Below, piece by piece: positions 1 to 64,000 of a DNA stretch of 64,000 nucleotides. How positions within the stretch are numbered: position 1 is the stretch's first letter; the number at the start of each line of letters is the position of its first letter. Both the position numbers and the translations under genes were made by a program. The DNA is taken from assembly GCA_000091205.1 (NCBI GenBank), contig AP006502.2; one strand, 5' to 3'. The stretch is from Cyanidioschyzon merolae. Lineage: Eukaryota. The notes under the pieces were generated by a model. That model was not told where the DNA came from, did not search any database, and was given only the letters and a program-made list of their open reading frames with translations.

Positions 1-1239
1 CGTACGTGCCAATTCTTTGAGCTTATTCTCATCATGCTCAGTGCCGCTCTCAATGAAAGTTCCAACAACATGACCGTCCTGATCAATCCAAACTGCAACA
101 AGCTTTGGGTTCATTTCACCAACAACAATCGTCTTTGCTTGCGCCGGCGTATCTCCCCAAAACTTCCATGACAGGTGAAAAACTCTGCTGTAAAAGAAAG
201 GCAGATAGTCATACGGCTCCGTGGTGGCTCCCATCATTACATCCACTGCATGCATGGCGGACTGTCTGGCGTGACCCACGTGCTCCACCCGTGCCATGCG
301 GTTCCCGTACATTTTCAGGGGAAAGGTGATCACATCGCCAGCGCCGAACACATCAGCATGCGAGGTGCGTAGATGTCCGTCGACTTTGATCCCGCGAGCC
401 TCCATCGCCAATGCCCCCTCAAGGAGCGTTGTCCGAGGCTTGGCACCGACACCTACCACGACGAGGTCCGCCTCGAGCACAGGGCCATTCTTCAGGCGCA
501 CGTACTTCACTTGACCGCTTCCGTTCTCGTCAGCGAAAGAATCCACGACGGTGCCCTTGATGAAGTTCACTCCTTTCTGCGCATAGATGCGTTCATAATG
601 TGCTGCAATCTCCGGAGTAAACAGGCGTGCCATCACGTGCGGCTCCGGGAATACCATCGTCACACGAACGCCGTTGATGACCAGCGCTGCAGTGCACTCA
701 AGCCCAATGTAGCCTCCGCCCACAACAACTGCATGCTTGCCAGCGCACGCTTTCATGGCCTCGTAGAGTTTGTCGGCCTCAGCAATTTCTCGCAGGTAGT
801 GGATGCCGCCGAGGTGTGCACCCTGCATGCCTAGCTCGTCGAGATGGAGCGCGTCCGATCCAGTTGCGATGAGGAGCTTTCCATAGCCGTATTTGCTGCC
901 GTCCTTCGCCGTCAGACACTTCGAATTCAGATCACAGTCTACGATCTCGGTGGAGAGCAACAGATCGATGCCGTTCTTGGCGTACCAGTCCGGCGTCTGT
1001 GGTGCGCCACCGCCGGCAACGCAGGTGTGAAAGGCCGGTAAGCGCGTCGGCGGGTTCGCCGTCAGGTACGCCTTGGACAGCGCAGGACGCTCGTATGGTG
1101 CAACAGATTCGCGCGATATGACCGCTAGTTTGTGGCCGCTCAGTCCGTGCTTCTCAACAAACTGGCGCGCAGCATAACCAGCGGCGTTTCCCCCGCCGAG
1201 GATGACGTACTCATAAGACTTTACCGACGTGGCGCTCAT
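1..1239 (-). CDS. MDAR: Monodehydroascorbate reductase (FAD/NAD(P)-dependent pyridine nucleotide-disulfide oxidoreductase). The 3' end is truncated by the window start.
   Basis: Minus-strand translation from ATG (complement of 1237-1239) reads MSATSVKSYEYVILGGGNAAGYAARQF..AVISRESVAPYERPALSKAYL...GGGYIGLE..., colinear with plant MDAR. There is no stop before base 1. The frame is open over 413 codons. No N-terminal targeting extension, so probably cytosolic. Confidence 0.85.
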   Translation of the reverse strand, partial: MSATSVKSYEYVILGGGNAAGYAARQFVEKHGLSGHKLAVISRESVAPYERPALSKAYLTANPPTRLPAFHTCVAGGGAPQTPDWYAKNGIDLLLSTEIVDCDLNSKCLTAKDGSKYGYGKLLIATGSDALHLDELGMQGAHLGGIHYLREIAEADKLYEAMKACAGKHAVVVGGGYIGLECTAALVINGVRVTMVFPEPHVMARLFTPEIAAHYERIYAQKGVNFIKGTVVDSFADENGSGQVKYVRLKNGPVLEADLVVVGVGAKPRTTLLEGALAMEARGIKVDGHLRTSHADVFGAGDVITFPLKMYGNRMARVEHVGHARQSAMHAVDVMMGATTEPYDYLPFFYSRVFHLSWKFWGDTPAQAKTIVVGEMNPKLVAVWIDQDGHVVGTFIESGTEHDENKLKELART

Positions 1240-1582
1240 GACCAGGCAGCGCTTACAGACAGAGCTTAAACGCGTAGACCCCTTGACTTTAGGAGCTGAA
1301 ACACCTTTACCAAATAGCCTTTGGTGGTTTCCGAGCTTTTCCAGGAAACACACAAAGGAACTGAGGTGGCTTCGAGTCACCAGCCGGTGTACCTCGAGCA
1401 TGAAGCGGCAATGGACGCTTCAGGTAATGGTGCCGAACGCTCGGGATCTTGCGAATAGCGCTCGGGAGACTATTCGCGGTGTTGCCGCTGCGGCATTGCA
1501 ACACCAGTATCCATGTCATCCATGGGGGCACGTTGTTGCACTGAATCAGAGTTCATTGGAATGCGTAACAATAATAGTAGTC

Positions 1583-1866
1583 GTCGATCGTCAGAAGAGA
1601 CAGTCCTGCCATGCTCTGTTCTCGCGAAGCATTGATAGATTCGACCAGTACCCAACTGGATACGCAATGGTTGTCGATCGTCAGAAAACATAGTCCAGCC
1701 ATGCTCTTCTCTCGCGAAGCATTGGTAGATTCGACCAGTACTCAACTGGATACGCAATAGTTGTCGATCGTCAGAAAACATAGTCCAGCCATGCTCTTCT
1801 CTCGCGAAGCATTGATAGATTCGACCAGTACCCAACTGGATACGCAATGGTTGTCGATCGTCACCG
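1583..1866. repeat. 90-bp tandem minisatellite of about 3.2 copies between MDAR and the HAT-repeat gene
   Basis: The 'gtcgatcg tcagaa..' unit recurs at 1583, 1673, 1763 and 1853 with a period of exactly 90 bp. Copies are more than 90% identical by eye. The minus-strand ORF 1470..1994 is simply this repeat translated. Confidence 0.9.
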
Positions 1867-2291
1867 GGGCGACTTTTGTTCGTTCCTCTTCGAGCATCAA
1901 CTTCTGCTCGACGCACTGCTTCCAATATCCAGACACCACAAACGCCCAAGGATCCAATGCTTGCTTTCTTCTTGGTCATACACTGCATCACCAAGAACGC
2001 GATAAACTTGGAACAGAAAGTGACATAGCAATCATCAGCAGCTGCTGTAGCTCCATAGAACGCTCGAACGCTGGTGAGGGCGCTCGAGCCGTGCGCTCAG
2101 CGCCAGCGGCAGTCGAGGCACCCGCAACATCGTCAACCGGCAACGGCAATCACCGCGTGCTCCCCTGAGACAGTTTTCACGGTTATACTGTATATATTGT
2201 CGTTTTGTTTCGACTTGGCCGTACTGCCTTTTCGACTGTTCTTCTGCACAGACGCGGTCGTTTGGGGCAAGATCCGTTCGTGCTCGGCTCT

Positions 2292-4595
2292 ATGGTTGTA
2301 AGGTGTCAGCGGTACTGCGGTCGAGGCCACGCTCAAGCGTCATGTTTCGTGAGTGTCCTTGCCCGCCTTGAGCAGACACAGTTGCGACACTTTTGCCGGG
2401 CTGGTACCTTTTCTACACGTCGAGTTTGTCCCGCAGTGCATCAGAAACCGTTAATCGTTTGCTCTGGTGACGAGCGCAGGGACCCGCCGCACAGTTTGCC
2501 CAAGACTGACGGTGAGAGGAACAAGAGAACCAGTCGTTTCACCGAGGAGGAGCTACGGCGACTGTCGCAACTGGTCCAGGCAGAGCTCTTTCGCGATGAA
2601 CAGAAGCCTTTGGATGTTCTAGCGGATGCAGACTTGGCGGGGAATGCGTCTTCTGGGGCTCACGCGACGCCGGTTCGGGTGAACGTTGACCTGGGGCTCT
2701 ACAGGGCTCGCCGCGCGGCACAACGTGGCCGCTTTGACCTTGCTCGTGCTTTGTATTTGCGTTGTTTGGAGTGGGACGTAAGCGAAGGCCGCGCTTGGCT
2801 CGGACTCGCCCGCCTTGCAGAACGTGCCAATAACTTCGCTCTTGCACGTAGGCTCTTCCAATACGGGGTGCGGTTCGCAGCGACAACGGTGACGGCGACA
2901 ACTCCGGGAACTGGTACCAGCCAGGACGCAACTGTATCGGAAAGGGCGACGTCGTCGACTGAGGAGGAATCGCGCCCTGCTTCTAGGGAGACTGCGAACG
3001 CGCGCAGGCCAAGGCGTGCACGCGTAGCACCGACGTTGAACGGATCACCATCCGTCAATATTCATCTCCTACAGGCCTGGGCGGTTATGGAGGAGTCCGC
3101 GGGCAACGTGGATCGGGCGAGAAAGCTCCTTCGTTCGGCGCTTCGGGCGGCACCACATCACGTCGCATCGCTGGTGGCTTTCGCCATGCTCGAACATCGC
3201 CAAGGAAACGATGAAGCCGCGTTGCTCTATGTCTCAGAAGCGAACAAAGTCGATCCTGAGAACTACTATGCTTTGCATGTACGGGGCCTCATTGAATGGC
3301 GGGCTTTCCGTCGGTACGAAGTTGCCCGTCGTGCTTTTGAAAAGAGCCTCGCACTTAATCCCTCCAATTCCGTGACGTACCATGCCTATGCTTGTATGGA
3401 GGCCTGGGCCCTGGGCAACGTCCAGCGCGCACGCGAGCTCTTTGATACTGCTTTGAAGAAGGGGAATCCACGGAATCGTTTCATCCTGCAGAGCTGGGCG
3501 CTTTTAGAGGCCGAGAAAGCTGATGATCTGCAGGCAGCTCGAGCGCTGTTCGCAAAGGGCACGCAGGCGCACCCACGAGATGCAGCGATCTGGCAATCCT
3601 GGGCACTCGTCGAAGCCCGGAGAGCTAAAGACGTGGAGAAAGCTCGAAAACTGTTCGCTGCTGCGCTGCACGCAGACCCACAGCATTTGGCAGCGTGGCA
3701 GGCGTGGGCCATGCTAGAAGCCGACGCATCCCGCGGTGGCAGCGGCATCGAGGAGGCCCGGAAGCTCTTCCAGAGAGCAGTGTGGGCAGCACCGGATTCG
3801 CCCGATATCGGTCGTGTCTGGCATGCCTGGGCAACAGCGGAGTTCACCTACGCTCGAGATCTGGAAAGGGCCCGGCGCTGTTGCCAACTGGGCCTCGAAG
3901 CCGAGGAACGAATCCGCGATCCGGCCAATACCAGTGACGTTGACGGAAGAGCAGTATGGAGCCCGTTTGGTGTTTCGCCAGGACAATCCGGCTCGGGGAC
4001 CAGCGTCCAGAATTTTATGGTCGAGACTGAGGGTATCCAGGATTTACCGCTGATTGCAGCTGGTTCCTCGTATTTGCGAAGACAGCGATTGCGGGGACGT
4101 GGCGGTTCTTTGCGGAAGCGCTCGCAAACACGCTGCCGCCACGGTGCATTGCCGATGCTATACACACTCCTGGGTCAGATTGAGGCGCTGTGCGAGAACA
4201 TTGCAGCCGCGCGTAGATGCTTTGAAAAAGCTGTGGAAATGGATCCTGGCAATTCCGATATCTGGGAAGCGTACGAGAACATGGAGAGGGATCACGGCGG
4301 CGGTGCCGTTGCAGCGCAAGCTGTAAGTCAACGCGCCCTCATCGCCACGAGTGCTCTGGAGAGGAGTCGAGCGCGGATCGCAGCCGCCAGGGCCACAGAC
4401 CTGAGCCAAGATGACAACACGAACAGGATGAATGAGCGCTCCACAGACCCCGCTCTTTCCGTGAACGAGCTGCCGATCCAGCTCACTGAACCGCAACCGG
4501 GAGACTTTGCCTCAACTGGCACCTGGATTGAGTATCGGGAGCTGTTACGACTGAGTCACTCGGAGGTGACACGACGGCTCCGCCAAGGCCCGTAG
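2292..4595 (+). CDS. HAT/TPR-repeat protein, HCF107/MBB1-like (putative plastid RNA processing or stability factor)
   Basis: About nine consecutive HAT repeats with the pattern LLQAWAVMEESAGNVDRARKLL / FILQSWALLEAEKADDLQAARALF / AIWQSWALVEARRAKDVEKARKLF / AAWQAWAMLEADA... The pattern L/I-LQ-S/A-WA-LE...GN...AR.LF matches HCF107-type HAT proteins. The stop at 4595 is unambiguous. The start is uncertain: the ORF track opens at a TTG at 2205 (MFRLGRTAF..), and the first in-frame ATG is 2292. Confidence 0.6.
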   Translation: MVVRCQRYCGRGHAQASCFVSVLARLEQTQLRHFCRAGTFSTRRVCPAVHQKPLIVCSGDERRDPPHSLPKTDGERNKRTSRFTEEELRRLSQLVQAELFRDEQKPLDVLADADLAGNASSGAHATPVRVNVDLGLYRARRAAQRGRFDLARALYLRCLEWDVSEGRAWLGLARLAERANNFALARRLFQYGVRFAATTVTATTPGTGTSQDATVSERATSSTEEESRPASRETANARRPRRARVAPTLNGSPSVNIHLLQAWAVMEESAGNVDRARKLLRSALRAAPHHVASLVAFAMLEHRQGNDEAALLYVSEANKVDPENYYALHVRGLIEWRAFRRYEVARRAFEKSLALNPSNSVTYHAYACMEAWALGNVQRARELFDTALKKGNPRNRFILQSWALLEAEKADDLQAARALFAKGTQAHPRDAAIWQSWALVEARRAKDVEKARKLFAAALHADPQHLAAWQAWAMLEADASRGGSGIEEARKLFQRAVWAAPDSPDIGRVWHAWATAEFTYARDLERARRCCQLGLEAEERIRDPANTSDVDGRAVWSPFGVSPGQSGSGTSVQNFMVETEGIQDLPLIAAGSSYLRRQRLRGRGGSLRKRSQTRCRHGALPMLYTLLGQIEALCENIAAARRCFEKAVEMDPGNSDIWEAYENMERDHGGGAVAAQAVSQRALIATSALERSRARIAAARATDLSQDDNTNRMNERSTDPALSVNELPIQLTEPQPGDFASTGTWIEYRELLRLSHSEVTRRLRQGP

Positions 4596-7237
4596 AGCGA
4601 CCAGATGCGACTGTATTAGGTGGCTGTTTACAGAGCGGGCCTCTGCGAGGTTTCGGTCAGGCAGGGTGATCCGTCGTGCACGGAGGCGTTGTGACAAACC
4701 TCAGTGCTTTCGAAGCATGGACTGCGCCACATGATGGTCGCGCTTTTCGAACAGCGCTTGGCGAGCTTGACGAAGCTCGTGCCCCCAGCGTCGCTTTGCT
4801 GCGTTTGACAATCAGGGCAATGCCTGGTACAATGGGGCATCGTTTGCATGTGGTTCGCATGAAAGTCGACGTTGCGACGGGGACGGCGAGACCCTCGCTG
4901 CGACGCCGGTGTCAGATAAACGTGGAACTCTGAACTGCTGGCCGTGTTCCTGCTTTGACATTTTTTGCGACTGTTTTCCATACGTTCAGTCTCAAGTTGC
5001 AAAGGGCAGCAATAAGGGCTTGAGGATCCAATCGTTGTCCCAGGATTCGCAGTTGTCCTGTCGGTGTGGCGCCTTCAAATATCTCCCGTTGGAATTCGTT
5101 ACTCTACGGTTATCAAGATAATTTGCGACGCCCCCGAAGAAGCGTTTCACAACACAACCAACATCACGCTCCAATGCTTACGTACAAGCCGCCGCTCTGC
5201 TCTTATCCTTATGAGAAACGTGATCAATTCATGCATGCTTCTTGCTCCCGATCTCATCATTTCAGGGTAACACTCGGGCGCAGCAATTCGCCCTGCCGGA
5301 TTGACAAGCGAAACCAGACGACCTTAAATGAGGACCTTTTCACCAGCTCATTCCGAGAGCTGGCTGAACGTGTCATGTCAACGAATCGATTTACTCCGAA
5401 AGACAAATCTGCCTGTCCATGTGTGTATCGACGAAATGGCATTCGACAAACTCATGTTACGTTGTAGGGAATATACTCGAAGAGACTCTCGTCTCCTCTG
5501 CTTGCATGAAAAAAAGACTTGGACTCGGACATGAGTCCTCGCAGCGAGCGCCTCACTTCTAGAGTGCGTCACAGCTTTGTACGCAGTAATCGTAGACGAA
5601 TCGAATTTTCACTGGTTGTTCTCCAGCCTGCGTTTCCCTTGCGGTACTTGTGCCATCATGGACAATGATGCCATCCACATTTCGACCATCGAATGGAGCA
5701 GCGTGCACCTATGTGTGTGTGTGTGTTCGTGCATCGTACAGCGCGCTCGCCGAAACGCTCGCCCAGAAGAAACCCCTGATCGCAGGGTACAGGAAACCGC
5801 TTGGAAACGGAGGAGAGCATTGAGTGGTTCCTTCTGTATCGGCCAAGGGCATCTGTCGAGCGACGAAGCGAGCGTTCACGCTACCCAAAGCGGTTCTCCG
5901 AAAACGGAGTGTCATGGACGTTTGAGAATACCTCACCACAGCCAAGTGGCACCACTGTGAACTGCGCACTGAGCCTGTATACAAGGAGGATAGGAGTAGC
6001 GAGCGGAGCGCAGGTGCAGCTTCCGCCCTGGCGTGAAATACGAACAAGACGGCCAAAAGTGCCACGGCTGGACTTTATCGCCGCGATGAACTCCCGTCGA
6101 CGGCTGACAATGAACCCGGAGAGAATTGTACGGCCGACGGTTGCAACGCAGGATACAACAGGTCACAAAAGGAAGCATGCACATAAAAATACCGCCATGG
6201 CTGCTGTGCGCAGCAACGAAAAAAGACCCAAACTTTCCACGCGAGCTCGCTGCCCGGTCCCATTTTGTTCCTCGTACGGGTGTTGCGCGGCGCGTTCCGC
6301 ATGCAAGGCCGCCGTTCCTTCGAAGCAGATCGAGCGAAATCTGGTAGGCGGACAGCACATGTCGCGGGCCTCTGACGTGTCCCCGCTCTGATCCTGATGA
6401 GCGTTTCGCTCGATCGCCTCAGATGTTCCAATCGAATGTCGTGGCAGCCTACAGCGCGGCGATCGTGGCGCGCACGGCGAAACGTTTCGTCCACAAATAG
6501 AACCGTAGTTTCACCTGAATTATGTTCCACCACCAGACGCGTGTCCTCAAACGCTTTTCGCGGTTTATAACAGATACGTCTGAAGTGCGTTCATTTGATA
6601 CAATATAAAATCTGAAGGATCGTTATGGACATGGAAGACGGGGATTCTGGATGGTGGTTGTCATCGCCGAGTTCGACCAGGAAATCAAAAAAATCCTCTT
6701 CTCGCCGACTATCGAGTGACCAGGGGTATGTGATGAAGAAATTGGAGAGAAAGGCGAGAAAAGGTGCCTGCCCGACGTGACGATGACGGGACTTCCGTGA
6801 TTCAGAGGGCGCGAGTTCGACGACTGCGTCTAAAGGTGCGTTCTGGCAGTGACAGGGAACGCACAGAGTTCGTGCACCCAGACTTTAACGCAGCGATGAA
6901 TACCAGGTGATATGAGGTATTGCACACGCGACCCGACGAGCAGAGACGATCCACCAGCTTTGTCGGGCAGCCTTTCGGAGTCGAAGTGTGCAAGGAGAAG
7001 CTGAACCCGATACAGCACGGGGGCCCGTCGAGACAACCAGGAAGGCGTCTGCAGTTGCGAGTCATATCGACCCTCTGTGGTCGTGAAACGTTTTTCGTTT
7101 TATCGGACAGTGAGAACCGGACACGTGTCCGCGTGCGATCGCAAGCGACTGGCGTCGCATCGTTTTGCGATACGCTTGCCAGAATCTTTTCGAATTCTTG
7201 TTCTAAACGCGTGCATTATTGTGCGTTACAGGGATAC

Positions 7238-7595
7238 AATGGGAAAGTCAATAATCGCTTTCTGTTTCATGTTCATCGCACTCCTGGGCGGTGCAGTTGC
7301 GTTGCCTGTTCTCCGTCAAACGATGCTGGACGGTGGACCGAACCCTTTCGTGCCGTCCGGTGGCAGTAGCAGTACGGGAGGGAGCTCGAGCAGCGGCTCT
7401 GTCTATGGCGCTCCGACGGATAGCTCTGCAACGCGTGCACCCGTGACGTCGACTGAAACCACTATCCCCCGGGATACGGCGCCAACGCTGGTAGGTGGTC
7501 CCTTCGCCAGCGTCCTCCCGAGCCCGAGTATGATGCCCAGCCCCAGCATGATGGTGAGCCCAGGCGTGGGCACCGGGATGATGACAATCGGGTGA
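7238..7595 (+). CDS. Small secreted Ser/Thr/Pro-rich protein (signal peptide plus low-complexity tail)
   Basis: The in-frame ATG at 7238 gives MGKSIIAFCFMFIALLGGAVALPVLRQ, a canonical signal peptide. The rest is S/T/G/P-rich and ends in PSPSMMPSPSMMVSPGVGTGMMTIG. No homolog recognised. Gene status is inferred only from the signal peptide plus an open frame. Confidence 0.3.
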
Positions 7596-8000
7596 ATGGG
7601 TATGCGCTTATGAGCAGGGTGGCGACTCGCTTGAATATTCGAAACAATGGATGGTCTGGGCGCCCGCATCACGGTTCCGTGTTCCTGTCGATTTCACGTG
7701 CTTTGGCCGGGAAAAGGTACGGTACTGGTGTTAGCGGGCGGGCGCAGGACGACCCACTCGTAGATGTTTATGGTTGATCGAGAGGCGTTCCGATCTTTGG
7801 ACAGTGTAATTATCTCTAGCACGCCCGTGGGGACTGCATTACGGAAAGAAACCATGGAACGAAGAGGTACCTTCCATGCCGAATCTGTTGTAAAATTCTT
7901 TCCAGGTTTTCTAACATCATCAAGAAGCAGCATTCGCCCCAGGCCCTCAACCTCGCATTCTTCAATCCTAAAACCACGCTGAAAACCCTGTCCTTTACGT

Positions 8001-9521
8001 TCAACTGCCCAGAGGTTGCGTTGATGCCGGCTGCGGTGTATAGTAGAGAACGGCGCGCTCGTTCCGCGGTTGCAACGGGCGCACGTTTGGTTGGCCCTGC
8101 TGCGCTGCCAGGATGCGATCCACAATTCGCTGCGGCAACGAGTCACGATGGGTCAACACAATCCACTTGATGTTCTCCGAGCAAGGCGGCATCGTCAGGC
8201 TGCCTCGGTAATAGAAGAAGCAGGGCCGTGCCTCAGGGTCCAGCTCCTCGGCGGCCAGCGCCATGCCTGACTCGATTTCTCCGGCTGGCGATCGTGATGC
8301 CAGTGATGCTGCAGTGTTTTCTCGCAAGAGCGTATCCGCAAAATTGAATTCCACGAAGCGTGTGGTTCTCAGTCTACCGGGCCGAGATGGTGCCGTTTGG
8401 CTGGTCGCTGTGCTCGATGGTGGTAGCGACGAGTTCGATGCATCGGCGACCAGAGACTCAGCGTGGACACTGGCACGCGTAGCGCCGGCGGCTGCTGAGG
8501 TGTAGGTCAGCGAGGTCTCGCCATTCGTTGCGCCTGCATCCTTCTGTGCCGGAGGCTGACCAGCTGGTGCTTCATCCAGCAGCGAGAGCAGCTCATCGAG
8601 CCAGCGTGGAACCGCTGTATCAGGCGCGCCTACTGCCGCTGCGCCCGCACCGCTTCCGCTGCTCGCTGGGTTCGCCTCGGGAACCGCACGCCAGATGCGA
8701 CCAATCACGGCAACATCGTTCTCATCCGCCACGTTCCGAAACACGGCATGCATTTCGAGGTCACCACGGAAACGTTCGATGACATGCTCGCTCTGAGGTG
8801 CATGGAAGTGAATGTTCACCAGGCGATACTGTTGCACTTGCGCGTCGCTGAGTTTGACTGGAGTCGGCGCCTCAGTTGCCACAACCGATGTGCCATCGCC
8901 ATCAGTCACCTTTGGGAGCTCTGGAGGGATCTCTCGTAATATCAAGGTCGCTGCTGGAAGCGGCGCTTCAAAGCCGGTGACCGGCGGTACATCACCGACA
9001 ATAGGCGGTGGTGGCGGAATATACTGCTCGAACATCGCCAACGGCGGTTGAACGCCCGGTGGAGACGGCTCGAGACGTTTCCACTGCGCAACATTACTCC
9101 GTATCTCGAACGGAGCGGCCGCAGCCGAGTATTCAAAACGCAATGCTTCTCGCTCCGAAAGTGCTATTGGCGACTGGAAACGTCCACAAGAGCACAGACG
9201 ATATGCGTCAGCGAGACTGCCCCATTGGGACGGCCCTCGCTCTGACCCGTAGTCCCAGCAGAGGTTCTGGTTGCCTGACGCAACCTTCGGGCTTTGCGTA
9301 TCAGGAGCCTGCGCTTGCGTGGATGTCTGCCTTTGTCCGGATCCCGCGAGGTTGCTCGTAACGTTCAGGGCACCAGCGGCTGGAGCAGGGCCGCCCTGTG
9401 CGTGCACGAGAACTGGTTGGCCTAGAAGAAGCGCCGCGGAAAGAAGCGCCATGACCGCTCCTCGATCCCACGAAAGCGCTATTCGCAATAGCCTCTTGGA
9501 GCCGTTTCCAAAATTGGCCAT
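8001..9521 (-). CDS. Alpha-type carbonic anhydrase, secreted or lumenal, with long low-complexity insertions
   Basis: Contains NLCWDYGSERGPSQW...CGRFQSPIAL, then YRLVNIHFHAPQSEH..GDLEMHAVF (three zinc-ligand His in the canonical HFH / E.H.V spacing), then YYRGSLTMPPCSENIKWIVL...NVRPLQPRNERAVLYY. A signal peptide MALLSAALLLGQPVLVHAQG follows the ATG at 9452 (an alternative ATG is at 9521). The ORF track extends to a non-ATG start at 9659. Confidence 0.85.
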   Translation of the reverse strand: MANFGNGSKRLLRIALSWDRGAVMALLSAALLLGQPVLVHAQGGPAPAAGALNVTSNLAGSGQRQTSTQAQAPDTQSPKVASGNQNLCWDYGSERGPSQWGSLADAYRLCSCGRFQSPIALSEREALRFEYSAAAAPFEIRSNVAQWKRLEPSPPGVQPPLAMFEQYIPPPPPIVGDVPPVTGFEAPLPAATLILREIPPELPKVTDGDGTSVVATEAPTPVKLSDAQVQQYRLVNIHFHAPQSEHVIERFRGDLEMHAVFRNVADENDVAVIGRIWRAVPEANPASSGSGAGAAAVGAPDTAVPRWLDELLSLLDEAPAGQPPAQKDAGATNGETSLTYTSAAAGATRASVHAESLVADASNSSLPPSSTATSQTAPSRPGRLRTTRFVEFNFADTLLRENTAASLASRSPAGEIESGMALAAEELDPEARPCFFYYRGSLTMPPCSENIKWIVLTHRDSLPQRIVDRILAAQQGQPNVRPLQPRNERAVLYYTPQPASTQPLGS

Positions 9522-10916
9522 TTTCAATGCCGAGAAAGAGCAGAGCTTGGAGTGTCGCCGCAGGTGCAGGTCACGCGTCAGCGCGCAACGCTGAAGTTTC
9601 GTGGAGAGAAACCGCTTTGAGTTTCGTCGGAAACAAGCTCTACACAACAAGAACCCCATAGATCAATATATCTTGACAGAGTCTCCGATCCTTGAGTTGA
9701 ATTAAGTTGAATTAAGCGTACGTTCGCGAAGTATCGTGTCTTAAAGCGCTGAACAACGGTTCAGGTAAACGCTTCGAATATCAGCGGACGCGAAGCACGT
9801 TAAGCGCTGCGCCCGGTGGCGGCTCTCGGGCACGCCCCTGGTGTCGATGCGGCTGCTCTTATGGGGTATCGTTTACCAGCGGTATGAGCATTTCAAACGC
9901 ACAGCTCTGCTGAATTTGTGTGCAAGCAGCGCAAGTGTAAGTACAGTAGGTTGTGAATGGTCAGGTCGAGTGCGAAGCTTAGAGTCGGGAGCACATACCT
10001 GTGCTGTTTTGATCGAAGAGGGTTCCGCGCAGGTGCGCACTCCCGCGACGCTGGAGCTCCACGACGTGGACGACCCGCAACCCGCGGTGTGTCTGTTCGT
10101 TGCAGTAACCAGCATAAACGCCTCTTGGGGTGTATGCGTTCCAGAAAAGAGGAAGGCTGGCTTTCCAGGAAGCCAGTACGAGCTACCTCAGCCACGTTGA
10201 GAGACTTCAAAGTTAGTATGGGAACTGCTTCAACCAGGTAAGTGTCCCCGGCTGACGTCCAGCTGACATGATCGGTTACAAGTACACGTTTTCCCGCATT
10301 CTACAGCAGCAAAAGTCTCTGGTGTACCTAGGAAACGCTGCTGTGGACACACGTGGGCGACCCGGTCGTCGAGGTCACTCCGATCTTGTATGCATATCGT
10401 GAACGCATCCAAGCGTTTTTATGGATGCATGCGCATACGAACGCTTGCACAGATGAACGCGCGTACATAGAGACCCATGTTTATTATGAGATACACAGTC
10501 GAGCGCACTCATCGATGAACGTACGCGCATATACATACATGGTGCCAGTGACCTGCACATATGCGTAGAGGCACGGCTGCCGCCTAGGTGAACGCGCGTA
10601 CGCCGTTGCGCTTCCTGTCCTGCCAGAAGCTCACGAACAGCTGCTGTCGCATCGTACCTTGCAGCAGCGCATGCGCCCTGCTTTGCCTCGTGCCGCATGC
10701 TCGCGGAGTATGCAGCGTTCTACCCAGTCGTACCTTTGACGGATTTCGTTGCGTGGCAGCAATGGAGCATGTCGCAGGCATCGACCGTACCGTACGGTTC
10801 GTTGCTGGCCTCGTGGCACAGAGCGCATTCACTACATCGAGGAGGCGTCGCATGCTTCGCGCTCCGTAGTTCACCTGTAAATGTATACAGCAGTTTTTGA
10901 ATGAGATTCGATTGAG

Positions 10917-11112
10917 GTCACTCCATCATACTGGTACTATTCAGGAAAATTCGATTTCTCTAATGAACATATACGCTGTTGCCTCTGTCGATACAGGGCC
11001 TCGATTCCATCGAGGTGACTCCACTACACTGGTGCAATTCAAGAACTTGTTCGATTTCCCTAACGAACATGTACGCACTTGCCTCCATCAATACAGGGCA
11101 TCGATCACATTG
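10917..11112. repeat. Imperfect tandem duplication of a ~98-bp unit, immediately 3' of the gene at 11138..13378
   Basis: Unit 1 begins at 10917 with 'gtcactccatcatactggt...cgattccatcgag'. Unit 2 begins at 11015 with 'gtgactccactacactggt...cgatcacattg'. They are about 80% identical by eye. Confidence 0.6.
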
Positions 11113-11137
11113 TTCCCTTGGTCGAGTCCCTTTGCGG

Positions 11138-13378
11138 TCACTGGAACAGCTCCGCCGCCTGTACCACGTCGGCAAGTACCAGCTGTGCAATTTCGATACT
11201 AGACATTGCTTCGCCACGAAAACAGGTCCGATGCCATTGACCACTCTGCTTCCATTTAACCACTATCCTGAAATCCGACACTGCACCTTCGCCGAGCCAG
11301 GACAGTTTGCGGTCGACTTGGGCTAGCCCCACCTGCATCGATGCGTTTGTCGGGCCACGAATGACGACGCTCTGGCTCTCAGATGATTGCGCTTCACGAC
11401 CAGATGTTTGAGGCGCTTCCTGAAAGACGTTGACAAAACGAATCAGATGGTTATCGGGGCACTCGAGGCCATGCGCGTTCGTTTCTTTGGGATCGTGCGT
11501 ACCCGTGAACCGGACTAGAAACTGAAGAACGGTTTCGTTGGTCCGTGCCTGTTCGAACAGGCTCTCGTACAAACTGTCCAAGGATGAAATACCATCGGGG
11601 CTATCCATAAAGTTCCGGGATGTCATAAAACGGTGAAATGACGAGACATTGGTGGCGTCTGTGGGATACGTCTCCGCGTGCCCAGGCGGGGGAAGAAAAG
11701 TTGCCGGTTCCTGTTCGAATAGAGAACGACATCCCACGAAGGGCGAGTCTCGCAGTCGGTGTTCTACGCAATCGAGGTCGCATCCCGTCATGCTCTGACG
11801 TGATTCATCGTAGAGAGGTTGTATACACACACGTGCATCACGGACCAGGTTCAGATCAGTGAAACCGAGAGCACGCGCGCAGACCATCGCTCGAGTGGCA
11901 CAGAGAATGCCGGAGAGCTCCTCGCGGCAGTCCCAGGTCTCGAGATGCCCAGCGGAGCGCGATTCCCGCACAGCAGCGGAAAACGAAAGGCCGCGTTCCA
12001 TTCGCTCAAGAACGTGCCCGATCCCCGGGCTCATGACGGCTTCGAAGCACACCAGGTTTGGCTTCATCTTCGACAAATACTTGAGAAACGCCAGCAATGG
12101 AATATCTGCACCAATGGCTGCATTACTGTGAACCGCGGGATGACGCAGAAGGAATCCGGAGGCTTGCACTGCAAACTGCCTGTTCAAGTTAGTGACTTGC
12201 GGATCTTGATCCGGATACAAGCGATTGATGCGCTCGAGCAGGCCCATTCCAGTCTCGTCAGCGGTTTGCTCTTCGTGTGGCGCCGCAAAGCAAACAGCGT
12301 TCGCTGAAACAATGCGCACTTTTGGATAGAATTGTCTGACCAAGGCAAGCAGCGCTCCCGCATGCGCTGCTTGACTCGTGTCCACGACAACTACGCCATC
12401 GAGACACGGCACCTGCGCAGCGCCGACTGCCGGTCGCACGTACGCAGGGCCAGATGATGAGAGCCTGCCAGTCGCAGCCGTTGACGCCAGCATCGATCGC
12501 AGCGCTGCCCACAAGCTTGTCGTATGCTCGTCTCCGGTATCGCGCGCTGATGTATATGTGAATTCCGCGCCTTCGTGCCAAAGCTTGTTGATGTCATGGA
12601 CAGTGGCAATAGGTTGCCAGTGAGTCGGACCGAAGGATATCCCCACAAGCTCTAGGACTATCCTTTCATCTTCGTAGAAGACGGCCGGCACCGCAGCTGT
12701 TTCGCAAACGTCGACCGCAGCAACTGAGCGGCCGCTTTGAGTGTCCCATGCTGCTTGTGCAGCCAATGTCTTCAGCATGAGACCGACAAACGCAGGTCCA
12801 ACAGTGCCTCCGGCAAGCAGGACAACGCCAACCTTTTTCTTCGCTCGTGCAGGCTCGAGCCACTGGTCTGCTTCGACTACTCTGGACAGATCGCAATCCT
12901 TCGGCGCCGCGCATATCGAGAGCGTCAAGTGGGCCAAGCGCTCGGCAAGGCTTTGCAGCAGGGCCCCGCGCTCAAAAAGCTGCTTTGCCGATGAAGCAAT
13001 CGAGCTAGAGCGCAAACCCTGCCCTACTTTGAAAGTTCGTTCCTTGGGTGGCTGTTCCAAGTCGCACGGCGTCGGTTGAACGCAGTCCTCGGCGAGCGCG
13101 CTAGGCGTTTGCGTCCGCTGCTCTTGGCTGATCCGTTGCGTCTCCAGTCCAGAACTGTCAGGAAGCGTTTCGAACCGTTCTCCCCGAGAACGAAAACGTG
13201 GCTCCTGAAGGTTTGGACCGGTCTGGACGCTCGTGAGAAGGCCCCGCAGTGTGTGGGATAGGAGGTCCGGGCCGCCTTCCAGCTGTTGCAGAAGTTTTTC
13301 GATCCCTTGACGAACTTCAGCGAGCCAGGACTCCAGATCAGGAGCAGACCCAGAGACCGAGGATGCATGGGCGTCCAT
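11138..13378 (-). CDS. Conserved hypothetical protein, 746 aa. Domain not identified.
   Basis: Long uninterrupted ORF with ATG at 13378 (MDAHASSVSG). It shows coding-like composition and blocks that look conserved: KVGVVLLAGGTVGPAFVGLML, HDINKLWHEGAEF, PKVRIVSANAVCFAAPHE and NLVCFEAVMSPGIGHVLE. I could not assign a family from memory. Confidence 0.55.
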   Translation of the reverse strand: MDAHASSVSGSAPDLESWLAEVRQGIEKLLQQLEGGPDLLSHTLRGLLTSVQTGPNLQEPRFRSRGERFETLPDSSGLETQRISQEQRTQTPSALAEDCVQPTPCDLEQPPKERTFKVGQGLRSSSIASSAKQLFERGALLQSLAERLAHLTLSICAAPKDCDLSRVVEADQWLEPARAKKKVGVVLLAGGTVGPAFVGLMLKTLAAQAAWDTQSGRSVAAVDVCETAAVPAVFYEDERIVLELVGISFGPTHWQPIATVHDINKLWHEGAEFTYTSARDTGDEHTTSLWAALRSMLASTAATGRLSSSGPAYVRPAVGAAQVPCLDGVVVVDTSQAAHAGALLALVRQFYPKVRIVSANAVCFAAPHEEQTADETGMGLLERINRLYPDQDPQVTNLNRQFAVQASGFLLRHPAVHSNAAIGADIPLLAFLKYLSKMKPNLVCFEAVMSPGIGHVLERMERGLSFSAAVRESRSAGHLETWDCREELSGILCATRAMVCARALGFTDLNLVRDARVCIQPLYDESRQSMTGCDLDCVEHRLRDSPFVGCRSLFEQEPATFLPPPGHAETYPTDATNVSSFHRFMTSRNFMDSPDGISSLDSLYESLFEQARTNETVLQFLVRFTGTHDPKETNAHGLECPDNHLIRFVNVFQEAPQTSGREAQSSESQSVVIRGPTNASMQVGLAQVDRKLSWLGEGAVSDFRIVVKWKQSGQWHRTCFRGEAMSSIEIAQLVLADVVQAAELFQ

Positions 13379-13939
13379 GGTTATCTGTTTTTCTGTAAAG
13401 ACAAGAGCGTTTACAAGAACCCTGATTTTACCACATACGAGATTTCACGTGCATCTCAAAGCGAGCGCTCTGAAACTAGCGTCGCACCGCTGCGACCCGC
13501 ATGGCTGCTCCAAGCCAGAGTAGATCTGACCGCAATCCGAATAACGAATGGCTGTGACACGAAAACGTGTCCACGACGCATCATTCGCGCCGATCTCCGA
13601 CGTCTTTCTTTTGGGTCACGAAGGAGTAGAAATACATGCTTGGCGATCGAAGATGGTGATAGGGAACTTTTCTAACCATAATAGTATCCAATTGTATATT
13701 AAGGTCTCTAATAAACAAGATTTCCGTGATCCAAGATGGTGATACGGAACTTTTCTACCCATACCAGTATCAAACTGAATTCATGGTACATGTTTGTATC
13801 TAAAGGACATGGTGTTCTGGCTTGCTCGTAGCTCGATCCATGCCCGCACAGGTACGCGCACAGTCGTTTGCCACAGACTCCGTCTGGTTCGCACTTGCGC
13901 TTCACGTATGGGTTGGCTCATGCGTGCACAAACTGACGC

Positions 13940-14770
13940 ATGTCTCAGTTAAACGCAGTTTTTAGAGCGAGAGCTTTGTTTAGAGTTGCTGCGTGGCCGG
14001 GGTTCAGTCAGCAGACGCGACCTGTGTCCGGGGCGTGTTTGCACACGTGCCAGACGTTTGACCTGCTTGCAACAGAGCACCTGTGGCGCCGAAGCTGCCT
14101 CGATGTTGAAAACGCTTTCAAGGCGCACATCATACAGCGACGTTGGAAGAGGAGCAGCTCAAAACGAGCACCGGCAGTGACGTCAGCGGAGTCGACTGGC
14201 GACACGACCGACTGGGCACGCTGGCTCCACGAAGCAGAGGCGCAGGTGCGTTCTACACACACCGCGCTGCAGCGTGACCTGGACTCCATACGCACTGGAC
14301 GAGCAGACCCCGGGCTACTCGACTCGGTCATCGTTGTGCTGTCAGACGGTTCGCGCGTGCCGCTACGGAAGCTGGCACATGTCTCGCTCAGAGATCCACG
14401 TACGCTGCAGGTGCTCGTCCATGATGCCTCGTGGGCGGGAAACTGCGAGAAAGCAATCCGGAGCGCTGGTCTCGGCTTAAACCCGGTCGCTGGCACCGGC
14501 AATGCAAGTCATGCGCTCTTCGTGCCGGTACCGCCACCATCAGTCGATGCGCGCCGCCAAATGATCCGTCTCGCATCACAGCGAGCAGAAGAAGCTCGAA
14601 AGGCTATTCGTCTAGTTCGACGAGACCTACTTGAACAGATTAAATCACACGTTATCCGCGAGGATGATCGCTTTGCGCTCAGAGAGAAGGTAGAAGTCGA
14701 GGTCCAGCGCTGGGTCAGAGCCGTCGATCAAGTCCTCCATGCCAAGGTTCGTGAACTCGAGCACCACTGA
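13940..14770 (+). CDS. RRF: Ribosome-recycling factor (RRF/frr), organellar form with an ~90-aa N-terminal targeting extension
   Basis: ATG at 13940. The C-terminal 185 aa (LDSVIVVLSDGSRVPLRKLAHVSLRDPRTLQV...QMIRLASQRAEEARKAIRLVRRDLLEQIK...VEVEVQRWVRAVDQVLHAKVRELE) is colinear with bacterial/organellar RRF. The N-terminal MSQLNAVFRARALFRVAAW.. is transit-peptide-like. Confidence 0.85.
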   Translation: MSQLNAVFRARALFRVAAWPGFSQQTRPVSGACLHTCQTFDLLATEHLWRRSCLDVENAFKAHIIQRRWKRSSSKRAPAVTSAESTGDTTDWARWLHEAEAQVRSTHTALQRDLDSIRTGRADPGLLDSVIVVLSDGSRVPLRKLAHVSLRDPRTLQVLVHDASWAGNCEKAIRSAGLGLNPVAGTGNASHALFVPVPPPSVDARRQMIRLASQRAEEARKAIRLVRRDLLEQIKSHVIREDDRFALREKVEVEVQRWVRAVDQVLHAKVRELEHH

Positions 14771-16131
14771 TGCATCCGCTTTGCCGAGCGATCGTGTAAC
14801 AAATGGACGCCGTCGCACTCCCTCTCCACCAGCAAGAAAGCATGCTATCCTCGGGCACCAATGCCTGAGATCCAGGTTATCTGCGAAGATAATCATGTGG
14901 GTCTTGTTTAGGTCAAGCATTGACCACCGGCGCGTGAGATTTAGACCATGCTAACGGACAATCTTGAGAGAATTGCGTAGGTTCAATGATGCACAGCGTT
15001 TTGTGCGATTAAGCGGAAGCAGGGTTTCCTCACTTTCAGCAAGATACGCGCAGCACCTGGAGACGCTGTCTGGTGGGCAACCTCTATCCGTCGTGGCGAT
15101 CGCTCCATTTGTGTTCGTCTGCGTGGATTCTGCGCGATGATCCGAACAACATCGGGGACTCCAACGCCAGCGCAAGTGGGTGCCTCTGTATGGAAACTTG
15201 CTCGGGTGCGGGTCCAAGAACTCGACAACGACTTTCATCTGAAGCGTGCTTTAAAGTCTGCCAGCGCTTGGCGAACGCAGTACTGACGGGCGCCTTCATT
15301 TCAGGAAGAAGAAACACACTCGCCCCTGCGAATAGGTCGTCGCCTTTGATACCACGCAATCCGAATAAAGCGGATTGTTTCCTTCAGAATTTGGGCAGAG
15401 CCTAGGAGGAGGGCAACCTCGCAGAATGCAGCCTGTTGCAGGAAACACTGGAAGATTCCTACATTGGTGCAGGCATTTCGATGCCACGTAGGTCCTAGAT
15501 GGAGCACGTTTCGGGCGGGATGCCCGCAATACAAGCGCGCGAACCTTCGGCACAGTCCTGAGGAGCTCCGGAAATACCCGGAGAGGCAGCGAGTGACTTG
15601 AGCTCCGAAAAATCGTGTTCAACTCGACGAGCGCAACACCGACTTCGAATCCGTCGCGGAATGAAACTGGAATCCTGGCGAACGCGCTGCAATGCCCCTT
15701 GTTCAGAGCAGATCGTCTGTAACGTACTCGATCGGACGAATGATCATTCACGAAGTAGATTCTGGTCTGGGGTTCCTAAACCCGAACGTTGGTCACTTTC
15801 CTACATAACGGTTTTTAGCATCTGCGCATCCTGGAGATCCCTGGTTCGATGCAACGATCCCTTACCCCCAGACATAATCGCATCTCCTTCGAGAAGCCGA
15901 ACCTAACGGAAGCAGAGACCCGACTTGCGCCTCTCGTGGATACGTCTCGACGCTCCGTCGTATGGGCTGACCACACCCAACATCCCCGCTACCGATTCGA
16001 GCGAGAGAGAATGTTTTACGGGCATGCCATTGTCCGGCGCATAGCACCTAGCGCTCATGGATGGTATACGATCGACCTCTAGATCCAAGCATCGATTCCG
16101 CGACTGAAAAGCCGGTGCTCCCTGGAGCGCC

Positions 16132-17328
16132 TCAGCTCATCGCCTGCGTCACCGGAGCATCATAGTTGCTGATCGCTCGCTTCCGATCGATGCGCTTGAG
16201 CAGACCAGCCAGGGTACGCCCGGGCGCGAGTTCAAGGAAATTTGTCCGATCACCGTGGTCCATAATGGCGGTCTGGATGCAGGCCTGCCAACGAACTGGC
16301 GCAGTTAGCTGCTCCACCAGGCGCTGTTTAATGGCATCTTTCTGATTTTCGTGAGGACGTCCCGTCACGTTGCACATCACCGGGTACTGAAGCGGCAGAT
16401 TCACGTCGATCGTTTGCAGCGCATCCGCCAAACGATCCGCTGCTGGCTGCATGAGCTGGGAATGGAACGCTCCAGCAACGCTGAGTTCCGTCGCCTTGAG
16501 GTGCAATGTGGCCGTCGCATATTCCATGGCCCTCCGGCAGGCGTCTTTCGATCCACTGAGTACGATCTGGCCTGGGGCATTAAAGTTTGCAGGGACAAGA
16601 ACCTCGTTACGCTTCCGGCACGCTTCACAGAGGTCCATAGCTTGTTCCTCCGAGATGCCCAGAATAGCGACCATGGTTCCCTCTGAGTCCTCTGCTGCTT
16701 TCTGCATAGCATCACCGCGGATCGTGACGAGTTCCAGGCCGGCTTCGAACTCGAACGCTCCTGCGAGCGTCAGCGCAGTGTACTCGCCGAGGCTCAGGCC
16801 CGCCGTCGCTGCCACGTAACTCGGTTCGCGACGCGTGCCAGGTGCGAGCTCGAACTGCTGTAGCCCGTACCAGCAGGCCAGTGATGTCACAAAAATCGCT
16901 GGTTGCGCGACATCCGTTCGATCGAGGACGTGCTTCGGGCCGTTGAACATTATATCCATCAAACTTTGACCATTCGGTAGACGAGAGCGTCCCAGGTAGC
17001 GATCTGCGCGTTGAATTATCTCCCGTGCTGCGCTGGATGCCTCGTACCAGGCGCGTCCTTGGCCTACCGTCTGCGCACCCTGACCCGGACAAAGCACTAC
17101 GACAGGTTCGCCTTCGCGCATGTGTAGCGTGCTGGCGTGGCTCCAACGCGTGCCGTGTCGCTCGCTGAGGCGGCGCACAGGCGCCACCACGAACCAAGGC
17201 GCCGCGGCCGCTGCTTTTCGCCACACGGTGCGCAGTCGTTTGTGTTGAGCGCACTGCAGTACAGGCCGCACGCCAGTGCCAACGCCGGCGCCCTTACTGA
17301 CGGACACGAAACCCACTGGGGTTTCCAT
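16132..17328 (-). CDS. FABD: Malonyl-CoA:ACP transacylase (FabD), organelle-targeted (type II FAS)
   Basis: Contains VVVLCPGQGAQTVGQG, then AIFVTSLACWY, then the active-site GLSLGEYTALTLAGAFEFEAGLELVTIRGDAMQ, then PANFNAPGQIVLSGSK. An ~80-aa Arg/Ala-rich leader follows the first ATG (complement of 17326-17328, METPVGFVS..). The ORF track's M at 17355 is a GTG. Confidence 0.9.
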   Translation of the reverse strand: METPVGFVSVSKGAGVGTGVRPVLQCAQHKRLRTVWRKAAAAAPWFVVAPVRRLSERHGTRWSHASTLHMREGEPVVVLCPGQGAQTVGQGRAWYEASSAAREIIQRADRYLGRSRLPNGQSLMDIMFNGPKHVLDRTDVAQPAIFVTSLACWYGLQQFELAPGTRREPSYVAATAGLSLGEYTALTLAGAFEFEAGLELVTIRGDAMQKAAEDSEGTMVAILGISEEQAMDLCEACRKRNEVLVPANFNAPGQIVLSGSKDACRRAMEYATATLHLKATELSVAGAFHSQLMQPAADRLADALQTIDVNLPLQYPVMCNVTGRPHENQKDAIKQRLVEQLTAPVRWQACIQTAIMDHGDRTNFLELAPGRTLAGLLKRIDRKRAISNYDAPVTQAMS

Positions 17329-18066
17329 ACACCAAACCGTTGCAGTGAAGTACACGAGTGCCAGCGCAGCGTCAGCGCACGATGCCTAGCTTCGACGTAC
17401 GCGTCGCCAGCACCGCTGCCAATACGACTCCGCGTCAGAGGGCCGTGTACGGGCGTGATGCGCACAGACGCCCATTCCTTTGTCCATTTTATTCCTATAT
17501 GTACTAGTACAGAGATTTTGCAGCCGCCGCGCGCAACGCTCCGGATGACATGCCGTATCAGCGGCGGTTTCGCTCGCCGATCTGGAAAGCACCCGCAACG
17601 ATTCCGCTGTTGCAGGACCAGGCGACGCAGCGCCCAGCCCTGGCACTCACGGACGCGTCTGCTACCAGTGCGTGCTGGGTACGCGCAGCGTTCCGTGCGG
17701 TTTGGCAGGTGTGCGTTCACCTTGGTGTCTGCAGGATACCTGGTCCTGAAGTTCGAGTCGATCTTGAGCTCATCAATTCTTAAAGCTTAATTCCTCCTTC
17801 TGAGCTCTATGGTTACCGCGGCAGGGTCGAGCGTCCAGAGAAGCAGCGTGCATTCGATGACCCGGCTCTATGTATCAGATTAAACGGGCACCCTGAAGTG
17901 CTCACTATCTTCCTGATTTTCGATTCCTTTTTCGAATTTTTTCCCAGTGCACAGCCTTGCAGTTCGAAATGGAGCAAGAAGGACTTTTGTATTCATGTGT
18001 TGTTTTGGGATTTTTGGTCGATGTTTTTTCGAAGGGGCACCTCTGTCGTTTCGCCCATGAACCTTG

Positions 18067-18700
18067 ATACGTCACCGAAATCAAGATGAATCGCGATGCC
18101 TTTTAACAAGCGTTTGTGAAATCACCGGTGTCACCATCCAGTTCATACGTGCACCGATTACGCTACTCCTCTGCTTATGTTGCGCATACGTAATCACGAA
18201 TGCTTCACGTTCCCAATGCTTCCGTGTCAGGGTAGCTCATGGACGCAGCAAGGCGCGCACCTGGACGGACGACGACCAATACATGGCGTCGTCCAGTGAC
18301 GACATCATCACAAGCCCATGCCGAAAGTCCTCAGAACTTGTCATGTCAAGCAGTCGATGCCGTTCGAAGGACGAATCCGTCTCTCGCCGTGGCAGTCCAT
18401 AAAACGTCATTCGACAGCCGCGGCATAATAGCTCTGTCTGGATACGCACCCAGCTGCTCCGGTCGCTTCTATTTCCTCGGTAAATGCCTTCGACTCGAGT
18501 CATTGCAGCGATCGCATCCAGCGCAGAGCGCGTCACCGCTTTGCACACAGGGAGCGTAGACGGATCGACGTTGCTCGACTTGATCGCGAGCGTGGACTTT
18601 TTTTCTCGTACTTGTGTCACCATGGAGGACATTGCGTTGCGTAAATCGTCTATCGGCTAGAACAGCATGCGCGTGTATTTTCAGCGGTCAAAATACTCGT
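18067..18700. repeat. Dispersed repeat, copy A (~634 bp). About 97% identical to the copy at 36247..36878, in the same orientation.
   Basis: The ORF-track peptides from 18064..18402(+) and 18237..18632(-) are nearly identical to those from 36212..36580(+) and 36415..36810(-), with 1–2 aa differences. Nucleotide similarity starts at 'acgtcaccgaaatcaagatgaatcgcgatgcc' and ends near 'cagcgg.caaaatactc'. The flanks are unrelated. Confidence 0.85.
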
Positions 18701-19381
18701 CGAAGGAATCGCATAGATGAAGCCACGGATCGTAGGATACGGTACCGAGCACGGAAACCAATGAAGCATCGCGTGGAGCCTGCTGTACCCGTCCAGGGTG
18801 TGCATAGAGCAGTGAAGCAAACGTTCACGCGGCGCATTGCCGCGCTCAGACGAGGATGAGGAGGAGCTCCTGTGAACGTTTGAGGGCACCTCATCACAGC
18901 CAAGTGTCATCGTTGCGAACGGCACACGGAGCTTTTCGACAATGAAGATGCAAAACGGCGAGCGACGCATAGATTACATTCCGCGCCTGTGCATTCCATG
19001 TGTCGACAAGCGCCGCAATCAGCGAAACGGGGACTAGAACGCTACGATCAACATCTCCCGACTGTTGAGAACAGAACTGGAAGCAAAGCAGAGACCTGCA
19101 TACTTAAAAGCGGAGATGAGATCAAAAGGAAGCAGTCGCAGAAAAACCTCGCAGAGGCTGGTATGAACTACAGTCGGCATAGATCCAAACTTCATTGCGT
19201 ACGCCCGTGTTGGAAGACCTGTTCCATGTTATTCTCCCAGGGGTGCGGCAGCGAGTACGTCATGCAGTCCCCATGACAAAGGCTGACGACCATGAAGAGC
19301 GCGCCACAAAGTCTCCCTCGACGGTAATCCAGTGTCGCATATGCCAGTGGTTCACGCATCGGACGCCCGCGGCAGTGTCGC

Positions 19382-20113
19382 TTACACTCCGGATGCTTCA
19401 GCTACACTCGCTGCATGCGCGTCATGCGCAGCATCCACAGTTCCGTCATCGTCTCCGGTGTTCGATGTCTCCGCTGCGGGCGCTGCCTGAACACCATTCT
19501 CCATGCCTTCGTTTGATAATGTCTCATTCGCTTGTAAGACCGATGATAAGTGCCCTGTTTGCGTGGAAGGCAGCGTTGCCGACTCTGGCTCGGTACCATT
19601 GACGGCTCCCGCGCTATCGCTCGACGGGAGCGGCGCAGAGGCGAGCTTCGCACGGTTGCCCGCCGGTTGCACCCGCTCGAACCCGGGAACTTCCTTCTCC
19701 CAAAACGGCACCGTCCGCGGCACGAACTGCGGTTTCGAGTTTCTATAGCGGTAAACGGAAAAGGCTGCTAAACAAGCCAAAACACCCCCAGCTAGACCCA
19801 GGCCTTGAATAACTTGTCGGTTACTCGTATCCGAGTGGTCATCGAGGTAGTTGCAAAAGTCCGACTCGCCGGGGCCCACCTCGTGTCCTTCGGGTAGGGG
19901 GCTAGTTGGCGGTTCGTCTGCCGTCTGAATGTTGGACTCTGCTCGGATCTGGCGCGCATAACGTACCAGTTCTTCAAAAGTCGCTTCCCTATGGTGAGAC
20001 GCGCCTTCGCTGGCAGCCGCACTGAACGTCCTGCGCCAGAGGCGACTGCAGGGTCGCGACAACGTCCACAACGTACTGGCCCGGAGAGCAGACTGCCTCA
20101 AGACGGTTCCCAT
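19382..20113 (-). CDS. Hypothetical single-pass membrane protein with a presequence-like N-terminus
   Basis: ATG at 20113 (MGTVLRQSALRASTLWTLSRPCSRLWRRTFSAAAS is Arg/Ser-rich and amphipathic). There is one hydrophobic segment, GLGLAGGVLACLAAFSVYRY (glycine-zipper-like). The C-terminal half is acidic and low-complexity. No family assignment. Confidence 0.4.
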   Translation of the reverse strand: MGTVLRQSALRASTLWTLSRPCSRLWRRTFSAAASEGASHHREATFEELVRYARQIRAESNIQTADEPPTSPLPEGHEVGPGESDFCNYLDDHSDTSNRQVIQGLGLAGGVLACLAAFSVYRYRNSKPQFVPRTVPFWEKEVPGFERVQPAGNRAKLASAPLPSSDSAGAVNGTEPESATLPSTQTGHLSSVLQANETLSNEGMENGVQAAPAAETSNTGDDDGTVDAAHDAHAASVAEASGV

Positions 20114-21225
20114 ACCGCGAGTGACAGTGCTTCGCTAGTATCACCGCTTTATCGCTAGACTCCACCAGAAAGACTCTCCTGCGTTGCTCTTCCTGTCGTG
20201 CGTTCGAGCTGGAACGCTGCTCGTTGCAAAACAATACTCCGTTCTCGCCAGCGCTGCCAATGGAGGCGAGGCGAGGTAGCGACAGGCTGCCGCTGCAAGT
20301 CCTGCGTAGCGAACGTGCAGCAGAGAGGGTTGAGTGCCTTTCACGTATGTCAGGTTGCGTATTGCAGGATGCTTTTGGATCCTAGCTTGGGATGGTGCAT
20401 AGCGTCTGGCTGCTCTGTGAGGGACGTCGCCGTGTGGGCCTGTACTCGCTGAACGATTGTTACGGGCACACAAGCGCTGGGAACTGTGTGGCGCCCCAGT
20501 CATCACAGTATCCGCCTTACTACCGATCACTCAGACCTCCGTAACATTGAATTACTCCATCAAGGTGTGTCGTTTCAAATTCTGTACTTGTTGATCGCAA
20601 TTTCTTGTTTCACGCTCTCGCGGTGCGGTGTCAGAGAGGAAGCTTGACACCCGCCTTCGAAACTTAGCTCCAAGGCCATCGGCGCTGTTTGGACGCCATA
20701 TTCTGATCCTGAACGCAGTAACCAACTTTTTTATCGTAGAGTTCGAGCGTTTCTGAGGTTAATGTCGCCGTTCGCGGCTCGACATGCTCCATGCACAACT
20801 GAGCTGGCAACCTCGTTCAGTGTCGTTTCGCGTACCCGATACATGAGTGGAACGCACCACCGAATGAAACAGAAAAACTGTTGGCTAGCATTCCATGTTC
20901 CGACACGCCGTTGATAGCCCGATGAAGAGGCGCCGAAGGAAGCCCTTTACATGAACATATCGTTATCGCGTATCCCAAAGGCACCGTTTCCATGCATCCT
21001 GCCGAGTTCACGTCCGTCGAAGCACCAGTGCCTCGCAATCACCAGAACAGTCTCCACAAAACAAAGGATTCTACCTGACCGGTGACCATTGAACGTTCGT
21101 AGACGTCAACGGAAGTGAAGTGCTTCCTCTGCGGAATTCCGGTCCGCTGCCTCGGCCCTTGCCTTCCGACAGCGTGACGGACATCGCCTTCATGCGACCT
21201 CTATTGCGCAACGATCTTCAGCTTT

Positions 21226-22305
21226 TTACTTTGAAGCCTCATCTCCGTTCTGGCCAGTTGGCGTGTCGTCGTCCGGCGTCTCGGTAGCATTGAGGTCTGT
21301 TTCCGCAGCGGACGCACCTTCAGACGATGCTGGCGCTGCCGGACCTGGACCTGGACCCATCGATACAGCACATACGGCAGCACGAATGAGGGTGCTCTCC
21401 ACTGCTCCTTCTTGCGTGGCTTGACCCGCGTGCACGTCCCGCATGATGTAACCTTTCTGGAATACATGGGTGATATAACCCTCGGGGTGCTCTGTTGACT
21501 CCACCCTCTGGATCGCTTCATGGATTTTGGGATCAAACTGCATCCCAACTGGATCCAGGGTCTCCACACCAATCTTTGCGAATGCGTCGAGCACTTGCTT
21601 GCAGAGCACCTGATAATTTTGATGGACCTTCTGTGCCTCCTCACTCTGAGGTTTCAACGTCTGCGCCGCTCTGTCGAAGTTGTCGATCGCCGGTAGCAAC
21701 TGTTGCACAGCGCGCATTCGACCGCGCAGTTCTTCCTGCTGTTTCTCACGTGCAACACGGCGCCGAAAGTTATCAAAGTCTGCAGAGAGACGCAGCACCG
21801 AATCACGTTCCGAGTCGGCAGCTTTCCGCGCGGCCTCAAGCTCTTCTCGCAGCGACTGCAACTCTTTCTCCAAAATTTCAATTTTTCGTTTCAGAAAAGG
21901 CGGCGAGTTCAGCAAATCCTCACCTTCCATTGCTTCTTCTTCTCCTTCTTGTTCTCCAGTTGTCTCTTCATGAGTAAGGTGCGTCTCGTTCTCGGCTTGG
22001 CTGCTGGCGGCTGCGTCCGCACCTTTCGCACCATCGTGGTTGCTCGGAGGCTCCGAAGGTTGCGCTTCACTCGCTGGTTGTTGCTCACGTTTCTTTGGGC
22101 CAGCATCGCCGCCTAAAGCCATGACGTACCCGTTGTTCGAGCGTGCTCTCGCGAACGCCAACCTCGTGCACTTACCGTACGTTCTAGAACGATCGAAAGA
22201 GACAGGTGACTGACCCTGGACGCGAAAGCACCGCCTCGTAAGCGTCCCTGCGCCACGCACCGTGATCGGCACGAAAGCCACGAGCCTGAACCCGGATGTA
22301 TCCAT
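21226..22305 (-). CDS. GRPE: GrpE nucleotide-exchange factor (organellar Hsp70 co-chaperone)
   Basis: Contains LEKELQSLREELEAARKAADSERDSVLRLSADFDNFRRRVAREKQQ..., then FDPKIHEAIQRVES..EGYITHVFQKGYIMRDVHAGQATQEGAVE, matching the GrpE coiled-coil and beta-domain signatures. The first ATG (complement of 22303-22305, MDTSGFRLVAFVPITVRGAG) sits ahead of a leader. The ORF track begins at a non-ATG at 22344. Confidence 0.85.
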   Translation of the reverse strand: MDTSGFRLVAFVPITVRGAGTLTRRCFRVQGQSPVSFDRSRTYGKCTRLAFARARSNNGYVMALGGDAGPKKREQQPASEAQPSEPPSNHDGAKGADAAASSQAENETHLTHEETTGEQEGEEEAMEGEDLLNSPPFLKRKIEILEKELQSLREELEAARKAADSERDSVLRLSADFDNFRRRVAREKQQEELRGRMRAVQQLLPAIDNFDRAAQTLKPQSEEAQKVHQNYQVLCKQVLDAFAKIGVETLDPVGMQFDPKIHEAIQRVESTEHPEGYITHVFQKGYIMRDVHAGQATQEGAVESTLIRAAVCAVSMGPGPGPAAPASSEGASAAETDLNATETPDDDTPTGQNGDEASK

Positions 22306-22645
22306 AATACCGACCGGTACAAAAGCAAACCCCTGAGCCAACAAAGTGCCTATCCAGACTCAACGTTTGCTTCGCGGAGTTTAGGACTTCACCGAACACC
22401 AAACACCAAACATCGCACGCGGCAGAGTGTGGCGGACGACGGCTGCCGACGGACGTCGAGCACCGCGGAAAGCAGCGCCTCCAGGTCCGCATCCAGTACG
22501 GCTCGTTGGTACGGCTGGTTCATCGAGACGCTGCGATACCTACCAGGTGCTTGCGTTTAGCAGGTGATTGCTAGGACGCGGGTTTTTCTATCCATCCGAA
22601 AGCGAACTTGTAACAAGTTCACTCTCTAGGAGCGAGTTCTGGGAA
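22306..22645. promoter_or_regulatory. Short bidirectional promoter interval between the divergent GrpE (-) and NOP9 (+) genes
   Basis: Inferred only from the head-to-head arrangement of the two first ATGs, about 340 bp apart. No motif identified. Confidence 0.4.
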
Positions 22646-25186
22646 ATGGCGAAGCGACCGGCGAGTCATCGGCGGAACCCCGCCAGCGTGGCGCTCCAAC
22701 CGTACCTGGAGCTGCTCACGAAACAGCTCCTAGAGCTGCGGGATCGTCGACCTCATTGCGTCACGGACAACGAAGCCCTGGAAATAGACGCTGAAATCGA
22801 TACGCTTTGTGCGAACTTGTTTCAGGAACTCAGTGGAAAACAGCTTCTGGTGTTACGCGACGTAGTGAACGCACGCCTCATGGAACAACTGCTCGGACTG
22901 CTGCTCGCGCCGCAGAGTGGTACCATGGAAGCGCTAACAAGCAGGGCTGCAGAAGCTGTGTCTGCTCTGATGGCTGGCCCCTGCAGAGCGGCACTTATGC
23001 GTGCGAGCTCGGAGACTACGTGGATGAAACTCCTTCTGTGTGACCCGATCGGGAGTCATGTGCTGCAGAAGCTGCTATGGCGCCTCACAGAGCCGGACCT
23101 TCACCAGGCCATTACTGGAGCTCTGGTGCACCCGAAGGAGCACACCTCAGATGACGGGCAACTTCAGCGGCTGGTGCATGCAGCGCGAGCCGTTGCAGAT
23201 GCCCTGGAGTCGCTAAGCAACTGGTGGTTTGCCCCCGTCGTCGATGACGAGCCTGAGCATACGCCCCTGGATCGAGCGGGTTGTTGGTTCACGACCATGG
23301 TGCACCCGAGTGGTACCCATGTTTTGCGAGCGTTCCTCCTGGTTATCAGCGCCCTTCCGGCGCGACGTTTTGGCCCTGCACAGAACTGGCAAACGCATGC
23401 CCTGGAGCAGTTTCTGAGCGGAGACCAGCCGGTGCCGACAGCACCCGTGTGCCCAGCTCTCCTCGTGAACAAAATTATCCCATCTCTTACAGGTTTATCA
23501 GTGCAAGCGCTTCGACGTCTCATGCGCTATGCACCGGCGTCTGCGACACTGCAGACGCTCCTTCTGGCAACCGTGCAGGTTCATCGTCATCACTGTGACG
23601 CCTCCGATGATGGCGATGAAACGAATGGTACCGAGACGAGTGGATCGCGTGTGCGGCGCCACTACGGGTACCAGCTGATCGCTTTGTTCCTCGGGGCAGC
23701 CCGGGAGGATTTGCTAACTGGCCCCGCAGCGAGTCGTCTTTTGGAGCTAACCCTCCGGTGTGCGTGCGCATGGTCGAACTCGACCGAGCGAGGTTCCTCA
23801 CCAGATATCAGAAACCTTTTGGAGGCATTTTATGCAAAGCACATGTCCGGAGCGGAACGCCTGCGACGCCTGTATCTGCATCCCCGAGCGAACTACTGCG
23901 TCCAGGGTCTGCTCTACAGCGCCAATTTGGGACTCGTGCAGCGCATGCTGGTGGATGATGCGCTCCTCGAGCATCTCGAGGCAAGCAAGCGCGCAACCCA
24001 TCCCGAACCGCGGCATGATCGAAGTGGGGTCCTTTGTGCCGTCCTCAGAGCCGTGCTTCGCGCCAGCGTCGCGAGCGATGCTGCTTTGACGCATCTCGTC
24101 CAGTGTACGATTGCCGCTGCGGAGCAGTGGGTTGGCGTTGGCGCTGTGGATACGCAAAAGGCGACGCAGCACAACGTACGATGCATTATGCAGACGTTGT
24201 TCCCAAATGACGATGAATACGAGCCCACGGGTACCCAGAAGCGTACTCGCGCTGTTGCTACGTCCCCAGCAGCCGTCGAGGCATCAGAGCGCGCAGCGGC
24301 ACGCGGGTCTGTGAATGGATCCCTCCTGCTACAGCTGCTTGTGCATCATTCGAGCGCTGTGCTGCACGCGTTCACGCAACTGGATTTGCCAGAGCTGCTA
24401 ACCATTGCAAAGGACATGGTTGCCTGCCACGCGTTGCTTGCTTACTTGGACGCCGTGGATGCCCGACAAGCGGAACGAATCCAAACGCGCGCGCAGCTCT
24501 ACCGGTGTATACCGCGTGTTCTCGAGTTGGCGAACTCCGCTTCAGGGTCTCGATTTTTGGAAAAGGCTGCTCGTTTTATGCAACAGGACCTCGTATGGCA
24601 GCGAAAGGTGACGGAGCAGCTAGCACCGGCGCTGACAATGCTCGCAGGAACGCACCATGGAGCGCGCTGTATCCGTTTATTTCAAGTACGGCTTTGGCTC
24701 GATTACCCGCAGCTCTGGCTCTCAACTCGGCGAAAACAAGCGTCTGTCAAACGCGTCCTGTCGGAGATCTTGGAATCGGATACCAATGATGGTTCGTTAT
24801 CGCGACCTTCGCGGGATCATCGAGCTTCGACGCGTGCGTCCGCCAAAGGCCACCCATTGAACGCAGCGTCCGCGTTCCTGCACTCTGGCTCGAGTGACGG
24901 TTGCTCGCTTGACCAGAACGCCGAACTCGAGCGTCCGCAAAAGAAGCCATCATTGTTGGCGAGCGACTCGTCCGGAGATCCTAGTTGTGACGCTGAGTTT
25001 TATGCCAGTTTGGCTCGACTCGATCCGCTGCACTTTACGCGAAAGGATTCGTCGTGTACCACAGAGAAACGCTCGGTGCCTGCAGTGCAACCGCTTCCAA
25101 GCACGAGCGTTCGATCCACGGACTTGGCACCGGTCCTCGAGGCCATTCACCGAGCCAGTACAGCAAAGATGGGGCGCACGCCCTAG
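22646..25186 (+). CDS. NOP9: Nucleolar Pumilio-repeat protein, NOP9/APUM23-like
   Basis: Repeated Puf-like helices follow the pattern G/A-S/T-H/R-V/A-L: GSHVLQKLLWRL, SGTHVLRAFL, ANYCVQGLLYS, SSAVLHAFTQ, ACHALLAYLD, GSRFLEKAARF, GARCIRLFQ. This fits Nop9-type irregular Pumilio repeats. The ATG at 22646 (MAKRPASHRRNP) is basic and nucleolar-like. The ORF track starts at 22568. Confidence 0.6.
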   Translation: MAKRPASHRRNPASVALQPYLELLTKQLLELRDRRPHCVTDNEALEIDAEIDTLCANLFQELSGKQLLVLRDVVNARLMEQLLGLLLAPQSGTMEALTSRAAEAVSALMAGPCRAALMRASSETTWMKLLLCDPIGSHVLQKLLWRLTEPDLHQAITGALVHPKEHTSDDGQLQRLVHAARAVADALESLSNWWFAPVVDDEPEHTPLDRAGCWFTTMVHPSGTHVLRAFLLVISALPARRFGPAQNWQTHALEQFLSGDQPVPTAPVCPALLVNKIIPSLTGLSVQALRRLMRYAPASATLQTLLLATVQVHRHHCDASDDGDETNGTETSGSRVRRHYGYQLIALFLGAAREDLLTGPAASRLLELTLRCACAWSNSTERGSSPDIRNLLEAFYAKHMSGAERLRRLYLHPRANYCVQGLLYSANLGLVQRMLVDDALLEHLEASKRATHPEPRHDRSGVLCAVLRAVLRASVASDAALTHLVQCTIAAAEQWVGVGAVDTQKATQHNVRCIMQTLFPNDDEYEPTGTQKRTRAVATSPAAVEASERAAARGSVNGSLLLQLLVHHSSAVLHAFTQLDLPELLTIAKDMVACHALLAYLDAVDARQAERIQTRAQLYRCIPRVLELANSASGSRFLEKAARFMQQDLVWQRKVTEQLAPALTMLAGTHHGARCIRLFQVRLWLDYPQLWLSTRRKQASVKRVLSEILESDTNDGSLSRPSRDHRASTRASAKGHPLNAASAFLHSGSSDGCSLDQNAELERPQKKPSLLASDSSGDPSCDAEFYASLARLDPLHFTRKDSSCTTEKRSVPAVQPLPSTSVRSTDLAPVLEAIHRASTAKMGRTP

Positions 25187-27628
25187 CATCCGGGGCAGCG
25201 CGAGACACCGAATAGGTGGCGGGAGCATCCGAACGAGCCCCGTGGTATCTCAACCTGGGGCAAGCGCTGGCGAGCCCATTCAGCTGGGTCCTTGATCGAC
25301 GACAGCATCGCCTGCGGTGACGTGTTATACGCATCCAGAACTGCAGCGTGGATCTGGGCGAGACCCATTACGTACTGACATCCCGGAGCGAATGCACGAT
25401 GTAGCCACGCAGTGCTCGGGGATGCTTCTCTTCCACTGTTGGGGTTCGTTCGACAGAGGCGTGCGCTCCCAGCTTGCCCTGGACGAAAAGGCGGCGCGGT
25501 TCCACGTAGACTCTTTGAGGAAACCTGTTGCTTTGTTCTGGCGACGTAGGCAAAGCTCCATGCTCTGTAGCGATATTCTAGCGGACATGTGGTATTTCGA
25601 GAACGCGCATGTCGCTGAATAGCATCCAGGTCGTCATCATTGCATGCAGCTCATAAAGATATTCCATCGCATCGAGTTTTGCCCGTGGACTGGCCGACGA
25701 GGTGCCCGCAGCGTCGGTACCAGCCCCCAGCGTACTCCATCGGGCGTTGTGTGGCACTGGATGCACGTTTCCGTTGGGTATACCCATTTCGTAATCGAAT
25801 GGAATGGACCTACGAAGTTAACTCAGGTGTACATGCGCAAAATTTGGATTGCTTCGCACTGTGATCAACAACAGCCTTTGCGGGCGTTTCCTGCCACTGC
25901 TTCCTTCTCCTCTCGTATTCTGACTCGAAATACGCCGGTCGCTCTGTTTCTTCCAGCACTGTTGGATGCAGTCAACGGATGTTTATGATATCTTTAGGGC
26001 GCCCCGATGTTGCTGCGTCTGCCAGCTGTTGGGCACGAATCCCATGCACAGGCACGAGCAGCGGTCTACGCTTCCCTTGTCATTTTCTTGTTCTTGAAAT
26101 GAAGCTTCGGTGCGCGGTTTGCCGCGATGACACTTGACTGCGGTCAGGTATTGCCGTACTTACTCCAGAACGCCTCCTTCAAAGGCCTACCCTCCGGCGC
26201 TCGAACGCTCCCGTTGATGGGCTCCTCCTATGCCGGCACCCGGTGCCGTGCCCTGCGTCCGGGGGCTTGTTCTTGGTAACCGCCTTGGCGAACGTTCTTT
26301 TCGCTCCATTCGATGACGCAACCTTCTTGCATGCTTTTCATTTTCTAAAAAAGCTTTCGAAAACTATGCCGATGAGCGTTATGAGGGTCGAGGTGCCCTG
26401 CCCACACATAGGCGGAGTGTGCACGTTTTCCACCAGCTTACGATAAAGTAGCCACGGCTTCCGAGACGCTCTGGGGTTTCACTCGCACATCGGACCATGC
26501 CCCGATCCGGTTTCTTCCGCTGAGACGAGTATGATACGCGTGCAAGTGGAGCTTTTGACTATAGACGCCATTCGGAGTGTTCGAAACTCGTGCCTCCAGA
26601 GCATTGTCGTTTACCAATGGCGGAGATGGATCGGACGCCACTGCGGATTTCGCAGAAGCGCAGGTGCCAACGTTCGCTCTCCCCGCGTCCGGGCGTGCGC
26701 CAAGCGCACCAGGGCGCAACTCCGAGAAACCACACTTCTCTACTGCTTGACATACCGCCAAGTGTCTCCTCTTGTGCGCTATGTGACTGTCGTGAGGCAT
26801 CCAGCATTTTCGCACTCGATGATGATCGACAATCCCTGGTCATCAATCATAATGGACGACAATGCATCTGCTCGCTATAGAGCAAATATCCCTTCCCTCC
26901 CTTTTTGATTGTCCTTCACACCTTCCTTCGCCTTCCGTCGTTATTCGTTCCTCCAACTGCTTCTGAGCGCCTTCGAGGCTCTGGGCGAAACGTGCCTAGT
27001 TCGGATTCTGGGATTCGGGGAAGTTCGGCTGCGTCTGGGTATCGCCCTGTTCGCGATGGACTCCTAGTTGATCGCTTCGCGCTCTCGCAGGCAGTACGTC
27101 TGTCTGTACGACTTGCAGGCTCCGAAAATGAGTGTGTACTCCGACCCCGTATCAGATGAAGCATTCGTCGAGCCGACGCCCTCAGTATTACGGGAAAGCC
27201 CTTCCATTTCCGTGATGCAGCGGCACCGGCGGCATAGGCGCTACAGCGGACGGTCAAAGCAGGCACTCTGCTCTCGATAGAATTTACGAAACAACCAGGA
27301 CATCAAGCAACAGGTGATGGAACTTTCAGGTAAGCTGCAGCATAATCATGAACGCTTTTTCGATTATGAATACCCATCTATCCCACAAACTGGGATATCC
27401 ATAGTCCATCGAGCTCTTTCATCATTGGTAAAAAAGATCACCGCTGCCGTCGCTCAGCCGACGCCTCCGGGCACCGCGGCACGAAACGGGACGTCTCAAT
27501 CAACGTTTTCGTTGTGCTGAGACAACGTATCCGTCGGATAAACGTGTTTGACACGAGTGCGTTTCAGCTGTCGTTCGCATAAACCATTCGAAACAAGGCA
27601 CGAGAATACTCAACTCTGATTACCCGTG

Positions 27629-28366
27629 ATGGACCCTTTTGGTTCCGATCGATTCTTCCGTCCGGAGACGTTCAAGAACTTCCGGGAGCTGACACCGGCA
27701 GTCCGCCAACACTTGGCCCTCGTGTACCGCACTCTGTTCTACGCGGTTGTTTGGGCTGCTCTGGGTTGCTTCGTTCAACTGAACTACGGTGCGTCGTTAC
27801 CACTGCCGACTGGGCTTCTCACGACACTGGCTACGTTTGGGACGTTGTTTTTATGTAACTCGGGCGGCCTCTCGCTGGAGACCAGACAACGGCTGTTGAT
27901 GCTGTTTGCTGCGCTTCAGGGGTATGGTGCGGCACCAGTTGTTCAAGTCGCCCTTGATGTGGACGAGTGGCTGCTGCTCCAAGCGCTGCTCGCAACTGCG
28001 GCAGTTTTCGGGGCTTTCTCGCTGGCTGCACTGCACGCGAAACGTCGCTCGTACCTCTACCTGGCGAGCTGGTTGGGTAGCGCGCTCTCTGTTTTGACGT
28101 TTTTGGGGCTTTGGGGCCTGATAACCGGCGGCCTCGGTGACTGGAGTCTGGCTGTTCTCATTTACGGCGGTTTGATGGTATTCGCTGGTTATGTGATACT
28201 GGATACGCAAGTGATCGTCGAGCGCGCCTCCAACGGCGACCGGGACCATGTGCGACACAGTTTGGAGCTCTGGATGGATCTCTTTGCCATATTCGTTCGA
28301 GTTGTGATCGCGATGCTTCGCAGCCAAGAGACGCGAGAGCGTCGTCGGCGAGAACAGCACAAGTAG
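27629..28366 (+). CDS. Bax inhibitor-1 / TMBIM-family membrane protein
   Basis: About seven hydrophobic segments. The C-terminal family motif is ILDTQVIVERASNGDRDHVRHSLELWMDLFAIFVRVVIAML, matching D-T-Q-x-I-x-E...G-D-x-D-x-x-x-H...LF-x-D-F...F-V-R. The ATG is at 27629. Confidence 0.85.
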   Translation: MDPFGSDRFFRPETFKNFRELTPAVRQHLALVYRTLFYAVVWAALGCFVQLNYGASLPLPTGLLTTLATFGTLFLCNSGGLSLETRQRLLMLFAALQGYGAAPVVQVALDVDEWLLLQALLATAAVFGAFSLAALHAKRRSYLYLASWLGSALSVLTFLGLWGLITGGLGDWSLAVLIYGGLMVFAGYVILDTQVIVERASNGDRDHVRHSLELWMDLFAIFVRVVIAMLRSQETRERRRREQHK

Positions 28367-29244
28367 ACTCGCGAGAGCGTGTTAGTGGAACGGCGCAATG
28401 GTTCAGGCGCCAGTGCATCCGTGGACCGCGCTCGGGATACGGTAGTTGTCGCGGCATCAAGGGCTCTGTGAGCGGGGACGCGCCACCCATGCATACACAT
28501 CAAAAACTTTTCGTCGTCCTATATTAGAAAGCACTGTGCATCTCTTCGCTGATGAAATATCGCAGTGCAGCAGCACCAACGGGCCACAGGGCGCGCGTAA
28601 AGCGAGCAACAAGGTTCCGCAGAAAGTCGTTCAGCAACTTCAAGGAGAACAGGGTTTGCCCGCGGCAAAACGTTCCCCGCCACGCATGTCGTGTGTTTGT
28701 GATCCAGACCAGCACTACGTATCAGGTCTCTTCGATCATTCGGTAAAACTTGCGATGCCTGTGCACTAAATCGAGAACCAAAAACACAGACAAATTTTCG
28801 AGAAGCTATCGCCCATGAGCAATCGGTGCTGGTAACGTCGAGCGCTACACACGGGGCAATCCTGGATGCTGAGACGATCATGCATGGTTCTGGTACAGGG
28901 CCCATGAACTTCTTCGTTCCTGGACAGGGGTTCAATACACTTGTGAACACATGACACCATCGAAGCGTGTTCAGCTGATTCCATCGCAACAGCGCTTCGC
29001 ATAGCAGAGCTCGATTCATGCCGGTGAAAGCACCGTGGGTACGAACGCCTCGTACCAGCGGACTCGAAAGGGTGCGCTCCGACGCAATACAAGCATACGA
29101 GGCTGAGCGGATACCCCCTTGCCCCCGCCCCGGCTACGACAACGCCACAAGGCCACCAGCAAGACGTACTGGTGTCGCTCTGGTCAACACCATGACTCAC
29201 GCCTTCGTCGCCTATGACGCTCCAGAGCCTAATCAATGCTGCAT

Positions 29245-30729
<1,485 letters not shown>

Positions 30730-32329
30730 TCAGTTAGCAAGAGCCAGGGACACCGCAGGTTTCGCCAAAATACGTTGGGACGTTTCTGGGGCGCGGCAGT
30801 TGTCGCTGGGGAACTGCTTCGAAAGCGAATCGCAGCATTGAGGCGCAGCACGCTGCCACTCCTCGTGCCTTCGCTGCTGGAACAGAGCGATTTCTCGGGA
30901 GCGGCTTATAAAGTGCCCCGTAGGATGCAGAAGACTGCTGCATCTCGGAACACGCTTTACTATCGAATGATAAGGAACACTTGTCGTTCATTAACTGTGG
31001 AGGGAAATCGTTTCTGGTCCACGCACCTGTCTATATACGGCGCTGCAGCGTGCCTGCATTGCTGAGTTGTACCGTGCAAGTGCCTTGCTGCAGGCGCGAA
31101 GAGAACGCCGCCTCCTCTGACCAGTGATTTTCGTCATAGAAAGCCTTTGGGGTTTCACGGCAATGTCCGCACGAAGCACGAGACGATTCGATCGAGTCTT
31201 CGCCGGGCACCACGTCGCTGGACGCTCCGAAAGCATGAGACCTGTTCGAACGCTGACCAAAGCGTTCAAGTCTCGACGCAGAGCGTGCTTGCGCGCATGG
31301 TTGCAGGAGGAATCACGCCAGAGCAGGGTGCTCACCTTCGATATCCTCGCGGTCTGACAACCGTGTAGCGTATCAAACACAATATCTGGTGCGTCCGTCT
31401 CTAGCTCATGCTCTGCCTCTCTGCCCGTTTCATCATCCTCCTGTGTTCTTCATTCGCGGATGTTGTCCTGCACGCAACGATGGGCATCGTACAGAATCGA
31501 TGCCTTTGCTCGTTCGACGCTGCCCTCTAATGAGCAGTAGTGCAGGATTTTTGCGATACACCAATTCTAGCGCCAGAGGCTACCAAGATACGATACGACT
31601 CGTCGGACATTTTCCGCTACAACGCATTGAGCGATTTGGAGGACGCACGCTTTTGGCGTCCGCACAACAGACACCGTTGCGTATCCTAGCGGTGTCGTAT
31701 AGACTCTGGTTAAAGCTCCTCTGCATGAGCCATTTGGACGCTAAGGTACTCCCCGAATAAAGCGTACAGACCATGCTGCTTGGCCCCGTGCGGAGCCCAG
31801 TATGTCGAGCCTAGCCCTGTCGCCGTCGTTTCTCTAGTTGGAATGCGTGCCGGCGTCGAGCAGGCCTGTCTTGTCACTATGGAGATCGCTGGAAAATATG
31901 AGACGATTCATGTTGGTTCCATTCTGGTTATCGGTTCCGTCCTGTTGATGCTGAGGTACGGCGACGACGATGATGCCCTGGCACCCGGGATCCGTGCCCT
32001 CGACGGATTCTCTCCCTCTCTCGCTCTCTAACCTGCACGGCCGAAAATGGCTCTCGTTGCCCGACTCTGGCCAAGATTTCATAAAATGCTTGCAGGTGAA
32101 TATACCGTTGCTCTCCATCGTAGTAGTGAACGTTGCTCCATTAAGTTGGTGTAGATGAGAGACCCTGAACGAGCTCTGCCAATGCTCTTCGCGAAGTTGC
32201 TCGAATTTTGCATAGCAGGTTACAGAGAGAAGCACCGTCTTCTCCTTCTCCTACACCTGGACATGTTGCATGTATGCTGTCATTCATCTCCATATCTCTT
32301 TCGCCCTGGCACGCAGATGTCGCTAGAGG

Positions 32330-32503
32330 CTGGTTGGGCTGACGCTTGCCATTCGTAGGAATGCCGCGAATTTTCCAAAAGCGCCGTTTCGTCACCTTCT
32401 TCGTCATCGTCAGAGACTGGTTGGACTGACGCTTGCCACTCGTAGGAATACCGCGAATTTTCTAAAAGCGCCGTTTCGTCCCCTTCTTCTTCGCGGGCAC
32501 GTC
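32330..32503. repeat. Tandem duplication of an 87-bp unit inside a 3.7-kb gene-free interval
   Basis: The unit 'ctggttgg(g/a)ctgacgcttgcca(t/c)tcgtaggaat(g/a)ccgcgaatttt(c/t)(c/t)aaaagcgccgtttcgtc' begins at 32330 and again at 32417. Copies are about 90% identical. The minus-strand ORF 32280..32672 translates it as two 29-aa repeats (DETALLENSR.SYEWQAS). Confidence 0.7.
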
Positions 32504-34390
32504 CACCGACCGAAACGCGCTGTTCGGCTCTACCCCAAGCGTGAGCGGCGACGCAACGGACCATTTCTGGGCTGGTAACCGAAGCGAAATATTTATCGAG
32601 CAGCTTCGAGGTCATGGATGCGAATGACTCGTTCGTTACGCTGTGAGCGAAAAAGAAAGCGTGTCGGACCATAAAGAAGACGCCTTCAACTGGACTCTGG
32701 TGTTGCCAGATGTATCCGCGGCACCTCCACTACCCAGACCCGCACTGTGGCATGTGAACACGTGCTTCACCGCCCGGTACTCGCACTGGACGGGTACAAC
32801 AGGCTCGCCTCGATATCGTCCAAAGCATCCGCACCCTGCGCCACACGCTGCGTTCACATGTATCTTCTGAGCGATCCGTTCGGCGCATACGCAAGCGCTC
32901 GCCGCTCCATTCGATACAATATTCGTAGAGTACGATATCACCCTTTCTGGAAAGATTATCGGAAGCAAACCCCAGCCTGGAGATCCATTCGGGAAATTGC
33001 GATCCGTCTACGCTCGCCTCATGCAACGCGACAACATACGCTCCACTGGAAGCGTCCGCTGCGATAACTCAGGTCCGTTTCCAAGACCTCTTCCATGCAA
33101 ACAAAAGAGCCGTTTAGCCTCCAGGAGCGTGTCTCGTGAGCATTATCATGCTACTGCTGTCGAATGCCGATTCATAGATTGCCTCAGAGAGAGAAGGATT
33201 CGTCTGTCTAACGTAATCGATTATTTTGCGTAAGAGCTTCAGTGAGCGTTCGGCATGAGCTTGTGAACAACTCGACAAGGGACGACGTCAAACTGTGTAT
33301 CGTCGTCAATCCAGCTGTGCGAATGAATGCGCCCAAGAGTTGCTTTGAAACAGAAACACCGAAAACGTGAAGCATGCGTGATTTGATCATGCACCATGCG
33401 AGGAACTTGGAAGAAACGTGGCTCACACGTACGAAATGTCTCAGGATATCGCTTATTATCGTACATATCCTTGTTCCATGGCGTCGCAAATCATCCTGAT
33501 TCCGGTGGCGTAAAGCATTCCAGCGGCAATGCGTCGCAGGAGCCACCCTCCGAGCACACCCGAAATCCACGCATGAGTCCGTACGCACGCACTGCTGAAC
33601 TCGGACTCTTCAGGATATATATTGGACAAGTTCGGAAAAACCTCCCGAAACCTACTACCAGACCGACTCGACCGGCGTTCTGCTTCCGTCTCGTATACGT
33701 TTAGAGAGGCCAGCCAGCGCACCCCCGTACCCGTGCCGCGCCCCAGCTGCTGTGTCGTGCGTGTTCGTGCATGACGCGATGCGGCACGCACACCGCGCAG
33801 CGAGGCGTACCGCGGCAGTTGCCGCTGCCTGCGAGCGCTGTGATTGATCGATCGATCGACGGATCGTTGATCGATCGCGACGCGAGCATCTGTTCAGCAG
33901 CAGCGCCTGTTGCTGCTCACTTCTGAACGGCGTCTGCACTCCGATTTCGCGCAGCAGCGCGCACGTTGGCCCAAAGCTGCGCAACGTTGCTCCTATTCTG
34001 AAGCGATTCTCACACAGAGGCTCCTGGCGTTTCCAGGTGTGTTCCTGTGGGAGCATTTGTGCGTGCGTGTGTGCGTGCGTGTGTTTGTGTCTAGACGTTG
34101 GACAGGTGCCTGAAGCCAGCGCACCGTTTGGACGAAGCGCTTCGAGGGACTGCGCGCGTGCGCGCTAGCGTTCACCTCGTTGGATAGCGCTTACAGAGGC
34201 GAGCGAGCTTGGCGTTCGAGCGCAGCGCTTCTTTCGTTTTTGCGGGGCGTGTGCGTTCCCTGCATACGACAGAACAAAGCGAGGGTTCGCTGGCAGCGCA
34301 GTGTGTGTGCGTGTGAGTCGGAACATCTGGTGTACTTCCAGCCGCAGGTATAGACGCTTTCGTCGGCAGTTGGGACTCTCGTGCATAAAC

Positions 34391-34960
34391 ATGAGCGAAC
34401 AACAGCAACAGCAGCAACCACAGCAGCCTCCGTTGCCGTGTGCGACGGGTTGTGGGTTTTACGGTCGCCCCGAGACTCAGAATATGTGCAGTAAGTGCTA
34501 CAGGGACCACAGCCAAAGTTCAGAGTTGAGCAGCAACCGCGCGAGCGGTACGTCCTCGGGATCCGCAGTCCCGACACCTGCCACGCGCGAGGCACCAGAT
34601 TCACCGCGAGATGTACAAGACAACATGTCGGTTTCCGGGGTTGCAGCGCTCACCAGTACACTCGAGTCCCAACCGAAACTCGAAACGGAAACCGGCCCCG
34701 CAGCCGTGTCCGCAGAGGGATGCAAGGCAGAGGTACAGGTAGAGTCACCAAAGCGAGAGCAGAAGGACCACGGCAACTGCTTCAAGTGCAATCGCCGAGT
34801 TGGACTGCTGGGTTTCAAATGCCGATGTGGTTTTACGTTTTGCTCGCTACACCGCTACGCTGAACAACACGACTGCGACTACGACTATCGTGCGCGGGCG
34901 CGTGAACAGCTCGCGAGTGCCAATCCGGTAGTTGCGGCGAGCAAACTGGAAAAAATCTGA
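34391..34960 (+). CDS. A20/AN1 zinc-finger (stress-associated protein family)
   Basis: ATG at 34391 (MSEQQQQQQPQQPP). The A20 finger is CATGCGFYGRPETQNMCSKCY. The C-terminal AN1 finger is CFKCNRRVGLLGFKCRCGFTFCSLHRYAEQHDCDYDY. The ORF track opens 90 nt upstream at a non-ATG. Confidence 0.85.
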   Translation: MSEQQQQQQPQQPPLPCATGCGFYGRPETQNMCSKCYRDHSQSSELSSNRASGTSSGSAVPTPATREAPDSPRDVQDNMSVSGVAALTSTLESQPKLETETGPAAVSAEGCKAEVQVESPKREQKDHGNCFKCNRRVGLLGFKCRCGFTFCSLHRYAEQHDCDYDYRARAREQLASANPVVAASKLEKI

Positions 34961-36246
34961 AGACGCTTGCGTTCCCGGAGGAAACTTTTTGAGGTGTTTG
35001 ATGGTAAACCGTTGTCCTGTTTCTCGACCTAGAGTTGGACGTTTCGTTGACGGTTGCATTCCGTGCTGGTCGGTCATGATCATAACGGTATACGCGTTTA
35101 TCAGCTCCGCTCGAAAGCTCTCTGATCCGTTTCCATCGCAAGACAGCATATGCTCGTGTCCTGATGCACTGACACGAAATTCTCGATGTAAGGAATCCAG
35201 TGTATCTGGAACCGTGCAGGTTTCAGTGTAGGCGCATCGTGCTCATAAGCGAATGCTGCGAGTTGTGTCGGGGTCATGTCGTGAAGCCTCATGACTTCAG
35301 CGAAGACGCTTCACCATATCCGGAAACCTCCTTGCTCTAGCGCGCACGATGTGCGGTTCTAGCGTCGCACAAGGAATTGAACTCCACGCGGCGGCAATGG
35401 AGAAAACTCGAAAGACCGGAACGCGCTCCAGCAACCGAGTTGCCGCTCTATACGCCCTGTACGCATCGCTTACCGCACAGCATCCAGGTGTACTTGTAAC
35501 GCCTGGCTCGCGTCTCTTCGCGTCAATGAAGGCCTTTATGAAATACCGGGAAGGGTGCATTGTCCGTTCGAATGCTAGGTCTCTGATAGAAGCCAGTAGA
35601 GTGCATCCAGATCGCGAGCGGCAGCAGCGCATTCGAAACCCCAGTCGTCTTCCAGTTCGTACGGACATGATGTTGCACCCGAAGCGGTCGTTGCAGCGTG
35701 CGTTATCAAGTTGTAATCGTTCAATTGCTTGACAACTGAAGAGTGGCAGTTTCCAGACACTTTACAAAGCTTGTATGACTGAAAATATCCAACGCTGAGG
35801 CCGATGAAAACCGCGACACGACAGGCCGTCGTTCCCGAGCGGATCGTGGTTTTTGCTCGCCTTGCTGGACTCCGCTGCAGCTGCGAAAGAAAATACTTCA
35901 AGCGTTTTCGGATTTGGGGTATTCGTGAATTTTGCAAGGGCTTGTAGTGCAAGGCGGTGGCGGCGGCGGCGGCGGTACGGTACGAAAGGAGGGACTGTGG
36001 AGGCTTCGCAGTGTGTGTTCCGGATGTTACGGCCCGAGCTGAACTTGCCACAGCGGTGTCGATCGAAAATGGAACAAAGAACTGTTCGCTCTGTTCAGGA
36101 GCTGAGATTTTGCTGAACATTTTTTAAACGCTTAACATCAATTTTGGCTTTCAAGTGCCTAGGTCTTACTGATGCATACGAGATTTTAGGATTCTTGGTT
36201 GTTTTCTCCGGGTGTCTGTTTCAACGCTTTGTCGCTGGAACGCTTT

Positions 36247-36878
36247 ACGTCACCGAAATCAAGATGAATCGCGATGCCTTTTAATAAGCGTTTGTGAAAT
36301 TACCGGTGTCACCATCCAGTTCATACGTGCACCGATTACGCTTCTCCTTTGCTTATGTTGCGCATACGTAATCACGAATGCTTCACGTTCCCAATGCTTC
36401 CGTGTCAGGGTAGCTCATGGACGCAGCAAGGCGCGCACCTGGACGGACGACGACCAATACATGGCGTCGTCCAGTGACGACATCATCACAAGCCCATGCC
36501 GAAAGTCCTCAGAACTTGTCATGTCAAGCAGTCGATGCCGTTCGAAGGACGAATCCGTCTCTCGCTGTGGCAGTCCATAAAACGTCATTCGACAGCCGCG
36601 GCATAATAGCTCTGTCTGGATGCGCACCCAGCTGCTCCGGTCGCTTCTATTTCCTCGGTAAATGCCTTCGACTCGAGTCATTGCAGCGATCGCATCCAGC
36701 GCAGAGCGCGTCACCGCTTTGCACACAGGGAGCGTAGACGGATCGACGTTGCTCGACTTGATCGCGAGCGTGGACTTTTTTTCTCGTACTTGTGTCACCA
36801 TGGAGGACATTGCGTTGCGTAAATCGTCTGTCGACTAGAACAGCATGCGCGTGTGTTTTCAGCGGACAAAATACTCCT
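36247..36878. repeat. Dispersed repeat, copy B (partner of 18067..18700)
   Basis: See copy A. Same orientation. It lies in the gene-free interval between the AN1 gene and RPN8. Confidence 0.85.
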
Positions 36879-37947
36879 CGAGGGGCTGATCCAGAACAAG
36901 TCCGCCATCTTACGGGACGCCATCGAGCGCGGAAACGGCACAGGGGATCCAGCGAAACCCAAAATACCGTTTCGGAGCATGCATCGAGCGATGTCGCAAG
37001 CCCTCACGCGCCAGCGGGTAGCCTTTGGATACCTGGATATGATGGACACATGGGAGCACCAGACCATCGTCAAGTGTAGCCGTTGGCAAGGTCACCGAGG
37101 CGCCACATTTCGAACAATTTGGAAATCGCCATCGCAGCATAGATCCCAGTTACCACCTGTGCATGGAATGCGTCGACAAGAGCCACAAGCTGCGAAATCT
37201 GGCCGTTGATAATGCCATCAACATCCATCTTCTGTTAACAAGGGAGCTTGAGCGACCAGAGAGACCGGCGCATTGAACGCCGCAGATAAGCGAGTAGAAG
37301 TAGCCAGTCACTGCAAATGGCCGCACAGGCTGGTGTTGATAACAGCTGGAAGCGTCCCGAGCTTTAGCGCGGTTACCCCACTCCGAGGAACCGTTTGATT
37401 TTGTTCTGGAACGAGGGTAACCAGCGCGTCACACGGAAGGCACACTCGTTTTCGACATACCGTCATCGAAAACATGGTTCGTTTCGCCTGGTTCAGCGAA
37501 ATCGCATCTACCTTTGTGACGTCGATGGGGCAGAGCAGGCATGGTGCGCGAGGCTCGGCGGCCAGCGCTTCCAGCGCCGCTCCTCAGACATCGTGGTCAT
37601 TAGAATGGCAAAGTATTGAGATTGGATTGTTTCTGCGTAGACCGCTTCTCAGTAGAGTAGTTCCACGCTCCTTGGATCTACGGAAAGCGCATCGCCTTGG
37701 GGCCGTTTCCGCTCTGGAACGCCACCGAGTCGCATGTTCCGAATGGTGTCGCTGGACTGCGCATCCTGTATTATGCAAAGCGACACCCTCTGTGATATGC
37801 TAACGCATCAACATCACAATGTGCTATCTGCCTGGCTCTATCGCGCGCATCCATACGGCTGCCACGCATCTATCACTAGAAGAGAAAGAATCCGCTCCGA
37901 AAATCAGCCGTGGTGGACATACCTCATCGCAGGCAGACGCAACGTAG

Positions 37948-38919
37948 TCACAGGCTATCCGCCACAGTCGGTGAACCAGGAGCATCCATCGCTGTTGTTG
38001 CGTTCGAAAACGCAACTTCCATTTTGCGTTCAGTTTCCAGAAGCTCGGTCTTGTTATTCACCAGATCGTGAAGCACCAGCACCGATCGCAACAGCGTTGC
38101 CACGTAAATCAACAGGGTCTGTTCGTTACTGCAAACCGCAAACGCCTGCGTCAGCTCAGAGCTGGCAGCGTTTCGAGGCAATCCTTTCAAGACCAACTGC
38201 AGAGCATGCAGAATTTCCTGGTGCAACGGGAGATTTCCAGAGGCGACCTCCTCCAGGTATCGCCGGATGTTTTCGAGGCGTGCACGCAAACTTTGCAATG
38301 CATCCAGCTTTGCGCGCACCTCTCCGGTCAACGTTGACACCGACCAGTTTCGCACGTCGCGCAGCAGGTGCTCGGTACCCACCTCCTCTGCCTCCAACGC
38401 GCCGATGCTGTTCGGCACGTGCTCGAATATTCGGCGCGGCTGACCGGGTGCGCTCCCCTCCAGCGCAACACTGTCCTCCTCGAGAGACACGTATGCCTCG
38501 GTCGGCAGACCGGTTTCCTTGGGATCCACCTGGCATATTACATAGAGTGCGTGACCGCTGCTGCAGAAACCTTGAACGATCTCGTGCACACCCATGTCTG
38601 CAGGGCGGATTTGTGGCCCTGTTGAATACCAGCCGATGATTCGCTCTCTCGCGGTGACTTTCCGAAACATGGCTGCCATATTCTCCACATAATCGTGGTC
38701 GAAAAAGAAGACTGTAGGATTGCGTTCATCTTCCTCGAAAGGCACAGCGAAAGAGTTCAGCACTTCCGCGTGGCCCCGCCTGTCGATTGTGCCCAGAAGA
38801 ATGCCCACCGCCCGTTTCCGTGTGTTCTTGCACGCTCTGTTATAGTGATCGACGATACCCAAAAGTACCACCGGGTGAATCACAGCGTTCGTTATCGGCA
38901 GCTGCTTTCTGGACTGCAT
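37948..38919 (-). CDS. RPN8: 26S proteasome regulatory subunit RPN8 (MPN-domain lid subunit)
   Basis: Contains VIHPVVLLGIVDHYNR...RAVGILLG...VLNSFAVPFEEDERNPTVFFFDHDYVENMAAMFRKVTARERIIGWYSTGP, then the C-terminal helix block LPLHQEILHALQLVLKGLP...LLIYVATLLRSVLVLHDLVNNK, which is typical of Rpn8/Mov34. The true ATG is the second M (complement of 38917-38919). The first M in the track is TTG. Confidence 0.9.
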   Translation of the reverse strand: MQSRKQLPITNAVIHPVVLLGIVDHYNRACKNTRKRAVGILLGTIDRRGHAEVLNSFAVPFEEDERNPTVFFFDHDYVENMAAMFRKVTARERIIGWYSTGPQIRPADMGVHEIVQGFCSSGHALYVICQVDPKETGLPTEAYVSLEEDSVALEGSAPGQPRRIFEHVPNSIGALEAEEVGTEHLLRDVRNWSVSTLTGEVRAKLDALQSLRARLENIRRYLEEVASGNLPLHQEILHALQLVLKGLPRNAASSELTQAFAVCSNEQTLLIYVATLLRSVLVLHDLVNNKTELLETERKMEVAFSNATTAMDAPGSPTVADSL

Positions 38920-40119
38920 CTGCAAGACTGCACGCCAATGCCCTATGGTTGCAACAGACTTTCAGCACACTACTAGGGCCTTTCAATCGTTTAGGGAACC
39001 AGGTCGTTTAACGGCCCACGCGAGCCTCGACTGCGCGGTAGGGTTCGGTGGCGGCAGCGCAGTTGCCGCATACGACTGAAACGCATGCAGGGACATGCGT
39101 GCTCGAGGACGCTTTGTCGCATATATTCCTTTTTGTACAGTATTATACAGAGCATGGCTGCAAGCAGCGCGCTCTCCGATCCCACCGACGAATGTGGACA
39201 AAAAACATCAAATCTGTAAGCGTGCTTGGTGCAGCGTTTTTCGTGCTGCCCGCTTGGGGGCATCGTCCGCTGCATTGCGAACGCTCTCACGCACGTGACA
39301 ACAGTGCTGGTGACGGATGTCGAACTGCGTACCGTATGCACGCTGGATGCTTCGTCACGTACCATGAGAGACCGGAAGAGGCTCTGACAATACATCGCGA
39401 GATCATGCTTTCCGATAAAGCCGAAAGCACGGCGCGTTTTTGCTGCTGCCCTGGGCGGATCGAAGGAGACGCGGCGGCGTCTCTTCTTACCATGCCCAGA
39501 GGGATGCGATCGGCACCGCTCCGGAACCATCAGCATGATGTTATTTGTTCGGTCCACGATTTTTCGGATTCGTGTGAGCAAAGCGATGCTCATGTCAGTA
39601 CCATATAGGATGACATTGGGGAAGCCTCATTGCCCCCGCCGCCAGCGATCGTGATGCAAAAGGTCGACACGAGCATCTCTTTTTCTGGGCATATCTGATA
39701 ACGAGCCACCAACCTCTGCACCTCTTATTCTCTATTCGCCACAAATATATATGCTTTTATCCTCTGAATGCGAGCGATGCAACACACTGGAATCCGACAT
39801 TGCAAGTGAATGTCAAAAGAATACGCAAGGGTCTCCAGCGCCGGGCAACGGTGTCGCTGCGGCGGTGCCCCAGGCGATCGCCGCCGCCGTCGCCTCGGAC
39901 GCGACGACTTGGTAGGAACCGGTAGAGGCAAAAGTAGAGGGTATACGCCTCTAGCGGTGTTTCTGTTGCCAGAGATCGCCTTGTACATAGCTCGGAAGCG
40001 TGCCTTGTGGACGCATTCTGTTTGAGTGGTGCTACCAGATCGCGCTCTTGGCTCTAACTTGAGTGCCTGTACTGTGACGAGCACGTCTACGTCAGCGTAA
40101 CTCGTTTTGCGTACCAACC
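38920..40119. promoter_or_regulatory. Divergent promoter interval between RPN8 (-) and SAS10/UTP3 (+)
   Basis: Head-to-head gene pair about 1.2 kb apart. Only mutually overlapping, low-quality ORFs lie inside. Confidence 0.35.
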
Positions 40120-42510
40120 ATGGGCAGGCAAGTAGTGGATTCGCGGAGCTTTGCGAGCCATGGCCGACAAAGGGCGATGCGCGCTTTCGCATCACCCAAG
40201 CGCGATCGGAAAAATGGGCGCTCATCAAAGCGAGTTCGCGTTGAGGCTGGAAGCCTGTCTGAGCAGCCTGGTGCTTCATTCGACGAAACGGACTGGATGA
40301 ACACGCGCTCTGCGGCGATCGAACGCGACACGCCTCGGTTCCAGTCCGGCAACGATTCGGATAGCGAACTCGACGGTTTGGGCAATCGTTCCGCGGGCCA
40401 TAATTCGAGGCGAATACTGAGCGGCAGTGTGTCGCCATACGACGTCTCTGCTAGCCCTGACGCGTCCTCTGCAAGCGAGCTTGAAGCGTCTCACGGAAGA
40501 GCGGCACGCGAGCGGCGCACTGCCGCCAACGACCGAGTCGACTCGAGTTATGGTGCCGACTTGATGGCTGATTTCAGTGCAAGCTCGCAGTCCTCTGATT
40601 CAGAGAATACTGAGCTGCTGGAAATGGAAGAGACTCGCGATAGCGATGCTTCCAGCGCTCTGGACAACGATGTCGAGGCCGATTACGAGAGCGCTTCGGA
40701 CCCGGGCCCAGAAGATGATACCGACGAAGACGAAGATGTACATGACGCTCTCTGGGACGAGAGGCCCGACGGACGGCGCCGGTCGTTGTACTACGACGCC
40801 GACACTGCTGTGCGTGAGGATCAACTGGATATCGATGAGCTGGACGAGGAGGAGGCGGAAGCGATGCGCCTCCAGCGACAACAACTTAGTCGCTTGCAGG
40901 CCCAGGACTTTACCGGCGGTATTGCAGTCTCTGAGCTCGCACGAGCCGTGGACGACACCGCACCGGGAGGCACGCCTCGGCCGTATGCCGCAGATGCAGC
41001 ATCGCTAGAGGCAACTGCTTCGGATCATGACCAGGTTGCAGTTCGAGAGGTGCTTCGATCGCTGTCGACGGCGCTCCAGGAGATCATTGAGGACCTGGAG
41101 CAGCTCTTGGAAACTGCAAAACGAGAACAATTAACAACGCACATGGAACGAGATCCGTTGCTGGGCCTCCTGGAGCTCAAGAGACAGCTGCTCCTCAACT
41201 ATGGAACGAATCTGGCTTTTTATCTTGCACTGAAAGCTGAATGCTCGTCGATCCGCGACCATCCTGTCATGGACCGTCTCATGGAGATAGGAGTCACACT
41301 GGACAAAATCCGTCCGCTGGAAGAACATGTTCGTGTACGCTTGGAGGCCCTGAAGCGAGCCGGTCAACAGCAATCGACATCAGCGTTGCGACCGGAGTTT
41401 GCACAAGGCAGCGAGTCTGATGACTCACTGCCAGCTTCAAACGGCACGAGCACAACCGATCAAACAGACGAAGGAGCGACTGGTCGATACAGGCCGCTCC
41501 TCACCACCGCAGAGACCTACGAAGACGAGCGCACGCGACGTCGACGCGAACAAGCCGTAGCGCGTGCTGACGCCGACCAGCGCCCGTACCGCTTTGAAGT
41601 TCGCCAGCTTGCACGCGAACTCAGCGACAAGCCCGAACAGGTAAGCCTGAACGCTGACCCCGAAGCAATGACTCGTGATGATATGCGGCTCGTGCGGCAG
41701 GCGGAGGCGCGCCAAGCATACGAGGAGGAACACCTTGTTCGTTTACCAGAGAGCAAAAAGGACCGACGAGCTCGCCGCCTTGCAGAAGCTACTCGCGGCC
41801 TGACCGCCATAGATTCGAAGACACGGACAAGTGGTATGACGGACCTGCTTTCCGTTGCGAATCGAATCGTCGAGGTGAGTCAGCGCGATCAGAGCCAAGT
41901 GCACGCGATGCCTCCAAAAGCGCTGCACGCTGAACGCACGTCACGGGCCGTCGACAGGCACCGCTCGGATGTGTCGTCCAGGCCCAGCACCGACTCGCAA
42001 GCAGCAGCAGCAGCAGCAGCAGCATCAAACCAGGTATCAGAAGCGTTCCTGCAACGTGCACAACATTCGACGTTTGACCAAAGCGCTACAGACAAGCGAG
42101 CAGCATTGAGTGCGTTCGAAGGTTCATCCGCGCCATCCGACTGGTCGTCGTTGCTCTACAAAGCAGCAGCGGATACGATGCAGCGCAAGCGTCAGAAGCG
42201 TACCCAGGGTAGCGCCGAAGCACTGGTCGCTTCACCGGATGACGACTTGCTGGCAGAGAATAGGCCACGACGAATAACGGATGAGATTCGAAGGAATCGC
42301 GGGTTAACAGCGCGCCGGCCTCGAAACGCTGCACATCGTAACCCGCGTGTGAAGCGACGGGTACGCTATGCAGAGGCCTTGGTTCGTCGCAAGGGTCAAG
42401 TGCGCGTCTATGATGATCGCACGCGCTCGGTTGCAGCTGCAGGCGCTTACAAGGGCGAAACAAGTGGTATCAACAAGCGCACGCGACAGAGTGTGGTTTT
42501 GCGGACGTAA
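40120..42510 (+). CDS. UTP3: SAS10/UTP3 family protein (U3 snoRNP / SSU processome component)
   Basis: ATG at 40120. An acidic, Ser/Asp-rich N-terminal half is followed by the Sas10/Utp3/C1D domain (LLELKRQLLLNYGTNLAFYLALKAECSSIRDHPVMDRLMEIGVTLDKIRPLEE). The Sas10 C-terminal domain is present (RNRGLTARRPRNAAHRNPRVKRRVRYAEALVRRKGQVRVY...YKGETSGINKRTRQSVVL). There is an internal poly-Ala tract encoded by (GCA)n. Confidence 0.85.
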   Translation: MGRQVVDSRSFASHGRQRAMRAFASPKRDRKNGRSSKRVRVEAGSLSEQPGASFDETDWMNTRSAAIERDTPRFQSGNDSDSELDGLGNRSAGHNSRRILSGSVSPYDVSASPDASSASELEASHGRAARERRTAANDRVDSSYGADLMADFSASSQSSDSENTELLEMEETRDSDASSALDNDVEADYESASDPGPEDDTDEDEDVHDALWDERPDGRRRSLYYDADTAVREDQLDIDELDEEEAEAMRLQRQQLSRLQAQDFTGGIAVSELARAVDDTAPGGTPRPYAADAASLEATASDHDQVAVREVLRSLSTALQEIIEDLEQLLETAKREQLTTHMERDPLLGLLELKRQLLLNYGTNLAFYLALKAECSSIRDHPVMDRLMEIGVTLDKIRPLEEHVRVRLEALKRAGQQQSTSALRPEFAQGSESDDSLPASNGTSTTDQTDEGATGRYRPLLTTAETYEDERTRRRREQAVARADADQRPYRFEVRQLARELSDKPEQVSLNADPEAMTRDDMRLVRQAEARQAYEEEHLVRLPESKKDRRARRLAEATRGLTAIDSKTRTSGMTDLLSVANRIVEVSQRDQSQVHAMPPKALHAERTSRAVDRHRSDVSSRPSTDSQAAAAAAAASNQVSEAFLQRAQHSTFDQSATDKRAALSAFEGSSAPSDWSSLLYKAAADTMQRKRQKRTQGSAEALVASPDDDLLAENRPRRITDEIRRNRGLTARRPRNAAHRNPRVKRRVRYAEALVRRKGQVRVYDDRTRSVAAAGAYKGETSGINKRTRQSVVLRT

Positions 42511-42609
42511 AGCCTATTCACAATGAAGACCTGTTCTCGATGCTTTGAGGCGTTTTGCTTGACAAGACGGGACCGGGACCTGCTGTTTCAAGGTAGCGCG
42601 CCAATCGAA

Positions 42610-44772
42610 CTAGTTCGTCGGGGGCGCTAGCGTGGCCTCCATCGCAGCCATAGTGGACGCGGTCGCTGGACTCTCCACCGGAGACGCGTCTTGTACATCA
42701 TGTGTGGATCGACTCGCATCCATCGCTCTGGTTGCGGATCCATTGAGTCGCGGGTGCCGCTGTTGGTCGCTACCGGCTGCGGCATGTTGTCCGTTCTGCA
42801 TTCCAGCGGTTTCGAGCGAGCTCGGTATCGGGGATGCGGCGGTAGCTGCGACTGGTGCTGCCCCCGCAGGTCGCAACCATCGCTGCTTCCATTCGAGCAT
42901 CTCCCGATACCATTCCTGGGCACGCGCGTAGTACTCGGGCCCTGCAGCTTGCGCTCGTCTCATGTAAGCGTCAATATCAAAGTGGAAGCTGTAACTTGGT
43001 GGTGTATTGGGCCGCGAACCGAATCCTTTCCAACCCGTTACCTGCTGTTGTGGTTGTTGCTGTTGTAGTTGCTGCTGCTGCTGCTGCTGCTGCACGTGAT
43101 CGAGCCACTCAAGCCATTGACTTGCGGCCTGCCCGCTCGAATGAATGTAGTTTGCAGGCGTGTTCGACGTCAGCGTATACGAAGATCCTAGTGCATGTGG
43201 CGACATGCCGTGAGCAGCATACAATTTCGCAGAGAAAGGCCCAGGCAGCGGACTCCATCCCCAGAGGGCGACATGCTCAGGGCTCGTGGGTCCACGGCTC
43301 GGCATATTCGATGGATACCCGCACGCTGCAGGTACCGCAGCGTCTGTCCGAGGCATGCCCTGAACCGCAGGCAGTGCGCCCGGGGACGGCGGTACTGATC
43401 GGTTTCCCAGTCCACGGACCGGTGAAGGAGGAACAGAGCTTGGTCGCGGGAAGAGCGGCCGCGGATTCAGAACAGACCGCGAAGCGGTGCTCGTCATTCC
43501 CCGTGGAGCACCTGGAGCCGCCGCCAGCCCAGGCCAAGCTGCACGATCCTCCTTGTTTTCTGTGAGCGCTGCATTTGCCGTGCGTGGTCGCTTCGGGCTG
43601 CTGATTTCTCGCAGTTCATGTCCATCGGGTACGCGCATTTCTTGAAACGACGGCATCACGGTGTTCACGTAAGCAGCAGGGTCTTCGGCGTTGGCCACCG
43701 CCAGCCAGGCGCCATCCGCCACAGAATCTGTCCCAGGAAGCGCACACGATGCGTAGCGTAGCGCTTCATTGGTAGAATGGAGTGAAGGCAATCGCTGCGT
43801 CGATCGTGCTATTGCAGCATCGGTCAGGCCCGCAGCTTGCAACTTGTCGGCAGAGGCCGGGCGCACTACTTGGTTCGAATACGGGTTCGGTAGCAACTCG
43901 CGTGGGGTGCGGAGCTCTTCCAGTCGCACGTTGTCCTCGCCGCACCAGACGAACGCTGGCTTCCGGTACTCCGTGTGCGTCTTCCGAATCAGCCCGAGCG
44001 AGGAAAGTATGTTTGCAATGTCATAGAGTCGTCGCACCTTGGTTTTCATGCCCCCATTTAGGGGATTTTCCTCCGCTTCGCGATTGCCGACACTCCCGGA
44101 TAACAAGATCGACGCTGCGTATTCCAGACTGATGGTGTCGCCACCTGCTAGCAGGAACAGTTGCACAAAACGCTGCGAGAGTGCGCCAAGTGATTTCTCC
44201 TTCCGCGACATGCGATGATTCTTCGTCGACGCGACGGATGGTTTGGATAATGCATTGGATGCAAGCAGGCTCTCTGGGCAGGTTGCGTAGCGTTCGACTT
44301 CGCTGGCTTTTGCTGTGGTCGACAAGGGCCCGCTGACCGGATCGTTGGCCAACTCGTCATCATCCCCATTGAGCTGACTCGAGTCTCCAAGGCCGGCAAC
44401 ACCTCCAGCGGATTCTGCCTCTTGTCTGAGGCGCTGGATGCTCTCTTTCAAACGACTTTGGCCTAGCCAAATATACTTGTTTTTGGCCTTTCGTGTCACC
44501 ATTCCGACGCTTTCGAGCACATTCACAATGTCATATATTCGTCTGCGCTCAACACCGAGGCGCGTCGCCGCTTCGTCCAGGCAAATTTCACATGAACTGT
44601 TTCCCCGTGCTTGTTCTAGAACGCCGTAAAGAGAAAGAAAATTCTCACAAAGCAAGCCGAGGGACTTGTCCTTGCGAGAGTATGCATCACCCGACACCAG
44701 CGGCTGCGAGCTTGATCGCGAGGTGCCCGGCTCACCGTAGCCCCTCATCGGTGACGCCCGATACGGGAACAT
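42610..44772 (-). CDS. Atypical E2F transcription factor with two E2F/DP winged-helix DNA-binding domains (E2F7/E2F8/DEL class)
   Basis: ATG at 44772. DBD1 is KSLGLLCENFLSLYG...LDEAATRLGVERRRIYDIVNVLESVGMVTRKAKNKYIWLG. DBD2 is KSLGALSQRFVQLFLL...VRRLYDIANILSSLGLIRKTHTEYRKPAFVWCG. Both carry the RRxYD DNA-contact motif. No DP-dimerisation or marked-box region is recognisable. There is a C-terminal polyQ (QQQQQQQLQQQQPQQQ). Confidence 0.8.
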   Translation of the reverse strand: MFPYRASPMRGYGEPGTSRSSSQPLVSGDAYSRKDKSLGLLCENFLSLYGVLEQARGNSSCEICLDEAATRLGVERRRIYDIVNVLESVGMVTRKAKNKYIWLGQSRLKESIQRLRQEAESAGGVAGLGDSSQLNGDDDELANDPVSGPLSTTAKASEVERYATCPESLLASNALSKPSVASTKNHRMSRKEKSLGALSQRFVQLFLLAGGDTISLEYAASILLSGSVGNREAEENPLNGGMKTKVRRLYDIANILSSLGLIRKTHTEYRKPAFVWCGEDNVRLEELRTPRELLPNPYSNQVVRPASADKLQAAGLTDAAIARSTQRLPSLHSTNEALRYASCALPGTDSVADGAWLAVANAEDPAAYVNTVMPSFQEMRVPDGHELREISSPKRPRTANAALTENKEDRAAWPGLAAAPGAPRGMTSTASRSVLNPRPLFPRPSSVPPSPVRGLGNRSVPPSPGALPAVQGMPRTDAAVPAACGYPSNMPSRGPTSPEHVALWGWSPLPGPFSAKLYAAHGMSPHALGSSYTLTSNTPANYIHSSGQAASQWLEWLDHVQQQQQQQQLQQQQPQQQVTGWKGFGSRPNTPPSYSFHFDIDAYMRRAQAAGPEYYARAQEWYREMLEWKQRWLRPAGAAPVAATAASPIPSSLETAGMQNGQHAAAGSDQQRHPRLNGSATRAMDASRSTHDVQDASPVESPATASTMAAMEATLAPPTN

Positions 44773-45627
44773 CGCTCAGGCTACCAGCACACGGGTAGTG
44801 AGCGAGCCCTTGCTCTATCGGAAACCAAGCCAACAATAACCCGAAAGAATCAAGTTTCCTTGCACACAGCGCTTCTTACGCAAAGTTTCCAGGCCAGCTC
44901 TCGGTTGATCCCGTCACCGACGCTGTACAACAGAAACCCTGTGAAACGACCGATGGGTGAGGCACGCACCTGCACTGCACGGCTGCGAACGCGAACACTC
45001 GTTACGCAACAGAGTGGCGCGCCCCCTTCCAGGCTTGTGTGTCCGCGTTTACACAACCGGGACGGAAGCCGACCACCAGCGGTATCCACGCAAGTCGCAC
45101 CCCGTACGATACAGACACAAGTCGCAGACTGCTCAAGAGGCGACCCAGTAGCGTGCACTCGTTTCCGCACCAGCCCAAGCGTGCACAAGCTACGCTGCGT
45201 GGTACGCTCACCTACGCCACACACAAATAAACACACCTGTACACCAGAAACGATAGCCAACTGAGGTCAGCCTTCTTCGGAAGGAAGCAAGCAAGGACTA
45301 TGCACCCTACCCGAACAGGAGCTGCGCCAACAGCGCAACGAAAAAGGCAGCTGCGCCCAGCAACGACGGCAGTCGAAAGTGCTCAACTCCGAATAGAGCT
45401 AGCCGGGCTATGGCAGTGCGTCTCTAGCGCGCGAATGATTTGGCGCGGAATTGCAACGCCTTGGCGCCGCCGCCGCCGCCGGCGCCTCCGAAGTCCTGCG
45501 GGTGCAGCCAAACAGCAACGCGCTCGAATCGCGACGGCGGCGGTGCGGAGATCCGCCAAGCATTCCAGGGGTTCCTATGGATTGTACAGATGGAGCGACA
45601 AGTGGCAATCCATGGGAACAGGGGCGT

Positions 45628-45905
45628 GGAGACGCGGCTAGCGCTGTTGATCGAGCGTTTGCTATAGTCCGCTTCATACATTATTGTACGTAAATATACA
45701 ATGCATTGCATCCGAGGCTTGGAGACGCGGCTAGCGCGGTTGATCGAGCGTTTGCTATAGTCCGATTCATACATTATTGTACGTAAATATACACTGCATT
45801 GCATCCGAGGCTTGGAGACGCGGCTAGCGCTGTTGATCGAGCGTTTGCTATAGTCCGATTCATACATTATTGTACGTAAATATACACTGCATTGCATCCG
45901 AGGTT
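45628..45905. repeat. 93-bp tandem repeat of about 3 copies with an AT-rich core, in a 3.5-kb gene-free interval
   Basis: The unit 'ggagacgcggctagcgc(t/g)gttgatcgagcgtttgctatagtccg(c/a)ttcatacattattgtacgtaaatataca(a/c)tgcattgcatccgaggcttg' starts at 45628, 45721 and 45814. Copies are more than 95% identical. The ORF 45424..45897(-) is its translation artefact. Confidence 0.9.
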
Positions 45906-48286
45906 CGCAGGCCGCGAAACGACTCGCCTGACGAAGTTTGCGATTCGTGCGGCCGCATCGATCGACACTGGTCCGTGTCTCTGCAGGAACCTGGATTTGG
46001 GCCAGCGGTATTTTTCATTCAATGACCCTGTATTGGAGTGCATTTCAAACGTTGGCAGGCTTACTTGCGACGCAAGTTGTCTGTAGAGCTATCTTTTCAC
46101 AGTGCAGCGTTGCTTCAAAATGCTCTTGAAGGGTTTTCGGGCGACGCGCCTTGACGGTCATTTGCTTTTCTGCAAGTCAATGAATGAGTTGTCGAATGCA
46201 CGTACCTGGCATCTGAAGCGCGTATGCCGCGGTCGACTTGGGTGCGCTGTCCCATGCACTCCTGCCCATGATCTTCGGCAATAGCCATACGGACGTCGGT
46301 GTAGGCTATGAATGAAGCGTACGGAGCATCTCGTTCCGGTCACGACGGTGCTCAGAGCGTCGAGACGCGTGCACGCACCACCATGCCACTATTTGGTATG
46401 CCACTTGGCTTTTATCATGTCCAGTGCTCGACGAAGCTGAACGCTGAAAAAATCAAGTCGCATCGCGTATGCTGTACCGAGCATCATTTGTCGCACGGAG
46501 GTTTGATCGAGGAATTCCAGAGGAATTCGGACAGTTGCCATCTCAGAGTCGGGAAGCCCGAAAACCTGACGTCTGACAAGATGCGTCCACCGGAGAGAAG
46601 CGGTGCGCAACATTGATGGATAACAAGCTATATGATCGCTGATGGCGTCGCACAACTTTCGGTGTCGCGGATGCGAGCGACTCGTCTATGGATCCTTGAG
46701 CGGAAAACTAGCGCGTGCCATTAGCGACAATACCTTCGACATGATGAATCAAAGGAGACGGGCTGATACGAAGCGTCACTGACCGCGTATCCCAGCATCA
46801 CACTCTTCGACCGCATTTTCATGATGGAAAGCAACGATTCGCTAGAACAGGACGGATGCATGTGCCAACAGGAAGCCTCGGGGCTCGCGTCTACGAAACA
46901 TGAAGCGCTGGACGAGTCTGTATGGCTGGCGATTTCCAGACCACCAGTGGATAGAATCGCCGCTAGGGCTAATGTCGTCGGAATGCCGGCTTTTCTCTTT
47001 TTTACGAACAGCACTTTACCCCGGTTTGCGTACCCCCAGACAGGTCCAGCATTGCTCCTGCGTAAGTCTCGTCCAGTGGGACAAATACCCGTCCATCTTG
47101 TAAGACGCGTTCGTGTTTCATTTAGCAATCGCTCGTGTGCTTCGTCGAGCCGCGACCGGCTCCCATAGAAGCGTGCGTTGCTCTCTCTGTTTCGTTCCAT
47201 GTGTCATGATCACCGTTTGTATGAACGATACGGAACGTGCGCGCTCTGCGCCTCCTTTTTTTTGTCGTGTATCTCAAACAGCATACGGAATAGAGCAGGC
47301 TACCGAGTATCCATTCGTGTCCATTGCGTTTCACGGGTTCCGTTTTGGGGTGCATGATGTTCCGCATGCGCTGCGTAAAAAACTGGTTCATGCATCACCT
47401 GATGGTACGATATCCGATTTATGCAAGCAAGATCATGATGCTCGCACGCCAGCACTGACTTAGAAACGCTTTCCGTTCCCTCTCGCCAATGTACGCGATG
47501 CTTTCCTTTTCTCGAATTCCTGCAAGAACAACAAACATGCACAAAAAGGTCGCACTAACGCCGATGCTCCAGAATGCACCGCTCCCAATACAACGACACA
47601 GCAGAGACAGAACCAAGGCATGTATGTTTTCTCGACTACACTCGTTCCCACGAAAGCGTAGCTCGACGAAAAAAGATCTTCGGTTCGATGACCCCGCACG
47701 CACGCTAGGTACTTGCGAGCGTTACGAATACAGGTGTTGGCAACGTGTTTTGCGTTGGCATCGACCGCGTCCGGCGGTTCGGATACATTCTAGGATACCT
47801 ATGTCTTGAGGGCGGTATGCGATACGTGGCGACGCTTACCGAAACGCAGCGCGATTCCTCGCGTCGACTCGGTGAACCGAGTGTCGAATCATGCCGTCGG
47901 GTATTGTCAGCACGTCCGTGGGTGCTGTCGCGCGCTCCGAGCTTCATACCCATCCCCTGCCGAGGAGCTCTCTTTCGCGGGACACTTCCGGACCTGAAAC
48001 TGTCTACCAGTTGCCGAGTGATCATCCACAGCTCCACACATGGGAACGGCGTCAAGTGAATCGTCGGGAAACGTTTCCCCGGGGAGCAATGCTCTGCTTC
48101 GAGACAGGTCCAAATGCACCCAACGCAGATGCAAACGTATCCGCTTGGAGACTCCTTGTGACGGACCTGGGTCGCTTCCGAGCGCCCCGGTACGCTGCTG
48201 AAGACGCGAATGCTGCACTGGCCACATGAAACGTTTGAATCGCTCTGTGGATAGATATGCTTTAAGCGAAGCGTGCTTCATGCCAT

Positions 48287-49981
48287 TCAAGCCTTGTGGA
48301 ATGTAGCAATAAACTCGGTGAGAATTTTTCGCAAGGCTTCATCGGACTCCTTCGATAATTGGCCTTCCTGACGGATCTTTGCCAACAGATCACCATGATT
48401 TGAGCGCATGTTCTGCAGCATTGCTGCTTCATACTCGCGAATACGAGAGACGGGTACCTTGTCGAGAAGGCCACGTACACCTCCGTAGATCACGCACACT
48501 TGTTCTTCGAACGGCATCGGTTTGTACTGGCCTTGTTTCAACAGCTCATTCAGACGGTCTCCGCGATTCAGCAACTGCTGCGTGGCGGCATCCAGGTCAG
48601 AGCCGAACTGCGCAAAGGCAGCGACCTCCCGATGCTGCGCTAATTCCAGTTTCATCGACCCCGCAACCTGCTTCATCGCTTTTGGTTGCGCCGCAGATCC
48701 CACTCGACTAACCGAAATACCAACGTTGATCGCGGGACGTTGACCCTTGTAGAACAACTCCGACTCCAAGAATATCTGCCCGTCCGTAATCGAGATCACA
48801 TTCGTCGGAATGTACGCGGACACGTCACCAGCTTGCGTCTCTATGATGGGAAGCGCGGTCAGGGATCCGGCGCCTGCTGTATCGCTCATTTTCGCAGCGC
48901 GTTCCAGCAGACGCGAATGCAGGTAGAAGACATCACCGGGATAGGCTTCGCGACCCGGCGGACGCCGCAGCAACAGTGACATCTGTCTGTACGCGACTGC
49001 CTGCTTACTCAAGTCGTCATAGATAATGAGCGCATGCATACCGTTATCCCGGAAGTATTCGCCCATTGCACAGCCGGAAAACGGGGCCAGAAACTGGAGA
49101 GGTGCCGCATCCGATGCCGTCGCCGCCACGATGCACGTGTATTTGAGTGCGTCAGCCTGCTCGAGTCGATTCACCAACTGCGCGATCGTACTGCGCTTTT
49201 GCCCGACTCCAACATAAATGCAGTAGATTTTTTCAGGCCTGTTCTCGTCATGGGCCTTCTTCTGATTCAAAATCGCATCGATGGCAACCGCAGTTTTGCC
49301 GGTCTGTCGATCACCGATAATGAGCTCTCGTTGGCCGCGCCCTATCGGCACAAGACTATCCACAGCTTTGAGACCTGTCAGCATAGGCTCATGCACAGAA
49401 CGACGCGGGATAATACCCGGAGCCTTGACATCAACCCGTCGCCGCTGAACAGCGCGGATCGGGCCCTTACCGTCGATCGGCTGCCCCAGAGCGTCCACAA
49501 CGCGACCAATGACGCCTTCCCCGACCGGAACGTCTACAATAGCTTCCGTCCGTTTTACGAGAGAGCCTTCGGTAATATCGCGGTCGGAGCCGAAAACGAC
49601 AACACCTACATTATCCTGCTCAAGGTTGAGCGCCATGCCTTTGGTGCCGTCCGCGAACTCCACCATTTCACCGGCTTTGACATTGTTCAATCCGTAAACT
49701 CGGGCAATACCGTCACCAATGGTTAGCACTCTCCCGACTTCGTTCACATCGAACGGCTCCTCAACGCCGCTGATTTTCTCTTCGAGAATCGCAGAGAGCT
49801 CTGCTGCTGAGAGCGCGGATCTGCGCACAGCACCCGTAGCCCGCCAGCTGGAGAGCGACCTCTGCCGCTGGTCGCGATTCGCTGTGACCCACAAGGCACC
49901 GTGTACAGCTGCACGACCGCGTACAAGCAGGTCACTGGAACGCACCAAAGCACGAGCAAACGGTCTCAGGGCACGGTTCAT
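48287..49981 (-). CDS. F1F0 ATP synthase alpha subunit, mitochondrial precursor
   Basis: ATG at 49981. Presequence [16 protein letters not shown].. Then the canonical alpha-subunit sequence including Walker [20 protein letters not shown], and ...[37 protein letters not shown]...[18 protein letters not shown]. Full length, 564 aa. Confidence 0.95.
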
Positions 49982-51339
49982 GGAGAGGCTTTTCGGCCAA
50001 AAGCACGTCGTTGTTGAAGAGGCGCGTTCGTTACGGTTCTATTGGCGAAGGAGCGCCATCGTCTCATACGGCGGCAGCGTGGTAAGGGAATTCCCTTACG
50101 ATCAGACGTCAACGGTGATACCAAGTTTGTCTATTATTGATCAGATTCTGTTGACATGGATGTACGGGGCAATCGCCTCTGTCCAGGAAGCGCATCGGTA
50201 ACTGCAGCAGGGCGCTCACTGGACACCAAAAAACGCATCGATAAACGTTTATGCTGCGTTCGTCGGAAGTCGTCATCGGGCGTGCCGACTTGGTGCTACT
50301 GTCTGTGGCGATGCGCATGCCTCGATGTAGACGCGCCAGCTGGTGAAGGTCGTGCGGGACGTTGCACTCGGAAGCTGGTACATGCTTGGACACTTTTTCT
50401 GGAAATCGAGAAGCTCCAGCGCTGACTCGACAAGCGCCTATTGGTGTGTGTGTGTGTGTGTGTGTGACGACGTGCTCGCGGCACTGGCTGGGGAAACGAT
50501 ACACGCATGGAATCCCCAACTTTTATTCCGTGGATTTTTCATAGACAAAACTTTTCCATTGGGCAGCGTTCTCCGATTGTACGCTCCTCCTTTCCTTCTT
50601 TTCGTTTGTTTCGTTTTTTTTCAGTGCGCGGTGAATGCTTCCATTCCGTGGATGCAAGGCGATCTGCACGCCGACAGGCCGGCATCCCGACCGGTGGATC
50701 GACGGCGAGACGTTTTTTGTATGGTCCCCGTCCAACCTGGAAGCGAATGAATACAGAGAAATGCTTCCAATGCTCGTCGTTTTCATCGTATTTGCAACAC
50801 GCTACCGAACCGTGTGCAATCCTATGGATATCGCGTATGTTGTTCATTGCTCCTACACCCTTGATCGAGAATTGGAAAAAAATTCTGCATCTGCATCCAG
50901 ACCAAAACCGCTTCCGTTTACAAAACCTATAGCTTCAGCGTCTTTCGGCGGGAAATATGAAAGCGAGCTCATGGATACTGTGGGGAAATCAATGTCCGTC
51001 CCGGTACTATCTGTGCTTGACGCTCACGACGACTCTGGGACCCAGCAACCTGCTCTGGGTACACCAGACGGCACAGATTGCCGGCAGACGTTGAATTTCA
51101 TTCTCTAGAAAACCCGTATCCTCCATAACAAGTCGAGTCCTTGCTATTGTCTGCGACGAATGCGTACGCTGCATCCACCGCAGCGAATCCGCGACACGAT
51201 GCCAAGTACGTCGAATGCTGCGTTTCCTGGTGTACTGCCGCGCGACAGGTTTTGAACGGTTGCACTCGAGAGGGCGTACGCACTCGTGTTGGCGTTCCTC
51301 GCACTGTTTTGTTTTCGATCTAGTAATCAGTTCTTGACC
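49982..51339. promoter_or_regulatory. Bidirectional promoter interval between ATP synthase alpha (-) and IspF-HisE (+). Contains a (GT)~12 microsatellite and a long polypyrimidine tract.
   Basis: Head-to-head arrangement. The (GT)n run is at 50444..50466. The polypyrimidine tract 'ctcctcctttccttcttttcgtttgtttcgttttttttcag' is at about 50581-50625. Confidence 0.4.
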
Positions 51340-52446
51340 ATGTTTCTGGCTCCGACAATACACTTCACGCACAGAAAACACCGCATTGGAACCCTCGGGA
51401 ACCGAGTAGTAGCTCGCTACCATCGACCGTGCACCAACGTTCCAAAACCGCGAGCCCGTGTTCCGTCTCTTCAACGCCGGCTCTCAGTTCAAGCGTCGGC
51501 TCTCAGAGTGGGCCACGGCTTTGATCTGCATCGCCTGGAACCTGGACTACCTCTGATTCTCGGTGGTGTGCGTCTCGAGCACGATCGTGGTTGCGCAGCG
51601 CACTCGGACGGCGACGCCGTCTACCACGCTGTTACGGACGCGATTTTGGGTGCCTTGGCACTGCCGGACATTGGCCAGCTTTTCCCGGACACCGACCCCC
51701 AATGGAAAGGGGCAACTTCGGATGTTTTTCTCCGGGCAGCCGGGGCTATGATGCTTCAACAGGGGTACCGCATCGCGAACCTCGACGTTACTGTCATTCT
51801 GGAACGGCCCAAGCTCGCCCCGCACAAAGAACAAATACGCCAGAATATAGCGGGACTTTTGGGGCTTAGTCTCGAACAAGTGAATTTGAAAGCAAAAACA
51901 CACGAAAAAGTAGATAGCATCGGGGAGAATCGCAGCGTCGGCTGTCACGCCATGATCCTACTCGAGCGTCAACCGCTCGGGAACAGTGACGAGCCTTCCA
52001 CGTCCGCATCCGAAAGCTTCGCATCATCAGCAAGCGGTGCTCCCAACGCTGCATCTCCTAATAGTCTGGAATCGGGTGTGTTTGCCGCACTCGCAGCGAC
52101 GCTCTCTCGAGTCCATGAAGTGATCGAGTCACGACGGTCAGCAGACCCGGAGAAATCATGGACAGCGAAGCTCTTCGCGAAAGGACGCCATAAAATCGCC
52201 CAGAAAGTCGGCGAGGAAGCGCTTGAAGTGGCACTAGATGCTGTGCAAAATCGACCTGATCGCGTCGTGGAAGAAAGCGCCGACCTGTTGTACCACCTTT
52301 TGGTACTGTGGGCGGATCTGGGAGTCCATCCCAACCAGATCGCAGCGGAGCTTGAAAAGCGACAAGGCAAAAGCGGTTTACGCGAAAAGCAGCATCGCAA
52401 TGAATACAAGGACACAAAGGAGCAGCATGATTTGGTGCAGCACTAA
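51340..52446 (+). CDS. ispF: Fusion protein in N-to-C order: plastid-type leader, IspF (2-C-methyl-D-erythritol 2,4-cyclodiphosphate synthase), Ser/Ala-rich linker, HisE (phosphoribosyl-ATP pyrophosphohydrolase, MazG/HisE fold)
   Basis: First ATG at 51340 (MFLAPTIHFTHRKHR...SLQRRLSVQASA). The IspF core is LRVGHGFDLHRLEPGLPLILGGVRLEHDRGCAAHSDGDAVYHAVTDAILGALALPDIGQLFPDTDPQWKGATSDVFLRAAG...VTVILERPKLAPHKEQIRQNIAGLLGL...GCHAMILLE. The linker follows. The HisE block is RRSADPEKSWTAKLFAKGRHKIAQKVGEEALEVALDA...DRVVEESADLLYHLLVLWADLGVHPNQIAAELEKRQGKSGLREK. It is one continuous frame with no intervening stop. Confidence 0.85.
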   Translation: MFLAPTIHFTHRKHRIGTLGNRVVARYHRPCTNVPKPRARVPSLQRRLSVQASALRVGHGFDLHRLEPGLPLILGGVRLEHDRGCAAHSDGDAVYHAVTDAILGALALPDIGQLFPDTDPQWKGATSDVFLRAAGAMMLQQGYRIANLDVTVILERPKLAPHKEQIRQNIAGLLGLSLEQVNLKAKTHEKVDSIGENRSVGCHAMILLERQPLGNSDEPSTSASESFASSASGAPNAASPNSLESGVFAALAATLSRVHEVIESRRSADPEKSWTAKLFAKGRHKIAQKVGEEALEVALDAVQNRPDRVVEESADLLYHLLVLWADLGVHPNQIAAELEKRQGKSGLREKQHRNEYKDTKEQHDLVQH

Positions 52447-52709
52447 CGCGAGCAGCTCGTGACCCGCGGAGACCGTTCCCCAGCAATGCATCCTGTTTTC
52501 GAGCTTTTGTTGCGCCGCTGGCCACCACGAAAGGTCCAAATACGCGTCTAGGCGCGAGCAACTTGTCGAGTAGACGCATCAACGCACCAGTGTCGACCAG
52601 GTGCACGATCCGCTGAAACAATGGATCCCGCGCCTCCATTCGATGAAGCCGAAGCGTTCGTTTTCGATGCCCGACGTCGACACTGGAGCATCTCACCACA
52701 TTGCGCATG

Positions 52710-55700
52710 TCATGAACGAAAATAGACACCGAGTGGAAACGATACCGAAGCGTCGTATGCGTACAGGGCATCTGCCCAGCCACGGGGCACTGGTACAAAA
52801 CCTTGGAACAAGTGCGGCTGCCGACACCGTTGCCATGCGTTCGGTGTTGCAGATTCCCCGTAACCCGCTTGTTTGGCATCCGTCCGTCCTATAATCGATG
52901 CAGTGGTGTTGCAGCGCGAGTCTGGCGATGCCTTTGAGCGCTTTTGGACGCGCCAGGGTGCTTCCGGGCACTCCGCTTGTTCCCGGGGGCCGGACTGGTC
53001 TAGTCGGAGCTGGGGCAACCACCAGCGCTCCATCACGACAACTCGGGAGCAGGGCGAACGAGACCTGCAAAGCGCGACATACCACACTGTTTGGAGCCGG
53101 TCTGCAACGGCGTTCGCCACAACTGCGCTCGTCAACGGAATCGTGAGGAGCCGCCAGCCTCTGCTGGTACGTCTCGGAAGCATTTTCAAACGCAGAACAA
53201 GATCGTCGGCGGATGCCGGTACCCAACGCTGGATGAACCAGTAGACTCGCCGCCAGAAGCATCGCCAGCACCTGCTTTCCTTTGTGAGCGTCGCCTGCGC
53301 AGCGGTATCTGCTCGAACTGGATGCTGACGCTGCTTCAGGTTCAGCACACAGGGGCAACGGATTTGCGGCATGACCTGTTCCGGTGCCAGGGCAAGCACA
53401 TGCAGCTTGTCGTAGCCGGGAGGCATCAGCCACAACATGATCACGTCGCTCCACTGGAGCTCATCCAGGACCTGCCACGAGCAACTTGAGCGATTCACGG
53501 AAAACGGACCGTTTGTCGGTAGCCGCAAGTGCCAGAGACGCCGATTCGTGCACAACACAGCCTCGTTCGGCACTGGACGACAACAAAAGCGATACTGCTC
53601 CGACAAAAGTTCCGAGGAGCTCGCCTGATCGAGCATCTGCCACAGTTCGTATCCCAGCACTGCATCTTCGATGTCGTAGCTGTGATCCAGCTTTGTGCTG
53701 GGCATCCGCGGAGGTCTCAACGGAGCGCTCCATTCGGCAACGCTCCACGTCCATGCGGTCTCCCCAGCAGCCGATTCAATCAGATGCCACGCTGCTTGGT
53801 CTAACAGATCCCGAGCTATTGCCAGCACCGTAGCCGTTGCCTGCATCATGAACAGAAGCGGTGTCGCGAGGAGGATGCCCATTCGTTGGCCGGCCGCGGC
53901 ATGCCACCACCACCGCCACCGCCACCGCCGCCGAAGACGCTCCACCTTGGAGCTGCTGGCACGCTCGGCTGGTGACCCAGGCACCACTGCATCCGTTTTC
54001 GAGTACCGCTGCTGGTGCTGGTGCCCATGAGACGCACCTCCGGTACCTGAAACTTGAACGCGACGCTCAAGGAACCGTGCTGCCCCGCTGTTCGCGTCCG
54101 GGATGCTCCGGTTGTGTGCAGCGCCTGGCATGCGCGCTGCAATATCAAGGGCGAGCGTCGCCAGCCCTATATGTTGCCTGAGGGTTCCCGCTGCCAGCGC
54201 TATCATTCGATGGAATGCATCCAGGGAGGCTGCACCTAACCCCGCGCCATACCCCAGCGACAACGCTGCCGCTGCTCCTAAGATACGGTGCCGATGGCGC
54301 TGACGCAACAACGCTCCGAGTTGTCTCGCTATCTGACGAACAAGTCGACTTAAATGGCGCGCATATCGTGCCGGATTCCCTAACCATTCCGCAGAACTGA
54401 TGACTTTCCAAACCTCCCGGTTCAGTTGTTGTTGATAATGGCGCACCAGGTGCTGCACCAGGTCGTCGCTTGTCTCAAAGGTACCGTCGAGGACGAGTTC
54501 GCGTAGCCACAGCGATGCATCCTGAACATTCATGAGCGGTGTAAGCATGAGTGCTGTCAAACGGGGCCACTCGCTTCCGCGGTATTGCAGGAGCGTTCCC
54601 AGGCTCACCAGGTCGGTTCGTACCGATAGAGTGCATGCCAGCGGAGCGCATACAACGTCGTGAAAAGCGAGTCGCAGGGAGCGTTCAGAACGCTGCTGCA
54701 CCTGGGACACACTGGGAACACCTCGTAGCAGCGCCTGCTCCAGGGCGCGTCTCAAAAGCTGACAAGCGTCAGCGCCAGCCCGGTACTGGGCAGCGGAGCT
54801 ACCGAGCGCTTCATTCGCACCAGCGTCATATTGACAGCAACTGCAGTCGCTCTCCCTGCGCGCTGTGCACTGCGTCAACGATTCCCGTAATGAACGCGAC
54901 AACGGCATTGACGATAGCGATGATCGTGACGACGACGTATCCCCAGAGCGACATGTCCAGCAATACCTCGATGCCGGTGCATTGCCGTCACGCAATATCC
55001 GAGCCGCTGCTCCAGCTCGCCTCGAACTGGAGCTCCTTGCCCGCGCTTGCGTCAGTCGCTGAGCACTTGTTGCTGCAACGAGGCCCATGCTTGGTGTCCA
55101 GAAGATCTCCAGCTCTTGATCCTGCTGCTCAGCACCAACAGACGCCATTCGCAATGCATCAGCAGACGTTTCAACGGGGGTCATGGCATCGACTTGTCGC
55201 CGCCAAGCCACGAACCAGTCAACCATTTGAACAACCAGCGATGCATCGATGTCGAGATCGAGTCGTCCACACCGCACCTGTCCCGAGTGGATCCGTAGAA
55301 ACGTATGCGCACCAGTGCTACTAGACTCGAAACGGGTTCGCAGTACACAAGCAGCTTGCTTCGGGGCTCGCCAAGCGCCATCGTCGCTCGTCCACCGCCT
55401 CGAGGCAACCGATGCTGATAACGATGACGCTCCAGGCGCTGACGCTGACCCCTGACAAGCATACGAAACGGGCCTGCGACGGAGCGAGAACCACGAGACA
55501 ACCGCCAGCCGATCTAGCTGCCGGCTCGTGTTGTGATCTGGACGTATCGACGACTTCTTCTTCTTCTTCTTCTTCGAGTGCCGTTCGTGATCCGAAGCGA
55601 GGCTCAGTGCTCGGCTTGTGCGCGAGGCAGCGTCATTCGCTGCGACACTGTGCAGCCTCAGCGGTACACACCAGGCACCTGGTAATGTAGGATGCTGCAG

Positions 55701-58700
55701 AGCCGAACTGTGATCGAGTTGCAGTGCCTCGCAGACAAAAGCGACCTCACCATGGTAGCTCTCATCCAAACTGGCCTTTTGACGCAGCATATCGCTTCCA
55801 TCTTGGGTGCGTTTGACGTGATGCCAACGCGCATCCACGCCTCGTATGCCGAGGTAGACGACTTGTTCGAAAAGTGGCGGCTCTCTTGTCGTTGTCGTCA
55901 TCCGCAGCAGGGAAATGCCCATCTCGGGTACGCAGAGCTCACATGTGAACGCAGAGGCGTGGCGATCGATACCAGCACCAGCGTAGTGCATTGTCGTACT
56001 GGCTGGAAGCGCGTCCAGCGGTGTTTCAGACGGCGAGGTTTCTGTCGAAACATCATGTCGCTCGTCTACAGAGCGCTGCAGCGACGTTGACGCACCACGG
56101 CTTTGACTCGAGCGTCGAGGCACTGCAGGCTGTTCCTGTTGTTGCTCGTTTTCGGCGATGATGAGCGCAAGCGTTGCCTGGCATCGCTGCAGGCGAATCT
56201 GGAACGTGCGGCTTCGAGACGCTGCACCCGGAGCGCCCGCGGAGTTCGCTACACACCAGCGAACACTTTGATTACAGACCAAGTGCACCGCTGTCTGCGA
56301 GGCAACGTGCACGCGACGACGGCGATGACGACGACGACGACAACCGAGCCCCACTAGTTGCCAGAGACGAGTCCGGCATTGTTGCAGACGCGGAATCACG
56401 CGCAGTTGGACCGCTTGTCCCGTTCGTTTTCCGTCATGATATCCCCGGTGCCTGCTACGCCCGTTGGTGCGGTCGCCGCTGACACCGCTGTCGGTTGCAA
56501 CCTGTGTTTCTCCATGTACAGCTGCAACTGAAGCATGCGAATGCAGCTCGGGCTCTAAGCGAAAAGCGCCCACGTATCCAATCCCGTCGATCCAGAGCTC
56601 GAGAATCGGCTCTGCAAGCGGCTCATCCCAGGTGTAGGCGCATTCCGAGAGCGGGTCCAGTGCTTGCAGCGCATCGTCATCGATAACGTCCTGGGTCTGC
56701 TTCATGCAGCAGCCGCTTCGACAGTGCGCCGGTTCAAGGCGTTGAGCGAAACGAATGCGTTCAATCGTCTGATTCCGGATCCGATACGGTACCAGCAACG
56801 GATGCGGCGGCAGAATCGTTACCAGATGCACGGGTGTCACTGGACTGGTACCTGCTGCAGTGTGCACCCGCGGAAACTGACAAGCGCCCGTTGAGGCCTG
56901 GCGAAGACGCAGACACCAGTCGCTACCAGCGGTGACGGGAACACGTCCACTCCAGTACCAGCCGGGAGCAGCAATGCGGATGCGAAGGCATGGCTTGTTC
57001 GTACCAGCTGGCCAGTGCAACGTTGCCATGGCACCAGGCTCGAGGCGAAAGACGCTCCCGTCAGCGAGCAGTCTGTCGATATCGTTGGCGGCTGTTGGCC
57101 GGACGTCGACAAGGTCCAGGTCGCTGCCGGGGCTGTGCGTTCCTGCCCGGGGATTTGCGGCCCCGAATGATAAGCATTCATCGCCGGTATCCTGGTCGAC
57201 AGGCCATACCAGGAGCGTGTAGGCCGGCCACAAGTTCACCAGGCGGTATCGCGGGTACACCACGAGCAGCCGCGAACGCTCGAGCGGATACCCCAGCGGT
57301 TGGACGCAGACGACCGCATCCAACTGACGAGGACGCGGTACATACGCACCGTCGAACGTTGTCGGTGTCGATGAAGACGACGACGGCCAAGTTTCTGCCA
57401 CCGCTGCGGCAGGTGACCAAGCGCTAAAGCGTGGAGCGATAGAACGCGACACTTGAGACAAGCGCGAATGCGGTGTTGTCGCTGCTGCTGCTGCTGGTGC
57501 TGCGGCTAATGATGATGATACAAGCCACGGCCAACGAGCGTCTGTTTCAAGTGGTGTCGATACGCTCGCGTGTCTTGATCGCACTAGTCGCAACGGACTA
57601 GTTTTCACTTCAGGAGTACCAGTAGCAGCAACATGAACAACAGCATCCGCTACCGTCACCGCAGCTTGTGTGGGTGCTCGATCGGCACCGTGTGCAGATG
57701 CAAGGCGTTGCCAGGCGCTAGGCTGCTGCAGCACCGCCGCCGGAGACGCGAGCATCGCACGAGTCCATCTGTGCGGCTTACGCTCACCTGCAACTGCATA
57801 GAGAGAAATCACCAGGGCCTCATGCGCAAGTCTGGTGCCTGCACACCACGCACTCCATTCGGTATGTGCAGTGCGCCACGAGAGTGCGAGCTCTGGAAGC
57901 GACCATGCAGTCCAGGGACACGGGGCGAGTGTGAGCGGCAGCACTTGTCCGCAAACGGGGCCGCCGTTGTGTCCACCACCACGTGCTTGATACGGTAACC
58001 GCCCATAACGAGCGTTCTCGAATGCATCAAAAGCACCAGTCGTATGAGCAGATATTGGACGCGGCGGTGCGCACTCGCGACATGTCAAGGGCATGGAGCT
58101 GCTGCTACTGCTGCTGCTGCTGCTGCTGCAGGGATAGGCAACGCTTTGGATGGGCGTTTGCGGTGCAGCTGTTGCCGTAGCCTGCTCTGCTTGCACAGTC
58201 TCGAGGTCAGACTGGACACCAGGGCGTCCCGTGTCGATCCAGTTTGCCAAATGTCGTCGCAGTTGCGAGCACCAGGAGCGCCTCTCTGCAGGGATTGCCT
58301 GCATCAAGGTCGTCGGCGACGCTGTCCACAGTGAGCACCACAGTTCCGGAACGCACAGGGTTATCTGCCGCAAAGCACGTGGGTGCTCCCATCCAAAGTC
58401 GACTGCAAAACACGTCCCCAGTGGTGACATTGTTTCCGCGGGCTTCCAAGGCCACGGTGCCAGCCACCTGGGCGCATCGTAGACTACCCGTCGACGATAA
58501 TCATCGCACTCGTGTTCGATCGCATCCGCATGAATGGTTGCTGCTTCTGCTGCTGCTGCTTCTGCTGCTTCTGCTGCTGCTGCTGCTGCGTTCGGCTCGT
58601 TTGCTGTTCGATGAGGTGATCGATCCCGAATCGCTAATGACCTGCACACCTGGGAGGAAAGCGCAAGTGCACCACGATCGGATGCTACCACTGCCTCAGT

Positions 58701-61700
58701 CTGAGAGGTTACAAGTTCATCCAGCCAAGGATGAATCGGGAACAAGTCAGTCGACGCTGTGGTAGGCAGCTGAATCCAGACACGTCCAGGCAACAAGAAT
58801 GCCGATGAATCGGATGCTGCTGTTGACGTTGACTTTGACTGGTGTCCTCGATATCGAGGCAGATGCCGCTGGTGGCTGGTGGCGGCTTTTGGGCGTCGCT
58901 GCTGACGCCAGCCTGCCACCTCCTGGACGGTAGCTCGACGAGCGCCTGGCACACCAGCACGGGTGCAGTCTTTCGCGTTGGCATTGGCGGCAGCGGCGGT
59001 ACTGTCGACTTGGAGCTCCTCCAGCAGCGCCATAGGAGGCGGCTCGAACGCCTCCGGCAACGCCAGCGATACCCAGTGTGCTGGTTGCCAGCAGCAGCTC
59101 GTGGGGATGCTCGTATCCTCAGCGCTGTCCGAGGCATTCCGGGCAGGGTGCTGGTGCTGGTGCTGGTGCTGGTGCTGGTCGTGAAGATTCGTTTCGCTTT
59201 CGGGAGCGCCACCTAGTGTCGCTCTTGTTGCCAAACGCTTCCTCGAGGGATCCGTTGGTGCACTTGGTGCTCCAGTCGTTGACGCTACTGCTTTTGCTGC
59301 GGATAGCGCACACTCGAGATCAAACAGTGCATCCATCCGACAGCTGCGATACACTTGACCAGGCCAGAGCAGTGTCGCTCGATCCACGAAAACAGGTTCG
59401 ATCGATGCATTCCGTATTTGCCAGGGTGCATGGAGCGTCACCAACACAAGAGGCACGCTCACCGCCTCGTTACTCGTTGGTACACGACGAATGACCTGGG
59501 CAGTGAGCAGCGCACCCCAGATGGGGTCCGGCTCCGGATTCAGGTGCCTCGCAGAGCGCGTTCGCGGACGACGACTCGGTATCGGAGACGGTGCCAATGG
59601 ACCCAACCAGAGCACTCGGGATTCGTCGTCGCGAACATTCTGGGCAAGGTCCACGAACCAGGACCACAAGTACGAGGCAGGATGCACACTCGCAACTGCA
59701 GATGCATTGCTGACGCCGTGTTCACCGGTTCGGCACACATTCGGAGCAGTCACTTGGGGGCAGGCATCGTGTTCACTGCATTGCACTTGTCGTGGTTGTT
59801 GCGCTTCACACCCGAGCATGGACGGTGCAGGTAACCTGGTGCTGCTTGCATCCACGTCTGGTACCATCGCGTCATCGTCCAGTTCCGTGCAGAGCTGCCA
59901 GACACAGGGTGTTGGTGCAAACAACGAGGCTGCTCGGATATTGGTACGCGAAGCGAAACTCGATGCTCCATTCTGGACGGCTGTTGGATTCGCAGTCGCT
60001 TCGAAACGAGCTATACAGCACGGAGTGTTACGCACGTTCGAAGTGGTGTCATGCGTCCACAGTGACAAGCAGAGTGGCGTCTGATTCTCCCAGTACAGGG
60101 GCGACTCGAAGCGGCAGAGCCACTGGGGATCTGGTGTTGCTGCTGTTTGACCAGTGGCTGTTACCTTTTCAGAAACAACGCTTTTGCGTCGATACAGAAC
60201 AACCACCAGCACCAAACAGGGCCACTGCAAGGCTTGTATCGCCACGAGCTCGAGCGCAGCGTCAGGCGCGACCCAGCTGAGGGCCTCGCTTCGCGATACA
60301 CCTCCAGAGCGATTATCCAATGGTGCATCCAATGATGATGATGATGATGATGATGTCAGAAACCGTCGCCACTCGGAGAGACGCAGCACCTGCGGATTCT
60401 GGTCCAAAGCGTGAACCGCAATGTCTTGATAGAACGATGCTCGGGGAACGTATCGCATCTCGTCGACAGCGAGCGTACCGTACGCGCTCAGGTGCAGCGG
60501 CAAGCCACTAGCATTGACAAGAGCGAGCGTACCACACTGAGGGCGAACTGGTACCACCAGTGCGGCGCGCTCTGGCCTGCCTGCCTGTATTTGCAGCGTT
60601 CGCTCCACAGCAGCAGCGATTCGAGGCGTAATGTTCAAGCACAAGGCGTCGGTGCTGCTCAGGCGCAGCAGTGTCTGGCGGGCGGGCAGCGTAGACGCCT
60701 CGTGTGACCCACAACAGGCATCAGCAGCAATGCCGTTGCTGTTGTCGTTGTCGTTGTCGTTGTCGTTGTTCACAGCAGCTGTCTGTCGTTCTAGTTGCTG
60801 CAATTGCAGTTGCAATCGTGCCGGCTCCAGAACGAGCTCATCAGTGAGGAACGCTCGGCAGGAGCCCTGCACCTGGAGCCAAAGCGCTGTCCATGGAATG
60901 ACATGTTGCAGGACGCGAACTGAGAGGTTATCGATTTGCAGCGACCACTGCAAGCTGCTTGTCGCGTATGCACCAGCGCTAGCACCAGCACCAGCACCAG
61001 CATCGACAGGAATAGAAACAGCTGCTCCGGCAACGTGCATGGTAAGGGTAACAAGGCGGCCGTCGACTTGATACCATCGAGGCTCACTGAGCGCGCAGGG
61101 TGCTTCATCTGACGTCGATAACGACGACAAAGAAGACGATGATGATCCAGAGGAGAACGAGTTGCGGTGCTGGCCGACTGAGGATGATGCACGACGACGC
61201 CACCAATCGTTGTTCCAGTGTATATCCAGTGTCGACCAAGAGAGGCGCTTCTCAACATGCGGATACGCACAGTTTCGAACTAGGCACTGTTGCAGATGAA
61301 GCGCACAGCCACGCAGCCACAACGCGGAAGCCGCGAGTCCCCCAGCTGGAGTCGACAGAGGCCTCGAATCCGCAGCGCGAACATCAAACGCTGAGAAGCG
61401 ATCATCATCATCATCATCATCATCATCATCTGTGCCGTTTTTGTCTGCTTGACTCGATAAAGCGCTGATCGAGTCGTGCTGCCCTGTGCTTGCATCTCGA
61501 TACCTCGTCTGGCAATGGTAGTGCCGGTGATTCATCGGGGGTATTTGCGGCCTGCTTCGCCAGCGTCCCTGCTCATCGATGTAGCTCGCTAGACTGGAAG
61601 CCGTTGCTACCAGTGAGGCCACCACGAGATCACGCGGATACGCCTGTTCGTAGCCGGGGACGCGGTACCACTTGGGACGATCCCAGAATACAGCCTTACC

Positions 61701-64000
61701 GCTGAAGCAGAGCCCGACAACCAGCGTTCGATCAGCGGTACGACGCTCGACATCAATGCTTGCTTCTGATCCAGAGGATGTGCTCGTACTACTACTGTTG
61801 TCGCTACTGTTGTCTTGCGTCTGGTCGTCAAGGTTGAGCGGGATGAGAAGCAGCGAGGGTGCAGCACCTGCCTCGAGGTGCAGTTGCCAGCTGATGGCCC
61901 CCGCTTCATGAGTGATCGCAACATCGCCCTCGCGTGATGACTCCGGGGCGGCAACCGCGTCACTAGAAACCGACTGCTGATGCTGTTGCTGGTGTACCTC
62001 GTTCGTCTCGTCGATGGACGATTTGGAATCGCTCGTGTCGTTCGGATCTTGAACCGTGGGGATGGGCGCTCTTATCTCTGCAGCTGACGCTGTCGAATCA
62101 TCGGTGCCATCTGCTGCACGAAACTCCTGCCAGATGCGCTTCAACAGGGCGAGTTCGAGAAAAACGCGCGCATCTTGGAGTCGAATCTGCACTCGAGCCT
62201 GAGTTGATGCCTCAGTTGCAGCGCTCGTGTCGTTCCAGTACCGGACTCGAAGGCAGGGCAACATCACCAATTCACCCTGAGCACCGAGGTAGTGACTGCG
62301 CTCTGTGCGGAGGCGCACCGCTTGTGCTTGGAACCGAAGCGCTTCAGAGCGTCCACAATACCGATACTGGAGCGTTAACTTGGAGGCAGCGAGATCAGCG
62401 AGAGCCAGTTCATCGATGCTCGCTGGATGATCCTGTTGGTCCAGATACTGACCTGGATTACGCAACGATGACGATGACGGTGCTTGTTCGCCTGGTGTTC
62501 TGCTTGCGGATGCGTCGGTTTTGCTAGTGTGGTGTTGCGGCCACAAGGTGAAGAAGAAACGCTCCAGGTGCAACTGGGTGCTGCCCTGGGGTACGCCCGC
62601 GACTGTGCTGTTTGCGGCTTGTGCATTACGGGCGACGGATGCTCCGCCACCGTCTTCGGTGAACGTCATCGTCATTGCAGGCTCGCTAGCACTCGCACTA
62701 TGTTGCGTCAGGGTATCCCTAGTGCTACGATATTTCGTAGCGTTCGTGCTAGCGCTCGTGCTTGTCATCACTGGAGGTTTGGAGCTCGGCACCTGACACG
62801 TCTCGTATTGCTCCAGCTGATACTGATACACGGCGTCTTCAAGTCGACGGATCCAGTCTAGGACGTCATTCAGGAGCGCAAGGTCGTGGACTGTTCCAAG
62901 CGCGTGCACCGTCGGAACCCGAATGAAGGTTGCGGCTTTGTCGCGCTGCCAACAGAGGACCCAGTCGACTTGATTGGTCAGCGCCTTCTCCTTGTCGTTG
63001 CTCCCAGTGAGACGCCACAACTGCGACTCTTGGATGCGTAGTCGACAGACGCAATCCATGAGATTGGGAGTTTCGATTTCGCCTACCTCGAGGACAAGCG
63101 TTGCTGGTAATGTTGCAGCCTGCATGTGCAACTGAACGTCCTGGATGTGAAGCTCGACGAAGACGACGTACGCATCCTTCTTCGCTGGCGCATGTGGAGG
63201 CAGCTTATCTTCAAGCAACGCTGTTGATGCTGGCTGCTTTGTCGCGGTGCGCGCCTCTTGGTCGACGGGGCACTGCTGTCTTGCTGTCGCTGTTTGCCCT
63301 GAGCAGGGCGCTGTGTGTCCGTCAGCGCTCCCGATGGTATCAACGAGGTCGTGTGTAGAGCGCTGCATGAGCACATCGTACACGTCGAGGTGCAACAGCC
63401 ACTCGAGCTGCAACCACATGGACCAGAGCTGACGACATTTGGCCTCGTCCGCGTGGATACGCACCTTGACGATCTGGAGAGCGCATTTCGACGCAGTCGG
63501 AGCACCAGCATGCGTCGTCTGTTGCCAGTGACAGGTCAGGGCAGCGGGTCGTAGGTCGTAGGAGCGTCCAGCGTCCTCAGTGGATGATGCATTCGCCGTC
63601 CGATGATCAAGAAGCACATCACCGAAACGGAGGAGCGGTTGCGCGGTCTGATTGGTGACTTGACCTCCCTGCACAAAGCACGCGAGGTGTTGGCGGACTG
63701 CCTGGAGCTGCTCCCGATCCAGCGATGATGATGATGATGACAGGAACAACGCGTCTACGTCGTCGCATACGAGGTCGATGGCGAAAAGCGATAAGCGCCA
63801 CGTTTTTTCATCTGCTGGGGTGATCACGGGTGCGTTCGCTGCCTGAGCGGCAGCCTCAGCTCGGCGGATGTGATCCTCGACGAGTGTTTGGAGCCGGAGC
63901 CAGCTGCTCGCCGGTATCGTGGTGCACAAGGGCGCACACCAGGTGATCCAAAGCTGGAGCATTTGCACGATTTGCGCACAGATACCAGACGGGTGCCATT
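52710..64000 (-). CDS. Giant single-exon ORF of more than 3,750 codons, 5'-truncated by the window end. Putative VPS13/chorein-family bridge-like lipid-transfer protein.
   Basis: The frame stays open on the minus strand from the stop at 52710 past base 64000. I checked that 63969-64000 contains no in-frame stop. The track's M at 63968 is a GTG. The C-terminal region contains LVQHLVRHYQQQLNREVWKVISSAEWLGNP..., which resembles the VPS13 C-terminal block (HY..Q...Q..K.LGS.D.LGNP) as I recall it. This is followed by a PH-like tail. The body is a huge low-complexity protein with poly-D, poly-S, poly-K, (HQ)n, (ND)n and poly-A runs. These are encoded by the (ATC)10 run at 61401..61430, the (ATG)8 run at 60330..60353 and the (GCTGGT)6 run at 59141..59180. 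Confidence 0.5.
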   Translation of the reverse strand, partial: WHPSGICAQIVQMLQLWITWCAPLCTTIPASSWLRLQTLVEDHIRRAEAAAQAANAPVITPADEKTWRLSLFAIDLVCDDVDALFLSSSSSSLDREQLQAVRQHLACFVQGGQVTNQTAQPLLRFGDVLLDHRTANASSTEDAGRSYDLRPAALTCHWQQTTHAGAPTASKCALQIVKVRIHADEAKCRQLWSMWLQLEWLLHLDVYDVLMQRSTHDLVDTIGSADGHTAPCSGQTATARQQCPVDQEARTATKQPASTALLEDKLPPHAPAKKDAYVVFVELHIQDVQLHMQAATLPATLVLEVGEIETPNLMDCVCRLRIQESQLWRLTGSNDKEKALTNQVDWVLCWQRDKAATFIRVPTVHALGTVHDLALLNDVLDWIRRLEDAVYQYQLEQYETCQVPSSKPPVMTSTSASTNATKYRSTRDTLTQHSASASEPAMTMTFTEDGGGASVARNAQAANSTVAGVPQGSTQLHLERFFFTLWPQHHTSKTDASASRTPGEQAPSSSSLRNPGQYLDQQDHPASIDELALADLAASKLTLQYRYCGRSEALRFQAQAVRLRTERSHYLGAQGELVMLPCLRVRYWNDTSAATEASTQARVQIRLQDARVFLELALLKRIWQEFRAADGTDDSTASAAEIRAPIPTVQDPNDTSDSKSSIDETNEVHQQQHQQSVSSDAVAAPESSREGDVAITHEAGAISWQLHLEAGAAPSLLLIPLNLDDQTQDNSSDNSSSTSTSSGSEASIDVERRTADRTLVVGLCFSGKAVFWDRPKWYRVPGYEQAYPRDLVVASLVATASSLASYIDEQGRWRSRPQIPPMNHRHYHCQTRYRDASTGQHDSISALSSQADKNGTDDDDDDDDDDRFSAFDVRAADSRPLSTPAGGLAASALWLRGCALHLQQCLVRNCAYPHVEKRLSWSTLDIHWNNDWWRRRASSSVGQHRNSFSSGSSSSSLSSLSTSDEAPCALSEPRWYQVDGRLVTLTMHVAGAAVSIPVDAGAGAGASAGAYATSSLQWSLQIDNLSVRVLQHVIPWTALWLQVQGSCRAFLTDELVLEPARLQLQLQQLERQTAAVNNDNDNDNDNSNGIAADACCGSHEASTLPARQTLLRLSSTDALCLNITPRIAAAVERTLQIQAGRPERAALVVPVRPQCGTLALVNASGLPLHLSAYGTLAVDEMRYVPRASFYQDIAVHALDQNPQVLRLSEWRRFLTSSSSSSSLDAPLDNRSGGVSRSEALSWVAPDAALELVAIQALQWPCLVLVVVLYRRKSVVSEKVTATGQTAATPDPQWLCRFESPLYWENQTPLCLSLWTHDTTSNVRNTPCCIARFEATANPTAVQNGASSFASRTNIRAASLFAPTPCVWQLCTELDDDAMVPDVDASSTRLPAPSMLGCEAQQPRQVQCSEHDACPQVTAPNVCRTGEHGVSNASAVASVHPASYLWSWFVDLAQNVRDDESRVLWLGPLAPSPIPSRRPRTRSARHLNPEPDPIWGALLTAQVIRRVPTSNEAVSVPLVLVTLHAPWQIRNASIEPVFVDRATLLWPGQVYRSCRMDALFDLECALSAAKAVASTTGAPSAPTDPSRKRLATRATLGGAPESETNLHDQHQHQHQHQHPARNASDSAEDTSIPTSCCWQPAHWVSLALPEAFEPPPMALLEELQVDSTAAAANANAKDCTRAGVPGARRATVQEVAGWRQQRRPKAATSHQRHLPRYRGHQSKSTSTAASDSSAFLLPGRVWIQLPTTASTDLFPIHPWLDELVTSQTEAVVASDRGALALSSQVCRSLAIRDRSPHRTANEPNAAAAAAEAAEAAAAEAATIHADAIEHECDDYRRRVVYDAPRWLAPWPWKPAETMSPLGTCFAVDFGWEHPRALRQITLCVPELWCSLWTASPTTLMQAIPAERRSWCSQLRRHLANWIDTGRPGVQSDLETVQAEQATATAAPQTPIQSVAYPCSSSSSSSSSSSMPLTCRECAPPRPISAHTTGAFDAFENARYGRLPYQARGGGHNGGPVCGQVLPLTLAPCPWTAWSLPELALSWRTAHTEWSAWCAGTRLAHEALVISLYAVAGERKPHRWTRAMLASPAAVLQQPSAWQRLASAHGADRAPTQAAVTVADAVVHVAATGTPEVKTSPLRLVRSRHASVSTPLETDARWPWLVSSSLAAAPAAAAATTPHSRLSQVSRSIAPRFSAWSPAAAVAETWPSSSSSTPTTFDGAYVPRPRQLDAVVCVQPLGYPLERSRLLVVYPRYRLVNLWPAYTLLVWPVDQDTGDECLSFGAANPRAGTHSPGSDLDLVDVRPTAANDIDRLLADGSVFRLEPGAMATLHWPAGTNKPCLRIRIAAPGWYWSGRVPVTAGSDWCLRLRQASTGACQFPRVHTAAGTSPVTPVHLVTILPPHPLLVPYRIRNQTIERIRFAQRLEPAHCRSGCCMKQTQDVIDDDALQALDPLSECAYTWDEPLAEPILELWIDGIGYVGAFRLEPELHSHASVAAVHGETQVATDSGVSGDRTNGRSRHRGYHDGKRTGQAVQLRVIPRLQQCRTRLWQLVGLGCRRRRHRRRRVHVASQTAVHLVCNQSVRWCVANSAGAPGAASRSRTFQIRLQRCQATLALIIAENEQQQEQPAVPRRSSQSRGASTSLQRSVDERHDVSTETSPSETPLDALPASTTMHYAGAGIDRHASAFTCELCVPEMGISLLRMTTTTREPPLFEQVVYLGIRGVDARWHHVKRTQDGSDMLRQKASLDESYHGEVAFVCEALQLDHSSALQHPTLPGAWCVPLRLHSVAANDAASRTSRALSLASDHERHSKKKKKKKSSIRPDHNTSRQLDRLAVVSWFSLRRRPVSYACQGSASAPGASSLSASVASRRWTSDDGAWRAPKQAACVLRTRFESSSTGAHTFLRIHSGQVRCGRLDLDIDASLVVQMVDWFVAWRRQVDAMTPVETSADALRMASVGAEQQDQELEIFWTPSMGLVAATSAQRLTQARARSSSSRRAGAAARILRDGNAPASRYCWTCRSGDTSSSRSSLSSMPLSRSLRESLTQCTARRESDCSCCQYDAGANEALGSSAAQYRAGADACQLLRRALEQALLRGVPSVSQVQQRSERSLRLAFHDVVCAPLACTLSVRTDLVSLGTLLQYRGSEWPRLTALMLTPLMNVQDASLWLRELVLDGTFETSDDLVQHLVRHYQQQLNREVWKVISSAEWLGNPARYARHLSRLVRQIARQLGALLRQRHRHRILGAAAALSLGYGAGLGAASLDAFHRMIALAAGTLRQHIGLATLALDIAARMPGAAHNRSIPDANSGAARFLERRVQVSGTGGASHGHQHQQRYSKTDAVVPGSPAERASSSKVERLRRRWRWRWWWHAAAGQRMGILLATPLLFMMQATATVLAIARDLLDQAAWHLIESAAGETAWTWSVAEWSAPLRPPRMPSTKLDHSYDIEDAVLGYELWQMLDQASSSELLSEQYRFCCRPVPNEAVLCTNRRLWHLRLPTNGPFSVNRSSCSWQVLDELQWSDVIMLWLMPPGYDKLHVLALAPEQVMPQIRCPCVLNLKQRQHPVRADTAAQATLTKESRCWRCFWRRVYWFIQRWVPASADDLVLRLKMLPRRTSRGWRLLTIPLTSAVVANAVADRLQTVWYVALCRSRSPCSRVVVMERWWLPQLRLDQSGPREQAECPEAPWRVQKRSKASPDSRCNTTASIIGRTDAKQAGYGESATPNAWQRCRQPHLFQGFVPVPRGWADALYAYDASVSFPLGVYFRS

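Follow-up and report, generated by a model that had tools for sequence, protein, structure and literature searches.

The window analysed here, a stretch of 64,000 nucleotides from chromosome 20 of Cyanidioschyzon merolae 10D, carries two near-identical patches of DNA on the plus strand, copy A at 18068–18706 and its partner, copy B, at 36246–36884. The spacing between them is 18,178 bp, and the block enclosed holds CMT421C (19382–20113), GrpE, NOP9, BI-1, RuvBL2 (29245–30681), A20/AN1 and other genes, the positions being those obtained by exact look-up of the window proteins. The original prediction had described a direct repeat of about 630 bp, present twice at a distance of 18.2 kb with ordinary genes between the copies, and this description was borne out. 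Pairwise alignment with 200-bp flanks, a repeat finder and direct comparison gave 12 mismatches over 639 bp, that is 98.1% identity (about 97% had been predicted), with no indels and in direct orientation. The mismatches are spread unevenly: 4 of them fall within 18068–18171, 2 within the core at 18172–18651 and 6 within 18652–18704, the edges of this putative gene-conversion tract being more diverged than its centre. Consequently, the left edge of the patch (18068) is sharp, as had been predicted for both boundaries, whereas the right one is a gradient in which mismatch density climbs gradually.

Open reading frames of 106–131 aa are present on both strands of the patch copies. One of them, a 131-aa antisense ORF at 18237–18632 on the minus strand (36415–36810 in the partner), is intact in A, in B and in related strains. 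A search of 5.8e9 proteins with this ORF retrieved only its own 99% cluster, Pfam searches with the individual patch ORFs gave no match, and no codon-position substitution bias was detected in it. In elements C and D, two diverged relatives of the patch-bearing sequences described below, the ORF is interrupted by frameshifts. Since it has neither an outside homologue nor a Pfam match, is broken in C and D and runs antisense to the ancestral coding strand, we judge it to be a chance ORF, while the plus-strand ORFs of 106–122 aa are pieces of a decayed transposase frame. The earlier statement that ORFs of ~110–130 aa lack a recognisable domain is therefore valid for the single ORFs, which have no Pfam match, but not for the family to which they belong, the consensus of which matches IS630 and Fanzor/TnpB profiles. 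The patch ORFs should stay unannotated as genes.

The flanks of the two patches, which had been regarded as unrelated, turned out to be homologous. BLASTN with wider regions aligned A and B over ~1.26 kb (17980–19235 versus 36161–37407), both alignments lying inside homologous elements of ~1.38 kb, and the right flanks taken alone were 60% identical over 358 bp (E 1.7e-23). The patch is an internal segment of this 1.38-kb fossil and occupies its positions ~200–840. In windows of 50 alignment columns, A–B identity was ~53% in the left flank, 98% in the patch and ~57% in the right flank, whereas the A–C, A–D, B–C and B–D identities stayed at ~60–65% throughout, in the patch and in the flanks alike. 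The divergence of A from B outside the patch equals that of any two family members. In the flanks A resembles D at least as closely as it does B; within the patch A and B group together at 98%. The binomial probability of 627 matches in 639 positions is 1e-132 if a background identity of 57% is assumed. In four-way and twelve-way alignments the patch was collinear with the family, with no extra or missing segment, which marks it as a replacement and not as an insertion. Such a step of identity from ~55% to 98% and back to ~55% within old paralogues argues for ectopic gene conversion, not for transposition of the ~636-bp unit. Only two near-identical copies with extended flanking homology, a combination that had been set out in advance as the sign of a local segmental duplication instead of a mobile element, was thus encountered in modified form, the homology being ancient and not that of a segmental duplication.

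The suggestion that the ~636-bp unit is mobile in its own right, as a young non-autonomous element or a solo LTR that inserted recently at two places, is in keeping with the sharp boundary at 18068 and with the 98% identity of the copies. Moreover, C. merolae is known to carry a non-autonomous element of almost equal length, the 635-bp TE-N2_CMe, which is present in ~70 copies and represents the 5′ end of the larger element CMe-1A (Bao and Jurka 2013, PMC3627910). However, at both places the unit takes the place of the corresponding, homologous stretch of an older 1.38-kb element, with which it is collinear, and, as the same internal segment is replaced in A and in B, two independent insertions there are not credible. 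The unit starts with TACG and ends inside continuing homology; it has neither TG..CA nor inverted termini, and target duplications are lacking as well. The check for LTR-type or inverted ends and target duplications proposed in the original prediction thus gave nothing for the ~636-bp unit, the terminal inverted repeats (TIRs) belonging to the 1.38-kb element. Nor does the patch resemble CMe-1A, the first 635 bp of which share 95% identity with TE-N2_CMe, and the agreement in length between two sequences of the same genome is a coincidence. Taking into account also that no third copy emerged from the metagenome scan described below, we consider recent mobility of the unit extremely unlikely. 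Of the earlier alternatives, recent transposition or gene conversion, what stands is a recent homogenising event, with conversion already listed, and not the transposition of the ~636-bp unit; likewise, a non-autonomous transposon is involved, as had been proposed, but it is the larger element and not the unit itself.

It could also be supposed that the patch has a function, as a duplicated small gene (the 131-aa ORF or a plus-strand ORF), a regulatory module or a non-coding RNA, and that strong purifying selection keeps it identical. The intact 131-aa ORF in both copies and in the related strains, the lesser divergence of the centre compared with the edges, and the reported transcription of C. 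merolae interspersed repeats (Nozaki 2007, PMC1955436) would agree with this supposition. Against it stand the properties of the ORF given above, namely its lack of an outside homologue or Pfam match, its frameshifts in C and D and its lack of a codon-position signal, as well as the lack of any match in the window to Rfam at gathering thresholds or in a tRNA scan. Furthermore, selection cannot keep all sites, the silent ones included, at 99–100% identity while the flanks are at 55%, and the patch is ~63% identical to C and D, being no better conserved relative to them than the flanks are. Preservation by function is hence very unlikely in our opinion, and the solo-LTR, promoter-module and ncRNA readings of the original prediction found no support.

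The two patch-bearing sequences and several relatives make up a family of transposon fossils within the window. Element A is a full-length fossil of ~1.38 kb at 17867–19251 (plus strand), with TIR remnants at 17867–17898 and 19221–19245, and element B, also full-length and on the plus strand, extends over 36033–37419, with TIR remnants at 36051–36082 and 37393–37417. BLASTN of the unit against the window detected elements C and D at 62–69% identity. Element D (4900–6286, plus strand; TIR remnants at 4904–4935 and 6258–6282) is a full-length diverged member, ~57–60% identical to A and B, and element C (32697–33640, minus strand; found by BLASTN and by profile) is a diverged member whose orientation is opposite to that of A and B and whose 3′ end is truncated or rearranged. 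Element E, found at 25779–26644 on the minus strand, is the 3′ part of a further relative: profile positions 851–1418 match 25779–26312, a right TIR remnant is located at 25781–25805, and an extra upstream Fanzor1 remnant, which corresponds to residues 206–294 of the Fanzor1-like protein P0041 introduced below, was found at 26369–26644 by tblastn. As E keeps these upstream residues, its ancestor was a longer version of the element that contained a larger part of the Fanzor gene. A profile derived solely from copies at other sites of the genome matched A (17870–19251, E 2e-247) and B (36033–37419, E 2e-225), and also D (4900–6286), C (33640–32697) and E (26312–25779). A sixth family copy, at positions 2913–4292 of the metagenome locus L019, lies ~170–1550 bp to the left of window position 1, which makes six copies in ~66 kb.

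For copies outside the window, JGI metagenome contigs were scanned with a pattern that is conserved in A–D and lies inside the patch, which yielded 40 loci. Eight of these were dropped as chance pattern matches; about 25 of the 40 carry family members at places outside the window, which amount to at least a dozen further loci. At an identity of at least 93%, the patch occurred among the 40 loci in the A and B contexts only, with no third copy. This bears on the possibility that A and B were each overwritten by a third, younger donor residing elsewhere, such as a still-active IS630-type element. Eight transposase-related elements with similarity to bacterial-type transposases have been reported in C. 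merolae (Nozaki 2007, PMC1955436), and a donor of this kind could sit in a part of the genome outside the sequence examined. Yet the scan employed a pattern inside the patch and returned high identity only in the A and B contexts, and two events with nearly equal end points would be required, for which reasons a third donor seems quite unlikely to us. Metagenome contigs from closely related strains (99.0–99.7% identical) speak to the authenticity of the repeat. Apart from the general risk attached to repeats, nothing suggests that a single patch was placed twice, or that copies collapsed, during assembly: the reference is a finished genome (Nozaki 2007, PMC1955436), twelve fixed differences tell the copies apart, and contigs from several independent metagenomes show each patch within its own flanks, those of A or those of B, with both loci present on single contigs 104 kb and 153 kb long. 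Since the patch is found in both genomic contexts in independent contigs, the duplication is not an artefact of the reference assembly, and the chance that it is one is next to negligible.

Distinct copies of the family are 50–60% identical to each other in a star-like manner, as seen from the pairwise matrix, with the exception of the A–B pair and of one pair in a metagenome locus (L041), and they are 65–77% identical to their own consensus. The copies of the latter pair (contig Ga0078972_1002686, 1917–3204 and 8254–9612) are in direct orientation 6.3 kb apart and 100% identical over ~1.29 kb, while their left 100 bp are unrelated; this looks like another local homogenisation event. With a second pair of homogenised neighbours at hand, local homogenisation seems to be recurrent. 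Further copies occur approximately every 10–15 kb in unrelated loci, the window having 5 in 64 kb. Some copies contain extra segments, one of ~2 kb that lies close to the second Asp motif and contains no long ORF (L005, 7835–9872; L011, 3420–5441) and one of ~330 bp (L016, 5973–6303, and its equivalents), which contains CMe-1A positions 84–256. These segments were considered as possible missing parental sequence and rejected as such, being nested insertions, the shorter of them a CMe-1A fragment.

In an alignment of 12 representatives with their flanks, homology starts and stops at reproducible points ~1.38–1.40 kb apart; the family consensus is 1401 nt long. The ends of the consensus form an inverted repeat of ~30 bp with 27 of 30 positions paired (GCTACACCCGTATCAGATGAAAATGGAACA), the remnants of which were located in A, B, D and E, the individual copies being degraded. 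Of 13 copies, 7 have TA after the right end, whereas before the left end TA occurs in only 1 of 11 copies and TG in 5 of the 11. No codon-position or period-3 substitution signal was detected in individual copies, which indicates that they decayed neutrally after insertion; this negative result had first been taken to mean that the element is not coding, a reading replaced by that of neutral decay after insertion. The majority consensus restores long reading frames on the plus strand. Its 5′ frames comprise a helix-turn-helix (HTH) segment (..FGVAPSTLCRWNSL..; Pfam HTH_Tnp_4, E 0.012), a DETAF motif and a DNxxFH motif (..CFIMDNIAFHKS..; Pfam DDE_3, E 0.0026), both Pfam values having been obtained with the unedited consensus ORFs. 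A consensus pseudo-protein, the frames of which were corrected by hand, matched the NCBIfam profile of IS630 family transposases with E 4.9e-7 over profile positions 20–240 of 299, at 29.5 bits against a cut-off of 100; with a first, poorer consensus the E value was 2e-5. None of the single copies matches this profile alone, and neither the consensus pseudo-protein nor a profile derived from 11 pseudo-proteins found a meaningful match among PDB sequences. The third acidic residue of the DDE/D triad has no counterpart in the family and was presumably deleted. The stretch EYSP, considered as the third DDE motif, was dropped because intact Fanzor homologues place it in the Fanzor-derived frame. 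Judging by these motifs and profile matches, the 5′ part of the family looks like the N-terminal two-thirds of an IS630/Tc1-mariner-type transposase, with the HTH and the first two catalytic-Asp motifs.

The 3′ frame of the consensus (..KKPVIVGYGTGRGNGGGHRGEPSVPVKGMYRAMKQAF..TTAKCHRCEG..LCMKCVDNSRKQRNRDFNAAINIL..) displays a zinc ribbon followed by the RuvC-III motif RDxNAAxNI, the consensus reading CHRC...CMKC...NRDFNAAINIL, and matches Pfam PF07282 (Cas12f1-like TNB, OrfB zinc ribbon) with E 9e-7, above the gathering score. In a search of 5.8e9 proteins its C-terminal 150 residues were 45–56% identical (E 1e-31 to 1e-35) to four intact Fanzor-like proteins, P0041–P0044, which in turn match the CMe-1 Fanzor1 protein with E 1e-7 to 1e-8. 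With P0041–P0044 as tblastn queries, direct matches were obtained in A (18645–19220, plus strand), in B (36811–37273) and in C, D and E, and the window copies are still readable in places (ITAKCHRCE; LCMECVDKSHKLRN..DNAINI). The junction between the transposase and Fanzor parts lies at consensus position ~800, which corresponds to ~18645–18660 in A, where the transposase-derived part reaches to ~18650 and is followed by the remnant of the Fanzor1 C-terminus. A stretch of 150–200 nt separates the Fanzor stop codon from the right TIR. The 1.4-kb family has nothing upstream of approximately residue 313 of P0041, that is, neither the RuvC-I DPG motif nor the N-terminal domains; stops and frameshifts are present in all copies, and only E retains a further Fanzor piece. 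With the upstream portion missing and the frames broken, the family is a Fanzor-derived remnant and not a Fanzor gene. Overall, it looks like an internally deleted, non-autonomous derivative of a mariner/IS630-type transposon that formerly carried Fanzor1, as far as can be deduced from the sequences.

A full-length parent with both the transposase and Fanzor1 was not found in the contig contexts of the Fanzor homologues or in the extra segments of the family copies. The closest intact Fanzor1-like protein, P0041 (551 aa), is encoded at 5569–7224 of a metagenome contig (L051; JGI 3300035702 Ga0399894_004485) that also encodes an RNA ligase, a 2H-SAK protein and a Peptidase_S74 protein, with no transposase. 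These neighbours give the contig a viral look, reminiscent of the Fanzor1 genes that large DNA viruses are reported to carry. Another homologue, P0040, is an intact 610-aa ORF found in 17 contigs (L045–L050; e.g., L045, 6001–7833) with a GC content of 49–52%, where it adjoins Rpb2; its source is another, Cyanidiales-like organism, and its context is that of host genes. P0040 consists of a low-complexity N-terminus of 365 aa and only the C-terminal 180 residues of Fanzor, and may be a domesticated or fused Fanzor remnant.

The so-called 'WSV' repeats are cited as making up 5% of the C. merolae genome. Early genome analysis attributed 0.7% of it to transposons, the eight elements with bacterial-type transposase similarity among them, and reported 253 copies of a 3.2-kb interspersed repeat with a truncated WSV486-like ORF (Nozaki 2007, PMC1955436). 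Bao and Jurka (2013, PMC3627910) later described CMe-1A in the same genome as a 3169-bp element with ~150 copies, which encodes Fanzor1 and has no TIRs, and they also noted a Fanzor1 in white spot syndrome virus. We infer that the 'WSV486-like' 3.2-kb repeat is CMe-1A, and the eight transposase-related elements may belong to the present family as its best-preserved copies. Like CMe-1A, this family is Fanzor1-related, old and dispersed in intergenic DNA of the same genome; unlike it, the family has TIRs and a transposase part, and its copies are older (65–77% identity to the consensus versus ~80% for CMe-1A). When the CMe-1A consensus and the CMe-1 protein from the supplement of PMC3627910 were used, blastn against the family consensus gave chance matches only, and similarity to the protein was confined to 23% identity over the C-terminal 150 residues (E 5e-4). 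The patch differs from TE-N2_CMe accordingly, in having no similarity to the element whose 5′ 635 bp TE-N2_CMe represents. Similar in plan are the mariner/IS630-type elements with Fanzor1 in other eukaryotes, with TIRs of 24–33 bp and TA duplications (PUl-1, PUl-2 and PGv-1; Bao and Jurka 2013, PMC3627910). As in these elements, what looks like an IS630/mariner-type transposase lies 5′ of Fanzor1 on the same strand, and the TIRs of ~30 bp are of similar length. In contrast to them, only a deletion derivative is present here, in which the putative transposase is cut after the second Asp motif and no more than the last 150 residues of the Fanzor are left. Every copy is a pseudogene, TA precedes the left end in a single copy of 11, and pairwise similarity to the PUl-1 proteins is weak (E 8e-4 and 0.018). 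The family of TIR-bounded elements with an IS630 remnant and a Fanzor1 tail appears to be undescribed for C. merolae, Bao and Jurka having only CMe-1A and Nozaki the eight transposase-related elements. Rudenko and Korotkov 2024 (PMC11050394) contains no usable definition of a family.

The window also contains other repeats and transposon debris. A CMe-1A fragment from the 5′ part of that element (TE-N2_CMe-like) is located at 27005–27409 on the minus strand, and two plus-strand fragments, at 6555–6651 and 6805–6985, represent one internally deleted copy just to the right of element D; the window fragments are 67–77% identical to the published consensus. Downstream of C, tblastn revealed a divergent Fanzor1 pseudogene remnant at 31446–32193 (minus strand), which covers CMe-1 residues 353–612 at 25–35% identity (E 8e-18), and the gene-free stretch of 3.7 kb at 30681–34391 holds several transposon fragments. 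Three short tandem arrays, whose periods are 90, 93 and 87 bp (3, 3 and 2 copies, respectively; 89–93% identical), were found at 1578–1863, 45606–45910 and 32320–32492, the last of them in transposon debris beside element C. CTG/CAG-type trinucleotide runs at 43028–43105, in a 720-aa ORF (42610–44772), and at 57453–59303, in a 3750-aa ORF (52710–63962), imply poly-Gln or poly-Ser-like low-complexity tracts.

Taken together, we consider it highly probable that A and B are ancient, decaying copies of a non-autonomous transposon of ~1.4 kb, that the ~636-bp patch is a tract of ectopic gene conversion between them, and that their family is an IS630/Fanzor1 chimera. Two old copies in direct orientation, 18 kb apart, would have been decaying neutrally when homologous-recombination (HR) repair copied an internal segment of one of them, either A or B, onto the other. 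The copying probably occurred more than once, which would have left the centre almost identical and the edges eroded. By one possible route, conversion would have begun early, between young copies, and continued ever since, as in concerted evolution, while the island open to conversion lost ground at its edges; by another, a single templated repair event would have made re-conversion easy afterwards. A mariner-type element bearing Fanzor1 that lost an internal segment would display the chimeric pattern of the family. Interlocus (ectopic) gene conversion and concerted evolution have been described for dispersed transposon copies and for small gene families in yeast and mammals. The present case resembles them in the abrupt, sub-kilobase block of near-identity within diverged paralogues on the same chromosome, in direct orientation, with no indels and with eroded edges, and differs in the extreme divergence of the A and B flanks (~45%) and in that donor and recipient are indistinguishable. 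Against this explanation stands that copies only ~55% identical are poor substrates for HR, also for a first exchange between A and B.

At the 12 diagnostic sites that distinguish the patches, two related metagenome strains are mosaic between A and B, and at one of these sites both copies have G in one strain and both have A in another. Such shuffling would point to continuing exchange between A and B and is suggestive only, since short-read metagenome assembly (bubble-popping) can create mosaics. A separate observation concerns a 5.9-kb metagenome contig (L001, identical to L034; JGI 3300025503 Ga0209012_1007640), in which the FabD side of A is joined via the patch to the Rpn8 side of B: its positions 2109–3831 correspond to window 15681–18703 joined to 36246–39708, with sites 1–8 of A-type and sites 9–12 of B-type. 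Loss of the 18-kb block would produce just such a junction, but an assembler mis-join is the more likely cause, because the block contains presumably essential genes (RuvBL2, GrpE, NOP9) and the organism is haploid. As the repeats are direct, crossing-over between them would delete or duplicate the block and would not invert it, so that of the two outcomes originally foreseen, deletion or inversion, only the former holds, with duplication as its counterpart.

The patch itself, being a textbook conversion tract, is of little consequence: the repeat is real and its cause ordinary. Of broader interest are identical direct repeats of 0.6–1.3 kb placed 6–18 kb apart, which could serve as substrates for deletion or duplication in C. 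merolae, a species routinely transformed by way of homologous recombination. The abundance of the family seems to be far above the published transposon counts for this 'minimal' genome and deserves a whole-genome count, as it touches on repeat masking, on analyses of intergenic regions and on the choice of neutral integration sites. We put forward, tentatively and with some doubt, that C. merolae may hold hundreds to about a thousand unannotated IS630–Fanzor1 fossils, amounting to ~5–10% of its genome, the neighbouring copies of which would be repeatedly homogenised by efficient HR. If so, homogenised neighbours would constitute long identical direct repeats able to delete or duplicate the blocks of genes between them.

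Follow-up and report, generated by a model that had tools for sequence, protein, structure and literature searches.

At one end of a 64,000-nucleotide stretch of Cyanidioschyzon merolae DNA (contig AP006502.2 of assembly GCA_000091205.1; hereafter the window) the minus strand is open for thousands of codons and is still open where the window ends, which raises the questions of whether such a frame is one functional gene, to which protein family its product belongs, and what the codon microsatellites within it mean. The reading that we favor, with a probability of about 0.87, is that the frame belongs to CMT436C, an intact single-exon gene for a divergent VPS13 protein, the extra length of which would be due to loop insertions and the repeats of which would reflect near-neutral slippage. 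VPS13 proteins are long rods in which a repeating β-groove forms a hydrophobic channel, and they support a bulk flow of phospholipids at membrane contact sites.

The open frame is the last 80% of CMT436C

The minus strand is open over 52713-63998 (3,762 codons), with the stop codon at 52710-52712, and the frame continues past the window end. The first-pass annotation had given at least 3,752 codons from 52710; the giant frame was found as described, with the count corrected to 3,762 codons and with 52710 assigned to the stop codon. The translation is an exact substring of BAM83374.1, the product of CMT436C (UniProt M1VCV0; 4,704 aa; C. merolae 10D), identical to its residues 943-4704, and four proteins encoded nearby are likewise exact matches to 10D entries. 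The window holds the last 80% of this gene (codons 943-4704), and the remaining 942 codons (2.8 kb) lie beyond position 64000; the sequence of these first 2.8 kb was taken from the 10D protein record and from a 99.6%-identical contig, L001. CMT436C is an ordinary gene, already catalogued in the C. merolae reference annotation and in UniProt/UniRef, and it is named 'hypothetical protein' by NCBI and 'Vacuolar protein sorting-associated protein' by UniRef. A scan for overlapping or antisense genes within it yielded just three alternative-frame ORFs (155-229 aa), and a search for tRNAs and Rfam RNAs found none.

The single exon had been called exceptional, a description that we do not retain. Intronless genes are the rule in C. 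merolae, which has 27 introns, in 26 of its 4,775 nuclear genes (PMC8831791), so that an uninterrupted CMT436C is unexceptional. Its length is also usual for VPS13: the VPS13 matches to the ORF in a search of representative proteins span 3,155-5,135 aa, the family routinely measures 3,000-5,000 aa, and 4,704 aa falls inside this range.

CMT436C in four assemblies and in an orthologue

A frame of this size might not be one functional gene, but rather a decaying pseudogene, a set of fused neighbors, or an artefact of annotation or of assembly that chance has left open in GC-rich DNA. Such an origin would fit with the absence of a detectable family over most of the length, and with the literature searched, in which CMT436C is unmentioned, C. 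merolae is never tied to VPS13 function, and transcript evidence for CMT436C was not found. It would also fit with the pN/pS of 0.67 among isolates, a value from just 48 differences, which indicates either that within-species constraint is weak or that 48 differences are too few to tell. However, three independent metagenome assemblies hold CMT436C intact, at 4,687, 4,691 and 4,694 aa, so that with 10D the 14.1-kb frame is open in four of four independent assemblies, and indels occur only in multiples of three. Furthermore, an orthologue of 4,441 aa, 31% identical, is collinear with CMT436C over the whole length, Met1 and the last 20 residues included. Blocks of conservation are spread along the entire protein, and the gene order with the convergent IspF gene is retained alongside the orthologue. 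End-to-end conservation at 31% identity would be impossible without selection, and the intact frame in three independent assemblies, together with the collinear orthologue, shows that the frame did not arise by accident during assembly. In addition, the VPS13 landmarks described below stand in canonical order, at both ends and in the middle, and the runner-up open frame of the window has just 872 codons. Taking both sides together, we find it scarcely credible that the frame is anything other than one gene; as judged from the assemblies and the orthologue, CMT436C is one intact, conserved gene. The bulk of the protein had also been described as low-complexity, which is not what we observed: the low-complexity fraction is 15.6% of the ORF by a SEG-like measure, versus 9.6% in neighboring genes, and the rest is collinear with the orthologue.

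VPS13 landmarks along the protein

The VAB (VPS13 adaptor-binding) domain of VPS13 is built from six repeats that all carry a conserved Asn, and we know of no RBG family other than VPS13 that carries it. The best-supported VPS13-specific domain of CMT436C corresponds, by sequence, to VAB repeats 5-6 (ORF aa 2240-2491; 56526-57281, minus strand). The Pfam model PF25036 (VPS13_VAB; cut-off 22.6 bits) reached 22.7 bits when the entire ORF was scanned; for the segment of repeats 5-6 alone the score was 28.9 bits (E=5.5e-7), and for the orthologue 28.5 bits. With phmmer, ~45 matching proteins covered these repeats, and those examined were true VPS13s. A profile built from 21 VPS13 VAB segments scored 94 bits on repeats 5-6, but the canonical VPS13 sets used for this custom profile and for hhalign were picked from matches to CMT436C, so that the E-values at both this island and the ATG_C island described below are inflated. 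When the VAB profile was compared with the PDB no VPS13 structure was matched, and the cupin/oxalate-decarboxylase matches obtained were spurious, arising via an 'EPGAM..LHW' string.

Repeats 5-6 would be the end of a proposed expanded VAB region (ORF aa ~1150-2495; 56514-60551, minus strand) with six repeat cores on the same strand: LALVNAS (core 1, 60489-60527), PLYWENQT (core 2, 60066-60104), PWQIRNAS (core 3, 59391-59429), VPELWCSLW (core 4, 58317-58355), PRYRLVNLW (core 5, 57219-57257) and PYRIRNQT (core 6, 56754-56792). All six are kept in the 31%-identical orthologue, and they recall the P-x-x-I/V-x-N core of VPS13. We infer repeats 1-4 from the motif cores, the statistical support being limited to repeats 5-6. 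This region would differ from that of known VPS13s in two respects: core 4 has Ser where Asn is expected, and the proposed VAB measures ~1,350 aa, versus ~570-700 aa, with large low-complexity inserts. The HQ, poly-A/E and S11 tracts sit in the long inserts that separate the cores. The surplus length over canonical VPS13s may largely represent lineage-specific loop insertions, chiefly between VAB repeats.

The first-pass annotation had placed a possible N-terminal chorein domain beyond the window, and a chorein-type segment was indeed detected at Met1 of the full-length protein (P0099, aa 1-~95). An N-terminal profile of the C. merolae protein and its orthologue matched VPS13 chains only when compared with the whole PDB, the best matches being 6cbc_A (E=5.3e-4, a modest 22.5 bits) and 9yrm_B (E=3.7e-3), and it aligned in register from residue 1 (1-92 to 1-87 of 6cbc_A). 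With hhalign, the N-terminus (1-147) aligned to canonical VPS13 (1-125) with E=1e-4 and a probability of only 56%, and the Pfam VPS13_N/Chorein_N models did not match the C. merolae protein, the N-terminus alone included. With this modest support, CMT436C starts at Met1 with a chorein-type N-terminus.

Towards the other end, a conserved block (RHYQQQL...SAEWLGNP, ORF aa ~3149-3299; 54102-54554, minus strand) marks the end of the predicted groove and the start of ATG_C, and it resembles the HY..Q...LGNP block that stands ahead of the ATG_C helices in VPS13. A C-terminal profile matched human VPS13A in the PDB (9yg5_B, E=4e-4; E=0.07 with a single-sequence query), and phmmer aligned this block to ~35 VPS13s (E 1e-8 to 1e-12), in which it occupies the same place, ~310-330 aa from the C-terminus. 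The Pfam ATG_C and VPS13_C models gave no match in the C. merolae protein, even with the block alone. On the profile and phmmer evidence, and with the hhalign alignment continuing through it, an ATG_C-type region follows the last repeat of the predicted groove in CMT436C.

It is followed by a probable PH-like domain (ORF aa ~3426-3645; 53064-53723, minus strand). The hhalign alignment to canonical VPS13 spans it, including the stretch that Pfam labels VPS13_C in P0051, and AlphaFold2 modeled strands and then a helix, at a low pLDDT of 50-64; the top Foldseek matches of this model were PH domains, with E-values of 0.18 or more. No Pfam model matched the last 363 aa. The tail after the PH-like region (~118 aa) is poorly conserved except for its last 20 residues, in which the motif GWADALYAYDAS..FP.GVY (52713-52781, minus strand) is shared unchanged by C. 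merolae and the orthologue. By eye, nothing in canonical VPS13 C-termini resembles this motif; CMT436C has ~200 residues more than VPS13s after the ATG_C block, and it is with this motif that they end.

CMT436C as a VPS13 protein

When ORF aa 2240-3439 were searched against 1.84 billion representative proteins, 56 matches were obtained, and once the protein itself and its orthologue were set aside nearly all of them were confined to the VAB island, the ATG_C island or both. The three matches scanned with Pfam were true VPS13s, with VPS13_N, VAB, VPS13_M and VPS13_C all present. In an hhalign comparison with 11 canonical VPS13s, residues 3178-4495 of P0099 aligned to 2448-3311 of P0051 over 814 columns (probability 99.8%; E=2e-27, a value inflated by the choice of sequences noted above). 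The VAB and ATG_C anchors recurred in the same order against six of six VPS13 subsets, and the N-terminal anchor at residue 1 in three of the six. The earlier description of the protein as VPS13-like is thereby supported, with VAB repeats 5-6, the chorein-type N-terminus and the block at the start of ATG_C all in canonical order. The statement that only the C-terminal ~250 aa are recognizable does not hold, since the islands are ORF aa 2240-2491 and ~3150-3300, i.e., ~1,270-1,520 (VAB repeats 5-6) and 460-610 (ATG_C block) residues from the C-terminus.

CMT436C shares the chorein-type Met1 start, the VAB and the ATG_C block, in the same order and probably followed by a PH-like domain, with yeast Vps13, human VPS13A-D and plant VPS13M/S/X/Y, but it is very divergent from them, with just one Pfam family model above threshold. 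Among the HMMER profiles for VPS13 domains, a check that the first-pass annotation had put forward, PF25036 came out above its cut-off, and VPS13_N/Chorein_N, VPS13_M, ATG_C and VPS13_C left the C. merolae protein unmatched, even with the threshold relaxed to E≤1-10. The ~3,000 residues from the N-terminus to VAB repeat 5 showed no significant similarity to any VPS13, and this middle part could not be aligned to any of them. A word-index search with the C-terminal 1,523 aa and with a 181-aa conserved block returned no matches although relatives are present in the collection, which reflects a limit of the index. AlphaFold2 reached a pLDDT of 28 with a two-sequence alignment and of 44 with a 13-sequence alignment.

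A different RBG family, i.e., ATG2, BLTP1/Csf1, BLTP2/Hobbit or BLTP3/SHIP164, could be considered in place of VPS13. ATG2 combines a chorein N-terminus and an ATG_C region with groove-based lipid transfer, in ~1,600-2,300 aa, and has no VAB domain. CMT436C would have the chorein N-terminus, the ATG_C region and, by analogy, the groove mechanism in common with it, but it has a VAB, and ATG2 is less than half of its 4,704 aa. No ATG2 structure was matched in the PDB searches with the N- and C-terminal profiles. Membership of one of these other families is disfavored and seems to us very unlikely.

Within VPS13, the rhodophyte proteins are highly diverged (Leterme et al. 2023, PMC10683392), and VPS13R is defined by a β-sandwich, sometimes joined by a UBA domain, located downstream of the PH domain (PMC10683392). 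Like VPS13R and the 'orphan' rhodophyte VPS13s, CMT436C is red-algal and falls by sequence outside the opisthokont and green-lineage paralogue groups, which fits with that divergence; the main text of PMC10683392 does not name C. merolae. It differs from VPS13R in that the tail after its PH-like region has just ~118 aa, conserved in the last 20 residues only, so that a β-sandwich there appears unlikely.

By analogy with the established features of VPS13, CMT436C would be a rod with a repeating β-groove that forms a hydrophobic channel. Its N-terminal end would dock on a donor membrane, most often that of the ER, and the far end would be fixed to an acceptor organelle by the VAB, the ATG_C helices and the PH-like domain, so that phospholipids would pass in bulk between both membranes at the contact site.

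Codon microsatellites vary in whole codons

The ORF holds 12 perfect arrays (eight trinucleotide, with at least five copies, and four hexanucleotide, with at least three), i.e., 1.06/kb, which agrees with the earlier statement that the amino-acid runs are encoded by perfect tri- and hexanucleotide repeats. Outside the ORF, the window has four arrays in 52.7 kb (0.08/kb), so that the ORF is ~13-fold denser, and it is far above chance, as 500 codon shuffles of the ORF gave a mean of ~0 arrays. Of the runs that had been reported, D10, S11 and K7 were recovered, along with S7, S6 and an A/E tract, and (HQ)6 and (ND)6 were reduced to ~5 and ~4 units.

The repeats had been expected to be length-polymorphic between strains, and they are: nine of nine protein indel blocks among four isolates, and eight of eight DNA indels between the window and L001, fall at repeats, all in multiples of 3. 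The variable loci, all on the minus strand, are (TCA)n at 63724-63740 (S6/S7/S8/S9 among the four isolates), (GAT)10 at 61401-61430 (D10/D8/D5ND2), (GACAAC)n at 60741-60769 ((ND)n, 2-5 units), (TCA)8 at 60332-60355 (S7; S6/S7/S8), (CACCAG)n at 59147-59179 ((HQ)n, in which 10D exceeds the other three isolates by one unit), (GCA)n broken by GAA at 58539-58589 (the A/E tract, with 27 bp or 9 codons more in 10D), (AGC)n at 58098-58129 (S11/S10/S9), (AAG)7 with the adjoining (TCG)n at 55554-55575 (K7SS/K7SSS/K8SS), and (CGGTGG)n at 53903-53933 ((RW)n, one unit fewer in two isolates).

These arrays might be selected as functional 'tuning knobs', so that loop length or charge in the VAB and the groove would make adaptor binding or tethering differ between populations. 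Their ~13-fold density over the rest of the window would agree with this, as would the facts that all of them are in frame, that several tracts are charged (D10, K7, R4HR4, RW), that four of the nine variable arrays ((HQ)n, A/E, S11 and S7) lie between proposed VAB cores, and that the first 942 codons of CMT436C are array-free. However, the repeats fall opposite gaps or unconserved residues of the orthologue, the orthologous gene has no array at all and is yet conserved end to end, and the neighboring E2F gene shows similar variation, its poly-Q tract ranging from Q7 to Q10; slippage in loops that tolerate it, in so long a gene, would therefore suffice. The restriction to in-frame changes is, moreover, the expected residue of purifying selection against frameshifts. 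Selection on the repeats is in our opinion improbable. Near-neutral replication slippage in unconserved loops may explain the length changes, a reading drawn from their whole-codon steps, the absence of the arrays from the orthologue and the same behavior at the E2F poly-Q. CMT436C resembles other eukaryotic genes with coding microsatellites (poly-Q, poly-S, poly-D) in its perfect arrays, whole-unit variation and non-conserved, probably disordered segments, and differs from them only by the number per gene (12 arrays, nine variable among the four isolates).

What CMT436C may mean for C. merolae

The present analysis contributes a domain map of a protein still listed as 'hypothetical' by NCBI, together with evidence for one intact, conserved gene; its importance beyond housekeeping would be small. 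We regard as doubtful, though less so than the alternatives weighed above, the proposal that in the two cyanidialean orthologues the VAB grew to about twice the usual size by inter-repeat insertions, one repeat Asn was lost and a new C-terminal GWADALYAYDAS..FP.GVY motif was gained. The nine in-frame microsatellite loci, which lie within 10 kb and differ among four near-identical isolates, are possible strain-typing markers for C. merolae.

The C. merolae cell has a single mitochondrion, a single plastid and a single peroxisome, and, to our knowledge, the species has been reported to be without core autophagy genes. If CMT436C is the main or only bridge of the VPS13/ATG2 type, it would offer a minimal system for finding which organelle pairs are served, the supply of the plastid included. 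Since homologous recombination is a routine matter in this alga and its organelles are single-copy, tagging or deletion of CMT436C would test VPS13 function cleanly in a minimal eukaryote, an opportunity rather than a discovery.

The ORF and its gene

A six-frame scan of the window revealed a single open frame on the minus strand, running from 63998 to 52713 (3,762 codons), closed by a stop codon at 52710-52712 and itself truncated at the window end; the second-longest open frame in the window has 872 codons. The first-pass annotation had placed this long ORF correctly, without giving its strand, and had counted it ten codons short (at least 3,752). The translation corresponds exactly to residues 943-4704 of the 4,704-aa protein CMT436C (BAM83374.1, XP_005539410.1, UniProt M1VCV0), which falls in the cluster of a 99%-identical 4,687-aa match, and therefore the gene spans 14.1 kb, its first 2.8 kb lying outside the window. 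In an exhaustive HMMER search, ORF aa 2240-3439 retrieved the 4,687-aa protein at 99% identity and a 4,441-aa protein at 37%. Public databases already list the gene with its coordinates and a VPS-type name ("hypothetical protein" at NCBI, "Vacuolar protein sorting-associated protein" in UniRef), and no paper on CMT436C was found in the searchable literature.

Four neighbouring proteins (BAM83367, BAM83371, BAM83372 and BAM83373) match C. merolae 10D exactly, and the chromosome measures 1.62 Mb. The neighbouring genes are eukaryotic, lack introns, are partly plastid-targeted, and encode MDHAR, a TPR/HAT protein, carbonic anhydrase, FabD, GrpE, NOP9, RuvBL2, Sas10, E2F, mitochondrial ATP synthase alpha and IspF. 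The single exon had been considered exceptional, but it is what is expected in a genome with just 27 known introns, located in 26 of the 4,775 nuclear genes (PMC8831791). The finding is real, its earlier interpretation mostly right, and the gene an ordinary one.

Conservation of the frame and its locus

A giant frame could be non-functional or composite, an explanation that we do not favour. The three metagenome-derived versions of CMT436C are all intact (4,687, 4,691 and 4,694 aa). One of the three lies on a 70-kb ENA contig, and its DNA matches the window at 99.57% identity across 11,243 bp, with 48 substitutions and 8 indels, all eight being multiples of three; the pN/pS between 10D and this isolate was 0.67, from 16 synonymous and 32 non-synonymous differences, too few for interpretation. 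The orthologue found in Logan SRR17356570 (locus L002) is 31% identical to CMT436C and collinear with it from Met1 to the last residues, with blocks of 40-60% identity scattered over the whole length. A 350-aa fragment related to this orthologue comes from Cyanidiococcus yangmingshanensis, and the protein collection contains a fragment relative 53% identical to CMT436C.

The downstream convergent neighbour was IspF at all three loci: the window (51340-52443, plus strand), the ENA contig (L001, 17340-18446) and L002 (13918-15039). IspF (YgbB) is the MEcPP synthase of the plastid MEP pathway. This 368-aa neighbour is a fusion in which IspF is followed, at the C-terminus, by a PRA-PH domain (HisE-like pyrophosphohydrolase), and the fusion is common to the near-identical isolate and to the locus of the 31%-identical orthologue.

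CMT436C is a member of the VPS13 family

The only Pfam match in the ORF was VPS13_VAB, the VPS13 adaptor-binding (VAB) domain, which scored 22.7 bits with the whole ORF and 28.9 bits (E=5.5e-7) with the isolated segment, against a Pfam cut-off of 22.6; the orthologue scored 28.5 bits. Of the 56 HMMER matches to ORF aa 2240-3439, nearly all those other than the self-hit and the orthologue were confined to two islands, at ORF aa ~2311-2495 and ~3150-3300, and the three matches scanned with Pfam were all canonical VPS13s (VPS13_N, VAB, VPS13_M, VPS13_C). When the N-termini of the two cyanidialean proteins were combined into a profile and compared with the whole PDB, only two chains were retrieved at E<=10, both of them VPS13; the better was 6cbc_A, the N-terminal structure of Chaetomium Vps13 (E=5.3e-4), and the alignment is in register starting at residue 1. 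Therefore the chorein-type start that had been predicted to lie beyond the window does exist there. The last 1,200 aa, likewise compared as a profile, matched human VPS13A (9yg5_B, E=4e-4), and this match falls on the RHY..Q...LGNP block.

In a profile-profile alignment with 11 canonical VPS13s, residues 3178-4495 of CMT436C paired with 2448-3311 of a canonical VPS13 (814 columns, probability 99.8%); the aligned part begins at VAB repeat 5, crosses the ATG_C region and extends into the stretch that Pfam calls VPS13_C. Residues 1-147 paired with 1-125 (E=1e-4). With each of six VPS13 subsets taken separately, both the VAB and the ATG_C anchor were recovered, in constant order; the N-terminal anchor at residue 1 was recovered three times, and no significant match was obtained between the N-terminal and VAB anchors. 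The canonical sets were chosen among matches to CMT436C and E-values at the VAB and ATG_C islands are optimistic, but the N-terminal and PDB matches do not depend on this choice. Membership of another repeating beta-groove (RBG) lipid-transfer family is not favoured. CMT436C shows four defining features of the family (N-terminus, VAB domain, ATG_C block, and landmark size or order), with the continuous groove and the PH domain as predicted further ones, and is a VPS13-family member, as first proposed. Red-algal VPS13s are so diverged as to form their own clades (Leterme et al. 2023, PMC10683392), a picture that the divergence of CMT436C fits. The short tail of CMT436C argues against the beta-sandwich that defines their VPS13R clade (PMC10683392).

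The VAB region and the C-terminus

Six VAB-type repeat cores (hydrophobic-x-x-I/V/L-x-N) were recognised at ORF aa 1158, 1299, 1524, 1882, 2248 and 2403, all conserved in the orthologue; the fourth carries Ser in place of the expected Asn. Only repeats 5 and 6 are statistically supported, and repeats 1-4 are putative, as judged from the motif. The cores are spaced by 141-366 aa, so that the proposed VAB region would cover ~1,350 aa, about twice the Pfam model (570 positions), and the extra length contains the (HQ)n, A/E and S11 tracts.

Past the ATG_C block CMT436C has 538 residues, whereas canonical VPS13s have ~310-330. This stretch includes a probable PH-like region and then a ~118-aa tail of poor conservation, which ends in GWADALYAYDAS..FP.GVY (window 52713-52781, the last 23 codons). 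The motif is invariant between C. merolae and the orthologue, whereas the ~100 aa before it show little conservation; nothing resembling it was seen by eye in canonical VPS13 C-termini, and it may serve as a short linear motif for interactions. AlphaFold2 predictions were poor (mean pLDDT 28 with a two-sequence and 44 with a 13-sequence alignment), the latter showing islands of 60-80 that include strands of 20-25 residues and the helical part of ATG_C.

Codon microsatellites

The homopolymer and dipeptide runs listed by the first-pass annotation are present in the translation. At thresholds of at least five copies for perfect trinucleotide and three for perfect hexanucleotide arrays, the ORF contains 8 and 4, respectively (1.06 per kb), versus 4 arrays in the remaining 52.7 kb (0.08 per kb), and 500 codon shuffles of the ORF gave a mean count of about zero; the excess is not due to chance. 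By a SEG-like measure, low-complexity sequence makes up 15.6% of the ORF versus 9.6% of 12 neighbouring ORFs, pooled. The description of the remainder of the protein as low-complexity was therefore wrong, and most of the ORF is divergent yet conserved sequence.

Among the four full-length C. merolae-type proteins, substitutions occupy 59 alignment columns and indels form 9 blocks, every one of which lies at a codon microsatellite (S6, D10, (ND)n, S7, (HQ)n, A/E, S11, K7/S and (RW)n). The indels between the window and the ENA contig likewise fall at microsatellites, and thus the predicted length polymorphism between isolates is confirmed. The 13.3-kb orthologous gene (L002 337-13662, Logan SRR17356570) carries no perfect tri- or hexanucleotide array at the same thresholds, versus 12 in the C. 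merolae gene, at a similar GC content (55.8% and 58.6%), so the load is specific to the C. merolae lineage. Within the C. merolae gene itself, none of these arrays falls in the first 942 codons. The E2F gene (42613-44772, minus strand; (CAG)8 at 43070-43093) has a poly-Q tract that varies from Q7 to Q10 across isolates, and therefore coding-microsatellite variation is general in C. merolae. The environmental E2F versions start 8 codons downstream of the start annotated in 10D.

Functional selection of the repeats is not favoured. The tracts align with gaps or unconserved residues of the orthologue, and in the simplest view they would be slippage-prone sequence tolerated in surface loops.

Outside the large ORFs the window holds three minisatellites with mutually unrelated units, at 1583-1863 (90 bp x 3.1 copies), 32325-32489 (87 bp x 1.9) and 45623-45903 (93 bp x 3.0), 92-97% identical. 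In the gene-poor stretch at 30.7-37.6 kb, a 189-aa ORF (34391-34957, plus strand) starts with MSEQQQQQQPQQPP, its poly-Q being encoded by (CAACAG)n at 34398-34425, and continues with a C-x2-GCGF-x-G-x7-CSKC pattern that by eye looks like the A20-type zinc finger of a stress-associated protein.

Proposed role of CMT436C

By analogy with the VPS13 family, CMT436C would act as a rod-shaped bridge that spans two closely apposed membranes, with phospholipids moving from one to the other along its groove. Its chorein end would sit on the donor membrane, and the VAB, ATG_C and PH end on the acceptor membrane, where organelle-specific adaptors may bind the VAB domain.
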